Positions 1-64,000 of a stretch of DNA of 64,000 nt are shown here, piece by piece. Position numbers and translations under genes: made by a program. The DNA lies in NCBI GenBank assembly GCA_963775685.1, contig CAVZJV010000014.1, positions 1,216,001 to 1,280,000 of the forward strand, given 5' to 3'. The notes beneath the pieces were generated by a model. The model did not search any database and was not told the origin of the DNA. It was given only the letters and a program-made list of their open reading frames with translations. This DNA comes from Candidatus Bathyarchaeota archaeon (lineage in GTDB: Archaea > Thermoproteota > Bathyarchaeia > Bathyarchaeales > Bathycorpusculaceae). How positions within the stretch are numbered: position 1 is the first letter of the stretch; each line of letters opens with the position of its first letter.

Positions 1-319
1 CGATTGCTTCATAGCCTGCGTACACGCTAAATGAGCGGTTTGGAACAAAAACTGCGTTTAGGTCGGTTAGCTGCTTTACGACCTCAGGGGTTGTTATATC
101 TGAGAAATGGTCTAGGAATATGAAATTGTCAAATATGTTTCGGTAGTAGCGGGCATAGGTTTTTTCTCGCCCGTTTTGACAAACAACAACAGTTTTGAAG
201 CCTTCCTGTTTGGCTCCTGAAGCAATCTCCAATGCGGAGTGTGAACCTAAGACGCCTATGTGGATTTTCTTTTGGTCGTAATCGGCGATAGTTTCCTTAA
301 TTTTATTTTTCATCGTCAT
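1..319 (-). CDS. purP: PurP-family FAICAR synthetase (formate-AICAR ligase), 5' part; runs off window start
   Basis: Manual translation MTMKNKIKETIADYDQKKIHIGVLGSHSALEIASGAKQEGF...FVPNRSF; ATG overlaps purC stop (ATGA). Confidence 0.9.
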   Translation of the reverse strand, partial: MTMKNKIKETIADYDQKKIHIGVLGSHSALEIASGAKQEGFKTVVVCQNGREKTYARYYRNIFDNFIFLDHFSDITTPEVVKQLTDLNAVFVPNRSFSVYAGYEAI

Positions 320-1374
320 ACTTTTTCACCCATATATGTCATGTAATCATCAATTACTTTGGCAAGTTTTGGAGTATCAAATAGTGAAATATTCGTCATC
401 TCGTTGGCAACTGCCATGTACATCTGGCTGATGACCGTTTTAAGTTTGGGGTCAAGTGGGGATGGCTTCGACTTGCATAATGATTTCCAGTCTTGAATTC
501 CCCGCGATTCTGCATCTTTTTTTGCTTGCTCCAAATCGTTATACCAAGTAGTTTTCTTGTAGAATTGCCTAGCGACCTCTTTGCTGACGTGTACGCCCTC
601 TAAAGTAAAACGGCATTCATCAAGGGTTCCCAACACGTCGACAAGCATAAGTTCTCTTTTTTCGTCAAAAGCTAACTCAATTTTTCCATCTTCATTCTTC
701 AAACCTGCGTTTGAAGCGGCCTTTGTGATGGTTTCATCCGCTTTCAGCAATACACCTTTAACGTCGACAAGTTCACTGTCAGTTAAGGATGCGATTTTCT
801 GTGCCTCTGTCCACGTGACGTAGCGGTCAGTTTCTTCCAGTTTTGTGCTGACATCGAAGATTGGTTTTGAGAGATTTTCGCCTGGTTTAGGCTGGTGGTC
901 TAACCCAAGGTCTTTTAAGGTCACTTTTCTCTGGGCCAATCGTTTAAACACAGAAGAGCCTTCGGGTAAGCCATTACGGTAGATGATTTCAAGCGGGATG
1001 AGACAGTTTTTCAGTGGTGAATTATAAATACTGTAGTCATGCACAATTTGGCCATTTGTCACCGATGTTTTGGGTCTATAAACGTTAACCAAAGCAACTT
1101 CCATTGTGTTTGAGGGCTGCTTGAGTTCGGCAACTCTTACAGCCTTGCCTTTGTCGTTGACTAAGCCCAAATAGTGAGTCTTAACCCCAATCGCCTCAAG
1201 TTGTTCAAAGCAGTAAGCACCCATCAAGCATAGAGCGGCGCCTTTGCCGTCAATATGGTCAGGCATTTCTCCCCAGTCAAAAACGCTATAACGATCCGAA
1301 AAGAGGAATCTACCTGTGCCCATAGTTGTTTGAGTTGGTTTCCGGAGTACTTGTAGGTCTTTTACGCTGCCCAT
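316..1374 (-). CDS. purC: SAICAR synthetase
   Basis: GSVKDL, FSDRYSVFDWG, DGKIE, VDVLGTLDECRF motifs; purine gene context. Confidence 0.93.
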   Translation of the reverse strand: MGSVKDLQVLRKPTQTTMGTGRFLFSDRYSVFDWGEMPDHIDGKGAALCLMGAYCFEQLEAIGVKTHYLGLVNDKGKAVRVAELKQPSNTMEVALVNVYRPKTSVTNGQIVHDYSIYNSPLKNCLIPLEIIYRNGLPEGSSVFKRLAQRKVTLKDLGLDHQPKPGENLSKPIFDVSTKLEETDRYVTWTEAQKIASLTDSELVDVKGVLLKADETITKAASNAGLKNEDGKIELAFDEKRELMLVDVLGTLDECRFTLEGVHVSKEVARQFYKKTTWYNDLEQAKKDAESRGIQDWKSLCKSKPSPLDPKLKTVISQMYMAVANEMTNISLFDTPKLAKVIDDYMTYMGEKV

Positions 1375-1784
1375 ATTGGTTGCCTCAAATTCGTGGTAGT
1401 TATTTGTTTTTGCCCTTATATCGCTTTATCTGCCACAGCTTCAAAATCGCTGTTTTGTTTTCCGTCTTTTCTTGTCAACGTTCGAAAAAACAAAGCATTC
1501 TAAACAAACGACGAATTAACAAAATGGCAAGTTAGCAAATGTTGAGTTTAATGTAAGAGACAAAGGTCTCACTCGAAACCATTTCGTTTCAACATGGAAT
1601 TAATACACCTTCACATATTGGGCTCAAGAAAAAGACGCAGCATGGAAAAGATAGCGCGTTTTTTGTCATAAATAGAAACAGGGAAAAAACATGACTATCT
1701 TGGCTGAAACTTTATCTATTGGATATTGGCTTTCTTGAGTAAAAGGACTACAAGTGCCTAAATTAACTGTCAAGGTTAAAATTT

Positions 1785-2348
1785 ATGACTGAGGCAGCAT
1801 CAACCCCAACCCAAAAAAGTAACCCACCCATAAAAGCTTCCGAAATTGATCCTAAGTTCAAGTATGAACTGCAGAAAATTCATGGAAGCGAAAAGATTCT
1901 GAAATGTTTCCAGTGCGGAACATGCACATCCGATTGCCCAGTTGCACGCTTCAGCGACAGTTACAGGCCACGAACGCTAATACACATGGCGCAACTTGGC
2001 TTAAAAGACCGCGTATTAAACAGCGACACCTTATGGCTATGCGCAGCATGCTTCACATGTACAGATCGCTGCCCTCAAGATGTGGAGGTAGCAGCTGTAA
2101 TACGTGTGTTCCGCAACCTAGCCGCAGAAAAAGGCTGTTTCCCACAGGTCTTCAAAGACCAAGCCTCAAGCCTACTAGAATCAGGTTACGCCTACAAAAT
2201 CCCCGAACTCAGAATAAAGAAACGTGAATCCCAAGGGCTCCCACCCCTTCCTAAAGGCAACCCCGAAAACATCAAAAAAACTCTCAAAGGCATAAAATTC
2301 ATAGAAAAAATACAAAAGCCTCAAGGAGAAAAAGCAAGTGGGCAATAA
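1785..2348 (+). CDS. hdrC: Heterodisulfide reductase subunit C
   Basis: Two CxxCxxCxxxCP ferredoxin motifs; overlaps hdrB. Confidence 0.9.
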   Translation: MTEAASTPTQKSNPPIKASEIDPKFKYELQKIHGSEKILKCFQCGTCTSDCPVARFSDSYRPRTLIHMAQLGLKDRVLNSDTLWLCAACFTCTDRCPQDVEVAAVIRVFRNLAAEKGCFPQVFKDQASSLLESGYAYKIPELRIKKRESQGLPPLPKGNPENIKKTLKGIKFIEKIQKPQGEKASGQ

Positions 2349-3228
2349 ATACCTAATATTCCTCGGGTGTGCCATTCCATACAGAGTTTCTGGCTACGAG
2401 ATTTCCGCACGCAAAGTCCTCGGTAAACTCGGTGTTGAACTCGTTGAGATGCCTGAATTCAACTGTTGTGGTTTACCTTTAGACCCAGTTAGCCATGAAA
2501 CCATGCTCATTTTGGCGGCTAAGAACTTGGCGTTGGCGGAACAGCAGGGCTTAAACATCTTGACTTTGTGTCCAGGCTGCGCTGGAACACTAAAGAAAGT
2601 TAACAAAATCCTAAAAGCTGACAAAGTCCAAAGAGAAGAAATTAACGCTCACCTAAAGGAAACAGGCTTAGAATTCAAGGGAACCATCGAAACCAAACAT
2701 CTTCTGCAACTCTTAAAAGAAGATATTGGCTTAGAAAAAATCAAAGCTTCAGTTGTTAAGCCGTTGACAAACCTCAAAGTAGCTGAGCATAATGGTTGCC
2801 ACATCTTAAGACCTAAAGAATACATCGGTTTTGATGATCCTGAAGACCCCCAAACGCTTAAAATGCTCATAGAAGCGACAGGAGCCACTTGCCTAGACTA
2901 TATCGATGAAACCGAATGCTGTGGAGCACCCAGCGTTGGCGTAAGCGACAAAGTGGCATTGGCATTAGCAAAAGACAAACTAAGCCACATAAAACAGGTT
3001 GAGGCGCAAGCCTTAATCACGATTTGTCCGTTTTGCCATATAATGTACGATACAAATGAGTTGCGCATAGAGAAACTATTTAATGAAACCTATGGAATTC
3101 CAATACTTCATTACCCACAACTGCTTGGATTAGCGATGGGTATGTGTCCTGAAGAGTTAGCCTTCAGCGAACTTCGAGTAAACGCATCAAACCTATTAAA
3201 ACAAATAATAGGAGCAAACAAACCATGA
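2338..3228 (+). CDS. hdrB: Heterodisulfide reductase subunit B
   Basis: Two CCG domains (FLGC...CCG...CPGC; HNGCH...CCG...CPFC). Confidence 0.92.
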   Translation: MGNKYLIFLGCAIPYRVSGYEISARKVLGKLGVELVEMPEFNCCGLPLDPVSHETMLILAAKNLALAEQQGLNILTLCPGCAGTLKKVNKILKADKVQREEINAHLKETGLEFKGTIETKHLLQLLKEDIGLEKIKASVVKPLTNLKVAEHNGCHILRPKEYIGFDDPEDPQTLKMLIEATGATCLDYIDETECCGAPSVGVSDKVALALAKDKLSHIKQVEAQALITICPFCHIMYDTNELRIEKLFNETYGIPILHYPQLLGLAMGMCPEELAFSELRVNASNLLKQIIGANKP

Positions 3229-4214
3229 GCCAAAACAAACTAAAAATAGCCTTCTACTGGGCTGCAAGCTGCGGCGGCTGCGAAATTGCCGTCTTAGACA
3301 TAAATGAGAAAATCCTCGATGTAATAAAAATCGCAGACATAGTTTTCTGGCCAGTAGCCATCGATGTCAAATATAAAGACGTTGAGGCACTCCAAGACAA
3401 ACACATCGACATAACATTCTTCAATGGCTCAATCCGGAATTCAGAACAAGAACACATGGCTAAATTGCTTAGAGCAAAATCTAAGACTCTTGTCGCTTTC
3501 GGCTCATGTGCCCACGAAGGATGCGTTCCAGGCTTAGCAAACCTAAATGACAAGAAAGAAATTTTCGAGCAAGTCTACATAAAAGACAAATCAAACGTCA
3601 ATCCCCAAGCTGTCACTCCTAAAGCTCAAACTCAAGTTAAAGAAGGCACCCTTACAATCCCCGAGTTCTATGACACTGTAAAGACATTAGCGCAAACAGT
3701 CGATGTTGACTATTATCTTCCAGGTTGCCCACCTCCAGTTAAACTAATTGCGGCAGCAGTTGATGCAATTGCAAGCAACAAACTCCCACCTAAAGGCTCA
3801 GTTCTGGCTCCACTCAAGGCAGTCTGCGACGAATGCCCAAGAAAACGCGAAAACAAGAAAATTGACAAAATCTATCGTGTGTACGAGAAAACGCCTGAAC
3901 CAGAAAAATGCCTGATGGAACAAGGCATAGTTTGCATGGGAATGGCAACAAGAAGCGGCTGCGGTGCACAATGCCTCAAAGTTGACATGCCCTGCACTGG
4001 CTGCGGTGGCAAGGCACCAAGCGTGCCTGAGCAAGGTGCAGCTATGATAACTGCGCTTGCTTCGATTCTAGGTTACGATGGTGTAGAAGGAAAAACCAAG
4101 TACACTGAAGAAGAAATTGAAGAATTAATGAACCAAATCAAAGATCCAGTCGGCACAGTATACATGTACAGTTTACCGGCTTCCATATTGAAGAGAAAGG
4201 TGATTAAAAAATGA
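3225..4214 (+). CDS. mvhG: F420-non-reducing [NiFe] hydrogenase small subunit
   Basis: AASCGGC, FGSCA, LPGCPP, C-terminal Cys clusters (CDEC, CLMEQGIVCMG, PCTGC). Confidence 0.88.
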   Translation: MSQNKLKIAFYWAASCGGCEIAVLDINEKILDVIKIADIVFWPVAIDVKYKDVEALQDKHIDITFFNGSIRNSEQEHMAKLLRAKSKTLVAFGSCAHEGCVPGLANLNDKKEIFEQVYIKDKSNVNPQAVTPKAQTQVKEGTLTIPEFYDTVKTLAQTVDVDYYLPGCPPPVKLIAAAVDAIASNKLPPKGSVLAPLKAVCDECPRKRENKKIDKIYRVYEKTPEPEKCLMEQGIVCMGMATRSGCGAQCLKVDMPCTGCGGKAPSVPEQGAAMITALASILGYDGVEGKTKYTEEEIEELMNQIKDPVGTVYMYSLPASILKRKVIKK

Positions 4215-5665
4215 AAGAAATAATAATAGACCCAATCACACGTCTTGAGGGACATGGAAATGTTTCCATATTCCTAAATGACCAAGGTGAAGTAGAAAAC
4301 GCTTACCTAAAAATCCCTGAGCTTCGCGGCTTCGAAAAATTCTGCATCGGTAGAAGAGCCGAACTCATGCCTCAACTTACAACCAGAATTTGCGGTGTAT
4401 GTCCCGTTGCTCATCACTTTGCAGCAGCCAAAGCATTAGATGCAGCATTCAACGTTGAGCCACCTGCCCCGGCAAAGAAACTTCGAGAACTCATGTACAG
4501 CGCATACTTCATCTATGATCACACTTTACACTTCTATTTCCTAGGTGGTCCAGACTTCGTTGTAGGACCAGATGCGCCGCCAGAAAAACGCAACATCCTT
4601 GGCGTAATCGAGAAAGTAGGCATCCCCATTGCATCAGAAGTCATAAAACACCGCGCTTATGGACAAAAGATAACTGAAATCCTCGGCGGAAAAGCAACCC
4701 ACCCTGTCTGCGGTTTGCCAGGCGGAATCTCCAAGCCCCTTAACGAAGAGAACCGCAAAGAAATCGAGAATATGGCGTCTTCATGTGTTAACTTTGCGCA
4801 GTTCACACTCAAACTTTTCCATGATGTTGTTTTAGGCAATACCAAATACGTTGACCTTATCAAAAGTCAAGCTTACACCATGCCAACTTATTATATGGGC
4901 ACAGTTGACGAAAACAACAAAGTTAACTTTTATGATGGAAAAGTCCGTGTTGTGGACCCATCTGGTAAAGAATTCTTAAAGTTTGAATCAAAAGACTACC
5001 TTAAACACATTGGTGAAAATGTAGAAGAATGGACCTACAGCAAGTTCCCATACCTAAAAGCAGTTGGCTGGAAAGGCCAGGTTGCTGGCGCAGATAGCGG
5101 AGTTTACAGAGTTGGTCCACTTGGACGCCTAAACGCATCCGACGGTATGGCAACACCCCTTGCACAAGCAGAATACCAAGAAATGTACAAGACCTTGGGC
5201 GGCAAACCAGTTCATAGCACACTCGCGTTTCACTGGGCAAGACTCATCGAACTGCTTTACGCCACTGAAAGGGCAATGGAGCTTGTTAAAGACCCCGAAA
5301 TCACTAGCACAAACGTTCGCAACACACCAGGCGAACCAGGCGAAGGAGTAGGCATCGTTGAAGCGGCGCGCGGCACATTAATTCACCACTATACACTCGA
5401 CAAAGAGGCACTTGTCAAAGACGTAAACCTAATTGTTGCAACAACCAACAATTACCCTGCTATCTGCATGAGCATTCGTGACGCAGCAAAAGGTTTAATC
5501 CATGGCGGGAAAGTCGACCAAGGCATACTAAACATGGTTGAGATGGCTTTTCGAGCATACGATCCATGCTTTGGATGTGCAACCCACGCTGCAGTTGGAC
5601 AAATGCCATTAACCGTTGAAGTCTTCAACGCACAAAAGCAGTTAGTCAGCTCTATTAGTCGGTAG
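4211..5665 (+). CDS. mvhA: [NiFe] hydrogenase large subunit (group 3c, MvhA-type)
   Basis: TRLEGH, RICGVC (L1), YDPCFGCATH (L2) followed by a cleavable C-terminal extension. Confidence 0.9.
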   Translation: MKEIIIDPITRLEGHGNVSIFLNDQGEVENAYLKIPELRGFEKFCIGRRAELMPQLTTRICGVCPVAHHFAAAKALDAAFNVEPPAPAKKLRELMYSAYFIYDHTLHFYFLGGPDFVVGPDAPPEKRNILGVIEKVGIPIASEVIKHRAYGQKITEILGGKATHPVCGLPGGISKPLNEENRKEIENMASSCVNFAQFTLKLFHDVVLGNTKYVDLIKSQAYTMPTYYMGTVDENNKVNFYDGKVRVVDPSGKEFLKFESKDYLKHIGENVEEWTYSKFPYLKAVGWKGQVAGADSGVYRVGPLGRLNASDGMATPLAQAEYQEMYKTLGGKPVHSTLAFHWARLIELLYATERAMELVKDPEITSTNVRNTPGEPGEGVGIVEAARGTLIHHYTLDKEALVKDVNLIVATTNNYPAICMSIRDAAKGLIHGGKVDQGILNMVEMAFRAYDPCFGCATHAAVGQMPLTVEVFNAQKQLVSSISR

Positions 5666-5754
5666 TTGGCCCTTTTTTCCTCGGGCAATTTATTTCTTGT
5701 TTTTAATTCATGATAAATCTTATTATTACTCGTTATTGAATAAATCCTAGTTAT

Positions 5755-6240
5755 GTGATTGCTTTGAAATCCTTAGTCGTCTATTATTCCAGAACCGGTA
5801 ATGCACGTTTCGTCGCTGAAACTATCGCGGCAGAAGTTGGTGCCGACGTTGAAGAAGTCATTGACCTCAAAAAACGAAGCGGCATATTCGGCTATTTGAG
5901 TGGTGGTTCAGATGCTCGACGTGGAAGAGAAACTGAAATTGCTCCGACCAAAAAATCCCCAGAAGGCTATGACCTGATAATTGTTGGTTCGCCCATTTGG
6001 GCAGGACGAGCAACTCCGGCCATAACAACTTACCTTAGAAAGAACGACCTTTCAGGCAAGAAAGTAGCCATTTTCTTTGTGCAGGGAGGCAAAAAACCTG
6101 CAGGCATTGAACAAACCAAAGCGTTAATGCCTAACTCGGAGTGCATTGGGGAGCTATCAGAAGTTAACGCATTACGGAATAGAAAAGAATCGGAAAAACA
6201 AATAGTGGAATGGTGCAAAACCCTCCTCACTAAAAGCTAA
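5755..6240 (+). CDS. Flavodoxin-like protein
   Basis: YYSRTGNA FMN loop; YDLIIVGSPIWAG. Confidence 0.85.
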   Translation: MIALKSLVVYYSRTGNARFVAETIAAEVGADVEEVIDLKKRSGIFGYLSGGSDARRGRETEIAPTKKSPEGYDLIIVGSPIWAGRATPAITTYLRKNDLSGKKVAIFFVQGGKKPAGIEQTKALMPNSECIGELSEVNALRNRKESEKQIVEWCKTLLTKS

Positions 6241-6325
6241 AGCCGATTTCTTCCCAAAAACCCTAACAATTTAGGGTAAAGTCTTATTTGAGCCAGTACC
6301 TTAACTTACTACAAAAGGGATTTAC

Positions 6326-6685
6326 ATGCAGCCGCAACCACCAAACCCTGAACATAAAAGAATGAAACGAGAGAAGAAAACAATCGGCTACATGGTGGAA
6401 ATCTACTGCCAGAACCATCACGACACCCACGGTGAACTATGCCCCGAATGCAGACAATTCAAAGAATACGCCTTTATGCGGCTAGATAAATGTCCATTCC
6501 AAGACAAGAAAAGCACCTGCGGCAAATGCTTAATCCACTGCTATCGCCCTGACATGAAAGAAAAAGCAAAAATCATAATGCGTTACGCTGGTCCGCGCAT
6601 GCTTGTCCATCATCCTACATTAGCGTTGCATCATGTTTTGGATGCCCGCCGAAAACCTCCAGTGTTGGCAAAGAAAGCAAATTAG
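6326..6685 (+). CDS. YgbA-like (nitrous-oxide-stimulated promoter family) Cys-rich protein
   Basis: REKKTI..M..IYC..HH, RLDKCPF, CGKCLIHCY, MRYAGPRML..HP. Confidence 0.8.
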   Translation: MQPQPPNPEHKRMKREKKTIGYMVEIYCQNHHDTHGELCPECRQFKEYAFMRLDKCPFQDKKSTCGKCLIHCYRPDMKEKAKIIMRYAGPRMLVHHPTLALHHVLDARRKPPVLAKKAN

Positions 6686-6730
6686 AGACACCTTTTTCAA
6701 GCTTCAAGCTCATCTTTAGGTGGTATACTC

Positions 6731-7216
6731 ATGGCTGGCGACTTTCAGTTAGAATTAGTAAAGTGGCTTGTTGGAGCAGAAAATATCGTCATAGCTGGAA
6801 TTGGAAATTCTATTCGCCAAGATGACTACGTTGGGTTAAAAATCGTTGAGGACATGCAGGGAAAAGTTTCAGAAAACGTTCGCCTTTTGGAATGCGAGAC
6901 GGTTCCCGAAAGTTACTTGTTGGATATAGAACAGCTCAAACCCACACATGTCCTGTTGATTGATGCTGCTTTTTTAGGGCTAAAACCTGGAGAAGCCCGT
7001 CTTTTTGATGCACAAAAAATCGTGGATTTTCCTGCAGTCACTACCCATGTGTTGCCTTTGAGGATTTTCTGCGAGTACATTAAGCAAGCGACAGGCGCAA
7101 AAATCGGTCTGTTGCTTATTGAACCAAAGGTTATGGAGTTTGGAGAAGGCTTAAGCGATGAAGTGAATGCATCGGCAGAACGGTTAACTAAATTTTTGCT
7201 TTCAATGCTTTGTTAA
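6731..7216 (+). CDS. hycI: Hydrogenase maturation protease (HycI-like)
   Basis: GIGN..R.DD..G, ETVPE, IDAA, TTH motifs. Confidence 0.8.
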   Translation: MAGDFQLELVKWLVGAENIVIAGIGNSIRQDDYVGLKIVEDMQGKVSENVRLLECETVPESYLLDIEQLKPTHVLLIDAAFLGLKPGEARLFDAQKIVDFPAVTTHVLPLRIFCEYIKQATGAKIGLLLIEPKVMEFGEGLSDEVNASAERLTKFLLSMLC

Positions 7217-7668
7217 GTCTTTTTGAAAACGTAAGTTATGCTGAGCTTTATTTTGCCTTTAGAATAATCGGTTTCTTTGACTTCGATTTGGTCCGTATTT
7301 ATCCAGTTTACCGTTGTTTTTTCTTCTAAATCTTCTTTTTCAAAGCACCTTTCAACTGAACTCAAGGTTTTTGTAGTCTATCCATTCACCGATATGACCA
7401 TGAGATTCACCTTTGGAGGTTACTCTGAAAAGATGCATCTTGCCTGTGCTTGGTCAAAACTCCTAATATCGCTCTCATAATAGTCATCCAATCCTTCAAT
7501 GTACAGGTCCATTTCCAAGTCTACGCCAAGTTGAGAGGTCATTTCATAGGCCGTCATAGTTCCGCAACCGGGAGAACCTTTGACGTTGGATGGTTTCATA
7601 GCTATTCCCACTGACCATTCGCCGATTTACTGTTTAAGCAATTTTTGTTCTCTGATCTGCTGTGGCAT
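7213..7668 (-). pseudogene. Decayed gene of unknown function
   Basis: Single frame from ATG 7668 to TAA 7213 (152 codons) interrupted by three stop codons (MPQQIREQKLLKQ*IGEWSVG...FSE*...NG*...). Confidence 0.5.
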
Positions 7669-7821
7669 AAAATCAACCTTGAAAAACCAAGCAGCCTACA
7701 GCCTAATTAGGGTAATAAAGGCTTGTCGTTGGTAGCTTGCAACAAAGGAGAATTTGTCAAGTAAAACTTGTTAAAAACCAATTTAAGCGCTCAATAAACA
7801 TATGTTTCTGAGGTATAGCAA

Positions 7822-8385
7822 ATGATGAATCGAAATGAGCAAATTGAAAACGTCATTTTTCAAGCCTTAGCTCATCCAACTCGAAGAACTATAATTAGGT
7901 TTGTGGAATATAGAAATCAAGGCATATCCTACACTGAACTCATAACTGAACTTGGAATGTCAACGGGAAAACTAAACTACCACATAGAACAGCTGAAGGG
8001 TCTGATTGAAAAAAACAGCAATCAACGTTACGTTTTGACTCCTTTTGGCAAAAAAGCTATCGAGCACCTTAACCTTATCGAGCAAAAAATCAGTTCCGAA
8101 GATGAAAAATATGTTAAAATAGCCGCTCTATCACAAAAAACCAGTCTTCAACCTATGGTAAAAGCATTCCTATCGATCAGCATTGCTCTATCCGCTGTTT
8201 TGACCTCTATATGGGTCTTTCTAGCTTACGTATTTGCCGTAGAGGGTGCACCAATTATTGCTTATGTTCTTATGCCAGTTCTGATCTCGGTTGGCTTTGG
8301 TTTCCTGGGCTCATTAATATATGCTTTGGTTAAAGCACCCTCATGGGTTAAACGGTTTGAGCAGAGATTTTTCGGAGAAAAATAG
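7822..8385 (+). CDS. ArsR-type winged-HTH protein with two C-terminal TM helices
   Basis: IFQALAHPTRRTII...YTEL...STGKLNYHI; hydrophobic C-terminal half. Confidence 0.75.
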   Translation: MMNRNEQIENVIFQALAHPTRRTIIRFVEYRNQGISYTELITELGMSTGKLNYHIEQLKGLIEKNSNQRYVLTPFGKKAIEHLNLIEQKISSEDEKYVKIAALSQKTSLQPMVKAFLSISIALSAVLTSIWVFLAYVFAVEGAPIIAYVLMPVLISVGFGFLGSLIYALVKAPSWVKRFEQRFFGEK

Positions 8386-8461
8386 CTAAGAAAAGCCAGT
8401 TTCCCCTCTTTTTGAGCTTTTATAAAATATTAATTAGCCTGTTTCTATTTAGCATTGTACC

Positions 8462-8950
8462 GTGAAAACCATGTCTGGAAAAGCAGTAGTGATTATGGGT
8501 TCTGAACGGGATTTGAATTTCTCTCGTGAAATCGCAAAATACCTAAAACTTCTAGGCGTAAACTACGAGTTTCGGGTGGCTTCAGCCCATAAAACTCCAG
8601 AGAAAGTGCTTGAAATAATCAAAGAGTTTGAGAAAGAAAAAGTAGTTTTCATTACTGTTGCGGGTCGCTCCAACGCTTTGAGCGCTTTCATTGATGTTAA
8701 CACTCCAAAGCCAGTTATTGCATGTCCACCATACAGCGAGAAATTCGGCGGAGCAGACATCTACTCTTCGCTAAGGGTTCCAAGCGGCATTGGCAGCGTT
8801 GTAACTATTGAGCCTGAAGGCGCAGCGATTGCAGCCACAAAAATCTTAGCTTTGGAAGACGCAGAGTTGGCTGTTGGAGTGAAGGAGTATCAAGAGAGTA
8901 AACGCAAAGAACTCGACACCGCAAACGAATCAGTAAAGAAACTCAAATAG
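8462..8950 (+). CDS. purE: AIR carboxylase / N5-CAIR mutase
   Basis: IMGS, VASAHKTP, VAGRSNAL, PVIACPP, SSLRVPSG. Confidence 0.92.
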   Translation: MKTMSGKAVVIMGSERDLNFSREIAKYLKLLGVNYEFRVASAHKTPEKVLEIIKEFEKEKVVFITVAGRSNALSAFIDVNTPKPVIACPPYSEKFGGADIYSSLRVPSGIGSVVTIEPEGAAIAATKILALEDAELAVGVKEYQESKRKELDTANESVKKLK

Positions 8951-9300
8951 CAACACTATAACTTCGGTTTTGACAAAATTGCAATTGTTCATCACCACTT
9001 TACAATACGAGTATAGACGAATAGGTTAGTTGTCTGAAGCAGAAATAAAGCAATTTAGAAAACAATGTTTGAACTAGTTGAAGATAGGCGTTGGCTCGGC
9101 TTGAATTTTGACAGTAGTTATCAAGGGATACCTGTCCACAGTTATCTTGTTGATGACGCAAGTTTTGTCATGTACGCCGTCGCCAAAAATACCGGACCAG
9201 CTTAGTCAAGAAATCTTTACTAAAAAACCAGCGGTTAGTCAAGAAATGTTGATAACAAAGCTTTTAACCTAAAAGCAACCAAGTAAAAAATGGTGAAACC

Positions 9301-9489
9301 ACGAAAAAAGGCGCATCATTACTGCTTATCTTAGCAATAATTGCAGCATTTTACTTGGTGATATTTTCGCCCTTTAAAGGTATTTTGCCTCAGTCATTCA
9401 TTATTGTAGTCACCATATTTGCTTCAGTTGCGCTTTTTGGCGTTGTCCTATCCCTCTGTTTTAGAAAAAGAAACAAAAACTTTGCATAA
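9301..9489 (+). CDS. Small 2-TM membrane protein with non-canonical (ACG) or mutated start; not in ORF track
   Basis: Open frame (T)KKGASLLLILAIIAAFYLVIF...LSLCFRKRNKNFA; GGTGA SD-like motif 4 nt before ACG; TTTTAA box at ~9262. Confidence 0.4.
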   Translation, partial: TKKGASLLLILAIIAAFYLVIFSPFKGILPQSFIIVVTIFASVALFGVVLSLCFRKRNKNFA

Positions 9490-9506
9490 TGAAAAAGGAA
9501 AAGAAG

Positions 9507-9788
9507 TTATTCTCTGCATTGCCTAAGGGTACGCAGTTCTTCGATGGTCTTATTTAAAACTGCCTTATCGGTGAAGGATTCAACTGCGGAGACAGGCAAG
9601 CAAACTATAACCTTTCCAAGGTATGGATGCTTGAAACCCAGTTTTTTTGATGCTTCGTCATTTAAAGCGACAAATAAATTGATTATTTGCCAGTTGCTCA
9701 TGTCTAATTCTGCGCTTTGCACTTCTCCGAGGGCAAAGCCATCTGAAGTGAAAGCTGGTTTCCAAAATAACCGTGTAATTTCAACCAT
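9507..9788 (-). CDS. PRC-barrel-like protein
   Basis: K..FTSDG..LGEV...ELD...WQI pattern. Confidence 0.6.
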   Translation of the reverse strand: MVEITRLFWKPAFTSDGFALGEVQSAELDMSNWQIINLFVALNDEASKKLGFKHPYLGKVIVCLPVSAVESFTDKAVLNKTIEELRTLRQCRE

Positions 9789-9897
9789 TTAAAAACCTTC
9801 AGATAGTAAATATCAAGCGCTTCTTTATATCTTTTTTTTAAAGGCAGATGCAGAAGTCTTTTAGCTTTCCAAGAATAATAGTTACTTTGGTGTTTTA

Positions 9898-10287
9898 TTG
9901 TCAAATTCTAAAAACCAAACTACCCTAAATCAGCTTACCCCTGAAGAACAACAGGTCATCGTAAAGAAAGGCACCGAAATACCCTTCACAGGAAAATACT
10001 ATGCATTCTGGGAAAAAGGCACCTATGTCTGCAAACGCTGCGGAGCAAAACTGTACCGTTCAGAAAACAAGTTTGAAGCAAACTGCGGCTGGCCAAGCTT
10101 TGACGACGAAATTCCCGGTGCAGTAAACCGGCTTCCTGACCCCGATGGTGTGAGAACAGAAATTCAATGCATTAACTGCGGCGCCCACCTTGGACATGTC
10201 TTCACGGGTGAGCATTTTACTGAAAAAGATACGCGGCATTGTGTTAATTCTATGTCGATGGAGTTTATCCCAGACAAAACCCCGTAG
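9898..10287 (+). CDS. msrB: Methionine-(R)-sulfoxide reductase B
   Basis: KGTE.PFTG, CGWPSF, RTEI.C..C..HLGHVF, RHCVNS. Confidence 0.95.
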   Translation: MSNSKNQTTLNQLTPEEQQVIVKKGTEIPFTGKYYAFWEKGTYVCKRCGAKLYRSENKFEANCGWPSFDDEIPGAVNRLPDPDGVRTEIQCINCGAHLGHVFTGEHFTEKDTRHCVNSMSMEFIPDKTP

Positions 10288-10348
10288 CTTCAACGCGAAA
10301 GAGTTATACACGACATAGCCCAAGTGGCATTTAGCAGGCGGCTCGGCT

Positions 10349-11125
10349 TTGGCTGACATATTCGGAGTCCAAATTCCACTTTCCACAGTATTCGAAATAA
10401 TAGTAATTGCCATAATCGCGGTTGCTCTTGAGAGATTAGTCAGTCGTTACCTAACAGGTTTTGCCAAACGCATCAAGCTTGAACCAAATGCAGGCAACAA
10501 CCTTGTCTTGACCTTCCGAATACTTATCCTAATATTTGCCATATTAACCGTAAGCAGCGTGGGCGGAGTGCAAGCGGCCTGGCTTTTGTCAATTTCAGCT
10601 ATAGGAGGCGCTGCTTTGGGTTTTGCATCTCAAAAGACAGTGGGCAACTTCTTGGCTGGACTCTTCCTTTTAGCCGCAAAACCCTTTAAAGTTGGCGACT
10701 ACGTGAAAATCGGAATCGTTGAAGGAATAGTGCAAGAAATCACCATAAACTATGCCAAAGTTTTAACAGCAGCCCACAACACCGTTTCAGTTAGCAACCT
10801 CCAAATCTTGGACCGGGACATAACTAACTTCCTCTTCGAAAGCACAAAAACATACAACCTTTACTGCTACACCTTCGAAATCGGCTTTGACCATGCTGTT
10901 TCAACGGATAAAATTGCTGAGATATTCAATAAAGTCTTTGAAAAGCATCAACGTACACTTCCAAAAACGCCTAGCTATGTTCTTACGCGATCTGGAGCGT
11001 TTGAAAGAGTTTACACAATTTACCTTTATGTAGAACACCCTGAAGAAATTTTTACCCTTAGACCCCGAATTGCTCAAGACGTGTTTCAAGGCTGGGATGA
11101 GGAAAGAGGAAAAATAAAACTTTAA
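10349..11125 (+). CDS. mscS: Small-conductance mechanosensitive channel
   Basis: GAALGFASQ..VGN..AG, KPFKVGD, G.V.EI. Confidence 0.85.
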   Translation: MADIFGVQIPLSTVFEIIVIAIIAVALERLVSRYLTGFAKRIKLEPNAGNNLVLTFRILILIFAILTVSSVGGVQAAWLLSISAIGGAALGFASQKTVGNFLAGLFLLAAKPFKVGDYVKIGIVEGIVQEITINYAKVLTAAHNTVSVSNLQILDRDITNFLFESTKTYNLYCYTFEIGFDHAVSTDKIAEIFNKVFEKHQRTLPKTPSYVLTRSGAFERVYTIYLYVEHPEEIFTLRPRIAQDVFQGWDEERGKIKL

Positions 11126-11165
11126 TTTTATGCAACTTGTAAAATCACTAAAAAGGAAGATAAGT

Positions 11166-11507
11166 ATGAAGACTCAAAACAGTGAAAAAATCTTACTTGA
11201 GGCAAAAGCAACTCAGTTAATTGGGTTAATCAACTATCAAGAAGGCTCAGTTGTAAGCCGCACAATAATCGACAAGAAAACAGGAACCGTAACGTTGTTT
11301 GCTTTTGATGAGAATCAAGGTTTAAGCGAGCACAAGGCACCCTACGACGCAATGGTTTACGTTCTTGAAGGCGAAGTTGTAGTCACCATATCGGGCAAAC
11401 CCATTAGCTTAAAGGATGGTGAAATGACCATCATGCCGGCAAATCAGCCCCATGCCTTAACGGCGAATACAAGGTTTAAAATGCTCTTAACCATGATAAA
11501 ATCTTAA
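11166..11507 (+). CDS. Cupin domain protein
   Basis: LFAFD..QGLSEH.AP.DA.V.VLEGE, MPANQPHAL; start trimmed to MKTQ. Confidence 0.85.
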   Translation: MKTQNSEKILLEAKATQLIGLINYQEGSVVSRTIIDKKTGTVTLFAFDENQGLSEHKAPYDAMVYVLEGEVVVTISGKPISLKDGEMTIMPANQPHALTANTRFKMLLTMIKS

Positions 11508-12118
11508 GGTTTGCCGCCCCACGTATCCAAAAAACAAAATTCAACAAGCGACTTTTTTGGGGGCACACAAGGAGTCTCAGCAGGGTAACCCATTATGACA
11601 AACGCTTCGGGCTCCACTGAATCAGGAATTTTGAGCACTTTTCGCACTGTTTCTTTGCAGAATCCAGGAGCACAAAACCAGCAGGCTCCCAAACCTTTCA
11701 TATGGGTCGTCAAAAGCAGGTTCTGCATGGCTGCGCCCAAACTTTGCATTGCCAAGTCCCTCTCGCAGGTCTGTCTTTTGTCATCAGGAAATTTTCTGAG
11801 TCCCTCTAGGGTTGAGCAAGCAAGAATTAGCACCGGCGCATCCGCAAACCACTCGACCCTTTCCTTACGCATTTTCGCCTCAACAGTTAAGCCGTCCCTC
11901 TCCAAGTCGACTACCCAGGCATCAGCCATATCAATCGCCAGCCTTCGCTTAACAGAAGCATCGGCTAAAACGATAAACCACCAGGGCTGAGAGTTGTGAG
12001 CTGAAGGAGCCCAGCCAGCAGCAATCAAAACTTCCTCAACCATTTCTCTGGGAACGGGCTTGGACAAATACTTTCTAATGCTGCGTCGCTGCCTAATCGC
12101 ATCGAACAGGTCTGTCAT
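11504..12118 (-). CDS. Nitroreductase family protein (FbiB C-terminal-like)
   Basis: RRSIRKY, APSAHNSQPW, QNLLL...GLGACW. Confidence 0.85.
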   Translation of the reverse strand: MTDLFDAIRQRRSIRKYLSKPVPREMVEEVLIAAGWAPSAHNSQPWWFIVLADASVKRRLAIDMADAWVVDLERDGLTVEAKMRKERVEWFADAPVLILACSTLEGLRKFPDDKRQTCERDLAMQSLGAAMQNLLLTTHMKGLGACWFCAPGFCKETVRKVLKIPDSVEPEAFVIMGYPAETPCVPPKKSLVEFCFLDTWGGKP

Positions 12119-12149
12119 GGATACAGTTTATGCGGGCTTTCTTTTTATC

Positions 12150-13190
12150 TTATGCTGTGTTAGGCTCCAAAATTATCTTTAGCGATTGCCCAGCTTCAGC
12201 CATCAATCGGAAGCCTTCCTGTGCATCACGCAAACTAATCCTATTCGTAATCATATCTTTAACATTAATGCTCCCTGTAGCCAGATATCGCAACGAATCT
12301 TCAAGGTCACCTGGAGCAGCGCCATAGCTAGTGCGCATGACAATTTCGTTGCGCCAAAACTGGTTAATGGGAACAGGTAACTTCACGGTTGGCTCAGGCA
12401 CGGCAAAGAACAGTATGATTCCGCCATTATCCACGCAATCCAACGCTGCCATGGCAGCTGAGGTTGCACCCGTGCAGACGATAACTTGGTCGGCTAAGTG
12501 TCCATTGTTGACTTCCTTGAGTTTTTGGGGAAGGCTTTCTTTTGCGTTTAGGGTGTGGTTCGCGCCGAATTTTTTTGCAAGCTCCAACCTATAGGGGTTA
12601 ATGTCGGCTACGGCTATGTTTTGTATGCCTTTGAACTGAGCGAGTTGTGTATGCAATATGCCAGAGATGCCGCTGCCGATGATGAGCAATGAGTCTTCTT
12701 TTTGCAGGTTTGCCAGCCTTTGAGCCCTAGACACGCAGGCTAAGGGCTCGATGAAGGTACCTTCTTCAAAGCTCATGGCGTTTGGGAGTTTGTAGATGCC
12801 GTATTGGACGTTGATTTTGGGAACTTGGATGTATTGTGCGAAACCGCCGGGGTAATAATTGGTTGTGTGAAGGGTATGGCATGCTGTTTGGCTGCCGCGT
12901 TTGCAGTAGCGGCACTGGTAACAGGGAACATGGTGGGATACAAAGACCCGATCGCCCTCGTTAACTCCAATAACTTTTCTGCCAACCTTGCTAATGATGC
13001 CTGTTGCTTCATGCCCTAGCACGAGTGGTGCCTTTGGAACACGATACCATTCGATCACGTCGCTGCCGCATATACCGCTAGCCATCACTTTGAGCAGCAC
13101 TTCGTCGTCACCTATTTTTGGGATTGGAATTTCTTCGATGCGGACGTCATGGTTATTGTAATAGAAGGCTGCAAGCAAACGGTTCACCAA
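12150..13190 (-). CDS. Zn-dependent sugar-alcohol dehydrogenase (MDR family)
   Basis: GICGSD, LGHE, CxxCxxC...C structural zinc, GSGISG. Confidence 0.88.
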   Translation of the reverse strand: MVNRLLAAFYYNNHDVRIEEIPIPKIGDDEVLLKVMASGICGSDVIEWYRVPKAPLVLGHEATGIISKVGRKVIGVNEGDRVFVSHHVPCYQCRYCKRGSQTACHTLHTTNYYPGGFAQYIQVPKINVQYGIYKLPNAMSFEEGTFIEPLACVSRAQRLANLQKEDSLLIIGSGISGILHTQLAQFKGIQNIAVADINPYRLELAKKFGANHTLNAKESLPQKLKEVNNGHLADQVIVCTGATSAAMAALDCVDNGGIILFFAVPEPTVKLPVPINQFWRNEIVMRTSYGAAPGDLEDSLRYLATGSINVKDMITNRISLRDAQEGFRLMAEAGQSLKIILEPNTA

Positions 13191-13199
13191 AAATGAGGG

Positions 13200-13997
13200 T
13201 TAGGTTTTGCCTAATACAATTTGGTTGTAGATATCGTCGGCTTCTTGGGGAGTGTAGCCTTCGTGGATTATGGCGCGAATAGCTTTGATGGAAGCTACGG
13301 GGTGCGCCGTTTGCCAGATGTTTCGTCCCAAGTTAACGCCTATGGCGCCCTTCTGCAAGCCTTCATAGACAAAATCGAAAACTTCCCGCTGGGTTTCTGT
13401 TTTGGGACCACCCGCAATCACTATAGGAACCGGGCAGCCGTCCACAACTTTTTCAAAATGCTCTTTGCAATAGTAAGTCTTAACGACACGAGCGCCAATT
13501 TCAGCGGTTATGCGGGCTGCTAAGGCTAAGTATCGGGCTTCTCGCTTTTCAAGTTCCTTGCCGACTGCACACACAGCCATGACAGGTATACCGTATTCTT
13601 CGCATTCGTCGACGAGTTTGGCCAAGTTTCCAAGACTTTTGTTCTCGTATTTGGTTCCAACAAAGACGGACATAGAGACAGCTGAAGCGTTTAGCCTGAC
13701 GATTTCCTCTATGGATGTAACTATACTTTCGTTGGCTAGATCTTCTCCAACCACAGAGACAGCGCCTGAAACCCGCATTATGATTGGTTTCTCGATAGAG
13801 GGATCGATACAGTTACGTAAAACGCCGCGTGTAAGCATAAGGCCATCGGCGTATTGAATAATTGGCTTTATAGTTACGCCAGGGTGCTCAAGACCATGTG
13901 TGGGTCCCTGGAAGTAACCATGGTCAATCGGCAAAAACAGGGCTTTGCCGTCTTTCTGGATAAGTCTACTTAGGCGATTTTTCATTCCCCAATCCAT
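13200..13997 (-). CDS. lsrF: LsrF-like thiolase / DhnA-type class I aldolase
   Basis: MDWGMKNRLS, DHGYFQGPT.GLE, VKTYYC, IAGGPK, GRNIWQ. Confidence 0.8.
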   Translation of the reverse strand: MDWGMKNRLSRLIQKDGKALFLPIDHGYFQGPTHGLEHPGVTIKPIIQYADGLMLTRGVLRNCIDPSIEKPIIMRVSGAVSVVGEDLANESIVTSIEEIVRLNASAVSMSVFVGTKYENKSLGNLAKLVDECEEYGIPVMAVCAVGKELEKREARYLALAARITAEIGARVVKTYYCKEHFEKVVDGCPVPIVIAGGPKTETQREVFDFVYEGLQKGAIGVNLGRNIWQTAHPVASIKAIRAIIHEGYTPQEADDIYNQIVLGKT

Positions 13998-14000
13998 ACA

Positions 14001-14225
14001 TTATTTCTCCGAGGAAGCTTTTGGCTTTAGAATTAAATAACCTTTTTCTATGATCCAATGGTGAAACTGCCATGTTGTGTATAGGCAGGCGACGCCACAT
14101 TTTTGGCGGGTCTGCTCGTACCCTGGCGAATCTTCTGATTGCCGGTTTAACTCTAACTGAACTGGACATTTGACGTCTTTGCAGAACTCTCTGCGCTTGT
14201 ACTCAAAGTAGCCTTCAGGAACCAT
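14001..14225 (-). CDS. Small Cys-containing hypothetical protein, first gene of the lsrF cluster
   Basis: 74-aa ORF 3 nt upstream of lsrF; CxxxxC...CxxxC...FHHW. Confidence 0.65.
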   Translation of the reverse strand: MVPEGYFEYKRREFCKDVKCPVQLELNRQSEDSPGYEQTRQKCGVACLYTTWQFHHWIIEKGYLILKPKASSEK

Positions 14226-14436
14226 TATCTCATCCGTGCTAAACTCTTTCCTTTTGAGCTATTAAGTCTTCGCAGATAACTAACGACAACATTGAAGAGA
14301 AGTTGGTGCTGCAACGGATCCTGCAGTAGAGGTGCAACAATCAACTCTTTAAGTGGGTATTTAGCTTGCAAAATCCTCTTTGTTAAACACCCAACTTTAG
14401 GTTAACTTTTTTAAACCATAATTCCTCAAACCTCGT

Positions 14437-15068
14437 ATGCCCAGGTACTATCTATTAGGCGGAGAAAACACCCATAAAAGAGATGCTCAAGAAGTAAACC
14501 AAAGAGCCTTCAACGATGCAGGCGGGCGACCGAGAGTTCTGGTGTTTTCTTGGACAAGAGCGTCCTTCGATAAAACCTACCCTAAAAGAAAACTCTTGTT
14601 CGATTACTTTAGAAGCTTAGGCTCAACCACAGTAAATACCATGGATTATTCTAGCTCATGTTCAGAAATTAAAGAAAGAATCTGCGAATCAGACCTTGTC
14701 TATTTAACGGGTGGTGTTCCCAGCGTTTTGGTGGAGCGCCTGAAAAAGCTAGGATCGGCATTTTACTTGAGGAGTTTGAGGGGGTTATTGTTGGCCGAAG
14801 TGCTGGTGCATTGGCGCTTTGCCGAAAAATTGTGATAACTTACCGAGACAGCTGTGCAGTTAAAGTCATCGACGGGATAGGCCTTGTAAATTTAACGCTT
14901 AAAGCCCATTATAAATTAGGGGTGGATGAAAAATTAGAAGAGTTATCGGAAAACCAGGATATTTTTGCAGTCCCAAAAGGCGCAGCTATCGTTTGCGAGA
15001 ACGGAAATATGTCTTTCATAAACAAAGTTTACTTATTCCATAAAGGCAAGAGACAAATTCTGCGCTAA
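14437..15068 (+). pseudogene. Peptidase E / S51 family, frameshifted
   Basis: VYLTGG in first frame; GRSAGA nucleophile motif in the second frame; shift near 14752. Confidence 0.75.
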
Positions 15069-15120
15069 AAAATGAGATGCCAAAGTTAGTCTGTGATTTA
15101 TTGTTGAACTTATTTTTTCT

Positions 15121-15372
15121 TCAATGAAGCAGCGAGGACAACAACAGCAAGGACTGAGTCACCAAAAGAACAGCGCCGAAAACGATTAGTGGAATCTTGA
15201 AGGCAGGCTCAGAATGCAAAACGGTGGTAGACGGAGTCATAAACATGCCACCCAGATAAGCTGCTAAAAAAATTCCTACAAAAACTGCACCTACACCTTG
15301 AAGAGCAAACAGCAAGGTACGTATTGGTTTATTATTTTGCTCCAAAGCAAGCCCTCCATAAACAATTATCAA
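15121..15372 (-). CDS. Small membrane protein
   Basis: Two hydrophobic segments; TATA-like TTTATATA upstream; start uncertain. Confidence 0.5.
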   Translation of the reverse strand: MIIVYGGLALEQNNKPIRTLLFALQGVGAVFVGIFLAAYLGGMFMTPSTTVLHSEPAFKIPLIVFGAVLLVTQSLLLLSSLLH

Positions 15373-15469
15373 TTATTTATCAAACATTTAATTATATAAA
15401 ACTTTAATTTTGGGCCCTGCAAACCGAAAGTATAATATATTCAGCCAAATGATTGCTTTTCACCGACGG

Positions 15470-16425
15470 GTTGATTCTATACGGAACAGCATCAAATAGT
15501 TACCCCGCTAAAAGTGGGCATACTGATTGTAGCTCTCTCATATTTCCTATTAACTTTGCATGCATTGTTTACACTTGAATGGGTAGGCGAATGGAACCGG
15601 ATAGCGGGAGGATCATATTCATTTGCGATTTTTCTTGAAGACGTAACGGCCTTTGTTGGCATTGTTTTCGGTTCTTGGCAGGGATAATTGCTTTCGGTGC
15701 GCGACTTATTACTTTTCAGAAAGGATCTACGTCCACTCCAAGACATATCAAATCCTGAGAATTATCGTGTTCTTTGAGGCATTTTACTGGATAACTCTTT
15801 GCCGACGGCTTATTTCGAAGTTATAGGGTTGACAACAATGCCGATTACAGGTTTGTTCGATTACTTTGTGACTACAATACCTGCCGTGGTGGAATCCATA
15901 GTTCCCACTGTTACCTTGCTTATATTAGCTGGAAAGCTCAATCAAACAAGCCTGCCAAAAACGCGATAAAGTGGGCGTTAATTTCAGGCACAATCTATGT
16001 CGAGTGTTCTGGTTCTTAACACGGGCTCATGGATGTTGGTAATCATAGGAAAAAGGCACACATTATCTAACCAACTATCCACAGCACATACTGTAGTTTC
16101 GATCATAACAGTGTTTGGGTTACTTCACTTAACAATTTATACAGGATATTTTCCATGGAAGTCCCGAGAGTTCAAAGCCTGTCAAGAGTTAAACTTAAGA
16201 GCTTCAGGAGCGATCTCGACCGCACTTGGATTATATTTCCTATGGAACTACATTTCGTGGATATTCTTCGGAGGCGACTATAATGGAGCAGTTGGTATGC
16301 TTGGTTCTTGGCCACAACCTGGATTTTGGCTGCTTTCACTTCCACTAGTTGGGTTACCATTGCTCTTCTACCGAAAACCCACAAACCTACCACTGAAACA
16401 GAAAACAAAACTGAATAACACTTAA
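15470..16425 (+). pseudogene. Multi-pass membrane protein broken into several frames
   Basis: Hydrophobic fragments (PLKVGILIVALSYFLLTLHALFTLEWVGEW... ; 15997-16425 piece) separated by stops and shifts; 5' boundary approximate. Confidence 0.55.
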
Positions 16426-16429
16426 GTCT

Positions 16430-16588
16430 CTATTCGCCTCTTGTGTCGTTTCTGTTGCATTCCGCTTTTGGTCTGTACTCAACTTTTTTATGCCGCTCCT
16501 TATGATGCTTCTCACATTCTTTAATGCGTACAAGCATCCATTCGTTTTCTTCGTAAACGCATCCGCAAAGCAGAGTCTTAGTCGTCAA
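16430..16588 (-). CDS. Small putative metal-binding protein (52 aa), not in ORF track
   Basis: TTG start; MTTKTLLCGCVYEENEWMLVRIKECEKHH... (CGC...CxxH). Confidence 0.45.
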   Translation of the reverse strand: MTTKTLLCGCVYEENEWMLVRIKECEKHHKERHKKVEYRPKAECNRNDTRGE

Positions 16589-16750
16589 ATCATGCACACT
16601 TCAGGCTTTGTAAATAGTAATGTATCTTTATCTCATAACATTTCCGATGTAAACCGATAATTATGTTCTTGACTAATTGGGACGCTGTTAATTAAAAGGT
16701 AACATTTTAGAAGGCGAAACGTTACTTGTTTGCTTGTGTAGTGTTGAAAT

Positions 16751-16876
16751 ATGAGCGTTATGAGTAGAAAAAATAAAAACACACAACTTGAACGAAAAAA
16801 GAAAGAACAAAGAGAAAAAGAAGCAAAAAAGAAAGCATTGCTAAGTCAACTTCCACCTAAAGGAAAAAAGAAATAA
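16751..16876 (+). CDS. Small highly basic protein (41 aa), not in ORF track
   Basis: MSVMSRKNKNTQLERKKKEQREKEAKKKALLSQLPPKGKKK; followed by palindrome GCTACAAAAATTTTGTAGC (16901-16919). Confidence 0.45.
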   Translation: MSVMSRKNKNTQLERKKKEQREKEAKKKALLSQLPPKGKKK

Positions 16877-17389
16877 CGGTTTGAATTAAAAGCAGGAAGT
16901 GCTACAAAAATTTTGTAGCTGTCTTGCTTACTTAATTGCTCTTCTTATTTGTTTTTTCAATTTCCCTTAAATGTGAATTTTCCAATTTGAAGACAACCGC
17001 CAAGTCCGCTCATGCAATACACCTAACGTTTGGAACTTAACAAATCTTGATTAGTTGATTTTAGGCACGTAATCCACATCAATTCTTTGCTGGTTTGGAC
17101 AAGTTTTTCGCCTGAACCCTCAAATCATACATTTCCACTTTTATAGCGTAGGAACTATCGACATTCCTCGCATTTCCAAAACGGGCGTTAAATCAAACTC
17201 GTCAAACCAACAAAGGAATTGAGGTATCCTGATAGATATAGAACTGATCTGTTGGTTGCCAAACCATAAATCCGATTGCACCTTGGAAAACGCGGTTTTC
17301 GAGTGAACCCACCTAAAATCGAGTTAAATCAACCGCTTTTCAAGTTGCTGTTTCATAAGGTTTCCCAGTTAACATTCATATTAACACTG

Positions 17390-17950
17390 CTAAAATCCCT
17401 TTACGTCGTGGAGGCTTTGGTGTTTTTTTAAGATTTCTTCACGCCACTTATGTTCCCAGCTTGCCCATCCAGTCTTTACAAGACCCTCCCTCAACTGTGG
17501 TTTCTCAGCAACCCAATCCAGAAATTTCCAGAACCGCTTTTTATCCTTAAGAATTTCCTCAGGTACCCCTTTTTCAACGCACCATCTTGCATAGGCTTTT
17601 TCAACCAGCGGTTTGAGTTCACCTATTGATTCGACTTTTTGAACTTTGAACCCTTGACTTTGCAGGTACAGGAAAACATTGGTGAGAACGTATTCTGAAC
17701 TAACCCTAAAGCAGGTTTCTTCATCTGGTTGCATAACTGTGATTATTTCGTTTGCGATTTTTACTGCGTCTTCTAAGTATTTTTTGTTTTGGAAATTTGG
17801 AGACTGAAAGGAAGTTGTAGAAATTCTTCGTTCCATAAGCATGGGATGGGGAGGCTTGAGCGCGCCGACTACTACGCCAAGGAGAAGATCGCTCCATCCT
17901 GAGGCATCTATAAGTATGGTTTTATCCGGTAGAAAACAATCCAGCGCCAA
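17390..17950 (-). CDS. Hypothetical protein, possible RNase H-like fold
   Basis: ILIDASGWSDLLLGVVVG N-terminal strand motif; intact 186-aa ORF. Confidence 0.55.
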   Translation of the reverse strand: MALDCFLPDKTILIDASGWSDLLLGVVVGALKPPHPMLMERRISTTSFQSPNFQNKKYLEDAVKIANEIITVMQPDEETCFRVSSEYVLTNVFLYLQSQGFKVQKVESIGELKPLVEKAYARWCVEKGVPEEILKDKKRFWKFLDWVAEKPQLREGLVKTGWASWEHKWREEILKKHQSLHDVKGF

Positions 17951-18038
17951 GCTTCATCACTCAAGGTTTAGGGATATATGCAAGTTGGTTTTTCTATCTT
18001 TTGCTTACGGGGAATGTAAGTTCTGTTGAAAATTTTTT

Positions 18039-18144
18039 AAGAAGTGGCAGAACCGCTTGACCCAAGGGTAGAAGGAGAAGGGGAAAATGCAAAACCCCTC
18101 AAGAGCGCGGGTTAAGTGGTTCTAAGCGGTCACTTCTTCTGCCA
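18039..18144. ncRNA. Candidate structured RNA (long hairpin with alternative pairing)
   Basis: 10-bp and 15-bp stems with only G-T deviations on the + strand; intergenic. Confidence 0.5.
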
Positions 18145-18449
18145 TATTGCAGTAAGGGTGTTTGTTCGGATAATCGTTTGTATGTCTTTTTAATGATGTA
18201 CATTGCACCAAAGAAAATGCAGACTAAAAAATTGTTTTTCGCCAACACACTTCAATGTCTTTTTAATGAATTAATCTTCGAACGCTATTTACTATCCTTA
18301 ACATTTACAGTTCCAGTATACATAAAAAATCGCCTCTTGAAGCTCAAGGATTTCTTGGAAGCAGAAGGAACCAAAATTTTGCTGGATTGTAATTGACTAA
18401 ACTCGCTGCAAAGTAGGAACGTTTTTCTGCCAGATTCGAAATAGAAAGC

Positions 18450-18875
18450 ATGTCTGCTACCAAAAAGAAGATGACTCTTGAGTGGAAAGGCAATTTTCGT
18501 TTTAAATCGAAAAACCCTAATGGACTCACTATTAACTTTGATGCCCTAAAAAATACGGGGAGATAAACAACGCTTTTACATAGGAAGCCATGTAGCGTGC
18601 CTTGCTGGGTGCACAAGTTTTGACGCTGTTAATATTTTAAAGAAGAAGCGTCAGAGCATTTCAGGTTACAGGGTTGAAGTCGAAGGAGAATGACGTGAGG
18701 AACCACCCGAAGTTTACACTAAACTTCTAATAAAAACGTTATCTATGGAAAAAATGTAGGTAAAGAAACGGTGGAGAGAGTAATTCAACTGTCTAACGAA
18801 AAATACTGTTCAGTTGGAGCTATGCTTAGAAAAACAGCCGAAATAACAACTTTGTAGGAAATAATACAAGAATAA
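18450..18875 (+). pseudogene. OsmC/YhfA-family pseudogene
   Basis: MTLEWKGNFRF..., ACLAGCTSFDAVNILKKKRQ, LSNEKYCSVGAML in different frames with internal stops. Confidence 0.75.
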
Positions 18876-19505
18876 GACGTATAAATGCAAATCGCAAATA
18901 TCTGCCAAGGAGCACCCTTGAAGTTAGTTTACAAAGCAAGCGTCAATCTTCACTCGCCTTAGAAGATTTTGAAAGTTAATGATTCAATGTTAAGCCTCGA
19001 AAACAAGGTAATTTGCCTATTCAGTTGTGACTGTGCTTTTGTTCTGATCGCTTCAGTCTCTCTTCAAGTCTTCTATTCCGCTCTTTCTTCTCAAGCCCCG
19101 ATAATGGAGCTATCGCAAGAGCAGTGAGACTTCGCTCAATCTTCTTGAATAAATTCACGAAACTTTTCGCCTCATATAAATCATACGATTTCATATTCAC
19201 AAATATGACACCGAAATATAAACATGTCTCGTATCGCAATATTTATTGCAGTGTTCAATAGCACGCAGTTAAGCCTACAAGTTTAGGATAGCTCAGAAAT
19301 ACCAAATAATCATAGCTCAAAGATAGCCGGATACGCATCATTCAGCGGGGGATTTGATACTACTCACGTTAAGCATTCCTCCAAGATCGATTGGGAGTAT
19401 AACTGCACGAAATTTTTGATATACGCCGGTTTGGACAAATAGTAACCTGTTAACGTTCTCATTTGCAGGTCAACATAAGTCTTTAAAGCATCCTCAATAC
19501 AAAAC

Positions 19506-20060
19506 ATGCAGGGTCTGCATTTGCCCATTACTCCTCTCCACTATCCAATAGCAAAAATAATCTACAAACTCAAAGGAAAAGCAAGTTTAAGTCTTCCTGC
19601 CTTAACCGTTGGCTCTATGGTGCCTGACCTTGAAGTTGTTTACTTGTGGAGCGGCACTTGGACACAAGATAGAATGATTCTCCACAGTTTTATTGGTGGC
19701 TTAACCCTTGGAACACTAATCACGGTTGCATTGACAGTTTTCGTTTATCCGTGGGTATTGCGCTCAATTTTGCCCATCCACAAAGACAGAGTTAAAAAGA
19801 AATGTGCCTTTTCGTTTATGCTGGTGTTTTCTGGTTTAGCTGGCGTGCTCTTTCATGTGATTTTAGATGTTACAAATCACACTCATAATCCTCTGTTTTG
19901 GCCTTTTATTTCATTATCCCAAACTCCAAGTCCGATTGTTCCTCTTCTATGGGGACAAGGCATGGCTTCATTGATAGTAAATGTAGCTTTGATTGTTACT
20001 TTCATTACTTTAGTCGTTAAGAATCGGAGTAACGTTTGGGAGCAACTGTTAGTGGGTTAG
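19506..20060 (+). CDS. DUF4184-like membrane protein (putative metal-dependent hydrolase)
   Basis: P.TPLH, L.VGSMVPDLE, HS, HVILD. Confidence 0.7.
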   Translation: MQGLHLPITPLHYPIAKIIYKLKGKASLSLPALTVGSMVPDLEVVYLWSGTWTQDRMILHSFIGGLTLGTLITVALTVFVYPWVLRSILPIHKDRVKKKCAFSFMLVFSGLAGVLFHVILDVTNHTHNPLFWPFISLSQTPSPIVPLLWGQGMASLIVNVALIVTFITLVVKNRSNVWEQLLVG

Positions 20061-20171
20061 TCGTCAAGAGACCAATTGACTCCTAAGATTTAGAAGAAGA
20101 AACATCAGGCTGCCTTGTTTTTTCAGCAAGTCCTTGGCCCTTTCATATAATAGATACAGGTTTTGCGTTAG

Positions 20172-20244
20172 TAGCCCGGGAGAGATTCGAACTCTCGTCA
20201 AGGGCTCCAGAGGCCCCTATGCTTGACCACTACACCACCGGGCT
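20172..20244 (-). tRNA. tRNA-Gln(CTG)
   Basis: AGCCCGG acceptor stem, GGGGC-CT-CTG-GA-GCCCT anticodon arm, GTTCGAATC T-loop; no intron. Confidence 0.95.
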
Positions 20245-20280
20245 GCAGGGTTCCAATAAACACCGTTCCAACATTTAACT

Positions 20281-20502
20281 TTAACTTTCCGCAGTTTTGT
20301 CACCGTTTTTCTGGTTTTTGGCTTCGCGGACGCAGTAGCATTCTTGGCTGACTCTGTTATAACTATCGCAGTGCCAGAGTGTATCCACAATTGGGTTTAG
20401 GTTCTGCCAATATCGAGTGGAACAGAAAACTTTTGTAGGATATTCAAAGCAGTTGTGGCTGTCGCAGTTGCCGCAGAAGTTTTCCCTACTGTTGGTTTCC
20501 AT
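20281..20502 (-). CDS. Small Cys-rich hypothetical protein
   Basis: METNSRENFCGNCDSHNC...CYC; directly after dhs. Confidence 0.6.
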   Translation of the reverse strand: METNSRENFCGNCDSHNCFEYPTKVFCSTRYWQNLNPIVDTLWHCDSYNRVSQECYCVREAKNQKNGDKTAES

Positions 20503-20503
20503 A

Positions 20504-21526
20504 TTAGATTTCCCTGCCTGCAAGCTTTTCTCTCTGCAAAAATGAATTTCGTTTAAAATCTGGACCTAAACGTTCAGTTGCCGAAGCCACGAGGAACGGA
20601 AAAACCATTAGTGCTTCACCTATAACAGTCACATGGTCGGCTGAACCCTTCATTTTGCCCCAACTTACTGTTTCCTCAAGCGTTGAACCTGATAATCCGC
20701 CTGTTTCAGGGCGGTCCAAAGTAATTACCACTGCGTAGTCCAAGCCTTTTTTGGATGCGAGCGCTGAAGATTGGATGGTATTGCGTGGGACTCCGCCACC
20801 GATAATTATCATGCCGTTTTTGGGTGATTTAGTGCATATGTTGCAGACTGTGGGAACGTCTTTGAAGGCGTCTACTAATAGGACGTTTTTCTGGTTTTTC
20901 TGGGAGGCGTGGAGCCAGTGGATGAAGCCGAATTCTGAGTCGCGAACAGATGGAAGGAAAATTGGAACGTTTTCTTCGTAGGCGGCTCGGAGGATGGAGT
21001 TTTTGTCGGTTAAGCGTTTGCCTATTTCATATGCGAACTCGTTTGAAGCTAAACCGTCCCCTTTTCGTTCCTTGGTGATATCTGCGTATATTTCGGAAAG
21101 TTTGAAGTCCAATCGGACGTAGTCTTCTTCAGGAACAAAGATATCGTAAATTCGGAATAGATGGTACTTATAGAGTTCGGCGTCGTTTACTGCCCAGCCG
21201 CCCTTGTAGTGGTGTCCTCCAACCGCTTCTATAGCATCGTGAACCATGCAGGCGCCCGTGCTTACAATTACATCCACAAGGTGGTTGCGAATCAAATCTG
21301 CAACTATAGTACGCATTCCCGCTGGAACCACAGCACCCGACAACCCCAAAAAAACTGTGCAATCTTTTTCTCGAAGCATTTTCTCGTAAATGTCACATGC
21401 AGCCGCTAACCGCCCAGCGCCAAGCGAACCTGAATTCTTGAATTGCTGCATTAGCTCGTCAACGGTCAGCGCGCCACTTATTTTTATGTGGTTTACGGGT
21501 TCTTTTAGGTAATCTTTTCTATCCAT
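20504..21526 (-). CDS. dhs: Deoxyhypusine synthase
   Basis: SGAVVPAG, STGA..HD, GGGVP, GGLSGS...E.VSWGK. Confidence 0.9.
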   Translation of the reverse strand: MDRKDYLKEPVNHIKISGALTVDELMQQFKNSGSLGAGRLAAACDIYEKMLREKDCTVFLGLSGAVVPAGMRTIVADLIRNHLVDVIVSTGACMVHDAIEAVGGHHYKGGWAVNDAELYKYHLFRIYDIFVPEEDYVRLDFKLSEIYADITKERKGDGLASNEFAYEIGKRLTDKNSILRAAYEENVPIFLPSVRDSEFGFIHWLHASQKNQKNVLLVDAFKDVPTVCNICTKSPKNGMIIIGGGVPRNTIQSSALASKKGLDYAVVITLDRPETGGLSGSTLEETVSWGKMKGSADHVTVIGEALMVFPFLVASATERLGPDFKRNSFLQREKLAGREI

Positions 21527-21974
21527 CCGATAATTAACGCCTTAATCAGTATTCCTTGTGAATGCAAGAAAAAAGGTTTTTCATATCAAAGCGCAAGAAA
21601 GATCTTAGCCAATGAGGTTTTTTAAGAATTGGAACTTTTTTTAGGAAAAGAATTAAACATAACGTTATAGGAGCGTAACAGCGGTGACTATGGGAACCAA
21701 ATATAGGAGATATGTCTAACAAGCTAACCTTAAGCCTAGCAACCCATGGTTGAGCGTTTCTAAAATTATTGCGTGAAAGTAGAAAATAGGTTAAGTATTT
21801 TGCGCTTATTGCTTGTGTTAATTATCAGTTTATTTTAGCTGTTTTTTAAGCATGCAATATGTTAAAAGCCATAAAAATAGGCAACGGGAAAAAAATTTAG
21901 CGAAATATATTTTAAGATGAGCGTTCCAAAATTTGGAACAAAAAAGAAGGGGAATATATTTGCTGTTTGGTTTT

Positions 21975-24623
21975 TTATGGTCGCCTTCTAATTAGAATGG
22001 CCATTATAGCACCAACAATGGCGATTGCGATGATTATAGCGGCTGTTGAGAGGGCGAAGTACATTTCTGTTGGCGTCGAACTGACAACTGGAGCGATAGT
22101 TGGTGTTGAAGCTGGTTCGGTGGCATAGAAGGCTGTTGAAGCTGACGATGGATAGTATGATTCTGAGCCTACAAATGTTGCGATGATTATGAAGTCGCCG
22201 GCGATGTCTGGAGTCCAAGTTAGACTGTAGGTGCCATAAATGTTGCTTGTAGCTGTACCGATCGGGCGATAGTTGCCGTTTGCATCAACAACATTGATGG
22301 TTACTGGCACTCCAGATACGTCGTTTGGCAATGGCTGCTGCATATACACAGTTTCCATCCATGAACTCATGCTTGAATCAGACATGCATGGGAGACCGTT
22401 GGGGAAGTTTAATGCTATTGCAACTTGCTGTGAACCTGCAGAGATATCAGTGACTGTTCCAGTTATGGTCACTGGCGTTGCTGTTGACACGCCAACGCCT
22501 GGTGCGTCAACGGTAACTTTGCTGGGTCCCTTGGCGTAAGCATAGATCTGGTTGTCATATGCGTTCAAATCTAACATAACTCCGTATGCAGTTACAGGGT
22601 GGCTGTCAACGTTAAATGAGTCTATTGACCAAACAAGCTCGCCTGTCGTGCAGTTGATTGCCAGTTGCTGTGCTCCAAGAAATAGTGGTGGACTGTATTC
22701 GTGTCCTTCTGAGAGGAACAAGAGCCCGTCAGCGACACCTCCATTGCTGAAGGTCCATATTGGCCAAATGCCATAGGGGCTGTTAGTGCCTGCTGGACCC
22801 TGAAGTGCTGTTGTGTTGGTATACCAGTTGATTGCTCCAGTTAAAATGTTTATAGACCATATGTCGCCGCCCATGCCTGCATAATACAGCGAGTTACCTG
22901 CAACAATCGAACAATAGCCACCGACTGTGCTGTAAGCGTCTGGGGTTGCTCCGTTAGAACCTGTAAGCGGGGTTGTCCAAAGTTCTTCTCCAGTGGTCAT
23001 ACTGTAACCGCTCATTGAGAATGCAGCTTTGAGAGATATTGTGAAAACTCCGTCACCGCAAGTGGATCCACCTGTGTTAACGTCTCCATCAAAGGGTGTC
23101 AATGTTATGTTTCTTATCCATAGCTGTTGCCCAGTGTTTGCACTGTAGCCTGCAAAGACGCCCCATCCGCCTTGGTAATAGCTGCTTGTGCCAGGCGCGT
23201 ATAGATTCATAACTATAGTAGTGCCGTCATTATTCCGTATCCCAAGATTCCCAGGTAAAGCGGTACCTGAAATGTTAGTAGATACTGGCATTGACCACAT
23301 TATTCCGTTTGAGAAATCAATTTGGGCGTTTTGTGTAGGTCTCCATTGCCAAGCCGCTGCGCCGTTGGTTCCTTCAACAATACATTGGGTCGAATTCCAC
23401 TTGTTTAGTGTATGATCGGTGTTATTGACATAGTAGCCTACCAGGTTGCCCGATTCGTCAGTGGTCATCGACATTGTAGTGCCGTTGACAACACTCAGAA
23501 CATATTTTCCTGTCATAGCGTCAAACATGTTCCAGCAAGTTCCAGTCGACTTTACCCCGTCGAGTGCCCCTTGAGTCCACACATATGCGATGCCACCGTA
23601 TTGGTTGGGAGATACATAATCGAGTATTTGACCGTAGTAGAAGGGAGTAACTAAGCCATCCGAAGTTAGAGCAGTCTGCGCAAGAGTGCCGCCACCATAG
23701 TTGGTAGCATCATTAATCCACACTGTCTGACCCGTATACAAGTCTATGCAAACGTCTGCGACAGGATTCCTTGAACTTCCCGGAAACTGAGTGTAATAGA
23801 GGTAGCCGTTAATTACCAAGGCCTCAAATTTGTGCTCATACTGCTCAGTTGAGTAATAATTTCCGTAAGTAGTTGATCCGCCGAATTGTCCTCCGAGTAC
23901 TCCTCCAAATGCGACAGGCTTTGTCCATATAATATGGGGGGTTTTTGGCGCTTCAGTGTAGGGGTTATAGTTTGAGCTGACGTTGTAGAGGGCACCACTG
24001 CTGGTACTGTATCCTGTGACTAAAAGCGAAGCCCCTGCTAACGGATACCAATTGTGGACGTTCATTGCGTTTATTGGGGTCTGCCAGTAACTTGTCGGGA
24101 GTGGAGCTGTTGAAACTCCTCCAACTGGTTCCTGCTGCACCGTAAGCGTTACGACACTGCTAGTGCTGGGTAGAAAAACATCGCCTTTAAACGCTGATGG
24201 AGGTGCACCTGGACGGGAATTGCTATCTGTTAGCGTCCATCCTGCAAAGAACATCTGGAAGGTATAAGTGCCAAGTTGGCTTGGAGTAATTGTCGTGTAG
24301 GTTCCGCCTGTATCGTCAGTTGTGAAAGGACCCAATGTTTGGGTGGTTCCGTCTGGCAATGTCATTTTAACCGTTATGTTACCGAATCTATCACCGTAGG
24401 GACCGCTTGCCGTTGGTGGCGGCTCATTAATCCAGAAGCCAACCGTAACTGTTTGTCCTATGCCAGCAGGGTCAGGTGCAACGTGGATAAAAGAGCTAGT
24501 CAGAATTTGCCATGGTGGTGTATGTGCATTAACGCTTGGTAACAGTACTATTGAAGTTCCAATTGAAACTGTCAAAATTGCCGCAATCAAAATAGCTATA
24601 GTTTTATTTTTAAGATTTTGCAT
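21975..24623 (-). CDS. Secreted membrane-anchored beta-propeller (PQQ-binding-like repeat) surface protein
   Basis: Signal peptide, repeated ..TG...W blade motifs, Ig-like ends, S/T/P linker, C-terminal TM + RRP. Confidence 0.8.
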   Translation of the reverse strand: MQNLKNKTIAILIAAILTVSIGTSIVLLPSVNAHTPPWQILTSSFIHVAPDPAGIGQTVTVGFWINEPPPTASGPYGDRFGNITVKMTLPDGTTQTLGPFTTDDTGGTYTTITPSQLGTYTFQMFFAGWTLTDSNSRPGAPPSAFKGDVFLPSTSSVVTLTVQQEPVGGVSTAPLPTSYWQTPINAMNVHNWYPLAGASLLVTGYSTSSGALYNVSSNYNPYTEAPKTPHIIWTKPVAFGGVLGGQFGGSTTYGNYYSTEQYEHKFEALVINGYLYYTQFPGSSRNPVADVCIDLYTGQTVWINDATNYGGGTLAQTALTSDGLVTPFYYGQILDYVSPNQYGGIAYVWTQGALDGVKSTGTCWNMFDAMTGKYVLSVVNGTTMSMTTDESGNLVGYYVNNTDHTLNKWNSTQCIVEGTNGAAAWQWRPTQNAQIDFSNGIMWSMPVSTNISGTALPGNLGIRNNDGTTIVMNLYAPGTSSYYQGGWGVFAGYSANTGQQLWIRNITLTPFDGDVNTGGSTCGDGVFTISLKAAFSMSGYSMTTGEELWTTPLTGSNGATPDAYSTVGGYCSIVAGNSLYYAGMGGDIWSINILTGAINWYTNTTALQGPAGTNSPYGIWPIWTFSNGGVADGLLFLSEGHEYSPPLFLGAQQLAINCTTGELVWSIDSFNVDSHPVTAYGVMLDLNAYDNQIYAYAKGPSKVTVDAPGVGVSTATPVTITGTVTDISAGSQQVAIALNFPNGLPCMSDSSMSSWMETVYMQQPLPNDVSGVPVTINVVDANGNYRPIGTATSNIYGTYSLTWTPDIAGDFIIIATFVGSESYYPSSASTAFYATEPASTPTIAPVVSSTPTEMYFALSTAAIIIAIAIVGAIMAILIRRRP

Positions 24624-24917
24624 TTTTCTTTCCTCTTAACTTTTATATCGACAAGAAATCAACTAAATCAAACGTACCGCATAAATCAATGGTTTTATTC
24701 GATTTTCTTTATAAAGTTATGGTAAAAAAATTATTTTACTAATATAAAGGAATATTGCACAAAAAATGAATATACAAAATTAAGAGGCACTTCCAATTTT
24801 TTGAGGATTTTAAGAACCTCTCAATGCTCTTTTCTTTGAGATACCTTGGGTTTTAATAAGTCATAGAATAACTTTAAACAAAAAAAGGAAGATTGTTTAT
24901 TGTTGAGTTTCTTGTGT

Positions 24918-27668
24918 TTATGGTCGTTTTCGCAGCATCAATACCATAATTAAGGCGCCAATAATGACGACTACAATTATGATTGCAGCTACTCCTATCA
25001 TGAAGTCGGTTGTCGTTGCAAAGTTACCTGTTGAAGACGTAGGTGTTGGTGTTGAGGAGGATGCTTCGCTTGCATAGAAGTGGGTTTGAGCAGTAGAACC
25101 ATAGTATGCGCCTGAACCTGAGAACGTGGCAATGACTGTGTAAGAACCTGCAATGTCAGGTGTCCAAGTAAAGCCATATGCGCCTGTGCCGTCACTTACT
25201 GTGTTGCCAATGATTCTGGAGTTGCCATTAGAGTCAACAACGCTTAAGGTAACTGGAACTCCCATTAAGCTATCGTGTGGAATCGGCTGTTGCATGTAGA
25301 CAGCTTCCATGAAGGATGTTTGGCTTTCGTCAGAGACTGCTGGGAGACCGTTGGGGAAGTTTGCTGCGACTGCTTCTTGTTTTGCGCCTGCTGAGACATC
25401 GGTCACGGTGCCTGTTATTGTTATTGGCGTTGCAGTTGTAATTCCCACTTGTGGTGCAGAAACTGTAGTAGCGCTTGGACCTTGTCCAAAGGCATATATT
25501 TGGTTGTCATATGCATTCAAGTTCGTCATAATTCCGTAGGCTAACTCTGGATTGCTGTTGACATTAAATGAGTCTATTGTCCATACAAGATCGCCAGTTG
25601 TGCAGTTAATTGCCAGTTGCTGTGATCCAATGAATAGTGGTGGTGAATACTCGTGTCCTTCTCCAAGGAACATTATTCCGCCGCCGCCTCCAATTCCGGT
25701 TTGCACCCAAATAGGCCAAATGTTGTAGGGCGTGTTATAGCCGGCATCACCAGTAAATTTAGTAGTATTTGTGTACCAGTTAACAGAGCCATCTGCCATG
25801 GATAGAGACCAAATGTCGCCGCCAAAGCCAAAGAGGTAGAAGTTATCGCCGTAGATGTTTCCTTTAATTCCACCAATTGTGTTGTAAGGATTCATGTCCG
25901 CGCCGTTATCGCCTTTAAGTGTTGTTGTCCATACTTGATTACCTGTAGTGACGCTGAAAGCAGAAACTTCGCCTGTCTCTTTGATAACAGTTGTAAAGAC
26001 TCCGTCGCCAACGTTGCCATAGTTGTCCAGGTTAACTGCAGTGTAAGGCGTGAATGATATGTTCTTTACGAATAGTTGGGCACCAGTGTTTATGTCATAG
26101 CCAGTAAACATGTCAGAGCCTGTTTGGAAGTAGTTTGTGAGTCCGGCATTATTTAACGAGTAAAGAATTGCAACTCCGCTATTAACTCCCATAATTGTCC
26201 AACCTGTCGGTTGACCTGTAGGTAGTTGATATGCAGCCATTATTCCTTTTGAGTAATCAATGACGAGATTCTGTGTAGGTCTCCAGTTCCAGCCTGAACC
26301 AGATGTACCTGCCCAGCCTGCGCCAAGCATAATGCACTGTGTTGAGTTCCAAACTTCAAGCAAAGTGTTGCCTGCAGTATTGGTGACTTGTGTGGGTTCA
26401 GGTCCAATGACAGGCTGAATTTCACCATAGATTGTTTGTGTGCCAACAGAAGTATTAGTATAGTAATCTATGAAATCGCCAACTGCATCCACAGTATGTC
26501 CATACGAAAAGCCCGTGCCGTTAACAATGCTAAGGATGTATTTACCGGTCATGGCATCGAACATGTTCAAAGCAGATCCGCGGGAGACTATTCCATCAGG
26601 TGTTCCGCTAGTCCATAGATAGGCGATTCCGCCATATTGGTTAGGTGATACGTAATCGAGCACTTGACCACTCACCAAACGAGTGACTTGGCCATTGCTA
26701 TCTAGAGCAGTTTGGGCTGGAGAACCACCGCCATAGTTGGTAGCATCGTCAACCCATACTGTTTCACCAGTGTATAAGTTTACACAAACGTTGGCAGTAG
26801 GATTAGTTGAGCTTCCTGGGAATTGAGTGTAATAGAGGTAGCCGTTGATAACAATCGGATTATATTTGCGTTCATATTGAGCGGTTGAATAGTAGTTGCC
26901 GAAGGTTGTTGTTCCACCTGCATCTCCACCTATAGCACCGCCAAAAGCGATTGGTTTTGTCCAGAGGATGTGTGCCGTAAGCGGGGCAGTACTGTAGGGA
27001 TTAAAGTTAGTAGTAGTGTTGTAGTTAGATGCTCCTTTACCTGCACTGTAGCCGATGTAAAGGCCAAGATAAGGACCGCCGATTGCATACCAGTTGTTAA
27101 CGTTCAAAGCGTTTATCGGAGTTTGCCAGTATTGAGTTGGAAGACCGGTATTTGGAAGAGTTGGTACTGATTCTTGTTGTACAAGAAGAGTTGTAACATC
27201 GCTTACAGCGGGCAGAATTGTATCATTGATATAACTTGGATTGCTGATACCAGTTAGTCCATATTGACCGCCGTTTAATGTTTGTCCTGGATAAGTCATT
27301 TGGAATTTGTATTCGCCAAGCTGGTCTGGAGTATACCGTGTACTTGTTCCACCAGTATCGTCAGATGTAAAGGGCCCAAGAGTTTCATTCGTTCCGTCAG
27401 GCTTAATAACATGTACTGTGAAAGGCCCGAAGCGGTCTCCGTAGATGGTGCCTGCTGTCATTGGGGGTTCGTTAAGCCAGAAGCCAACAGTAACGGTTTG
27501 GCCGAGCCCTGCAGGGTTAGGTCCAACGTTAACGAAAGCGAAGAGTTGAATTTCCCATGGTGGAGTGTGAGCGCCTGTGTTTGGTAATAGAACTATTGAA
27601 GCTGATGCTGAAATTGCTAAAATTGCAACGAAGATAATGGATAGGGTTTTATTTTTTAGATTTTCCAT
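24918..27668 (-). CDS. Paralogous PQQ-like beta-propeller surface protein
   Basis: Same architecture; shared HTPPW, SPNQYGG, GHEYSPPLF, LNAYDNQIY blocks; TM + KRP. Confidence 0.8.
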   Translation of the reverse strand: MENLKNKTLSIIFVAILAISASASIVLLPNTGAHTPPWEIQLFAFVNVGPNPAGLGQTVTVGFWLNEPPMTAGTIYGDRFGPFTVHVIKPDGTNETLGPFTSDDTGGTSTRYTPDQLGEYKFQMTYPGQTLNGGQYGLTGISNPSYINDTILPAVSDVTTLLVQQESVPTLPNTGLPTQYWQTPINALNVNNWYAIGGPYLGLYIGYSAGKGASNYNTTTNFNPYSTAPLTAHILWTKPIAFGGAIGGDAGGTTTFGNYYSTAQYERKYNPIVINGYLYYTQFPGSSTNPTANVCVNLYTGETVWVDDATNYGGGSPAQTALDSNGQVTRLVSGQVLDYVSPNQYGGIAYLWTSGTPDGIVSRGSALNMFDAMTGKYILSIVNGTGFSYGHTVDAVGDFIDYYTNTSVGTQTIYGEIQPVIGPEPTQVTNTAGNTLLEVWNSTQCIMLGAGWAGTSGSGWNWRPTQNLVIDYSKGIMAAYQLPTGQPTGWTIMGVNSGVAILYSLNNAGLTNYFQTGSDMFTGYDINTGAQLFVKNISFTPYTAVNLDNYGNVGDGVFTTVIKETGEVSAFSVTTGNQVWTTTLKGDNGADMNPYNTIGGIKGNIYGDNFYLFGFGGDIWSLSMADGSVNWYTNTTKFTGDAGYNTPYNIWPIWVQTGIGGGGGIMFLGEGHEYSPPLFIGSQQLAINCTTGDLVWTIDSFNVNSNPELAYGIMTNLNAYDNQIYAFGQGPSATTVSAPQVGITTATPITITGTVTDVSAGAKQEAVAANFPNGLPAVSDESQTSFMEAVYMQQPIPHDSLMGVPVTLSVVDSNGNSRIIGNTVSDGTGAYGFTWTPDIAGSYTVIATFSGSGAYYGSTAQTHFYASEASSSTPTPTSSTGNFATTTDFMIGVAAIIIVVVIIGALIMVLMLRKRP

Positions 27669-28044
27669 TTTTTTCTTTTCCTATTTTTTTTAAGCAAAAG
27701 CTCGCTTTGCGCTAAAATGTGTGCTTTTGCCTTCTAGTTTAACAAGAAGGGATTCATTTAAGCTTGTCGGAAGTGCTCACTTATGACATTTGTTTCCTCA
27801 AAAAGCAAATGTTCCAAAAAAATTCAAAAATTGATCCAATGCAGAGAAACAAAATACATCATTAAATTAAATACAACTATTATATCCTAAAACTATTAAA
27901 ATAGAAAAATAGTAAGGTATTGTTTTCAACTGATGACCGACTTCTAAAGAGCAAAAACGTTGGCACCGCTCCAACTATCAGTCACTGACCAAGACCAGGT
28001 TGTTTTGAGTTAAACTTTTATTAAATAACAAGTAACTTGACAAT

Positions 28045-29019
28045 ATGGTTAAATTCCTATACAATAGACAACTGTACGAAATAATTATTCAGAAATCATC
28101 AGAGACTAAAAAGACCTTACTTGTGTGCTCTCCCTCTATTGGCTCGAGTGCCCACAATATTTTTTCGCAAGAAATATTAAAGAACCCTCCATCCGACATA
28201 AGGTTCCTCTTCCGACTAAACGAGTTTGCAGTAAAAAATGGCGAAGTCGATCCGTATGAAATACAGTACCTAATAGAACACTTTAAGGACAGCAACATTA
28301 AATACAGCGACAATTTTCATTCGACCATTTACATTTTTGACAATTTGGCACTGGTAACTTCTGCCCCATTTACAAAAATAGCTTTGGAAATCAATATTGA
28401 AACTGGAGTGTTGCTTGAAGGGACAGAGGCAGAGGAAATAAAGAGCTTCTTTAATGACTATTTATGGAATTCTGCAAAATCGATAGCTGATTTAAAGAAG
28501 TATAAGCAAATGTGGAATTTAGCTCAGAAAATATCGAAAAAAAGTAATATTAAAAAAGTGAAGCCTCACACTGAAATCAAAGATTGGACAAACAACTACA
28601 TCAACACATGGTACATTGGCGTTCCAAGATGGTTACCTCCAAAATTTGAACGCAAAATAAAGAAGGAAACTAACTGGCGAACTGGTCTTTCAGTGCTTGG
28701 AGACATTGGTTACAGTGCCTTTTTGCATCTTAAACTTGGTGACAACGCATATGTAGCCGACTTAAGCAAACGTGGCAAAATACGAATTACATTAGTCCGA
28801 ATAACTGATAAAGCACGCATAGAAACTGATGAAGGAGATTACCACGCGTCCTATGAACCAGGAAAAACATACCAGCTACCAAGAGAACAATTCTATGAAA
28901 TGCTAAAAAACTCTAACATCAAGTCTAAAACCTCCGAAATCATACTCAATAATGATCGACTAAACCAAATAGACACCGTTCTCGCTTCAATCAAACGGAA
29001 AAGAAAACGCAAATCTTAG
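28045..29019 (+). CDS. Phospholipase D-like (Nuc-type) domain protein with degenerate HKD motif and a C-terminal domain
   Basis: VCSP, FHSTIYIFD..ALVTSAPFT...N.E.GV pattern. Confidence 0.6.
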   Translation: MVKFLYNRQLYEIIIQKSSETKKTLLVCSPSIGSSAHNIFSQEILKNPPSDIRFLFRLNEFAVKNGEVDPYEIQYLIEHFKDSNIKYSDNFHSTIYIFDNLALVTSAPFTKIALEINIETGVLLEGTEAEEIKSFFNDYLWNSAKSIADLKKYKQMWNLAQKISKKSNIKKVKPHTEIKDWTNNYINTWYIGVPRWLPPKFERKIKKETNWRTGLSVLGDIGYSAFLHLKLGDNAYVADLSKRGKIRITLVRITDKARIETDEGDYHASYEPGKTYQLPREQFYEMLKNSNIKSKTSEIILNNDRLNQIDTVLASIKRKRKRKS

Positions 29020-29065
29020 CTACCTCCACATATGGTTTATTACGTTGCGTTCTTGATTTTTCGGG

Positions 29066-29716
29066 ATGCAACCTGAAGAGAAAAACACATCGTTGGAATA
29101 TCACTGGAGTCAATATAGATGCCCCAGAGGTGTTTCCGGAAAAACAGTTGCTGCAAACATGAACGAGGGACACTGGGACTTGACAACTTGGGGTCTTAAA
29201 CACGTAAGAATCAAGTCGGATTCTGTAATCTTGGATGTTGGTTGCGGCGGAGGCAAAACCATAAATCGTCTAGCAAGGCAGGTGGTTCAGGGGAAAGTTT
29301 ACGGTATAGACCACTCTGCAGATATGGTTGATTATTCAAGACAAGCCAACAAAGAGTTGATAGCAACTGAACGAGTGGAAATTGTTCAGGGCACAATTGA
29401 GAAAACAATTTTCAAAGACGGCTTCTTTGACCTGGTAACAGCCATAGAGACCTATTATTTTTGGCCTAATCTTGCTCAAGCTTTTCGAGAAGTAAAGCGT
29501 ATTCTGAAGGACGGAGGGTGCCTTCTTATCATAAGCGAAATGATTAAGGATGGGGCATATGAAGTTGAGAACGCGGAAATAATCGCTAAAACTCAGGTAC
29601 GTCTTGTATCGTTGCAGGAAATGCAGAAGATGCTCTATTCTGCTGGATTCATCAGTATAGAGATTTATAGAAAGAGAAAATCAGACTGGAATGCGATTCT
29701 TGCCCAGAAATTATAA
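29066..29716 (+). CDS. Class I SAM-dependent methyltransferase
   Basis: ILDVGCGGG, GIDHS, FDLVTA.ET.YFWP. Confidence 0.85.
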   Translation: MQPEEKNTSLEYHWSQYRCPRGVSGKTVAANMNEGHWDLTTWGLKHVRIKSDSVILDVGCGGGKTINRLARQVVQGKVYGIDHSADMVDYSRQANKELIATERVEIVQGTIEKTIFKDGFFDLVTAIETYYFWPNLAQAFREVKRILKDGGCLLIISEMIKDGAYEVENAEIIAKTQVRLVSLQEMQKMLYSAGFISIEIYRKRKSDWNAILAQKL

Positions 29717-30013
29717 TCCATCAGTTAAAATGAAGTATATAATGTCGTTTTGCCCTATCATAAATCTCACGACTAAAAGTAGATAGATTTAATGTAGGAA
29801 CCACACTTATTTAACTCTCAAGATTACTTAGGGAAGTCTGTGCTAAGAAGTAATTGTTAACGGTCCTTTGATTAATTCAACTGGTGGAGGCTCATGGCAA
29901 GTCTTCTATCCGTTAACTGTGTCTCCCAATAAAACTGAATGGCGTTCTTACTTGATTTCTTTTTCTAAAAGGCTATAAGCGGTTAATTCCAATGTAATCA
30001 TTAATGTAATTGA

Positions 30014-31555
30014 GTGGGAGCATATAACGCCTTGAAGTTTAATTTAAACTTCAGATCAGCATTCTTCATTTTTGCAATATGCTACCTCAGCATCCTCATA
30101 AGTTTTCTAATCATAAATTTTCCCAATATGCCAATCCAATGGGATGAAGCTGCCCATCTTGACAATGGATTGTTCCTAAGACTTGGAATGTTCGACAAGT
30201 TCACAGGAAACCTTTTCTATCCACCTCTTTATGATGTTCTAACGTTTCTATCCTATAGCCTCTTTGGCGTAAGTGTTGTATCTGCGAGAGTAATTGATGC
30301 AGTCTTCTCTGTCCTTCTTTTGTGGGTAGTATTTGAATTCACTAACAAAGCGTATGACGGAAAAACAGCCTTGTTAGCATCAGTTTTTCTAAGTATAATG
30401 CCAGGCTATTTTGTGGCTTCCCACACTGCGATGTTGGATATAACAATGGCGTTCTTTTTTGCCTTATCCATATTTTTCCTCTTTCTATGGCTGCAAAATA
30501 ATAATGATAAAATGTTAATTTTCACTGCAATAGCTCTGTTTGCAGGCTTCTTTGCTAAATACCAAATTATTATAGCTGTTCTCGTCATTTTTATTGCTGT
30601 CTTGACACTCTCTGGTGGTCGGCTCAAGAAGCCGCTTCCAAAGAAGCACTATATTACAATAATCTTGATACTGTCAGCCATAGTGTATCTAACATACAGC
30701 TTACGCTCCTACATTGCAATGTGGCTGAAAGTTATTTTCATGAACACTACAGGCAGCCTAACCATAGAACCTGCCTTCTATTTGACCCAAACCCAGAGCA
30801 TCTACTCAACAATTCACCCTATTTCACTATTGATGTACATCTTTGGTTTCATCGGCTTGGGAATATTCGCCTTCAGGAGACAAAAGATCGACAAACTTCT
30901 TTTGATGTGGTTTATAATAATCCTAATTTTTTACACCTTACTCCCAAACAAAAATTGGAGATACGCCCTTCCTTTCTACCCAGTTTTGGCAATTTCCGCA
31001 TCAGTTTTTGTTACAGTCATCTATGCCAAGCTACGAAGTAACAAGAAAACTTATGTAAGAAGTGGGGCCATAGTACTGCTAGCTTTGGTTTGCGTATCGT
31101 TGTTTCAGAGTGTAAGCGATAACGTAGCATGGATAGACTCCGAAAAAATCCCCTTCTCTTTGGAGAAAACCGTGAACTATGCTATAACACATAACAGCTC
31201 AAATCAATCATTGCTGGTGCTTTGTCCTAATAACATTTTCAGTTTTGGAATCGTAGAATTCTATCTTCTTAAGAATGGTGGAACCCAAATGCAACTATAC
31301 AGTTATCCTACCTCAACAACAGCGGATCCCACTTGGAACATTGATACTCTAATTGATCTTTGTAGACAAAATGACATAAAATTTCTTTTCATCACCGAAT
31401 ATCTCGGAGAGAAGATTAGCTATCTTAATTTGACGTTAATGGATGTTTTTGTCCAAATATACGAGTCAGGGAACTTCACTCATATAACTCCGGAGCAAAC
31501 GTTTGGTCAATTCCCAAGAAGAATATACGTCTTAAACTTCACAGGGATGAATTAA
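30014..31555 (+). CDS. GT-C fold membrane glycosyltransferase (PMT/ArnT-like)
   Basis: WDEA.H, YPPLY, many TM helices, RY.LP. Confidence 0.75.
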   Translation: MGAYNALKFNLNFRSAFFIFAICYLSILISFLIINFPNMPIQWDEAAHLDNGLFLRLGMFDKFTGNLFYPPLYDVLTFLSYSLFGVSVVSARVIDAVFSVLLLWVVFEFTNKAYDGKTALLASVFLSIMPGYFVASHTAMLDITMAFFFALSIFFLFLWLQNNNDKMLIFTAIALFAGFFAKYQIIIAVLVIFIAVLTLSGGRLKKPLPKKHYITIILILSAIVYLTYSLRSYIAMWLKVIFMNTTGSLTIEPAFYLTQTQSIYSTIHPISLLMYIFGFIGLGIFAFRRQKIDKLLLMWFIIILIFYTLLPNKNWRYALPFYPVLAISASVFVTVIYAKLRSNKKTYVRSGAIVLLALVCVSLFQSVSDNVAWIDSEKIPFSLEKTVNYAITHNSSNQSLLVLCPNNIFSFGIVEFYLLKNGGTQMQLYSYPTSTTADPTWNIDTLIDLCRQNDIKFLFITEYLGEKISYLNLTLMDVFVQIYESGNFTHITPEQTFGQFPRRIYVLNFTGMN

Positions 31556-31878
31556 ACTTCACACCGTCAAGTTTAGACTAAGTATACGATTGGGTAAAAA
31601 TTATAATGGTGTTTTTTGGCGACATATTTAAGCGCTTTCCGATCTTAATAAAACAAGAGTATTTTTTGAATACTCCAGAGTTAAGGCTCCAAGCCTAATA
31701 AATAAGGCAAGTATGCAATAGGCTACCTATAGAGTCTTTGGAGAAAAGAGTGAAATGCAAATGCGTTGGTGAGTAAGTCAACTTTAGTTTTAACCAGAGC
31801 CTACCCTTCTTAGCCCCTTTTGAGGATTTAAAAAAAGAAAGGGAATTGGGAGAATTCAGTATAAATGCCAGAGGAAAA

Positions 31879-31956
31879 TGGCGGGTCCGATGGGATTTGA
31901 ACCCATGACTTTCAGCTTAGAAGGCTGACGCGCTATCCGTACTGCGCCACGGACCC
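31879..31956 (-). tRNA. tRNA-Arg(TCT), CCA encoded
   Basis: GGGTCCG acceptor stem, TCAGC-CT-TCT-AA-GCTGA, GTTCAAATC; no intron. Confidence 0.95.
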
Positions 31957-32238
31957 ACAGGGCACTCTAAATGAAACACTTACAAATATAATTTTACCTA
32001 TCGCTTTTCGCCAAAACATATCCGCCAAACATGCACGCTGCAGATCCAACTGCACAAAGCCCAATTCCGTATACCCACACCCTAATCCTCAAACTAACAC
32101 AGAAGACAACAAACCCCCTCGCGCCACTATCAAACAAGAAACAAAAAAATCCCAAAACCAGAAAACAAAAACGTAAACAGTCCAAGGAAGTTGCATGGCA
32201 GAAAAACACAATCACAAATAAATAAGGAACAAGTTTCT

Positions 32239-33354
32239 CTATGTTTTCCAGCAAGGTCCAGCTTTTTTGCCCAATGCAAACACTTGGATATGCCCAACGA
32301 TTATAATTATCATCCAGATTGATGAGTAGAAGAAGTAGTAAACGAATAGTTCATGCAGTTTAACTTCGCGGAAGCCAAGTTTTCTGGAAAATCCGTAGAA
32401 CACAGCCGCGGTTATGGCAAAACCCGACATCGAAATCAGTAAAACCTTAAGCACGTCCGCCGTTGCTAGGGATAAGAGGAAAATTGGTAAGGCGATGTTG
32501 AATTTTACGGACAAGAACAACGAGAAAAACAGCAGCGAATTATACATCCATAAACTTGGGACAACAGCGCTCAAGAAAAACACGACTACGGAGGGGTAGA
32601 GGAAAAAGAGGCTTGGCAAGAAAATTTGAGGCTTTTTAACAAAGCGTCTAGCTAACTGCTTATACCAGTCTTTGAGCCACAAAGCTTGACCAATCGCCCA
32701 TCTTCGTCGCTGCGTGAACCATTTGTACCAATCTGAGTAAACTTGATTCCTTACTTCAACATCAACTGTGTAAGCAAAGCTACTTTCCTCAAGAAAAGCG
32801 CGGGTGGCAAGGTCGATGTCTTCAGCTACGACAGTCCGAAACCCATCGACTTTCTCAAACATCTCCCGCTTTATCGCAAAGGCAGCTCCATTTACGGCCG
32901 GGCATTTGTGCATGTACCTTGACGCTAGCCATGAGCTGATGTTGAAGGTCAAGTACTCGTAATACGTCATTTTTGAAAGGAAAGATTTGTCTTTAGTAAC
33001 TCTTTTTTTAATATCCAATATGTCGGTGTGTTTCATTTCCATGATTATTTTCTGGAGGTAGTCAGGATCATTGGGGATTCCTACATCGGAGTCGAGGAAA
33101 AGTAGTACTTTTCCTGTGGATAATTTTACGGTAGCGTTACACGCATTTGCTTTCCCAACCCTATCCTTGTTAAAGATAAATTTTACGTTCTCATTCTCTC
33201 TTTCAAGCTCTTTTAATGTTTCAAGAAAACCTTCGGTTGGCTGGTCCACAGTTACAAAAATTTCCTTCGAAACATTCTGCGAGCCGAGCTCTTTAAGAGC
33301 GCCTGCTATTTGGGTGGATTCTTTGTAAACGGGGATAAAGATGCTGATGTCCAC
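32239..33354 (-). CDS. Family 2 glycosyltransferase with C-terminal TM segments
   Basis: IPVYKE, GKA, FLDSD, AEDID, QRRRW. Confidence 0.85.
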   Translation of the reverse strand: MDISIFIPVYKESTQIAGALKELGSQNVSKEIFVTVDQPTEGFLETLKELERENENVKFIFNKDRVGKANACNATVKLSTGKVLLFLDSDVGIPNDPDYLQKIIMEMKHTDILDIKKRVTKDKSFLSKMTYYEYLTFNISSWLASRYMHKCPAVNGAAFAIKREMFEKVDGFRTVVAEDIDLATRAFLEESSFAYTVDVEVRNQVYSDWYKWFTQRRRWAIGQALWLKDWYKQLARRFVKKPQIFLPSLFFLYPSVVVFFLSAVVPSLWMYNSLLFFSLFLSVKFNIALPIFLLSLATADVLKVLLISMSGFAITAAVFYGFSRKLGFREVKLHELFVYYFFYSSIWMIIIIVGHIQVFALGKKAGPCWKT

Positions 33355-33497
33355 AGCTGAACCTCAAATAGGTTTGTATAAACTACAGGGGATTATTCGC
33401 ATATGGCTTTTTAAATTATTCTACAGTCAAATGAGTAATCGCTGGTTGACATGGCAAAAAATGGTTTTGCCCTTATCTCAAAGCATCTCAAGGGCAG

Positions 33498-34001
33498 TTA
33501 TTTTAGACTCTTAATTGGACCGATCTTGTACAGAACCTCAGCTTCATGTCCATCATTTTCAAAGTCTTCTTCAGAAAACAAGATATCGCTCTCACATTTT
33601 GCGTTTAAAATCTTTGCCAGCTTAAAGAAGTTCTTTTTGGAAATTTCGTTTGAGGGGTTAACTGTTCCTTCAAAATACTTCACGTTTGTCATTTTTATCT
33701 GTTCAAGAAGCAGGTGTATTTGTAGACCTTTTCCGCGGTATTCACTTTGAACCACAATCTCCCAACTAAAAAAAGTGTAAGGTCTATTAGGCGGCAAGTA
33801 TCCTGAGGAAAAAGCTATTATTTTTTTATCATGCTCGGCAACTAGGCAGGTTTCTGAGAAATCCTTAGCCAAAAGAAAATAAGTATATCGGGAATTTAAA
33901 CCGACGTAGGGTCTGTTTGCCACAAGCAGTTTGTAAACTTCTTTTACGTCGGAAATTGTAATGTTTCGGATGCTAAACTGAAGATTAGTTTTAGCGGGCA
34001 T
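33498..34001 (-). CDS. GNAT acetyltransferase of EctA (diaminobutyrate acetyltransferase) type
   Basis: LNS.Y.Y.LL...F..TC.VAE, W.I.V....RG.G, E.TV.PSN..S..FF, GHE.E.L..IGP. Confidence 0.75.
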   Translation of the reverse strand: MPAKTNLQFSIRNITISDVKEVYKLLVANRPYVGLNSRYTYFLLAKDFSETCLVAEHDKKIIAFSSGYLPPNRPYTFFSWEIVVQSEYRGKGLQIHLLLEQIKMTNVKYFEGTVNPSNEISKKNFFKLAKILNAKCESDILFSEEDFENDGHEAEVLYKIGPIKSLK

Positions 34002-34003
34002 TT

Positions 34004-35344
34004 TTATGACAGGGGAAATTTTGGTTTTTTTCTTCGTTTTATTCTAAGATTTCCTTCTGGCACAAGCGATATAGTTTTGTCGGAGTCAGTTAACAGTTTT
34101 TCAATGCCGACAGCTTTCGTTTCATTCTCTTTCAGAGTTAGCTGCAGAATACATTTTTCACAATTCTTGTCGCAGACGATAGATTTGTAATCGTCGGGTT
34201 CATTGTAAGTGGTGATCACACCTTCATAGTTTCTCAGAACTGTTTTGTTGGAAGACCAAGAGATTATATAGTTTGGCATAACAGGAATTTTTCCTCCCCC
34301 GCCGGGAGCGTCAACTACAAAAGTTGGTACTGCAAACCCGCTTGTGTGCCCCCGTAGGCTTTCAATAATTTCTATGCCTTTTCCAATCGAAGTTCTAAAA
34401 TGCGAGAGTCCTTCAGAGAGGTCACATTGGAACAAGTAGTAGGGGTGAACTCTGTTCTGTACGAGTTTTTGGTTTAGTTTTTTCATTATTTGGGGACAAT
34501 CGTTTACGCCTGCAAGCAACACAGATTGGTTTCCCAATGGAATGCCTGCGTCTGCTAGTTTTTTGAGGGCGTCTATGGCGGATGGCGTAATTTCTCTCGG
34601 ATGGTTAAAATGAGTGTTTAGCCATAACGGGTGATACCTTTTTAGCATTTGAACTAGGTTGTCGGTTATTCTGTAGGGTAACACAACTGGTGTTCTGGTG
34701 CCTATGCGCACGACTTCAACATGTGGAATACGGTGCAGTTCACTTAGAATCCACTCGAGGAAGTCATCAGGCAACATGAGAGCGTCGCCCCCTGAGAGGA
34801 GGACATCGCGGATTTGTATGTGGCTTTTGATGTACTGGAGCCCTTCAATTATCTGTTGCTTAGATGGAATCTGGTCTGGGTCGCCGACCTTTCTTTTTCG
34901 TGTACAGTGCCTACAATACATTGCACAACGGTTACTTATCAAAAATAGTACACGGTCGGGGTATCGATGGGTAATGCCTTTGGTTGGACTATCTTTGTCT
35001 TCATGCAGGGGATCATTCATGTCGCAGTTTGAAATTTTAAGTTCAGCAGGGTTAGGAAATGCCTGCTTGAATAGGGGGTCATTATGAAAATTTTCTTTTT
35101 CAATTAAAGAAGCGTAGTAAGGCGTAATGCTAAGTGGAAATTTGCGGATGGTTTTTTCAAGTTCTAAGTGTTCTTTTTTCGAAAACTTTATGCCTGTAAA
35201 ACTTTCAAAACCTTCAATTGTTTTTATCGAGTTTTCCAGTTGCCAGCTATAATCCTTCCACTCACTGACGGTTACAAACTTTTCCATAGTTTTTGTTAGG
35301 TAAGCTTGGTAACTTGTAAGGGTTTCACTACTTTCAACAATCAT
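34004..35344 (-). CDS. ablA: Lysine 2,3-aminomutase (AblA/KamA)
   Basis: [14 protein letters not shown] radical-SAM motif, [16 protein letters not shown] lysine, C-terminal CxxxCxxC. Confidence 0.88.
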
Positions 35345-35673
35345 TCTTAAGATGTCTCTCCTCCGAGCGCTTTTCTTTTTGCTTCCTGAAAGAACTTCAT
35401 GCTTTTTATTTGTTTTTGATGACTTCAGTTGACAAAAAAGCGAAACAGTCTTAACAAGAAAACCTCATGCAAATTGAATAGCAAAAGCATTCAAACGAAA
35501 AATTTAGAGTTAATTAGTAAAAAATGCAAAAATTACCAAAAAACTGGCGACATAATGTTTTTTGAATAAACTCAAATTGACAACCCTTCTTTTTCCGCAC
35601 TTTTTCACGCCCTGACATTTATTGTTGCTCCATAGGAAAATTATTATTTGCCGTATCAGAGTGTATCACTGTC

Positions 35674-36690
35674 ATGACCAAGGTTAAGGCTATAAGTCTG
35701 CTTTCAGGCGGTTTAGACAGCATCCTTGCTACAGAACTCATTAGGCGGCAAGGCATCGAAGTGATAACTTTTAACATTAAAACTCCGTTTGGCATACCCA
35801 AAAAGGACGGCACAAGCGAAGCTGCACAAGCTGCAGACCAGTTGAAAGTGCCTCTAAAAATACTAAGCGTTGATAAAGACTATTTACGGATGCTTCGCAA
35901 TCCAAAGCATGGTTATGGCAAAAACCTAAACCCCTGCGTAGACTGCAAAATCTTCATCTTAAAAAAAGCGAAAAAATATGCCAAAGAAATAGGCGCCGAC
36001 TTCATCTTTACCGGAGAAGTTTTAGGTGAGCGCCCCATGTCTCAACATTACCCCGCCCTCAAGGTTATTGCAGAAGAATCTGGGTTAAAAGGCAAACTTT
36101 TGCGTCCTCTTTCAGCGAACCTGTTACCCCAAACGGAAGCAGAAAAGAAGGGTTTTGTAGACCGAAACAAGCTTTTGAGTATTCAGGGTAGGTCAAGAAA
36201 GCCGCAAGTTCAACTTGCTAAAGAATATGGGATTACGAGGTATCCTTCTCCTGCCGGGGGATGCCTATTGACTTGTGAAGAATACGCAAAGAAACTTCAA
36301 GACCTCTTCGATAACAAAAAGCGCATATCAATGGAGGATGTGGCTTTGCTACGGGTGGGCAGGCATTTTAGGCTCGGCAAAAACAAGATTATTGTTGGAA
36401 GAAACGAAGCCGAAAACCAGTTTTTGACGATCAACAAAATGCGAGGTGACTTCTTTTTTGAACTCGCCGATGTTGTGGGACCAACCGCTCTTTTGCAAGG
36501 ACCGAAAACAAAAATAGCCATTGAGACAGCTGCGAAACTAACTGCTGCCTATTCCGATGCTAAATCGGGAGAAGTCACCGTAAAATTTGGCTTAGAAGCG
36601 CTCCACAAAACCATAGCGGTGCTGTTGCCCCAGAAGGGTGATTCAGAAAAGCTCAGAGTGGGCTATTTTATGAAGCATCCCAAAAAATAA
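35674..36690 (+). CDS. ThiI/MnmA-like tRNA thiolation PP-loop ATPase with C-terminal DUF814-like domain
   Basis: LLSGGLDS, NPCVDC, GEVLGERPMSQ, PAGGCLLT, GRHFR, VGRN..EN. Confidence 0.8.
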   Translation: MTKVKAISLLSGGLDSILATELIRRQGIEVITFNIKTPFGIPKKDGTSEAAQAADQLKVPLKILSVDKDYLRMLRNPKHGYGKNLNPCVDCKIFILKKAKKYAKEIGADFIFTGEVLGERPMSQHYPALKVIAEESGLKGKLLRPLSANLLPQTEAEKKGFVDRNKLLSIQGRSRKPQVQLAKEYGITRYPSPAGGCLLTCEEYAKKLQDLFDNKKRISMEDVALLRVGRHFRLGKNKIIVGRNEAENQFLTINKMRGDFFFELADVVGPTALLQGPKTKIAIETAAKLTAAYSDAKSGEVTVKFGLEALHKTIAVLLPQKGDSEKLRVGYFMKHPKK

Positions 36691-36764
36691 ACATGTAATT
36701 TTGCTTTTCGTTAACGTTGCTCAAAACTTATCCACTAATCCAATAATAATAGTGGTGGGGTTGG

Positions 36765-37616
36765 ATGTTGACCATTCAAACTAACAGAATGTTGGGCGGA
36801 GTCGGGGCTATTTTTTCGTTATTTGGTATTGTCAGTGCGGTCTCTTCGGTTTTATCGTATGGTTATTTGAATTCGGTAACGACAAACTTGCCGCTCATTT
36901 TGATAACTGGAACCGTTGGGCTCTTTCCTTTGTCGGTTTCATACTTTTCTTGGTTGCAATGTATGGGATCTCAAGAGATTACAATGAACACAAAATATTC
37001 AACTATCTCTTGTATGGGTTTGTTGCGACTATTGTGGCTCCTGTGATTGGTACGGTTGTGGTGGCGGTTGTTGTTTTATTTAATTTAGCCAGCATTCTCC
37101 CAAGCCTTAGCCCGGCAACTACTGTGCCGTCTCAAGTTTCGACATCTCTGTCAAGTTACATTGCGCCTTTTCTGGAGATTTTCTCTGTTGTTGGGGTGTT
37201 TTGGGTTGTCTTCAAAGTGAAGACGTTAAATTTATTAAAGGAAAAATTAGGGGGTGCCCATGTTTAGGACTGAGGCACTTGTTCTGTTAGCTGGCGCGGT
37301 TGTTAACGTCGTGGTTGGTATTGTTTTTGCTACGTTGGTTTACTTTGGGACAATTGAGTATAACACTTTCTTGTTGGCGTCAATTCCCGGAGGATTAATG
37401 CAATAAGTTGCTTGGGCACTTTTGGCTATAGCATTCTTTAGAATAAAAGCGCCACCGACTAGGCAAATATTTTCTCCAGCCTATATCCCAACCGCAATAG
37501 GACAGGTGAAATATTGCCCTAATTGCGGAAAACCAATCCAAACAGAAGCTGCCTATTGCACACGATGCGGACAAAGACTCTATGTACAGCAGTCTATACT
37601 TTCTTCATTGCTTTAG
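36765..37616 (+). pseudogene. DUF996-like membrane protein with C-terminal zinc ribbon, disrupted
   Basis: Shifts near 36920 and at the G5 run ~37250, in-frame TAA ~37403; terminal CPNCG...CTRCG. Confidence 0.65.
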
Positions 37617-38304
37617 CCTTAAGCTCCCTGGGCATTAACTCGATGGCATACCGCAAAGCTGTTCTGGGCATACCCTTTCTGTTCTTAATCACAAAATCGA
37701 AGACCGCCTTCTGGTGTTTTCGGCTTTCCTCTTTAAGCAGCCACCCATAACCTTTCTGAACCATATCATCTCCATCTGTTAAAAGTATGTTGCAGATTTC
37801 AAAAGCATCCTGCAAAAACAAGCCTTTCTTTGCGGGAACAATAAGCGCTACAGCTGAAGCCCGTTTAAGCCAGCGGCTCTCGCTTTGAGCCCAACTCTTC
37901 AATTCTTCAATAGTTTGAGGGTATTTTTGGATCAAGTTGCCGATTGTGTGGTTGCAGAATCCGTCGCATTTAGCCCAATTGTTAATGTACTGTTCAATCC
38001 AACGTCTAAAAGTAGCCAAATCACTGGGCGCAAGATTGTCGATGTAGTTTGGCAGCCAAAACGCAACTATGAATGCCTCTTCGGTGAAATCTGAACGATA
38101 GAGCTCCTCGCACAAGTTGAAGATAACTGTCTTATCTAAAGTTTTGACTTGCCTCCAGTGTTTCTTGGCGATTTTGCCGACGGTTTCGGTTTTAACTCCA
38201 TAAAACTTTGCTTGTTCTTTGAAGTAGCGTTGGGCACTCTGTTTTGTTTTCTCCTCAGCACTGCCGATAAGGTCTGCTCTTATTTGCGCTAAGATATCGT
38301 TCAT
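37594..38304 (-). CDS. AlkD-like DNA alkylation repair protein
   Basis: NNW..CD, W.KR, VQKG.GW.L, PRTALRYAIE. Confidence 0.85.
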   Translation of the reverse strand: MNDILAQIRADLIGSAEEKTKQSAQRYFKEQAKFYGVKTETVGKIAKKHWRQVKTLDKTVIFNLCEELYRSDFTEEAFIVAFWLPNYIDNLAPSDLATFRRWIEQYINNWAKCDGFCNHTIGNLIQKYPQTIEELKSWAQSESRWLKRASAVALIVPAKKGLFLQDAFEICNILLTDGDDMVQKGYGWLLKEESRKHQKAVFDFVIKNRKGMPRTALRYAIELMPRELKAKAMKKV

Positions 38305-38370
38305 GGAAGAGAATCAGTTTTGAAGGATAAGAATTTTGCTTAAAAATTAATCTGAAAAATAAGAAGGGGT

Positions 38371-38661
38371 TCAGTAGTCTTCCATTTGGTAGAGGCCGAA
38401 ATCAATGTTTAGGATTTTTTCGGGTCCACAGCTGTCTTCAAGGTCGTAGAGGTGACTTGTGGCTTTTTCTAAACGGCTTTTTTTAACAGTCACTTTAGCT
38501 TTAACCATCCTGGTTTTAATTTTACCTTTTGGCTTGCGGGTGATATTGGGTGCGCCAAGGACCAAGGTATTATTCATTAGTTTTGGAACAACTTCGACTT
38601 TTATTTCATCCACGCCCACAGGGCACTTCAAGGAATCTTCGTGTAAGTGTTTAGTCAACAC
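38371..38661 (-). CDS. Short orphan ORF coupled to the RHH gene
   Basis: GTG/TTG start overlapping the RHH stop; ends LNIDFGLYQMEDY. Confidence 0.5.
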   Translation of the reverse strand: MLTKHLHEDSLKCPVGVDEIKVEVVPKLMNNTLVLGAPNITRKPKGKIKTRMVKAKVTVKKSRLEKATSHLYDLEDSCGPEKILNIDFGLYQMEDY

Positions 38662-38806
38662 CTTTTCGCCTCCAAACTTCTGCACTGATTAGATCTCTGA
38701 TTGCGACTCGTATGGCTTCGGCACGGTTTGGATAAAACCGCTCGTCAACCAGCTGGTCCAATGCTTTTATATACGTTTCAGGTAGATACAGAGTTATTAG
38801 TTTCAT
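38651..38806 (-). CDS. Ribbon-helix-helix regulator, CdrS-like
   Basis: MKLITLYLP...LD.LV....YPNRAEAIR.AIRDL matches the conserved archaeal CdrS pattern. Confidence 0.8.
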   Translation of the reverse strand: MKLITLYLPETYIKALDQLVDERFYPNRAEAIRVAIRDLISAEVWRRKGVD

Positions 38807-39013
38807 GAGGATTCCATCCGCTAGCTTGGGTGAATAAATAAAGCATGTATTCTTGGTTATACTTCTATATATCATGAGGCAAATATGTTTATAACATGTT
38901 CGTTCCACTGCTTATAAATGGTTGAATATGGTTGATACAGGATTCTGTCAATTCAAGCAAGGGCAGGATTATGTTTTTATTCCTTGTTGAAGCAACTAAC
39001 ATTCGAGTGAACC

Positions 39014-40309
39014 ATGGTCTGGCAGGTTTTCATAAAAAACTACGGCTGCGCCTCCAATACAGCTGATGGCGAAGTCTTAGCAGGTTGCCTCGCACAAGCC
39101 GGGTTCCAACTCACAACTGTAGAAACAGAAGCCGACCTGCTAATCTATAACACCTGCGCAGTCAAAGGACCAACAGAGAACCGAATAATCGACGACATAA
39201 AACATGCGCCAACCAACAAAAAAATCGTGGTCGCAGGCTGCTTACCCAAGATCAGTTTTGAGAGATTACAGCACGAGGTGTACTTTGACGGCGCAGTTGG
39301 TCCAGCGGTTGGTGGAGATATCGTTAATGTGGTCAAACGCGTTTTGGTTGGCGAGAGAGTGTTGGATTTGGAGGCAGTTAAAGAAAAACCGCTTCTGAGT
39401 CTTCCAAGACAAACATCCAACCCAGTCATAAGTATCGTTCCGATAAACTACGGCTGTTTGGGCAGTTGCGCTTACTGCTGCGTCGTTTTGGCTCGTGGGC
39501 ATCTAAGAAGCTACAGCATCAAAGAAATAATTGAACGCGTACAAAGCGACTATGCTTCCGGAACCAGAGAGTTTTGGGTCACTTCACAGGACACAGCGAG
39601 CTATGGCAGAGATTTAAGCACGGACATTGCAGAACTGTTAATAGAACTTGCCAAATTATCAGGAGATTTTCTGGTAAGGGTTGGCATGATGACACCTAAC
39701 CTAGTCACCGATATAAAAACCAGATTAATAACCTCTTTTGACAACCCGAAGATCTTTAAGTTTTTGCATCTTCCAATCCAAAGTGGCGATGACTTAGTTC
39801 TCCAACATATGCGCAGATTCTACACGGTAGCAGAATTCAAAGGAATCGTAGAAACTTTTAGAAACAAATTTCCTGATTTAACGGTAGCAACCGATGTTAT
39901 CGTTGGTTTTCCAGGCGAAACACAGGAAGCTTTTGAGAATACGCTCAAACTTTTGGAGGAAATCAAACCTGACATAGTTAACGTTTCCAAGTTTTTTGCC
40001 AGACCAAAAACTGTTGCAGCCACTATGAAGGAAAGTGTAGTTGCCAAGGAAGAAATCAAACGCAGAAGCACCGTTACGTCAGAGCTGACAAAGCAGCTTT
40101 CAGCTAAGAGGAACCTGCGATGGGTCGAGTGGACTGGAAAAGTGCTTATTGATGAGAAGGGCAAAATAGAGGGTTCGTGGGTTGGACGCAACTTCGCCTA
40201 CAAACCAATCGTCATTAAAAGCGCTGACAATTTGTTGGGTAGAACCTTGCAGGTTAAAGTAGTTGAGGCTTTGGGAACCTACCTAAAAGGCGCAATAGTT
40301 GAAAAATAA
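39014..40309 (+). CDS. MiaB-like tRNA methylthiotransferase (archaeal MtaB type)
   Basis: YGCASN, NTCAVK, AGC, CxxxCxxC, DVIVGFPGET, TRAM domain. Confidence 0.88.
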   Translation: MVWQVFIKNYGCASNTADGEVLAGCLAQAGFQLTTVETEADLLIYNTCAVKGPTENRIIDDIKHAPTNKKIVVAGCLPKISFERLQHEVYFDGAVGPAVGGDIVNVVKRVLVGERVLDLEAVKEKPLLSLPRQTSNPVISIVPINYGCLGSCAYCCVVLARGHLRSYSIKEIIERVQSDYASGTREFWVTSQDTASYGRDLSTDIAELLIELAKLSGDFLVRVGMMTPNLVTDIKTRLITSFDNPKIFKFLHLPIQSGDDLVLQHMRRFYTVAEFKGIVETFRNKFPDLTVATDVIVGFPGETQEAFENTLKLLEEIKPDIVNVSKFFARPKTVAATMKESVVAKEEIKRRSTVTSELTKQLSAKRNLRWVEWTGKVLIDEKGKIEGSWVGRNFAYKPIVIKSADNLLGRTLQVKVVEALGTYLKGAIVEK

Positions 40310-40479
40310 TGTCAATCTTTCTGTATCTCACTTATTTAACGTCGGATTTGCGCATTTGGAAGAGGTCATGACCTCCCAGCAAACGAAATACCAATTCTTA
40401 TATGAGGAAAAATTAACTACGTCCTTCCTTCGTGTGAATACTTAATAATTTCGGCTCTGTATCTTGTTCGGCTGAGAAA

Positions 40480-41904
40480 GTGATCAATACACAATCGAGC
40501 ATCTGCTTTTTTAACACCTTATCACGCAGAAAAGAAATATTCAAACCGTTGGAACAGGGCAAAGCGAAAGTGTATACTTGTGGTCCCACGGTTTATGATT
40601 TTGCGCATATTGGGAATTTTCGGGCGTTTTTGTTTGAGGACTTGTTTAAACGTTGGTTGGTTCACCGGGGCTTTAAAGTCATACATGTCATGAATCTCAC
40701 AGACATCGATGATAAAACTATCAAGGGCAGCCAAAAACAAGGCATCTCACTAAGCCAATTCACCGATCTCTATGTGAAAGCTTTCTTTGAAGACATTAAA
40801 GCTCTAAATATAGAGCCCGCAGACGTTTACCCCAAAGCTACTGATCACATACCTGAAATGGTCACCCTGATTAAGACCTTGCTTGCTAAGGGCGTCGCTT
40901 ACAAGGGTGAAGACGGCTCGATTTACTTCTCTGTAAGCAAATTCCCAGATTATGGCAAACTATCCCACATCAAAGTCGATGAACTCAAGGTAGGCGCACG
41001 GGTTAGCCAAGACGAATACGCAAAAGAAGAAGCGCAGGATTTTGCATTATGGAAAGCATGGTGCCCTGAAGACGGCAACGTCTTCTGGGAGACAGAATTG
41101 GGTAAAGGACGACCAGGCTGGCATATCGAATGCAGCGCAATGAGCATGAAATACCTCGGTGAAACCTTTGACATCCACTGCGGCGGAGTCGACAACATGT
41201 TTCCCCACCACGAAAACGAAATCGCCCAAAGCGAAGCGGCAACTGGCAAAAAATTTGTGAATTACTGGATGCATAACGAGCACTTGCAGGTGGAGGGCAA
41301 GAAAATGTCCAAAAGACTCGGCAATTTCTATTCACTGCGAGACCTCCTAGCCAAAGGTTACGAACCTATTGTCATTCGATATTTGTTAATGTCTACCCAT
41401 TACCGCCAACAATTTAACTTCACTTTTGAAGGTTTAGAAGCCGCCAAAGGCGCCGTGGATAGGCTAAGGAATTTTGTCAGACGCTTACACGACACGGACG
41501 GCAATGACAGTGAGGGAACAGTAGCTACCCTCACTGCGAAAGCTGAAGCTTGTTTTGGTGGTTCGATGGATGACGACTTAAACATCGCGATTGCACTCGC
41601 ATCCCTTTTTGACTTTGTACGCGAAATCAACAACTTACTCGACGCTAAAATGGTGAGCAAAGCGGAAGCCTCAGATATCAACGGTTTAATGATGAAGTTT
41701 GACGAGGTTTTAGGCGTTGTTGGCAAAGCAGAGGTTGAAGAAGCACTTTCTCTTGACATTGATTTACTATTGCAGAAACGTGAAGCAGCACGCAAAGCCA
41801 AGAAATGGAAAGAAGCCGACTCAATTAGGGCACAGCTTAAAGCTATGGGCATTGTGCTTGAGGATACAGCGCAGGGTATTCGATGGCACAAAGAGAAAGT
41901 CTAA
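40480..41904 (+). CDS. cysS: Cysteine-tRNA ligase
   Basis: CGPTVY, HIGN, PGWHIEC, HHENE, KMSK. Confidence 0.96.
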   Translation: MINTQSSICFFNTLSRRKEIFKPLEQGKAKVYTCGPTVYDFAHIGNFRAFLFEDLFKRWLVHRGFKVIHVMNLTDIDDKTIKGSQKQGISLSQFTDLYVKAFFEDIKALNIEPADVYPKATDHIPEMVTLIKTLLAKGVAYKGEDGSIYFSVSKFPDYGKLSHIKVDELKVGARVSQDEYAKEEAQDFALWKAWCPEDGNVFWETELGKGRPGWHIECSAMSMKYLGETFDIHCGGVDNMFPHHENEIAQSEAATGKKFVNYWMHNEHLQVEGKKMSKRLGNFYSLRDLLAKGYEPIVIRYLLMSTHYRQQFNFTFEGLEAAKGAVDRLRNFVRRLHDTDGNDSEGTVATLTAKAEACFGGSMDDDLNIAIALASLFDFVREINNLLDAKMVSKAEASDINGLMMKFDEVLGVVGKAEVEEALSLDIDLLLQKREAARKAKKWKEADSIRAQLKAMGIVLEDTAQGIRWHKEKV

Positions 41905-42695
41905 GCGATTTTTCCACTGAAAGTCCAGTCTTTTGTTGAGTATTTTTCTTTGTAGAGGATGTTTGCAGTTTCTTTTTCTGCATGTGTTAATTCGCTTGGT
42001 TCGAGCTGAATTTTGAGGATTGCCTTGAAACCCTGGGCAAGAGCATTAGCTATAGTGCTGGGAGAGATTTGGTGCCCTAATTCGTTTTGGATGCTTGTGA
42101 TTTTGTGTTTAGCGATATCAGTTGCTTGAGTGCAGGATGCATTATTGAGCTTGAGGACCGAAAACATTTTGGGTAAATCTACAATTCGCAGTACTGTGCC
42201 ATGTTGAAGCACGACACATCGGGTAATTGTTTGGCTACTTCCCGAGATTTTTTTGCCATTAACCGTCAGGTTCGGGCAGTTTTTGGCGTTTCCACTGCTA
42301 AAATCAGCTGGAACACCCAAAAGCCTTAGTGCATCGGTTATTGCCCCGTAAATCTGCAGGTAAACGCTGGTTATGTCACCTATACCAAAATCTGCGACTT
42401 TGGCGATTACGCTGTAGGTTACTTCTCCCTCAAAATCGTGATAAACGGTGCCGCCTCCACTAATCCGCCTGACAATGTCAATGCCCTGCTTCTTGCAAGA
42501 GTCAAGGTAAACCTCGTTCTCAGAGTTCTGGTTCTTGCCTATGCTGACGGCAGACGGTTGCCAACGATAGAACCGCAACGTATTTGGCACCTGACCAGCT
42601 ATTCTTGCTTTTAAAATTGTTTCGTCGATCGCCATGTTCATGAAGGCATCGTTGGTTTCTAAGGGCAATAACCGCCAAGTATTCATGTCACTCAA
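41901..42695 (-). CDS. lplA: Lipoate-protein ligase A family
   Basis: NMAIDE, RRISGGGTVYHD, GKKISGSSQ, QHGT. Confidence 0.88.
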   Translation of the reverse strand: MSDMNTWRLLPLETNDAFMNMAIDETILKARIAGQVPNTLRFYRWQPSAVSIGKNQNSENEVYLDSCKKQGIDIVRRISGGGTVYHDFEGEVTYSVIAKVADFGIGDITSVYLQIYGAITDALRLLGVPADFSSGNAKNCPNLTVNGKKISGSSQTITRCVVLQHGTVLRIVDLPKMFSVLKLNNASCTQATDIAKHKITSIQNELGHQISPSTIANALAQGFKAILKIQLEPSELTHAEKETANILYKEKYSTKDWTFSGKIA

Positions 42696-42829
42696 TCCTT
42701 TTCTTATGGAAAATTGTAGTAGGGCTTAAAACTGTTATGCAATAGAATGCCTTTTGAAGTAAAAGTTGCGACTATTCATGAGGAATAGATAAATGCTTAA
42801 AAACCAAGCATTGCATCTCTAAAGAAGAG

Positions 42830-43720
42830 ATGAAAAAAATGAAGATTATCTCTGGTCCCGCGTCCAAAGCGCTTGCTGAAGCGGTTTCAGCATTATCTGG
42901 TTTCCCAAATGTACCTGTTGTTTCAAAGGTTTTTCCCGATGGAGAATCCTATGTACGTTTGGATGGAAACGTTCAAGGTGAAGACGTGGCAATTGTTCAG
43001 ACGACTTGTCCACCCATGCAGGATGGCAGGCTTTTCCAATTAGCGTTCATGGCTGACGCGGCTAAACGTGGCGGTGCAAAAAAAGTCACTACCGTTGTGC
43101 CTTACTTGGCTTATGCTCGGCAAGACAAAATGTTTCTCTCTGGCGAGGGCATAAGCGTGGAAACCATCGCGCGCATGCTCAAAGCTTCTGGAATCGACCA
43201 GTTTCTAACAATTAACATTCATTCTGAACCCACGTTGGGGAATTTTCCGTTTCCAGCCAAAACCCTAAGCGCCATTCCACTCATTGCGGAATACTTTGTC
43301 GACAAAGGTCACAAAGGGGCATTCGCGCTTTCACCCGACAAAGGCGCTATGTACATCGCCCAGCAAGCCCAAGTAGTTCTTTGTGGCGACGCAGGACACC
43401 TCAACAAAACTCGCGACCGTTACACGGGCCAAACTGCCCAAACCGCCGAGGGTCTAAACGTGAAAGACCAAACCGTCATAATTCTAGATGACATCGTTAG
43501 CACAGGAGGCACAATCGTTGGTGCTGCAAAAATCCTCAGGGAACAAGGAGCTAGACATGTTTTCTGCGGTTGCGTCCATGGTTTGCTAATTGGCAATGCT
43601 GAGAGGCGGATTTTGGATGCGGGTGTGGAGGAGATTGTTGGAACCGACAGCGTTCCCGGAAGCGTGAGTAAGGTTTCGTTGGCACCACTTATCAGTCAAG
43701 AGCTTAAGGCGCAACAGTAG
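42830..43720 (+). CDS. prs: Ribose-phosphate pyrophosphokinase
   Basis: FPDGE, PYLAYARQD, SPDKGA, DDIVSTGGT. Confidence 0.94.
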   Translation: MKKMKIISGPASKALAEAVSALSGFPNVPVVSKVFPDGESYVRLDGNVQGEDVAIVQTTCPPMQDGRLFQLAFMADAAKRGGAKKVTTVVPYLAYARQDKMFLSGEGISVETIARMLKASGIDQFLTINIHSEPTLGNFPFPAKTLSAIPLIAEYFVDKGHKGAFALSPDKGAMYIAQQAQVVLCGDAGHLNKTRDRYTGQTAQTAEGLNVKDQTVIILDDIVSTGGTIVGAAKILREQGARHVFCGCVHGLLIGNAERRILDAGVEEIVGTDSVPGSVSKVSLAPLISQELKAQQ

Positions 43721-44793
43721 TGCCTAAACTCTTCTTTTTGCTCTCAGGCGAGAACGAAACACTGCCCAGCGCGGAAGTTAAGGCGATTCTGGAGGCGGAA
43801 GGGTATCGCTTCTCGAATGTTTCAGAGTTTGACCAGATTCTGCGGTTAGAAGCGGAAGTGGGCAGCGTCCAACCTGTACAGGTTCGCTCTGCTTACACTC
43901 GGTTTTGCGCTCTTGAACTTTTTGTGGCAAACGCAAACTTTATTGACATTGCAAAAGCAGCCGCGGAAACAGATTTCAAAGCCGTCCTTAAGCCCGGCGA
44001 AAAGTTTGTTGTGCGGATAAATAGGATAAAAAACTATGCTGACCAAGTAAACTCGATGGTTCTAGAGGGTATGTTGGGTAAGCAAATATTAAACGGCACT
44101 GATGGAACTAAAGTCAGCTTGAAAAACTCAGATAAGACCTTCATAGGAATAATAACCGATGAAAAACTCATTTTAGGCTTAAAGCTAACTGATATAACCA
44201 GCAAAACCTTCTCTGAACAGCGTCCACGCAAAAAACCGTTTTTCCACCCATCTGCAATGCCCTCAAAAATGGCGCGGTGCATGGTAAATTTGGCACATGC
44301 AAAAGCAGAATCGGTGCTACTTGACCCTTTCTGTGGAACAGGCACCTCGCTCATAGAAGCCACCTACATCGGTTGCCGAGCAGTGGGAATAGATGCCCAG
44401 AGACGCATGATTTTGGGCACACAGAAAAACTTGCGTTTCTTCAACATCTCAGCGGAAGGATTAGTGCTTGCAGATTCACGAAAAACCCCTTTCTCTAAAG
44501 TCGATTGTATAATTACTGATCCACCCTATGGTCGCTCATCGAGCACACTTAAATCAACTACTAAGCAGTTGGTAGAAGAAGTTTTAGCATCCTCGCGGGA
44601 GTTGCTTGGGGTAGGGCAACGAATTTGTATAGCCCTTCCGATACAGGTGAACGGATGTGGAAAAACAGAGAGATTAGCTGAAGTACTCAAGTCTCATATT
44701 GCTAACTTAGGATTTAAAACTATTGAGTCACACAAGGTCTATATCCACCGAAGCCTGACAAGAGAAATAATGGTTTATGAAAAAGTCAGTTAA
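43720..44793 (+). CDS. trm11: tRNA (guanine-10-N2)-methyltransferase (Trm11/TrmG10), chimeric: 3' end from 44634 supplied by the integrated element
   Basis: LSGE, THUMP region, KPFFHP, DPFCGTG, TDPPYG, YIHRSLTREI. Confidence 0.88.
   Translation: MPKLFFLLSGENETLPSAEVKAILEAEGYRFSNVSEFDQILRLEAEVGSVQPVQVRSAYTRFCALELFVANANFIDIAKAAAETDFKAVLKPGEKFVVRINRIKNYADQVNSMVLEGMLGKQILNGTDGTKVSLKNSDKTFIGIITDEKLILGLKLTDITSKTFSEQRPRKKPFFHPSAMPSKMARCMVNLAHAKAESVLLDPFCGTGTSLIEATYIGCRAVGIDAQRRMILGTQKNLRFFNISAEGLVLADSRKTPFSKVDCIITDPPYGRSSSTLKSTTKQLVEEVLASSRELLGVGQRICIALPIQVNGCGKTERLAEVLKSHIANLGFKTIESHKVYIHRSLTREIMVYEKVS
44623..44633 (+). repeat. attL core ATTTGTATAGC
   Basis: Identical to 53557-53567 and in the same reading frame (I-C-I-A). 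Confidence 0.85.
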
Positions 44794-45157
44794 AAACATA
44801 GTAGCGAGTTTCTTATTGTAGCAATTTTTTAGGATAAACCCATTGTAGCAGAAAGTAGCCCTTATTTTGTGTAGCAGTTTTCTAAGTGAATAATAATATT
44901 GTATGGGTTACTTCTCTCTTTACTTGAAGCTGGAAAGATTCTTAAAGAAAACTTTGTTGTCTTTCTATCAATTATCGAAAACGTTAGTGCAGCACCGCAC
45001 GAATGCAGAAGCGATACCCACTTGTCTTAATTAGCTAACGAAATGGTCTTAATGGTACTTTCAGATTATTACTGTTTGGTAAACCTCTTAGTAGAGAAAC
45101 TTATCTCTTAAGTTGGTTAAAACCCTCAGTTTGAGGCTTAGAATTCATGTGGATAAG

Positions 45158-45703
45158 TTAGAGGTTAATAATCCCAATCTTTGTTTGAATCTGAATTGGG
45201 ATTGTAGCATTTAAGAAAGGAAAACGCTGTTTGTTTTCATCTTTATGCTCTATAATGTTAATCCCAGAAGAGGTAATTTCTGCCCATAACCACAATTTAT
45301 CCATAGTGCTTTCAATTTTTATTAGGTTTTCTTGTTCAAGATATTTTGTATCGAAGTCAACTATATTTTCTGGAACATTCAAGAGTTCAATAACTTGTTC
45401 CCTTTTGATTATGTTATCTTTAGGATTTGTTTCTGCTTTTTTATAGAGTATTGTTAGAATGGAGTGTCTAATTTGATCATGGGAAAGAATGGAATTATCT
45501 TTATCTATTAGTTCTTTTTTTGGTTTTCGATGGTCAAGTATGTCAATTCGGCAAACAATGAAACCAGCACTTAAGAAGGGTATACCTAAAATTAGAAGCC
45601 AAAAGTCGAAGAAAAAACCATAAGATGCTATCAAAGAACTTAGAGAAACCAAAATTAATCCAATTATATATAATGGTCCAATTTCATCTTTTCCAAGCTT
45701 CAT
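45158..45703 (-). CDS. Cargo protein: 2 TM helices + winged-helix-like domain
   Basis: Hydrophobic N-terminus; IL..LY...YLEQENLI...EITSSG..IIE wHTH-like pattern; start trimmed to MKLG. Confidence 0.55.
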   Translation of the reverse strand: MKLGKDEIGPLYIIGLILVSLSSLIASYGFFFDFWLLILGIPFLSAGFIVCRIDILDHRKPKKELIDKDNSILSHDQIRHSILTILYKKAETNPKDNIIKREQVIELLNVPENIVDFDTKYLEQENLIKIESTMDKLWLWAEITSSGINIIEHKDENKQRFPFLNATIPIQIQTKIGIINL

Positions 45704-45768
45704 ATTTAATTTTCTCCTTCTCCTAATGTTACATTCTACGTTATTCAGTTTTAAGTTTTTGCCATTGA

Positions 45769-46335
45769 TTATTTTTGGCATTGAATCATGGCTCTCTTGT
45801 TAATGTTACCAACATTGCAAATTGCTCTTAAGACAACTTCAAGAGCATTACAAAAATGAAATTCTATAAACATATAAATTGGTTCATCCTTCTTCCAAGA
45901 TTCATAAATGGCTTTCTTTTTAGAGTTTGCATGTGCCAATCCACCGTAAATAAAAATATCTATAAGCTCTCCTTTAGTTGGAGTAAATCCGTATAAATTC
46001 ATGTTAATTTTAGTATCAAGATAATTGTTTAATCCGTTTCTCTGGTCTAAAAATTCTTTTTTAAGCTCTGACGAAATAGGTAATTTTTCAAAACTTTCGC
46101 TTAATCGGTGAAAAGAACTTTTTTCATTGTCTTGAGTAAAGAAGCGATAGGTTAAAACAAAGGCATCAATTGCATCTTGGTCAGGAAGTATCCTTGTCAT
46201 CTTAACCTCTTCACCCTCATTTAAAGTTACGCTTGCTGAAAGTTTACCTGTTTCTTTCAAGTGTTTTACAAAACGTGTTTTCAGTAGTTTTTCTGCTTTT
46301 TCGTTGAAGAGTTTGAGAGATGAGAGTTCATCCAT
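45769..46335 (-). CDS. Cargo protein, helical, possibly HEPN-like
   Basis: 188-aa AT-rich ORF; YGGLAH motif near the C-terminus. Confidence 0.5.
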   Translation of the reverse strand: MDELSSLKLFNEKAEKLLKTRFVKHLKETGKLSASVTLNEGEEVKMTRILPDQDAIDAFVLTYRFFTQDNEKSSFHRLSESFEKLPISSELKKEFLDQRNGLNNYLDTKINMNLYGFTPTKGELIDIFIYGGLAHANSKKKAIYESWKKDEPIYMFIEFHFCNALEVVLRAICNVGNINKRAMIQCQK

Positions 46336-46418
46336 GCGTTTACTCTAACATTTAGTATTAAAAGCTTCGGCTTTTAGTTTTTGCTATCAAGAGAGAAACT
46401 TAGATTATTTGACCTAAT

Positions 46419-46856
46419 TCATACTTCTCGTTCTAATCTATCCCCAAAATGGAGTATCGGAACAGCTTTGTAAAATCCAGCTTTCCTATTATCTGGTTCC
46501 AGTGGATATGTACCTCTTAGCTCTTGCCACTTCTCATAATCAGTTAAGTTAGGGTTAAGCTCTATATGCAAACTTAGACGTAATTCTTTGTCTCTAACTG
46601 CTCGCCATTCAGCTAATTCCTCGTCATGCTTCTGTCGAGTCTCGGCTGAGAGGTCGTAATCTTGGTAAAACTTATGGGTACTGACATACTCGTCATACTG
46701 CTCTTTAGTGAAGCCCTTGAACCTGTATCTTATTTGTTTTAAGGTCTTCGCGTCTTGCTTCTCTTGCTCTGAAGCTTCTATTATGATAAAATTAGTTTGT
46801 TCTTGTAAAACTTCCATATTCTTAACTCCTATTGGTCTGGTCTCAAATGGGTACAA
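46419..46856 (-). CDS. Hypothetical protein (element)
   Basis: Co-oriented ORF; no recognised motif. Confidence 0.55.
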   Translation of the reverse strand: MYPFETRPIGVKNMEVLQEQTNFIIIEASEQEKQDAKTLKQIRYRFKGFTKEQYDEYVSTHKFYQDYDLSAETRQKHDEELAEWRAVRDKELRLSLHIELNPNLTDYEKWQELRGTYPLEPDNRKAGFYKAVPILHFGDRLEREV

Positions 46857-46908
46857 GAATAAGGGAAAGAAGGCATAACCTTACTCTTGTACCGCTTGAG
46901 ATGTGACT

Positions 46909-47199
46909 CTACTTCTTCTTCTTTTGATATTGAGCTATTACGCGCCCAACATCAATACTAACTGCCCGTGTTGCTGCATTGTGAAAAGATGAGGTGGTTG
47001 ACGGTAGAATAGGTGTGAGCTTATCTATTACCGACTGTCTACCCTCTTGTTTGGCTTGCTCAGCTAACTTAGCGGTTTCTGTTCGATTAATAGCTAAGTT
47101 TCTTTCAAGTTTACCCTTTGCCTGTAGCAACTCTGCTTCTCGTCTTTTGAGAGCTTGAATGTCTCTTCGTACTTCTTCTACAGTAGGTACAGTAGGCAT
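46909..47199 (-). CDS. Coiled-coil hypothetical protein (element)
   Basis: Heptad-like N-terminal half; overlaps upstream stop. Confidence 0.6.
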   Translation of the reverse strand: MPTVPTVEEVRRDIQALKRREAELLQAKGKLERNLAINRTETAKLAEQAKQEGRQSVIDKLTPILPSTTSSFHNAATRAVSIDVGRVIAQYQKKKK

Positions 47200-47453
47200 T
47201 AGACGATGTCTCCTATCTGTAGCTCGTCTGCTTTTCTGTAAACATGCTCCCGTAAATTACATGCTGCCTTGTACTCTGGATTTACGCTGCGATAGTATTT
47301 CGCGGTCTTGCCTGTTTCCTTGAGATATCTTAGCTGTGCTTTTACCTTGACCTTACTATAAGCGATAGGTCTGCACCTGTCGCAGTACTTCTGATTTCCC
47401 TTGAGTGCAGTCCCACAGTTGCAAACATGTCTCAGCGTCTCTTGAAAGGTCAT
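47199..47453 (-). CDS. Small Zn-finger protein (element)
   Basis: CNCG...QKYCDRC; ATGA-coupled. Confidence 0.6.
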   Translation of the reverse strand: MTFQETLRHVCNCGTALKGNQKYCDRCRPIAYSKVKVKAQLRYLKETGKTAKYYRSVNPEYKAACNLREHVYRKADELQIGDIV

Positions 47454-48145
47454 TGCTTCTTTCCCCCGAGGAAGGAACCTAACCCAAAACCCTTCTTCTT
47501 TGGTGTTTCTTTTTTAGCTACCTGTTTAGTTTTCAAAACTGCATCATATTCGGCAGTAGTAGGTTGGCGAAGTCTTCCATCGTTAGCATCTTTAACGAAC
47601 CCATACTTCTCCCAATAACCAGCGTCTTGTGCAGCTAATCCTAACCCCACATCAATTATGGTGCACGGAATGGGCTTAGCTCGATTAACTATAGGGTCTG
47701 GAGAAACTTTGCACTTTATCGTAAAGACATGAGATACGATTTCACCGTACATGTCTGAATTCTGTGTCTTATGGGTAGCTACTGCTGTCTCTCCATCATC
47801 TGTAAAGACGACATCGCTTGTCATGTATAAGGTACCATCGTATAGGTCCCAGCGGTTCTTTTGGGGGACATATTTTAAGACGTATCTTCCGTCAGAAAAA
47901 TAAAGATACTTGTCCATTACTATTACGCCCTCATCATAGACATTAACTAAAGCTCTGTACCTCTCTAATAATTTAGAAAGCTTAACTTTGTCTTCACGGT
48001 GCATTTCACTATTAACGTAAGGTCCATCTTTAAGTGAGTACGCTGTTGGGTTGTTGACTTTACTGTTTAAGTATTCTATCTCTTTTTGAAGAGCTAATCT
48101 CTTAGCTTTGATTTCTTCGTTAGTCAGAGTTGGTTTGTCACTCAT
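47450..48145 (-). CDS. Hypothetical protein (element)
   Basis: 231 aa, SD-like GAGGGGG, beta-rich core, amphipathic tail KKKGFGLGSFLGGKKQ. Confidence 0.65.
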   Translation of the reverse strand: MSDKPTLTNEEIKAKRLALQKEIEYLNSKVNNPTAYSLKDGPYVNSEMHREDKVKLSKLLERYRALVNVYDEGVIVMDKYLYFSDGRYVLKYVPQKNRWDLYDGTLYMTSDVVFTDDGETAVATHKTQNSDMYGEIVSHVFTIKCKVSPDPIVNRAKPIPCTIIDVGLGLAAQDAGYWEKYGFVKDANDGRLRQPTTAEYDAVLKTKQVAKKETPKKKGFGLGSFLGGKKQ

Positions 48146-48251
48146 TGGTTGTTTCCCCCTCTGCTAAGTGCTCCTGATTTAACAGGGATTATTTTCCTAC
48201 TTTGAATTATTGATTTGCTGGTTCCGCATTTCATATATTTTTGCCTCTTTT

Positions 48252-48509
48252 TTACACTGTATACTTAACTACAATTTTCTCGGTGAAAGACTCCTGCAGT
48301 CCCTCATCGCTGTTTAAAGACCCTTGAATGCTCTTGTAGTTACTAAGAGCAATCTTAGTCTGAAAGGACATCTCTTTATTGCAGAGTTTCAAACTCTCCA
48401 ACAAAACAGCTATCTGTTCCTGTAAGGCGTTCTCTCTAAGATGCATATAATAGAGCTTAACGTCAATGTCTCGGAAGACTAATTTCCTGAGTGCTTGAGA
48501 GAACTTCAA
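48252..48509 (-). CDS. Hypothetical protein (element)
   Basis: TTG start after GGGGAG, overlapping upstream stop. Confidence 0.5.
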   Translation of the reverse strand: MKFSQALRKLVFRDIDVKLYYMHLRENALQEQIAVLLESLKLCNKEMSFQTKIALSNYKSIQGSLNSDEGLQESFTEKIVVKYTV

Positions 48510-48667
48510 TAAAATCTCCCCTGTTTATTCCGCTTCCTCGCATTTCCAGCGTTAGTTACTTTTCTGCAACTTTCTGTGCAGAATACTTTGTCTATAGTGT
48601 AGGTCTGGAAATTCCCTTTGCATCCAAGACATACTTTGTTTAGGATTGTGTTTGATATGTTTTCCAT
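48506..48667 (-). CDS. Small treble-clef-like Zn-finger protein (53 aa), not in ORF track
   Basis: MENISNTILNKVCLGCKGNF...VFCTESCR; both ends overlap neighbours. Confidence 0.6.
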   Translation of the reverse strand: MENISNTILNKVCLGCKGNFQTYTIDKVFCTESCRKVTNAGNARKRNKQGRFY

Positions 48668-49131
48668 CACTCGAAAGTCCTCCGATAATCTAAATACTTC
48701 TTATACTCATGAATGCGAATGAAGCACTGTGGACATGTGGGTTCTAATGAGCTTCTCATATAATCGCAAAGTTCGCACTCAACCTTTGGGTCGCCTACCT
48801 CTAAAAATCCTTGAATCTCGCCAACAGTTATGCCATGAACAAGCGGTAAATCTTCACCTAAATATAGATGAATCTCCATAAAGTCAACGTCTACACCTAA
48901 CACTTTGTAAAACTTCTTCCACGATTGATAGGCTTCCTTGACTTGTGGAATGGTCTTACCGTAAAACCAGAGATTGATAAGACTCTCTAAGTTCTCTTCT
49001 GTCTTTACAACTTGACTAACGTTAGCCTTTGTAGCTGCTTCTATCTTGGACTGTAACTCTCGCTCTTTCTTTTGCTGTTGATAGTGTCTCTGACGCGCGG
49101 CACTGTCTGGGTACACTCTCTTTCTGCCCAT
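48667..49131 (-). CDS. Hypothetical protein with basic N-terminus and C-terminal CxxC...CxxC
   Basis: MGRKRVYPDSAARQR; CELC...CPQC. Confidence 0.6.
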   Translation of the reverse strand: MGRKRVYPDSAARQRHYQQQKKERELQSKIEAATKANVSQVVKTEENLESLINLWFYGKTIPQVKEAYQSWKKFYKVLGVDVDFMEIHLYLGEDLPLVHGITVGEIQGFLEVGDPKVECELCDYMRSSLEPTCPQCFIRIHEYKKYLDYRRTFE

Positions 49132-49221
49132 TCAAACTGCATCTCCGATAATGTCTGATTTCTGTTTTCGAGCGTCAATTCTAATGTGATTATTGCCAAC
49201 CAAGAATAATTCCCTCTTTCC

Positions 49222-49374
49222 CTACTTACTCTTAGAATCTTTGAGTAATTTTAAAGCTCTAAGCACTACACCCTGAAGGGGTTCTGAAGAGTATTCTCTT
49301 AGCTCTTTAGCTAACTGAACAGTACTCTTATCAATCGCTAAACACGTAGTCTTAGATTCATTATTCTCTTTCAT
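49222..49374 (-). CDS. Small RHH/CopG-like DNA-binding protein (50 aa), not in ORF track
   Basis: KTTCLAIDKSTVQLAKEL....EPLQGVVLRALKLL (strand-helix-helix pattern); heads the leftward gene run. Confidence 0.5.
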   Translation of the reverse strand: MKENNESKTTCLAIDKSTVQLAKELREYSSEPLQGVVLRALKLLKDSKSK

Positions 49375-49814
49375 TATTAATCACTAATATATCTCTAATT
49401 AATCTCTGATAATAGATAACCGTTAAAGTGCCTATAAAGGATTATGGTCTTTTCTTAATCACTATAGAAACTTAGCTACTTTCTTCTCCCTCTCTGACTA
49501 TATGGTCGTGTTTTGAGCGACAGAATCAACCTTTATCCAACCTTCTTTAGCTAAATAACCTTCTTAATGGTCATGTTCGCATTGCGAATTGCTAACCAAT
49601 TAGACTTGACCTTTTTCTTAGATTCTTTAGCTAATTGCTGCCTTCTCTGTGCCAATTTCATATCGCAACTTTGATCTAATAACTTTGTGCCAATACCAGA
49701 GCTAAAGCCTTGATTCCCTGAATAGAACTCTCACTAAGGTGATTCTCAATGAGAATTACTGTGTTCACTGACAGTATTTTTATTAAGAAAGAAGCCAAAA
49801 TCATACTTCTTTGT

Positions 49815-50117
49815 CTAATTGCTCCCTTTGTCGGTCTTGGCACTCTGAGTGCATTTTTCATTGATAAACCGACCTGTTTCAAGCTCTGTTTGCAATTTAA
49901 TGGGCTTGCCTACCCGATTTATCTGATAAATTTTTTCATTGATAGATAGAAGCTCAGAATAAGGGTATTCGTTTAATTGCTCCCCTCATTGGTCGTTGTA
50001 CTCTGAGTACATTTTTTATTGATAGAGATAGGCTCAGATTAAGCGTATTCATTCAATTACTCTCTTTATTGGTCACGGTGGTGTGACCACATTCTTTCTT
50101 GATAGAAAGAGGCTCAA
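49815..50117. repeat. Tandem array of four ~80-bp units, each with a 13-bp hairpin followed by N8-TTGATA
   Basis: Hairpins at 49840, 49918, 49998, 50078 (spacing 78/80/80). Confidence 0.8.
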
Positions 50118-50169
50118 AGGATTACCGAGAAAACTTAGCTAAAAACAGATTCAGAACCATATTTCTTTG

Positions 50170-50337
50170 TTATTGACTGAAAGCTCTTCGACTGCCCCTT
50201 ACACGGTAAGATTCGCGTTGCTCTTCCTCACGCTTCAAGGCTTTCAAGTGTCGTATTCTCTCTGCCTCGTCTTTATTATTGTCAACAATGACAACGTGAG
50301 AGCAGTCTGATTTGCCTTTAAATTTGTTGTTAATCAT
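50170..50337 (-). CDS. Small charged protein (55 aa), not in ORF track
   Basis: MINNKFKGKSDCSHVVIVD...RGSRRAFSQ, 13 nt after the nuclease-like ORF. Confidence 0.4.
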   Translation of the reverse strand: MINNKFKGKSDCSHVVIVDNNKDEAERIRHLKALKREEEQRESYRVRGSRRAFSQ

Positions 50338-50350
50338 TCAATTATCCATC

Positions 50351-51106
50351 CTAAACAGTCCCTTTTCCAGTGGGACTTAACTCGTTAAACTTGAGCAAAA
50401 GGACAATTCTTCTAAGAATATTCAATCTTTTTCTCTCTCCTATATGTTGCCATAAGGCGTTACCTGCTCTATCAGTCACTACTATTCTTTCTATATAATG
50501 AGAGTCTTTCTTGCTACAGGTGATTGGTGGGTTTTTTCCATCACTGATTGTCATTTCTTTCCCTATCTTGATAATTTCCAATATCTTCAGTCTATTGATG
50601 GACGCTTCCACTTCTATGGCAGTTAAGTTAGTTTGATATCTCTTACTGAAGGGTTTAAGCAGTTTGAAGAGTGCGCTATCAAATAAGGCTCGAACAGTTG
50701 TGTGTAGGTTATCCTCTTCTGCATGAATGTAAGTTGGAATTAGCTGGATACGTTCTTTCTTAAGTTTCTCCTTCTCTTCTTTAGACATGTTTGGAAAACT
50801 AATGCTGAGAACCCACTCGTCTTTATGTTCTGGGTCTTTACGATGGAAGTATTCTATCTTAGAATCCATAATGTCCTTATTCATGTGGGTTCGTTCTTTA
50901 GGGTTAGTAACTTCTAAAAGAATCCTTTTTCCTTTAACTGGAATAACTATGTCAACTGCGTTATGATGGTCGAATGAATATTCAGAGTGGTCAAAACTGT
51001 TATGGTCGCACTTTAAGCCTAACTTCTGCTCTATGAAGTGGACATGTGCCATCTCTGCTGGAATACCGCTCAGATAGTTTATGTTGAAGTTATTCATTTT
51101 ACTCAT
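50351..51106 (-). CDS. PD-(D/E)XK-like (restriction-endonuclease fold) protein
   Basis: G..AE helix, AVDIVI, LLEVTN (E-x-T-N variant of E-x-K). Confidence 0.5.
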   Translation of the reverse strand: MSKMNNFNINYLSGIPAEMAHVHFIEQKLGLKCDHNSFDHSEYSFDHHNAVDIVIPVKGKRILLEVTNPKERTHMNKDIMDSKIEYFHRKDPEHKDEWVLSISFPNMSKEEKEKLKKERIQLIPTYIHAEEDNLHTTVRALFDSALFKLLKPFSKRYQTNLTAIEVEASINRLKILEIIKIGKEMTISDGKNPPITCSKKDSHYIERIVVTDRAGNALWQHIGERKRLNILRRIVLLLKFNELSPTGKGTV

Positions 51107-51263
51107 TCCTTGTCGAATGCGCTTGATTAGAGGTTAAGGGTGACAAGCCCCTCTCCTCATTAAAATCAAGCTGGGTTGTTAACAATTACAAACCGAAGAA
51201 ACGACTTAAAAGGAATTATGGTCAAAACTAAAATGGTCTACACTTGTGTTCTGCCAATAGCCA

Positions 51264-51334
51264 CTGTTTCAAGCTCCGTTTTCAATTTAAGAGCCTTATC
51301 GGTAGCTGTGACCGCGTCACACCTATGTTTGATA
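51264..51334. repeat. Solitary fifth copy of the hairpin-N8-TTGATA motif
   Basis: GTGAC-CGC-GTCAC at 51308-51320, TTGATA at 51329; 25/27 identity of 51264-51290 to 49874-49900. Confidence 0.75.
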
Positions 51335-51532
51335 CTTTTGGTTCTATTGATAGTTGTTCTATCTAACCCTACTTTCTTAATTATCTCGGTTCGAGTGTTC
51401 CAAGAGAATTGAGAGAGGATGTCTGTGAAATGTTGTTTAATGGTTTTTTAAAAAGCAAAAATCCAGCCCTTATCTAACCTTCTTTTCTAAATTACTATTT
51501 ATTATGGGGCTATTGCCATTGGCAATTAAATC

Positions 51533-51976
51533 TCAACCCGAAACAGTTGGGTGAGGAATGCTAAACTTGAAGCCTAAGAATTTCTGTTTCCTTATTCGCT
51601 TTTCCTCATAGGACTCGGCGTTTGGGTTATGTCTTCTATACCGATCTCCATGTCTTAATTTCTCTTCTTTTGAATGGGTTTCTCGATACTGCTTATTCCA
51701 TTCATGGTAGTTCTCTTTATTCAGTTCAAAGTACTCTTTGCTTCCTACACTATGATTAGCACAATACCTCATTTGTCTCTTGCTTAAGAAGCGCCCACAA
51801 ACTTCACATCTACGCTGAGACCAAGAAATCAAATCACTACTACTTGACTTATACACTCGATAGCCTGTACTAAAACAGCCATCGCCAATACTATGAGTTG
51901 TTGTATTCATCTCACTCATCCTCACAATAGTAATATCGGAATAATGCTTAAAAGGATTTTTGGGTATTATATTCAA
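51533..51976 (-). CDS. Zn-finger hypothetical protein (element)
   Basis: RRCEVCGRFL...RYCANH and charged helical tail; start uncertain. Confidence 0.5.
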   Translation of the reverse strand: MNIIPKNPFKHYSDITIVRMSEMNTTTHSIGDGCFSTGYRVYKSSSSDLISWSQRRCEVCGRFLSKRQMRYCANHSVGSKEYFELNKENYHEWNKQYRETHSKEEKLRHGDRYRRHNPNAESYEEKRIRKQKFLGFKFSIPHPTVSG

Positions 51977-52253
51977 TTTGGAATAATGACAAGACTAAAA
52001 AATTTTTGGGAGCATTCTGTTTCCCATTACATGATCGAAAAGGTGGGGCGAGGTAGTTTGTATGCTATTATTAAGTAACATCTACCCAGTATTCCATTTC
52101 CCATTACGATTTTGAAATATCTTTCTTGAGAATAATTACAGATTGTTGTAGCCTTGTACTATTGTTATACAGTTGGGCTTATTCTCCATTCTCATATAGC
52201 CAATACCCATAGTAGAGGCTTTTCTTAGTAGTAGCATCAATAGCAGTAGTGAT

Positions 52254-53501
52254 CTAACGCCTCACCTTACCCTTAGGTTTAATCTCTGGTTCTTCTTCAT
52301 GAGCGTTAAGCTCTTCCTCAATCGCTCGCTCTAACCCTTCCCTGTTGATTTTGATGTTTCCATTATTGCTAAGTTTCCTAAGTAGAATGTCTACAGTGAG
52401 CTTCTCAGCAACAGCGTTATTCTGCCATGTGGTAACTTGAGCTGTTAGTTCCTTAACCTTTAATTCTAATTCGTTAAGCTTAGTCTCGTCTACCACTCGC
52501 ACACCTTCACTCAAGAACTCAAGGTCTGGGAGAGCTTGCTTATACTTAGATCGAAGCTGTTCAATTAATGGTCTGGAATAGGGAGCTTCTTCACCGCTAA
52601 CCTTTCTTCCCTTAATCTTCTTAATCCAGTTGATAGGACATCCAGCATTCTCTAAAGCTGTTTGAACTATACGTCTACCATCATGAAAAGTGAAGTTTGC
52701 ATTAGCTCTTTGCTCTAAAATGGTTGCTTTCTTTGCTATCATGCGTATAGTTAATGGTTCGCTTATGTTGCGTTTGACTGAGAGAAAAACATAGTCTTCG
52801 TTAGTCCACTTGTGACCAAAGTTCTTTTCCATCCATTCTCTATATTCAATAACTACTCTTTTTGCTTCGTTAGTTATGAAGGTCTCTTGCCTTACGCCTC
52901 TATACTTTCCCTTGCCATGACCCTTCACTAAATCAGAGGGTAAAGAGATGTGTGGACATTCTTGAGTTTCCCAACCCTCTTCAAAGTGATAGAATCTTAG
53001 CTTTGAGAGGGACTCTAAAGCTATTGCTGAAGTTGCACCTATCATAACGAGTGCTTGGTCTCTGGGGTTTCTGCATGCTTTGAATACTGCTAACCGAGTT
53101 TCTTTAGAGGGTACAGTGTGGCTTTCATTCTGTATGTATGGCATGGACCGACCAGCTTGCGCCTGAAGTTGTCGGTAATTTGTTCTAAAGAATCCTCTGA
53201 GACATTGAGCTATGTGCCACTTTCTTTTTTCTGGAAAGATAACTTTGGCATTCGCTAAACTGTCTAAGAGCTTCTCTGCCTCTAAGCTATTGTAATCTTT
53301 CTTTAGGTCTAACAACTGGTCAGGATTCAACCCAGACCAATTACAGAAATGATAAAGAGAGATGGCTGCGCTGCCCTGTCTACTGTGAAGAGTATTAAGA
53401 TAATTCATTACGCATTGATAGTTTTTAGCCCAACCATCTAATACTGTTAGCTCAGTGAAACCATACTTTAAATTCTTCTTTTTCGCTTCTACTATACCCA
53501 T
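52254..53501 (-). CDS. Tyrosine recombinase/integrase with C-terminal coiled coil
   Basis: RDQAL box I, K in LVKG, TFIT.EA, HDGRR box II, APYSRP tyrosine; TATA-like box ~27 nt upstream. Confidence 0.85.
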   Translation of the reverse strand: MGIVEAKKKNLKYGFTELTVLDGWAKNYQCVMNYLNTLHSRQGSAAISLYHFCNWSGLNPDQLLDLKKDYNSLEAEKLLDSLANAKVIFPEKRKWHIAQCLRGFFRTNYRQLQAQAGRSMPYIQNESHTVPSKETRLAVFKACRNPRDQALVMIGATSAIALESLSKLRFYHFEEGWETQECPHISLPSDLVKGHGKGKYRGVRQETFITNEAKRVVIEYREWMEKNFGHKWTNEDYVFLSVKRNISEPLTIRMIAKKATILEQRANANFTFHDGRRIVQTALENAGCPINWIKKIKGRKVSGEEAPYSRPLIEQLRSKYKQALPDLEFLSEGVRVVDETKLNELELKVKELTAQVTTWQNNAVAEKLTVDILLRKLSNNGNIKINREGLERAIEEELNAHEEEPEIKPKGKVRR

Positions 53502-53556
53502 GTGTCTCTCACTCTCAAGCGTTACCTATTATAGTTTCACCCTTATTAATTCACCT

Positions 53557-53697
53557 ATTTGTATAGCTTCCCCCAAAACATTGAATATATCGCGTTTAGG
53601 CACTGACTTGGGCTATCGGCATGTTGAATCGCACTTTGCCTATATTCATCAGTCTTTGACGCGGGAGATTGCAGTGTTCGAAAAGGTGAATGTATGA
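53557..53697 (+). pseudogene. attR core (53557-53567) plus displaced native 3' end of trm11
   Basis: ICIASPKTLN...ESHFAYIHQSLTREIAVFEKVNV*; stop overlaps rnz ATG. Confidence 0.88.
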
Positions 53698-54614
53698 GTC
53701 TTCGTGTGGTGTTTTTGGGGACAAGTGGCAGCGTACCAACGCTAAAAAGAAGTCTACCCTCCGTCGTTGTGCAATGTCCGCGCGACCAATGGATGTTTGA
53801 CTGCGGCGAAAACGTACAACGGCAAATGATGCAAGCGAAAGTCAGTTTTCACCGTAAAATGAAAGTGTTCATTACTCATCTGCATGGCGATCACGTTTTG
53901 GGTTTGCCCGGACTATTGCAGACAATGGCATTGATGGGTCGCACCGAGCCAGTTCAGATTTATGGTCCAGTTGGGCTGAAGGATTTTCTTGTTTGTACCA
54001 AAGAAACACTCAACTTTGGCTTAACCTTCTCGGTTGAGATAAGCGAAATCCCTGCAGAAGGCATCGTTTGCAACGAAGAAGAATACAGAGTTATATCAAC
54101 TAAATCTAACCACGCTGTACAAAGCTATGCCTTTGCTTTTGTGGAAAAGCCGCGTCCAGGCAAGTTCTATCCAAAAAAAGCGTTGGCGCTTGGAGTTGCG
54201 GCGGGTGAGCTGTGGTCTAAGCTGCAAAGCGGCAAAGAAATTACTTTGGCGGATGGTAAGGTGATTAAACCAAGCGATGTTATGGGTCCTCTGCGGACTG
54301 GACGCAAAATCATCTACACAGGCGACACCAAACCCTTTGAGGCGTTCGCAAAATTCGCGCAGGGAGCAGATTTGGTGATTCATGATTGCACGTTTGACGA
54401 TTCTCTCACTGAGAAGGCAAATGTGGATGGACATTCAACGCCAACTCAAGCAGCTGAGCAAGCGAGGGCGGCTGGAGCAAAACAGTTGGTTCTGTCCCAC
54501 ATCAGCGCTCGGTACACAAACGCAGGGTTGCTTTTGGACCAAGCAAAAAAAGTCTTCCCCAAAAGCATACTTGCCGAGGATTTTATGGAGCTGGAGCTTC
54601 CCTTAAGCGAGTAG
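53694..54614 (+). CDS. rnz: Ribonuclease Z
   Basis: FLGTSG, DCGE, THLHGDH, YTGDT, HST, LSHISARY. Confidence 0.94.
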   Translation: MSLRVVFLGTSGSVPTLKRSLPSVVVQCPRDQWMFDCGENVQRQMMQAKVSFHRKMKVFITHLHGDHVLGLPGLLQTMALMGRTEPVQIYGPVGLKDFLVCTKETLNFGLTFSVEISEIPAEGIVCNEEEYRVISTKSNHAVQSYAFAFVEKPRPGKFYPKKALALGVAAGELWSKLQSGKEITLADGKVIKPSDVMGPLRTGRKIIYTGDTKPFEAFAKFAQGADLVIHDCTFDDSLTEKANVDGHSTPTQAAEQARAAGAKQLVLSHISARYTNAGLLLDQAKKVFPKSILAEDFMELELPLSE

Positions 54615-55385
54615 CTGCTTTAATTTCTTGATGCTTTGAAGCACCTCATGCATCGATTCGACAACGACGATTTTGTCGTAGCCGATTTTTTCAAGTGTTT
54701 CAGCAAACCAGTTATAGTCGATGTTGCCGTCCTCAACTCCGAAGTGTTGGTCGTCTGAGCCATCGTTGTTGCTGGCGTGGATGTGGACTATTTTGTCAGC
54801 AAGCAAACTAAAAAAAGGCTGGATTTGACCTTCCAAGTTTGCGTGTCCAAGATCCATCGTTATGCCAATAGGCAAGTTGGTTTCTTTGTACATCTTTTGG
54901 AATTCTTCAGGCGAATTCATCAAAAACCAATATTTCGCAGGCAGATTCTCTAGAGCAATGTTAATGCCATATTCCTCCGAAACAGCATACAATTCTTGAA
55001 TACTTTTGCACATTTGCTTGAAATCGGCGCCCGGATAAAATTGCCCGATGCCCGTACGCTGTCCAGGATGGAAGACCCAAAGTTTAGCGTCCATGGCAGC
55101 TGCGTTTTGGAGGGATTGTTTGAGTCGTTTAAGCGACGCGCTTAGCATAGGTTTGACAGGCGAAGCAATGTTGATGTCCGCGAAAGGCGCATGCAAGGAA
55201 TACTCTAGGCTGTAGGTTTTTGCGGCTTCCCTGAGCGCAGCAATACGTGGTTTGTTTAAATCATACGTGCCGTCATCCAAAATCTCAATGTACTTAGTGC
55301 CCATTTTTCCCAAGCGTTTGACCATACTGTTAAAGGGTTCACCCAAGCAATAGAGCATTGAAACGCCAACTTTAGCTTTAGACAT
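54603..55385 (-). CDS. Sugar phosphate isomerase/epimerase (AP endonuclease 2 TIM barrel)
   Basis: HAPFADINIAS, FHPG, ALEN, DLGHA, HIH...D.H; start trimmed to MSKAK. Confidence 0.8.
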   Translation of the reverse strand: MSKAKVGVSMLYCLGEPFNSMVKRLGKMGTKYIEILDDGTYDLNKPRIAALREAAKTYSLEYSLHAPFADINIASPVKPMLSASLKRLKQSLQNAAAMDAKLWVFHPGQRTGIGQFYPGADFKQMCKSIQELYAVSEEYGINIALENLPAKYWFLMNSPEEFQKMYKETNLPIGITMDLGHANLEGQIQPFFSLLADKIVHIHASNNDGSDDQHFGVEDGNIDYNWFAETLEKIGYDKIVVVESMHEVLQSIKKLKQLLA

Positions 55386-55533
55386 GCCATTTCCCCTTTT
55401 ACATTGGAATGTTCTGGTTAAAAACCATACTAACCTAAATAAGTTAACCCCAAAAAAATTCAAACTGCCCGAAAGAGAAGCCAAGGTCTGTTATTTTATT
55501 TTACTCAGGAAATAGTTGCATTCCTCAAGGATT

Positions 55534-56017
55534 CTAAAAGTTTGCCACTCGGGTAGTTCTATGCTGAATTTGACGAATTCCAAGTGCAAGTTCAGTGAAT
55601 TCTTTTATAGTTGTGCAGCGAAAATCCCTCGTTGGCCTTCCAAAGCGTAAGCCGCTGCACATGATGTCCGCGTAGACATAAAGTCGAATGCTATGGTAGT
55701 CATATGCTGCTATCTTGGGTTCACCATATTTTGGTTCGGAAATCACTTTGAAGGGCCAGATTTTGCATGCTTCAGGCTTCATGCTCTGTAGGCTACAATA
55801 GTAGGTGTTTGCTTTGTTGCAGAGGAAATCGCATGAACCATCGTTTGTCCGTTTTTATGTAGAAGCGCTCTAAGTCGGACACGGTGGTTTTAACGCCGAA
55901 AGACCTGGAAATGTTTAGCCACTCAGGAAAACCCAGTACGACGCTGTATAATTTGCAACAGTAACCACAGGCTTTGCAGCGCCAATCCGCAAGGTTTCGC
56001 CATGGAACAAACTGCAT
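55534..56017 (-). pseudogene. YkgJ-family Cys-cluster protein split by a +1 frameshift
   Basis: C..CG.CC in first part; C.FL...C....KP.AC..WPF in second; removing one base from the run at 55852-55856 joins them. Confidence 0.7.
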
Positions 56018-56090
56018 TTTTAGCTAAAACTCTCCAAGTGAATAAAAATGAAGAAGATTAAATCTTTTGTTCCAACAAACAAAGAAAAAA

Positions 56091-56567
56091 CTATAGTTTG
56101 TTGTAGAGGTAAATCGTATGTGAAGGATAGCCTAACTTGGGGTTTTCGCAGAAATTCTCAACTTTCGTTGGTTGCCAACCAATAATCTCATAGTCATGTG
56201 AAACCACGCGTGCTCCTTTCTTAAGATCGCTCTCCAACTTTGGTTTGATTTTCTCGTTTGCACTCGTCGTCAAGTACAAGTAGACCACGTCTGCCGAAGT
56301 TAGATTTACTTTGAACATGTCATCATTCATTATTGTAACTCTGTCATCTAACCCATGCTCATGAATAGAACTCATAGCTTTCTTAGCTAAATCTTCACGC
56401 ATCTCGATGCCAACTCCTCGGGCGCCAAAAGTCTTTGCCGCCATAATCACGGTTCTTCCATCTCCTGAACCCATATCGAAAAGGACTTCACCTGCCTTCA
56501 AATCAGCAAGCCTCAGCATATATTCTACCACAATTGTTGGGCTTGGAACAAAAGGAGCAATAAACAT
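56091..56567 (-). CDS. Class I SAM methyltransferase, archaeal protein-lysine (aKMT-like) type
   Basis: APFVPSP, DMGSGDGR, ADVV.LYL, GARVVSHDY. Confidence 0.75.
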   Translation of the reverse strand: MFIAPFVPSPTIVVEYMLRLADLKAGEVLFDMGSGDGRTVIMAAKTFGARGVGIEMREDLAKKAMSSIHEHGLDDRVTIMNDDMFKVNLTSADVVYLYLTTSANEKIKPKLESDLKKGARVVSHDYEIIGWQPTKVENFCENPKLGYPSHTIYLYNKL

Positions 56568-56594
56568 CTTTCAGGTTCTCCTACAAATCCCTAA

Positions 56595-56928
56595 CTACGC
56601 TACATAAGCATCTTTTTTTGGCTGCGGTCTTTTTGCTTCACCACATTTAGCGCAACTCTGTACACACAATTCAAGATATTTCTCTTCATCTGCTCTTCCA
56701 ACGGCGCTGAGCAGCTTTTATGCATAGTTCGCTGGGTTCAACGCAACCTTCTTCTTTGCAAAGGGATGAGATGTATTGGCAGATTTCCTGTACGTCTTTT
56801 GGCTCAAGAACTGCTCTGTTTGTGCGTACAAGTAAACAGAGTTCTCGCGCCATAACGCAGGTTTTAACGTATTTGATGCGTTCGAGAACTTCGTTACGTA
56901 GATTCTTTCGGCTTATTTCCACTTTCAA
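56595..56928 (-). pseudogene. Cys-rich small protein with apparent frameshift near 56710
   Basis: Alternate frame continues AVGRADEEKYLELCVQSCAKCGE...AYVA* to 56595. Confidence 0.5.
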
Positions 56929-57076
56929 ATTCTCCTAAGAGTACAACAAGCAGATAAGCCAAAATAAGAAGCTCTTCGCTTAAAAAGTTGCTGTATACTG
57001 CCTGAGAGGTTGCTGAGTTTACGAAAAGCTAATAACTTGTTCTTACGCAAAAACAGTTAACCCGCCTGAACAGGAA

Positions 57077-58015
57077 TTGAGGCGAAAAAGCGAAGTGCAA
57101 TCTAAAACCAAGAAGATAATCCTCATTTTAGTCTTATCCATAGCATTAGCGATAAATGCTTTTACTTTTCTCGTTGCATATCCAGAAACATTTAAGCCGA
57201 TGTCACCAATTTACGCAAGAGATTTTTCTGCTTACTACATCGGAGAATGGCGATTATTCCACAATCCAACCACAATCTACATAGGCGGAAATCAGCCGGG
57301 CGATTATTATATTCCGCCCAATGTCCAAACTTTCAAGTACACGCCCTCTTTTCTGATTTTTTTTGCACCTTTTATAAATTTGAGTTACCAAAACGCGCTT
57401 AACGTTTTTGACATATTACAATTTGCTTCTGTCTTTGTCTTAGCGTTTTTTGTCTACAAAATTGTTAGAGACAAAAAGCTTTTGTGGGGTGCCATGGCAG
57501 CCGTCATTATTTTAGTCGCTTTCCAACCTGGTTACTATTGTGGCTATTCTCAAGCAAATGCCCACATAATTCAAGCCTCTCTTATCGTAGGTTCCTTGTA
57601 TTTTGGGTTCTCTAAAAAGCCATGGTTTTCCGCACTTTTTTTTGCGACAGCTGCATTTGATCCACGCGGTTGTCTTCTTGCTCTTCCACTGCTTTTATGG
57701 TACAACAGACAAAAGTTACTAAAGTTCGGAATGGGCATGGTTGCGTTTCTTGCGGCGTTAAACTTGCCTTTTTTCTTTTACTACAATATCGGATTAAATT
57801 TTTTGCAGACAGAAGTTAATGGTGACATTGTCTCTCAGATATATTCTTACGATTTGGTTCCTATAATCGCTGTCGCCACAATGACTATACTCGAAGTTAT
57901 AACTATCATTGACAAGAGAACAAATTTTAGCTTTTTAATAGAAGCTAAACTCTCAAAGCCAAAAACAGAAGCCAACTCGACCCTTTCCCCAGAAACGCTC
58001 AATAGACAACAATAA
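57077..58015 (+). CDS. GT87/DUF2029-like membrane glycosyltransferase
   Basis: RDFSAYY, FKYTP..L..F.PF, multiple TM helices. Confidence 0.65.
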   Translation: MRRKSEVQSKTKKIILILVLSIALAINAFTFLVAYPETFKPMSPIYARDFSAYYIGEWRLFHNPTTIYIGGNQPGDYYIPPNVQTFKYTPSFLIFFAPFINLSYQNALNVFDILQFASVFVLAFFVYKIVRDKKLLWGAMAAVIILVAFQPGYYCGYSQANAHIIQASLIVGSLYFGFSKKPWFSALFFATAAFDPRGCLLALPLLLWYNRQKLLKFGMGMVAFLAALNLPFFFYYNIGLNFLQTEVNGDIVSQIYSYDLVPIIAVATMTILEVITIIDKRTNFSFLIEAKLSKPKTEANSTLSPETLNRQQ

Positions 58016-58035
58016 TTGCCGAGAACTCAGCATTC

Positions 58036-60909
58036 TCAGAATCGCTTGCTTAGGACCTTGCGTTCTACTTCCATAACTAGCTCGTAAAACTTGTCTGAAA
58101 GCGTGGATTCTTTCTCTAGAACAGCTCTAGCATCAATAGTTGAAACACGCCGTGCACTCAACGCAACCGCGGCGGCTTTGCCATATTTTTCAATCAACTC
58201 CCCGGTTTGCCGTGCGTATACCTGCAATTTTATTTCGCTCTTCGCCAGCTTTTCGCCCCTTTTTTCAATCAGCGGCAAAGCCTTCTCCTCCTCTACTTTC
58301 AGCATACCAATTGCAAAAGACCCGCACCGTGGACACTTGGGTTTATCAGGCAGGTCTTTGATGCATATCATCTCCATATAATCCCAACAGGCAGTGCAGA
58401 CAAAGTTACCCGTCTCGGTGAGCAACCTTGCCTTTGCAGATTCAACTAGAACTGCACGCATCTGCTCGGGTGGAATAAGGTCGGTCTTCATGCTAACACG
58501 CTCAATGCCAACACGAGCTACAGGCGTCGCGAAGCCGCCGGTTTCAACCACTTGCAGCCGAACTAAACCATCACGCAGCCTACCCAACACCATGACAAGC
58601 CCATCTCCGTCGATGTCTTTGGAGAAAACCTCCTTCAGACCTTCCTCATAAATGGGGGTCCCTTCAAAACTTGCAATCAACTTTTGGATACTAACATTGC
58701 TAAAGTCAGCCCACTTCTTCAAAGCACCAAATCGCCGTGCCACTTGAATAACGCGACGCTTGAATAGTCCAGTCTTCACAGTGGATAGAGTTAGCGTGTT
58801 CTTGATGGCTTGTTCACTCATACCCTGAATTTCCATTACGACATCAACCAGTCTCTCAGCAGTCATGGCACCCATAGTTTGAACAAAAATGCGATAGGGG
58901 TCATGCTGAACCACAATGCCTCGGCCCATCTTATCAGACAAAACCTGCCCCAAAAGCTGAGCCAAAGCCCGATTGGTAAGCGAACCAAAATTTGAATGAA
59001 CAATAACGAATTCGCCCCAATCCTCAACTACAATCCGCCCTGGAGTAGGAACAGGAAAGCCTCTGTGCACTTGTTCCAAGGTTTCATCTAACGCATGCAG
59101 GATTGTCTGTTTGTCCGCGGGATACCGTTCAGCAAGCAATGCGCTAATCTGCTCACCTGAAGCACCGCGCTGGGTTTGTTGTTCAACGAAACCTCGGATT
59201 TCCGCCAATTCCTGCGCTACCTCGTAGGGAACAGAAATTTCCTCCCCTATCCAGCTGGGGATGGAGCCCGTGGGGTCATCTACTGGGCGAACATAGACTT
59301 TGTCTTCTGTAGGGTGGATTATTTGCCATGGGCTACCGCGGATGATGAATTTTGTGCCTGGCTTTCCATATTCCGCCATGAAGGCTTCGTCTAAAACTCC
59401 GATGGATGAATCCGTTGACTCGTCGATGACTAGGAATTGTTTTTCTTCGGGAATCATTGATAAATTATCGAAATAGTACTCAAACAATGCCTTGGTCCTC
59501 TGGGGTCGCAGCACCACTTGGTCTTCAAACGATGCCCATGCTAAACGAGGAAAACGGTTATGCATGTATTTGAGAATCTTCTCCACGTCAGATAATGTCA
59601 GGTTTTCGAATGGAGCAGCGTTACGCATCAAATTTAAAATCTCGTTGAAAGCTAACCGTCGGTTATTGAGCAGCAACCCAGCGATTTGGTGAGCTAAAAC
59701 ATCGTAGGGCTTATCAGGAATTGTTAACGGTTCCAGCTCTTCGCTCAACGCACGCCGAGCAATGACCAACGCTTCGAGTGTATCATCGGAGTCCATGCCA
59801 ATAATTATTCCTTCAGACAATTTCCCATACGTATGCCCTGCCCTGCCAACCCTCTGAATTAACCGAGAAACCTGACGAGGACTCATGTACTGGATGACTA
59901 GGTCTATATGCCCAACGTCTATGCCGAGTTCTAAGCTGCTGGTGGCGATTAAACCTTTGAGGGCGCCTTTTTTTAGCCCTGTTTCCGCGGCAATTCGTGA
60001 AGGTTTAGCCAAAGAGCCGTGATGAATTGAAATTGGAAAATCAACATCCCAAACTTTGAAGCGGGAAGCCAAAACCTCCGAAACCGAACGTGTATTAGTA
60101 AACAAGAGCACTGATTTGCGTTTGCTCATGTAATCACGAATAATGCGCAACCTCGCTGACACTTCGGGGTGGGTATAAATTTTGGAGGCGAACTGAACGT
60201 CTTGTTCGGTGGGCTTGGGATAAATCACCTGCAGCTTCACCATCTTTGCCACAGGAACGCGGATTATTTCGACAGGTCGTTTATCGCCGACAAGGAACTG
60301 GGCAACCTTGTCGGGGCTGCCCACTGTAGCAGATAAACCGACCATTTGAAAGTCTTTACCGATTAAATCGCGGATACGCTCCAATGCTAAAGAAAGTTGG
60401 CTGCCACGTTTGCTGTCTGCAAGTTCATGAACTTCGTCAATGACTATCCAGTGGAGACTTTGCAGGCTCTGACGCAGCAGCCACCCGGTAAGAATAGCTT
60501 GCAAGGTTTCAGGCGTCGTAATTAGAATGTCAGGGGGACATCGTGATTGCCTAGTTCGTTCTTTAGTTTCGGTGTCTCCATGCCTAACAGCCAATTTAAC
60601 GTCTAAATTGTTGCACCACCACTGGAGTCGTTCAAGCAAGTCACGGTTTAATGCTCGAAGAGGCGTTATGTAGAGCACTTTTATGCCTGGAGTTTTAGGC
60701 AACTGCAAAAGCATGCTTAGAATAGGAAGGAAGGCAGCTTCGGTTTTGCCAGTGGCTGTAGGTGAGATTAATAGGACGTTTTTGCCTTCCAGAATTTTGG
60801 GTATGGTTTTTTCTTGAGGTTCGGTGGGTTTAGAGAATCCCTTCTGTTCAACGAGCCTTCGCACTGGCTTCACGAGCATTTCAAAGGCATTTTCAGAAGT
60901 AGCTTGCAA
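58036..60909 (-). CDS. lhr: Lhr-family SF2 helicase
   Basis: PTATGKT, TPLRALNRD, DEVH, SAT, HHGSL, SSLELGIDVG, QRVGRAGH, C-terminal CxxC...CxxC. Confidence 0.9.
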   Translation of the reverse strand: MQATSENAFEMLVKPVRRLVEQKGFSKPTEPQEKTIPKILEGKNVLLISPTATGKTEAAFLPILSMLLQLPKTPGIKVLYITPLRALNRDLLERLQWWCNNLDVKLAVRHGDTETKERTRQSRCPPDILITTPETLQAILTGWLLRQSLQSLHWIVIDEVHELADSKRGSQLSLALERIRDLIGKDFQMVGLSATVGSPDKVAQFLVGDKRPVEIIRVPVAKMVKLQVIYPKPTEQDVQFASKIYTHPEVSARLRIIRDYMSKRKSVLLFTNTRSVSEVLASRFKVWDVDFPISIHHGSLAKPSRIAAETGLKKGALKGLIATSSLELGIDVGHIDLVIQYMSPRQVSRLIQRVGRAGHTYGKLSEGIIIGMDSDDTLEALVIARRALSEELEPLTIPDKPYDVLAHQIAGLLLNNRRLAFNEILNLMRNAAPFENLTLSDVEKILKYMHNRFPRLAWASFEDQVVLRPQRTKALFEYYFDNLSMIPEEKQFLVIDESTDSSIGVLDEAFMAEYGKPGTKFIIRGSPWQIIHPTEDKVYVRPVDDPTGSIPSWIGEEISVPYEVAQELAEIRGFVEQQTQRGASGEQISALLAERYPADKQTILHALDETLEQVHRGFPVPTPGRIVVEDWGEFVIVHSNFGSLTNRALAQLLGQVLSDKMGRGIVVQHDPYRIFVQTMGAMTAERLVDVVMEIQGMSEQAIKNTLTLSTVKTGLFKRRVIQVARRFGALKKWADFSNVSIQKLIASFEGTPIYEEGLKEVFSKDIDGDGLVMVLGRLRDGLVRLQVVETGGFATPVARVGIERVSMKTDLIPPEQMRAVLVESAKARLLTETGNFVCTACWDYMEMICIKDLPDKPKCPRCGSFAIGMLKVEEEKALPLIEKRGEKLAKSEIKLQVYARQTGELIEKYGKAAAVALSARRVSTIDARAVLEKESTLSDKFYELVMEVERKVLSKRF

Positions 60910-61209
60910 AATTGAACCTCAATTAGTAGAAGATAAGCTTGGATAGTGGTATAAAAGAGGTTGGGAGAAAAAATCGCGGTTAACTGGGTGATTTAAGTGT
61001 TTTTTATTAGAGTTGATTTATTCGTATTGTTCTAAGCGAATATCCATTCATTCAACAGGTGGATTTTGACACTTATTTATCAACGTGTCCATGACATAGA
61101 CAAAAAAATGTCTAATCACAACGTTAAAAAGAAAAATATCTATGGGAAAGCTACGGAAACTTTTTTATCCCATCAGCCTAAACCATGAAATCAATACGGA
61201 GGAAAATAA

Positions 61210-61380
61210 ATGGCTAAATGTCCAAAATGCGGAACCGAAGTAGCAAAGCCAAAGAAAACTTGGAAAATGGCGGGTCGTCCAGACAAAGCTGGAAAACGCA
61301 TGCAACTAGAAATCGGACTCTACGAATGCCCAAAATGTGGCAACGTATTCCGCGAAGTGCTAAGTAAACAAAAAATCTAA
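61210..61380 (+). CDS. Cren7-like chromatin protein (56 aa) with two CxxC; not in ORF track
   Basis: MAKCPKCGTEVAKPKKTWKMAGRPDKAGKRMQLEIGLYECPKCGNVFREVLSKQKI; GGAGG SD. Confidence 0.8.
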   Translation: MAKCPKCGTEVAKPKKTWKMAGRPDKAGKRMQLEIGLYECPKCGNVFREVLSKQKI

Positions 61381-61486
61381 AACTGCAACCTAACACAGGT
61401 CTTGCATTCTCATTTTATCTTTTTTTCCAAAGCGGTAGTTTTAAAATCAAGCGTTTGTTAATGAACTTGCACATTAGGTTCGGCAG

Positions 61487-62155
61487 ATGGCAAAATTGAT
61501 TGAATTAAAGAAACTTTGGAAAAACGACTACTTCAAAACTGCAATCGCCATCTTCTTAGTCATCGTCATTGTAGTAGGGTTTTTCGTAGGTATAGAACTA
61601 GTTCTCAGTACAACGGTTCCGATAAGAGTTGTGGAGAGCGGTAGCATGTGCGTGCCCTTTGATGGCAGATGTGACGGCTGGAGCCATCCCTTTGATCAAA
61701 CATTGCATGTTGGCGACATAATAATTATTCAGCAGGTTACTCCAGCGGACCTAAAAGTTAACTACCCTAACAGCGACATCATCGTCTACAAAAATCCTAA
61801 CGGAATCACACCCATTGTTCACCGAATAGTTGAAAGACAAGAAATCAACGGCACACTTTATTTTAAAACCAAGGGCGATGGCAACGGACCTATAACTTAT
61901 CCTGCAGTTCCCAACTACTACGATAACATTCCTGATTCAAGAGGAGTTCCCCAAAACCTCATTGAAGGTAAAGTAATTTTGCGTATTCCATGGTTTGGTT
62001 GGATAACTCTTTTCATGAGGGGCAATTCTTGGGCTTTGCCTCTGGTTGTTGCGCTTATAGTTTTGCTTGTGGTTATCGAGTTTGTGATGCCTGTGATTAA
62101 GCAGAAAAGAAATAAGGCTGCAGCTCAACAGACCCAGAAAATTAATCAAGCATAG
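61487..62155 (+). CDS. Signal peptidase I (archaeal Sec11 type)
   Basis: SGSM, GDII, IVHRI, TKGD.N. Confidence 0.88.
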   Translation: MAKLIELKKLWKNDYFKTAIAIFLVIVIVVGFFVGIELVLSTTVPIRVVESGSMCVPFDGRCDGWSHPFDQTLHVGDIIIIQQVTPADLKVNYPNSDIIVYKNPNGITPIVHRIVERQEINGTLYFKTKGDGNGPITYPAVPNYYDNIPDSRGVPQNLIEGKVILRIPWFGWITLFMRGNSWALPLVVALIVLLVVIEFVMPVIKQKRNKAAAQQTQKINQA

Positions 62156-62224
62156 ATGTATTTATAAAGAAAGCATTTGATAAATGAACATTCAAGAAAG
62201 GCGATATGTAAGAGGAGAAATTGT

Positions 62225-62785
62225 TTGCCAAAGGTAAAAGCTTCAATAAGCGTAGAGAATGTGGTCGCTTCTGCAACTCTCAACCAGAAAGTCGATTTAA
62301 ACGCTGTTGTGAAAGGTTACCCAGGTGTCGAATATCGCCCTGAACAATTTCCCGGCTTAGTCTTTCGACTAAAACGCCCCAAGACTGCCACGTTAATCTT
62401 TAGTTCCGGAAAGATGGTGTGCACAGGCGCCAAATCTGAAAAAGAATCACGACGAGCCGTGATGAAGGTTGTTAAGGAACTTAAGAAAGGCGGCATAATA
62501 ATAATAAGCAAGCCAGAGATGAAAATCCAAAATATTGTAGCTTCAGGGAGCTTAGGAGGCATGATTGACTTGGAAAAAGCCGCTTACACCTTGGAGCATG
62601 CAATGTATGAACCTGAACAATTTCCCGGCTTAATTTATCGTATGGCGGAACCTAAAGTTGTGATTTTGCTTTTTGCCAGCGGAAAGTTAGTTTGTACAGG
62701 CGCCAAAAAAGAGCAGGATGTCTACGTTGCAGTGGATAAATTGCATACACTACTTGAAGATACAAGCCTAATATTCTACGAATAA
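62225..62785 (+). CDS. tbp: TATA-box-binding protein
   Basis: Two repeats NVVAS...Y.PEQFPGL...LIF.SGK.VCTGAK; TTG start after GAGGAG. Confidence 0.96.
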   Translation: MPKVKASISVENVVASATLNQKVDLNAVVKGYPGVEYRPEQFPGLVFRLKRPKTATLIFSSGKMVCTGAKSEKESRRAVMKVVKELKKGGIIIISKPEMKIQNIVASGSLGGMIDLEKAAYTLEHAMYEPEQFPGLIYRMAEPKVVILLFASGKLVCTGAKKEQDVYVAVDKLHTLLEDTSLIFYE

Positions 62786-62790
62786 ACCAG

Positions 62791-63432
62791 TTACTTCCGC
62801 TTTTTAGCCTGCTTTAAGATAGTCTTTAGGCTTTCCTCGTCTATTGCACCCATGTCAAAGAGTGTATTTGCGACGTCACTTACCTTCAGCAGTGCATGAA
62901 GTTTGATTCCGTTCTTCTCTAGCAACTCTTTTCCGCCTTCTTCGCGGTCCAAGAAAACAACCGCTTCCGTGACAACTCCACCTTCGGCACATACAGCATC
63001 TGCAGCTTTTTTAAGTGTCAAACCAGTAGTCAGCAAATCATCGATGAGCAAAACTTTGTCTCCTGAAACTAAGATTCCTTCCACTCTGCGTTCTCTCCCA
63101 TGCAGTCGGATACCTTTACGCACATAAAGGAAGGGCTTTTTGAGGTTGTAAGCGAGTTGGGACGCAAATGGGATTCCAGCTAGCGGTATAGCTGCGATGC
63201 GTTCAAAGTTTTTGTTGCCGATTTGGCTGGTTATGTAGTGGGCGTAGGATTCACAGATTTCATGGAAGGCATCGGGGAAACTGGGAATTACTCTTAGGTC
63301 GATATAATATGGGCTCGCTTTTCCGCTTGTGAGTTTGAAGACTCCAAATTTTATAGCATCGATTTTAAAGAGAATGTTTGCCATTCTCTCTTGCTGGGAC
63401 AGGCTTGAGTTTGGGGTTTTCATAATTTTCAC
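62791..63432 (-). CDS. pyrE: Orotate phosphoribosyltransferase
   Basis: FKLTSGK.SPYYIDLR, YVRK, IDDLLTTG, DREEGG. Confidence 0.93.
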   Translation of the reverse strand: MKIMKTPNSSLSQQERMANILFKIDAIKFGVFKLTSGKASPYYIDLRVIPSFPDAFHEICESYAHYITSQIGNKNFERIAAIPLAGIPFASQLAYNLKKPFLYVRKGIRLHGRERRVEGILVSGDKVLLIDDLLTTGLTLKKAADAVCAEGGVVTEAVVFLDREEGGKELLEKNGIKLHALLKVSDVANTLFDMGAIDEESLKTILKQAKKRK

Positions 63433-64000
63433 TCCCTCTTTGAAACCTGGTAAATCTTGTTTTGTTCAGGAATCAAGCATGCAGTCCGACGAAGCTCATT
63501 CTTGAGTAGTTCAGCAAACTCCCTCTGGCTTGCCGCTGTAGCCGTATGGTATGGAACGGCGATTTGTGGTTTAGTTAACCTTGCAATTTCAAAACCTGTT
63601 TGCGGTGTAGCACCTGGAGCAATGCCGACTGTGCAGAAAACAACATCAAAATTCTCTTTCAAGCCCAACTTTGCCAGCTCAGGGAATGGTAAGCTGTCCG
63701 CGGTGTGATAGACTTTGACTTTATCTTCGCTGGTTATGATGTAGGTTACTGGAGCTTGGGCGGGGTGGTTGCTTTTTTCTGCTTTTATGGAGACTTCGCC
63801 GATTTCTGTTTCCATTCCTGGTTTAATGGCTTGGAGTTTTTCTTTAGGGATGGCGAGCTGGAGTTTTTTTGCTGATGCAGCGTCAGCGATTACGGTGCAG
63901 TCTGTGGCTTTCTGGATGTCTGTGATTAAGGGTGGGTCTAGGTGGTCGTAGTGTTCGTGGGTGATGAGGATAGCGTCGATGTTTTGGAGTCTTTTGGCTT
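63429..64000 (-). CDS. Metallo-beta-lactamase-fold hydrolase (5' end outside window)
   Basis: Manual translation ILITHEHYDH in frame with the 63429-63815 ORF (YHTAD, PYH). Confidence 0.85.
   Translation of the reverse strand, partial: AKRLQNIDAILITHEHYDHLDPPLITDIQKATDCTVIADAASAKKLQLAIPKEKLQAIKPGMETEIGEVSIKAEKSNHPAQAPVTYIITSEDKVKVYHTADSLPFPELAKLGLKENFDVVFCTVGIAPGATPQTGFEIARLTKPQIAVPYHTATAASQREFAELLKNELRRTACLIPEQNKIYQVSKRE

Follow-up and report, generated by a model that had tools for sequence, protein, structure and literature searches.

The window analysed here, a 64-kb stretch of DNA from a metagenome-assembled genome (MAG) of the class Bathyarchaeia, contains prs encoding a ribose-phosphate pyrophosphokinase (42830..43720, plus strand; Pfam Pribosyltran_N, E 5.7e-31), an upstream host gene whose stop codon overlaps the start codon of trm11 by one base. 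The trm11 body (residues 1–301; 43720..44622, plus strand) is host-derived and encodes a THUMP domain and a Rossmann methyltransferase with a DPPYG motif, which was found in the translation and was invariant in the alignments of both tail types described below. The trm11 product matched UPF0020 (E 8e-25, residues 170–306) and THUMP (E 4e-6, residues 72–153) in Pfam, and its best PDB relatives were Trm11 of T. kodakarensis (5e71; E 2e-28) and the tRNA G10 dimethyltransferase (6zxw/6zxv; E 4e-25), with a weaker match to Trm14 (3tlj; E 7e-8). Against TIGR01177, it scored 233 bits, under the equivalog cut-off of 316. Judged from these matches, the gene is of the archaeal Trm11 type, closer to Trm11 than to Trm14 or RlmKL. 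Its orthologues were present in 41 of 41 relatives.

An 8,934-bp low-GC element (GC 0.30–0.44 in its interior vs 0.45–0.51 in the flanks), whose right end encodes a divergent tyrosine integrase, is bracketed by two copies of ATTTGTATAGC, the attL core (44623..44633) and the attR core (53557..53567), both on the plus strand and both encoding I-C-I-A in the reading frame. An earlier note made from the window sequence had placed this 11-mer at 44623 and 53557 in the same frame, and an exact search found just these two sites in the 64 kb (chance expectation, 0.03; two or more matches in 0 of 100 shuffles). The attL core leads into an element-borne trm11 3′ end (residues 306–357 and a TAA stop; 44634..44793, plus strand), and the attR core opens a stranded native tail of 46 codons plus a stop (53557..53697, plus strand), which is intact. 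The stop codon of the native tail overlaps the ATG of rnz (ATGA), which encodes RNase Z (53694..54614, plus strand; TIGR02651, 341 bits, above the cut-off of 293). Thus an in-frame homologous element-borne gene end stands at one junction and the stranded native end at the other, as in gene-end-replacing elements.

The non-coding left end of the element (44794..45157) has five GTAGC repeats within approximately 75 nt, which may serve as an origin or as iterons. The cargo (45158..51976, minus strand) consists of approximately 13 small ORFs, almost all without family matches. No cargo ORF had a Pfam match at E ≤ 0.01 (two were marginal at 0.02–0.045), and PHROG gave weak matches only, none better than E 3e-4. 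Several of the ORFs are Cys-rich with zinc-finger-like motifs. The integrase gene (415 aa; 52254..53501, minus strand) is separated from the attR core by the element arm (53502..53556), for which an alignment of 10 attR regions revealed a conserved CACTCTCAAG block, a core-like repeat approximately 34 nt upstream of the core, and a TATA-like CCTATATTAA box. These motifs presumably have functional roles.

Direction of replacement and divergence of the two tails

To identify the native tail, we compared the trm11–rnz loci of relatives. Among 26 same-genus trm11 rows, 17 were short-tailed and contiguous with rnz, and nine were long-tailed; all 17 uninterrupted loci carried the right-hand (short) tail, as did 11 of 11 other-family genomes. 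The stranded tail of the window differs from the intact tails of three same-genus genomes (G001, G002, and G012) by few residues over the first 43 (pN 0.02–0.05, pS 0.27–0.66). The empty-site junction predicted in the earlier note was present literally in G002, and intact relatives carry the right-hand tail, not the left-hand one that the note had named as the contrary outcome. In G098, an occupied locus is 89–90% identical at the nucleotide level to an empty one, apart from an insertion whose boundaries lie at the core. By comparison with these loci, the direction is settled: the short tail is native and the long tail is the replacement. The anatomy of the window and the loci of relatives support the proposal of the earlier note that an integrase-bearing element lies in the 3′ end of a Trm11-type gene, supplies its own C-terminus, and strands the native tail.

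Counted from the core, the element tail has 56 aa and the native tail 46 aa, as first noted, and the former contains a 10-residue insert that no native tail has. In a codon-aware alignment, 26 of 45 residues and 78 of 135 bases (58%) were identical, and only seven of the 26 identical residues shared a codon; our recount of the last block, 18 of 28, agrees with the 18 of 27 given previously. The heavy recoding that had been treated as special needs no special cause because synonymous sites are saturated between species of the genus anyway (pS 0.5–0.9). The S-H...H..LTRE residues were invariant in both tail types. In AlphaFold models of both forms, the tail is a strand-helix-strand-strand unit whose helix/loop segment is longer in the chimeric form, the model of which has low overall confidence (pLDDT 55.7).

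Long-tailed trm11 was found in 36 of 120 genus genomes by a hand count of listed rows, about a third. The long tails are scattered over the host tree, and the trm11-body tree needs at least five gains or losses. All 26 long tails collected, including that of the window, fell in one clade (SH-aLRT 99.6, insert columns excluded). Genus-native and other-family tails had a mean identity of 0.59 to each other; the long tails had 0.52 to the former and 0.49 to the latter. These values indicate that the tail lineage is old, lying farther from host tails than host tails lie from those of other families. Searches of 401 order-level and 401 class-level genomes gave no full-length match to the long tail beyond family f1. 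The more diverged pairs of element tails had a pN of 0.24–0.36 vs a pS of 0.5–1.0, and dN/dS was 0.03–0.10 in four of the five least diverged pairs (G023–G010, G023–G011, G010–G011, and G015a–b). The pN values far below pS support purifying selection on the element-borne tail, in line with the selection suggested in the earlier note.

Integrase, attachment site, and spread of the module

The integrase scored 26.3 bits against PF00589 (E 7.5e-6), just below the gathering cut-off of 27.1, and matched a PHROG 1 integrase (2e-5); seven of eight aligned orthologues matched PF00589 with E values down to 3.9e-6. No significant PDB relative of the integrase was found by sequence or by profile. R146, a K-rich hairpin (K196/K198), H272-x-x-R275, and Y307 were invariant in eight close orthologues, and the same catalytic positions aligned across 22 genus integrases, one of which (L059) is without the Arg. 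At the second His/Trp position, the clade of the window integrase has Arg (R298) and more distant integrases have His.

The genus has 29 integrase-homologue loci. The six closest (68–80% identity over the full tblastn match, 76–86% over the conserved core) and one degraded copy directly adjoin a native tail and rnz, and none of the remaining 22 does. Among eight metagenome loci, the six with 72–79% integrase identity lie beside a native tail and rnz. Close integrase orthologues are always found beside the stranded native tail and rnz. The start codon of the window integrase is 55 nt from the attR core, and the same geometry was observed in six further genomes and six metagenome loci. The core ATTTGTAT[A/T/C]GC is conserved across the empty sites, attL, and attR of relatives, and the junctions always lie at this same core.

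A contig of another genome (G109:C6) carries a collinear relative of the window cargo (66–86% nucleotide identity) including the left non-coding end, which is part of the cargo backbone. It lacks a trm11 tail, and its recombinase is a different and very distant one. Conversely, the other elements with the cognate integrase have none of the window cargo in common. On these comparisons, the integrase, attachment site, and tail form one module that occurs in at least two or three genera and is borne by elements whose cargo is unrelated.

Seventeen other long-tail loci, examined (nearly) end to end, had no integrase-like gene and carried cellular genes such as those for a histidine kinase, a polyprenyl synthase, and beta-propeller surface proteins. 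Judged by this gene content, most long-tail loci are integrase-less remnants in which the element-derived tail has been fixed. At these 17 loci the swap is therefore a fixed replacement, and the toggling between isoforms put forward in the earlier note does not apply there. Part of the long-tail distribution could also be old events inherited vertically, not ongoing mobility, since most of these loci lack an integrase.

Interpretation and comparison with known systems

We consider it very probable that 44623–53567 is an integrated mobile element supplying a diverged trm11 end at an integrase-recombined core. A cryptic, ORFan-rich 8.9-kb element would have entered the chromosome by tyrosine-integrase recombination, with strand exchange presumably inside the 8–11-bp core (ATTTGTAT-AGC), in the I-C-I-A codon run of a beta-strand close to the 3′ end of the gene for the host Trm11 tRNA (guanine-10) methyltransferase. 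The element carries an in-frame copy of the gene end beside its attachment site, and the host would therefore make a chimeric Trm11 after integration, to which the host gene contributes residues 1–301 and the element the final helix and two beta-strands of the Rossmann fold. The native 46-codon end is left without a promoter at the far junction, ahead of rnz, for which the element arm probably supplies one. The chimeric Trm11 is predicted from conservation to be enzymatically active, and the element copy in the window is presumably mobile. Purifying selection on the element tail is expected if loss of Trm11 costs the host and hence the element. The exact repeat at the junctions is only 11 bp, which counts against this explanation, as do the sub-cut-off Pfam score of the integrase and its lack of a significant PDB relative, the integrase-less long-tail loci, the low-confidence chimeric model, and the failure to find an excised or attP-form contig among the eight metagenome loci and a viral collection.

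Alternatively, one or a few ancient integrations may have left a genomic-island hotspot that is now inherited vertically, its content otherwise turned over and its integrase an immobile leftover. The 17 integrase-less loci with cellular genes fit this model, as do the same island in G023 and G010 by descent, the complete loss of the native tail in G020 and G015, and the lack of an excised or attP-form contig among the eight metagenome loci and a viral collection. However, the at least five long-tail changes on the host tree speak against it, a single change being allowed by 0 of 200 bootstrap trees, and tail divergence is out of step with body divergence (pN 0.24 vs 0.10 for G000–G023, 0.05 vs 0.10 for G023–G011). 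The window integrase ORF is intact with its catalytic residues kept; the native tail is full-length in all seven integrase-bearing copies but interrupted by stops or frameshifts in several of the integrase-less copies. Moreover, pN/pS of stranded tails (0.15–0.16) equals that of tails in use (0.167), which argues for recent stranding or re-use, and five genomes (G128, G096, G107, G124, and G076) have tandem arrays with extra internal element tails. We regard this model as quite unlikely.

The long tail might instead be an alternative host allele of trm11, with a coincidental 11-bp repeat and intervening DNA of unrelated arrival. The repeat lies in the conserved ICIA codon run, so homologous tails would share it anyway, and the long-tailed genes are normal-looking full-length ORFs in 36 genomes. 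This is nevertheless highly improbable: no uninterrupted long-tail trm11–rnz locus free of an island remnant was seen, the nearest case, G020, having a 337-bp gap; none of the other-family genomes sampled (297 in the class and 153 in the order) had the long tail; the cognate integrase was found only at the trm11-tail/rnz junction; and the boundaries of the insertion in the occupied/empty pair of G098 coincide with the core. Hardly credible at all is an assembly artefact or chimeric bin in which the tails of two strains were wrongly joined. The genomes are MAGs, and some bins (G015, G048, G098, and G074) hold two versions of the locus, but dozens of independent assemblies show this arrangement, including a 2.1-Mb contig (G093:C6), the contig of the window itself extends at least 1.85 Mb, and the junctions never depart from the core.

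Within the preferred explanation of an integrated element, the element tail might further be a distinct, selected Trm11 isoform, carried by elements since before the host families diverged, that reprogrammes host tRNA modification. We hold this to be rather unlikely. Populations cycling between occupied and empty states would then keep both tails functional, which the equal pN/pS of stranded and in-use tails fits, and the longer helix would alter the partner dependence of Trm11, its tRNA range, or its m2G vs m2,2G balance.

The principle of gene-end replacement is already known. According to the account in PMC13626634, e14 and phage 21 supply a homologous replacement end to icd of Escherichia coli (Hill, Gray and Brody 1989), the native end remains at the other junction as the C-terminal pseudogene icdC, and excision switches between two C-terminal versions. 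Like these elements, the trm11 element bears an integrase, occupies the 3′ end of a protein-coding housekeeping gene, brings a replacement end, and strands the native one. In contrast to the bacterial e14, it is archaeal, and its module occurs in at least two or three genera, with unrelated cargo, and is often fixed after element decay. The icd ends differ by two residues and a handful of synonymous changes, whereas the trm11 tails share 26 of 45 residues, with a 10-residue insert and saturated synonymous sites. The trm11 case is a new, more extreme archaeal variant.

Protein-gene targets are less unusual in archaea than the earlier note had held: as reported in PMC6563490 (Krupovic et al. 2019), they account for 14 of 68 thaumarchaeal elements, with very short attachment sites (median 17 bp, minimum 8). 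Elements described there, such as NitEve-E2, share with the trm11 element an archaeal host, a tyrosine recombinase, a 3′-distal protein-gene target, a short attachment site, ORFan-rich 'cryptic' cargo, and a reading frame reconstituted by the element. The hosts differ (Thaumarchaeota vs Bathyarchaeia), and the NitEve-E2 type replaces 8 nt including the stop codon, whereas the trm11 element replaces a 46-to-56-residue structural segment; the targets listed in the main text of that paper do not include trm11. In the SSV, pTN3, and SNJ2 types, which integrate in tRNA genes as described in PMC8371274, the element copy of the displaced gene end likewise restores an intact gene at one junction. Those elements target an RNA gene and restore it with a (near-)identical sequence, whereas here a protein segment has diverged into a distinct isoform.

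To our knowledge, hardly any non-viral mobile elements are known from Bathyarchaeia of soil and peat, and genetic tools for the group are lacking. As far as the literature searched reaches, this is the first integration module and attachment site described for these archaea, and it extends the very short attachment sites of Thaumarchaeota to another archaeal class. The trm11 loci also give a natural pair of Trm11 isoforms for comparison. If the isoform reading were true, an element-made enzyme would now be the permanent host version in a third of species. The trm11 loci show that a mobile element can maintain, over long evolutionary time, a structural segment of a conserved enzyme related to translation in a version of its own, and that the host keeps this segment permanently when the element decays. 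Proteins can evolve in this way, by 'tail grafting', and about one third of the species in a single genus display it.

An inserted element in trm11 and the origin of its two tails

The window contains two copies of the sequence ATTTGTATAGC, at positions 44623 and 53557 (chance expectation 0.03; two or more matches in 0 of 100 shuffles). The left copy is located in frame near the 3′ end of an ORF of 357 codons (43720–44793). The right copy opens a stranded frame of 46 codons that ends at 53697, and its stop codon overlaps the start of the next gene. In a codon-aware alignment, the left tail was longer than the right tail by 10 residues, 26 of the 45 aligned residues were identical, only 7 of these 26 used the same codon, and nucleotide identity was 58%; the earlier note had described the repeat and the two tails accurately. 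The GC content was 0.30–0.44 between the repeats and 0.45–0.51 outside.

The product of the interrupted gene combines a THUMP domain with a methyltransferase domain of the UPF0020/RMKL type. Among solved structures, archaeal Trm11 proteins are its best relatives (5e71, E 2e-28; 6zxw, 4e-25), its match to Trm14 was far weaker, and its match to NCBIfam TIGR01177 was under the equivalog cut-off. prs (42830–43720) is located upstream and the RNase Z gene (rnz), which scored above its cut-off, downstream. Since the stop codons of prs and native trm11 each overlap the next start codon (1 nt between prs and trm11 at 43720; 4 nt between trm11 and rnz at 53694–53697), the native layout is a tight prs–trm11–rnz string split by the insertion, which separates rnz from the presumable operon promoter. 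Approximately 13 ORFs, all on the minus strand, lie between the left tail and the integrase gene; no informative family match to them was obtained in Pfam or PHROGs. A search of the cargo against Rfam gave a single chance-level match, its score of 20.5 bits lying far below the cut-off (382). The tRNA genes of the window are distant from the element.

We found trm11 in all 41 relatives examined and read the tail types in 26 same-genus rows (25 genomes, one with two copies). The short, right-hand-type tail was directly followed by rnz in 17 of the 26 rows, and the remaining nine had the long, left-hand type. In other families of the order, all 11 genomes had the short type. Additionally, the relative G002 carries the predicted empty junction letter for letter, and in G098 an occupied and an empty contig are 89–90% identical in nucleotides apart from a 2.5-kb insertion with its boundaries at the core. 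These comparisons indicate that the right-hand tail is ancestral and that the left-hand tail arrived with the insert. The earlier note had taken an intact Trm11 of relatives resembling the left-hand tail as evidence against its reading; the relatives carry the right-hand tail.

Recurrence of the long tail and its evolution

In a search of 120 genomes of the genus, 114 gave some match, and long tails were present in at least 36 of the 120 among the matches listed, a count that excludes 23 weaker matches. Two more genera in the family have them as well. No full-length match was obtained in 153 genomes from 11 other families of the order or, within the class, in 297 genomes from other families.

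We examined 29 loci of integrase homologues in the genus. Six integrases with 68–80% identity over the full tblastn match (76–86% over the conserved core) directly adjoin the native tail and rnz in the geometry of the window, and one degraded copy is likewise located directly beside them. None of the remaining 22 integrases (≤57% identity) was so placed. Six of eight metagenome loci found with the integrase query had the same integrase–native tail–rnz pattern, although these loci are not all independent of the genome set, and some may represent the same organisms (e.g., L105, whose contig is nearly as long as G076:C20). No attP-form copy was found among these eight loci, and a search of viral contigs for free copies with the integrase query gave a single weak, unrelated locus.

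On the tree of the trm11 body (residues 1–301), the long-tail state needs six changes, at least five of which are forced by well-supported branches, and a single change is allowed by no bootstrap tree. In a tree with 41 native tails, all 26 element tails group in one clade (SH-aLRT 99.6; 45 columns, insert excluded). Mean identity was 52% between element and genus-native tails, 49% between element and other-family tails, and 59% between genus-native and other-family tails. Within groups, element tails were more diverse (64% identity) than genus-native tails (79%). The distance between the source genome G000 and G023 was 0.24 for the tail and 0.10 for the body, and that between G023 and G011 was 0.05 and 0.10, respectively. 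That tail distance does not track body distance is consistent with different element lineages having been acquired separately.

The earlier note's inference of selection on the element-borne tail agrees with the substitution patterns: between species, element tails had pN of 0.24–0.36 against pS of 0.5–0.9, and dN/dS was 0.03–0.10 in less diverged pairs, with similar values for the gene body. Synonymous sites are saturated in interspecies comparisons in any case, so recoding of the tail needs no special explanation, and its interpretation as an adaptation against homologous recombination is superfluous.

Integrase, attachment site, and cargo

The integrase gene (52254–53501), divergently oriented to rnz, encodes a divergent tyrosine recombinase of 415 amino acids that scored just below the cut-off for PF00589; seven of eight orthologues matched this family. 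R, K, H-x-x-R, and Y were aligned over 22 homologues in the genus, with the Arg missing in one. The position of the second His is occupied by Arg in the clade of the window integrase. Neither sequence nor profile searches of the PDB gave a meaningful match. G000 has a second tyrosine recombinase outside the window (L022; G000:C14:1365732-1366706), which is 29% identical to the window integrase, belongs to a different clade, and retains the canonical second His.

The attR regions of relatives align well, and the integrase start codon is ca. 55 nt away from the core. Between the two, the arm contains a conserved block adjoining this start codon, a repeat resembling the core ca. 34 nt upstream of it, and a conserved TATA-like box (ca. 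53537–53546). This box could be a candidate promoter for the integrase gene, the separated rnz, or both.

The first base of the core is also the first base of the block of identity. Position 9 of the core differs between attL and attR in G046, G076, and G128: attL has the element's base there, and attR has the one usually seen in related native genes. This difference suggests that strand exchange would fall within the first 8 bases of the core, a length in the normal range for tyrosine-recombinase overlaps. The differences at position 9 could also stem from later mutation or from array structure. Both AlphaFold models place the core codons in a β-strand and predict that the tail contributes one helix plus the last two strands of the Rossmann fold. 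The tail helix segment has 7 residues in the native model and ca. 11 in the chimeric model. Confidence was low to moderate (mean pLDDT 71.3 for the native model and 55.7 for the chimeric one, 67–86 in its tail part), and only the secondary structure of the chimeric model was used owing to its low pLDDT. Neither tail type shows variation in the S-H...H..LTRE residues. Because truncated trm11 would lose part of the fold, an element integrating at this site would have to bring a working replacement.

The cargo backbone of the window (ca. 44818–51550) is collinear with a region of G109:C6 at 66–86% nucleotide identity (L133, G109:C6:60000-79999, ca. 6300–13300; orf145 to orf251, 45–88% protein identity). 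This region adjoins an adenylosuccinate synthetase gene, has no trm11 tail, and contains a recombinase-like ORF of 371 amino acids that is different and very distant, aligning weakly with the window integrase (E 0.001). Because the backbone recurs there with another recombinase and without a trm11 tail, the integrase, arm, core, and tail behave as one exchangeable integration module. Five GTAGC repeats are located just past the stop codon of the element tail (44800–44885), three of them as TGTAGCA with 27–28-nt spacing, and three of the four occurrences of TTGTAGCA in the window are within 44816–45209. We considered these repeats as arm-type integrase sites and rejected this assignment, since other trm11-targeting elements lack them. 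They are assigned to the cargo backbone because they are common to the G109:C6 relative with its different recombinase, and they may represent an origin or iterons.

Decay of related loci and comparison with known systems

Integrase-bearing copies in G093, G122, G128, and G076 are ca. 25–31 kb, compared with 8.9 kb in the window, and have none of the window cargo in common. The islands of G093 (L079, G093:C6, 9377–18916) and G128 (L083, G128:C2, 8826–19695) carry extra housekeeping-type genes for a CDC48 AAA ATPase, a thermosome subunit, a MIT-AAA (Vps4-like) ATPase, an ATP-dependent DNA ligase, and a NUDIX protein. Additional internal element-type tails were found in G128, G076, G124, G107, and G096, as expected for tandem integrations. 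No integrase-like gene was found with 22 integrase queries in 17 other long-tail loci (16 genomes; the G096 locus stops short of attR). These integrase-less loci span 0.34–17 kb and hold ordinary-looking genes, e.g., those for a histidine kinase, a polyprenyl synthase, and beta-propeller surface proteins.

All seven integrase-bearing copies retain a full-length native tail. Among integrase-less loci, the stranded native tail is intact in G010, G109, G078, G130, G107, and G049, broken by a stop in G023 and G013, frameshifted in G011 and G019, truncated in G098, and absent in G015 and G020. The pN/pS of stranded native tails (0.15–0.16) was close to that of tails in use (0.167), so stranded tails may have been stranded recently, may be re-used via excision, or may be otherwise constrained. 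The sisters G023 and G010 have their integrase-less island in common. In G023 (L024, 5328–5462), several replacements and a stop have accumulated in the native tail; unlike this decayed copy, that of G010 (L025, 5243–5377) is fully intact.

Orphan element-type tails were observed away from the trm11 locus in L032 (G002:C4, 9946–10115), L033 (G012:C13, 9960–10112), L135 (G048:C32, 3337–3555), and L137 (G074:C69, 3617–3790), and no integrase was seen near these four. Some have up to 18 body-like codons upstream of the core, and the G002 tail is degraded by one stop and a frame break.

A full-text search of the published literature, as far as its indexed text extends, gave no relevant paper on trm11 as an integration site among those listed. 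The trm11 element follows the same principle as e14/phage 21 in Escherichia coli, where, according to PMC13626634, icd runs into the prophage, the far end carries a stranded icdC pseudogene, and excision exchanges the C-terminus. In Thaumarchaeota, 14 of 68 elements integrate in the 3′ parts of protein genes, the att median is 17 bp, and the replaced stretch is only 8 nt in one example (PMC6563490). trm11 is absent among the targets listed in section 8 of that paper, whose supplementary tables may list more. A Bathyarchaeia virus paper mentions integrases and not attachment sites (PMC10541130). The trm11 case shares its mechanism with the known systems but differs from them in that the replacement segment is long, anciently diverged, and structurally distinct; the module carrying this segment has spread within one family of uncultured archaea, and the segment is often fixed.
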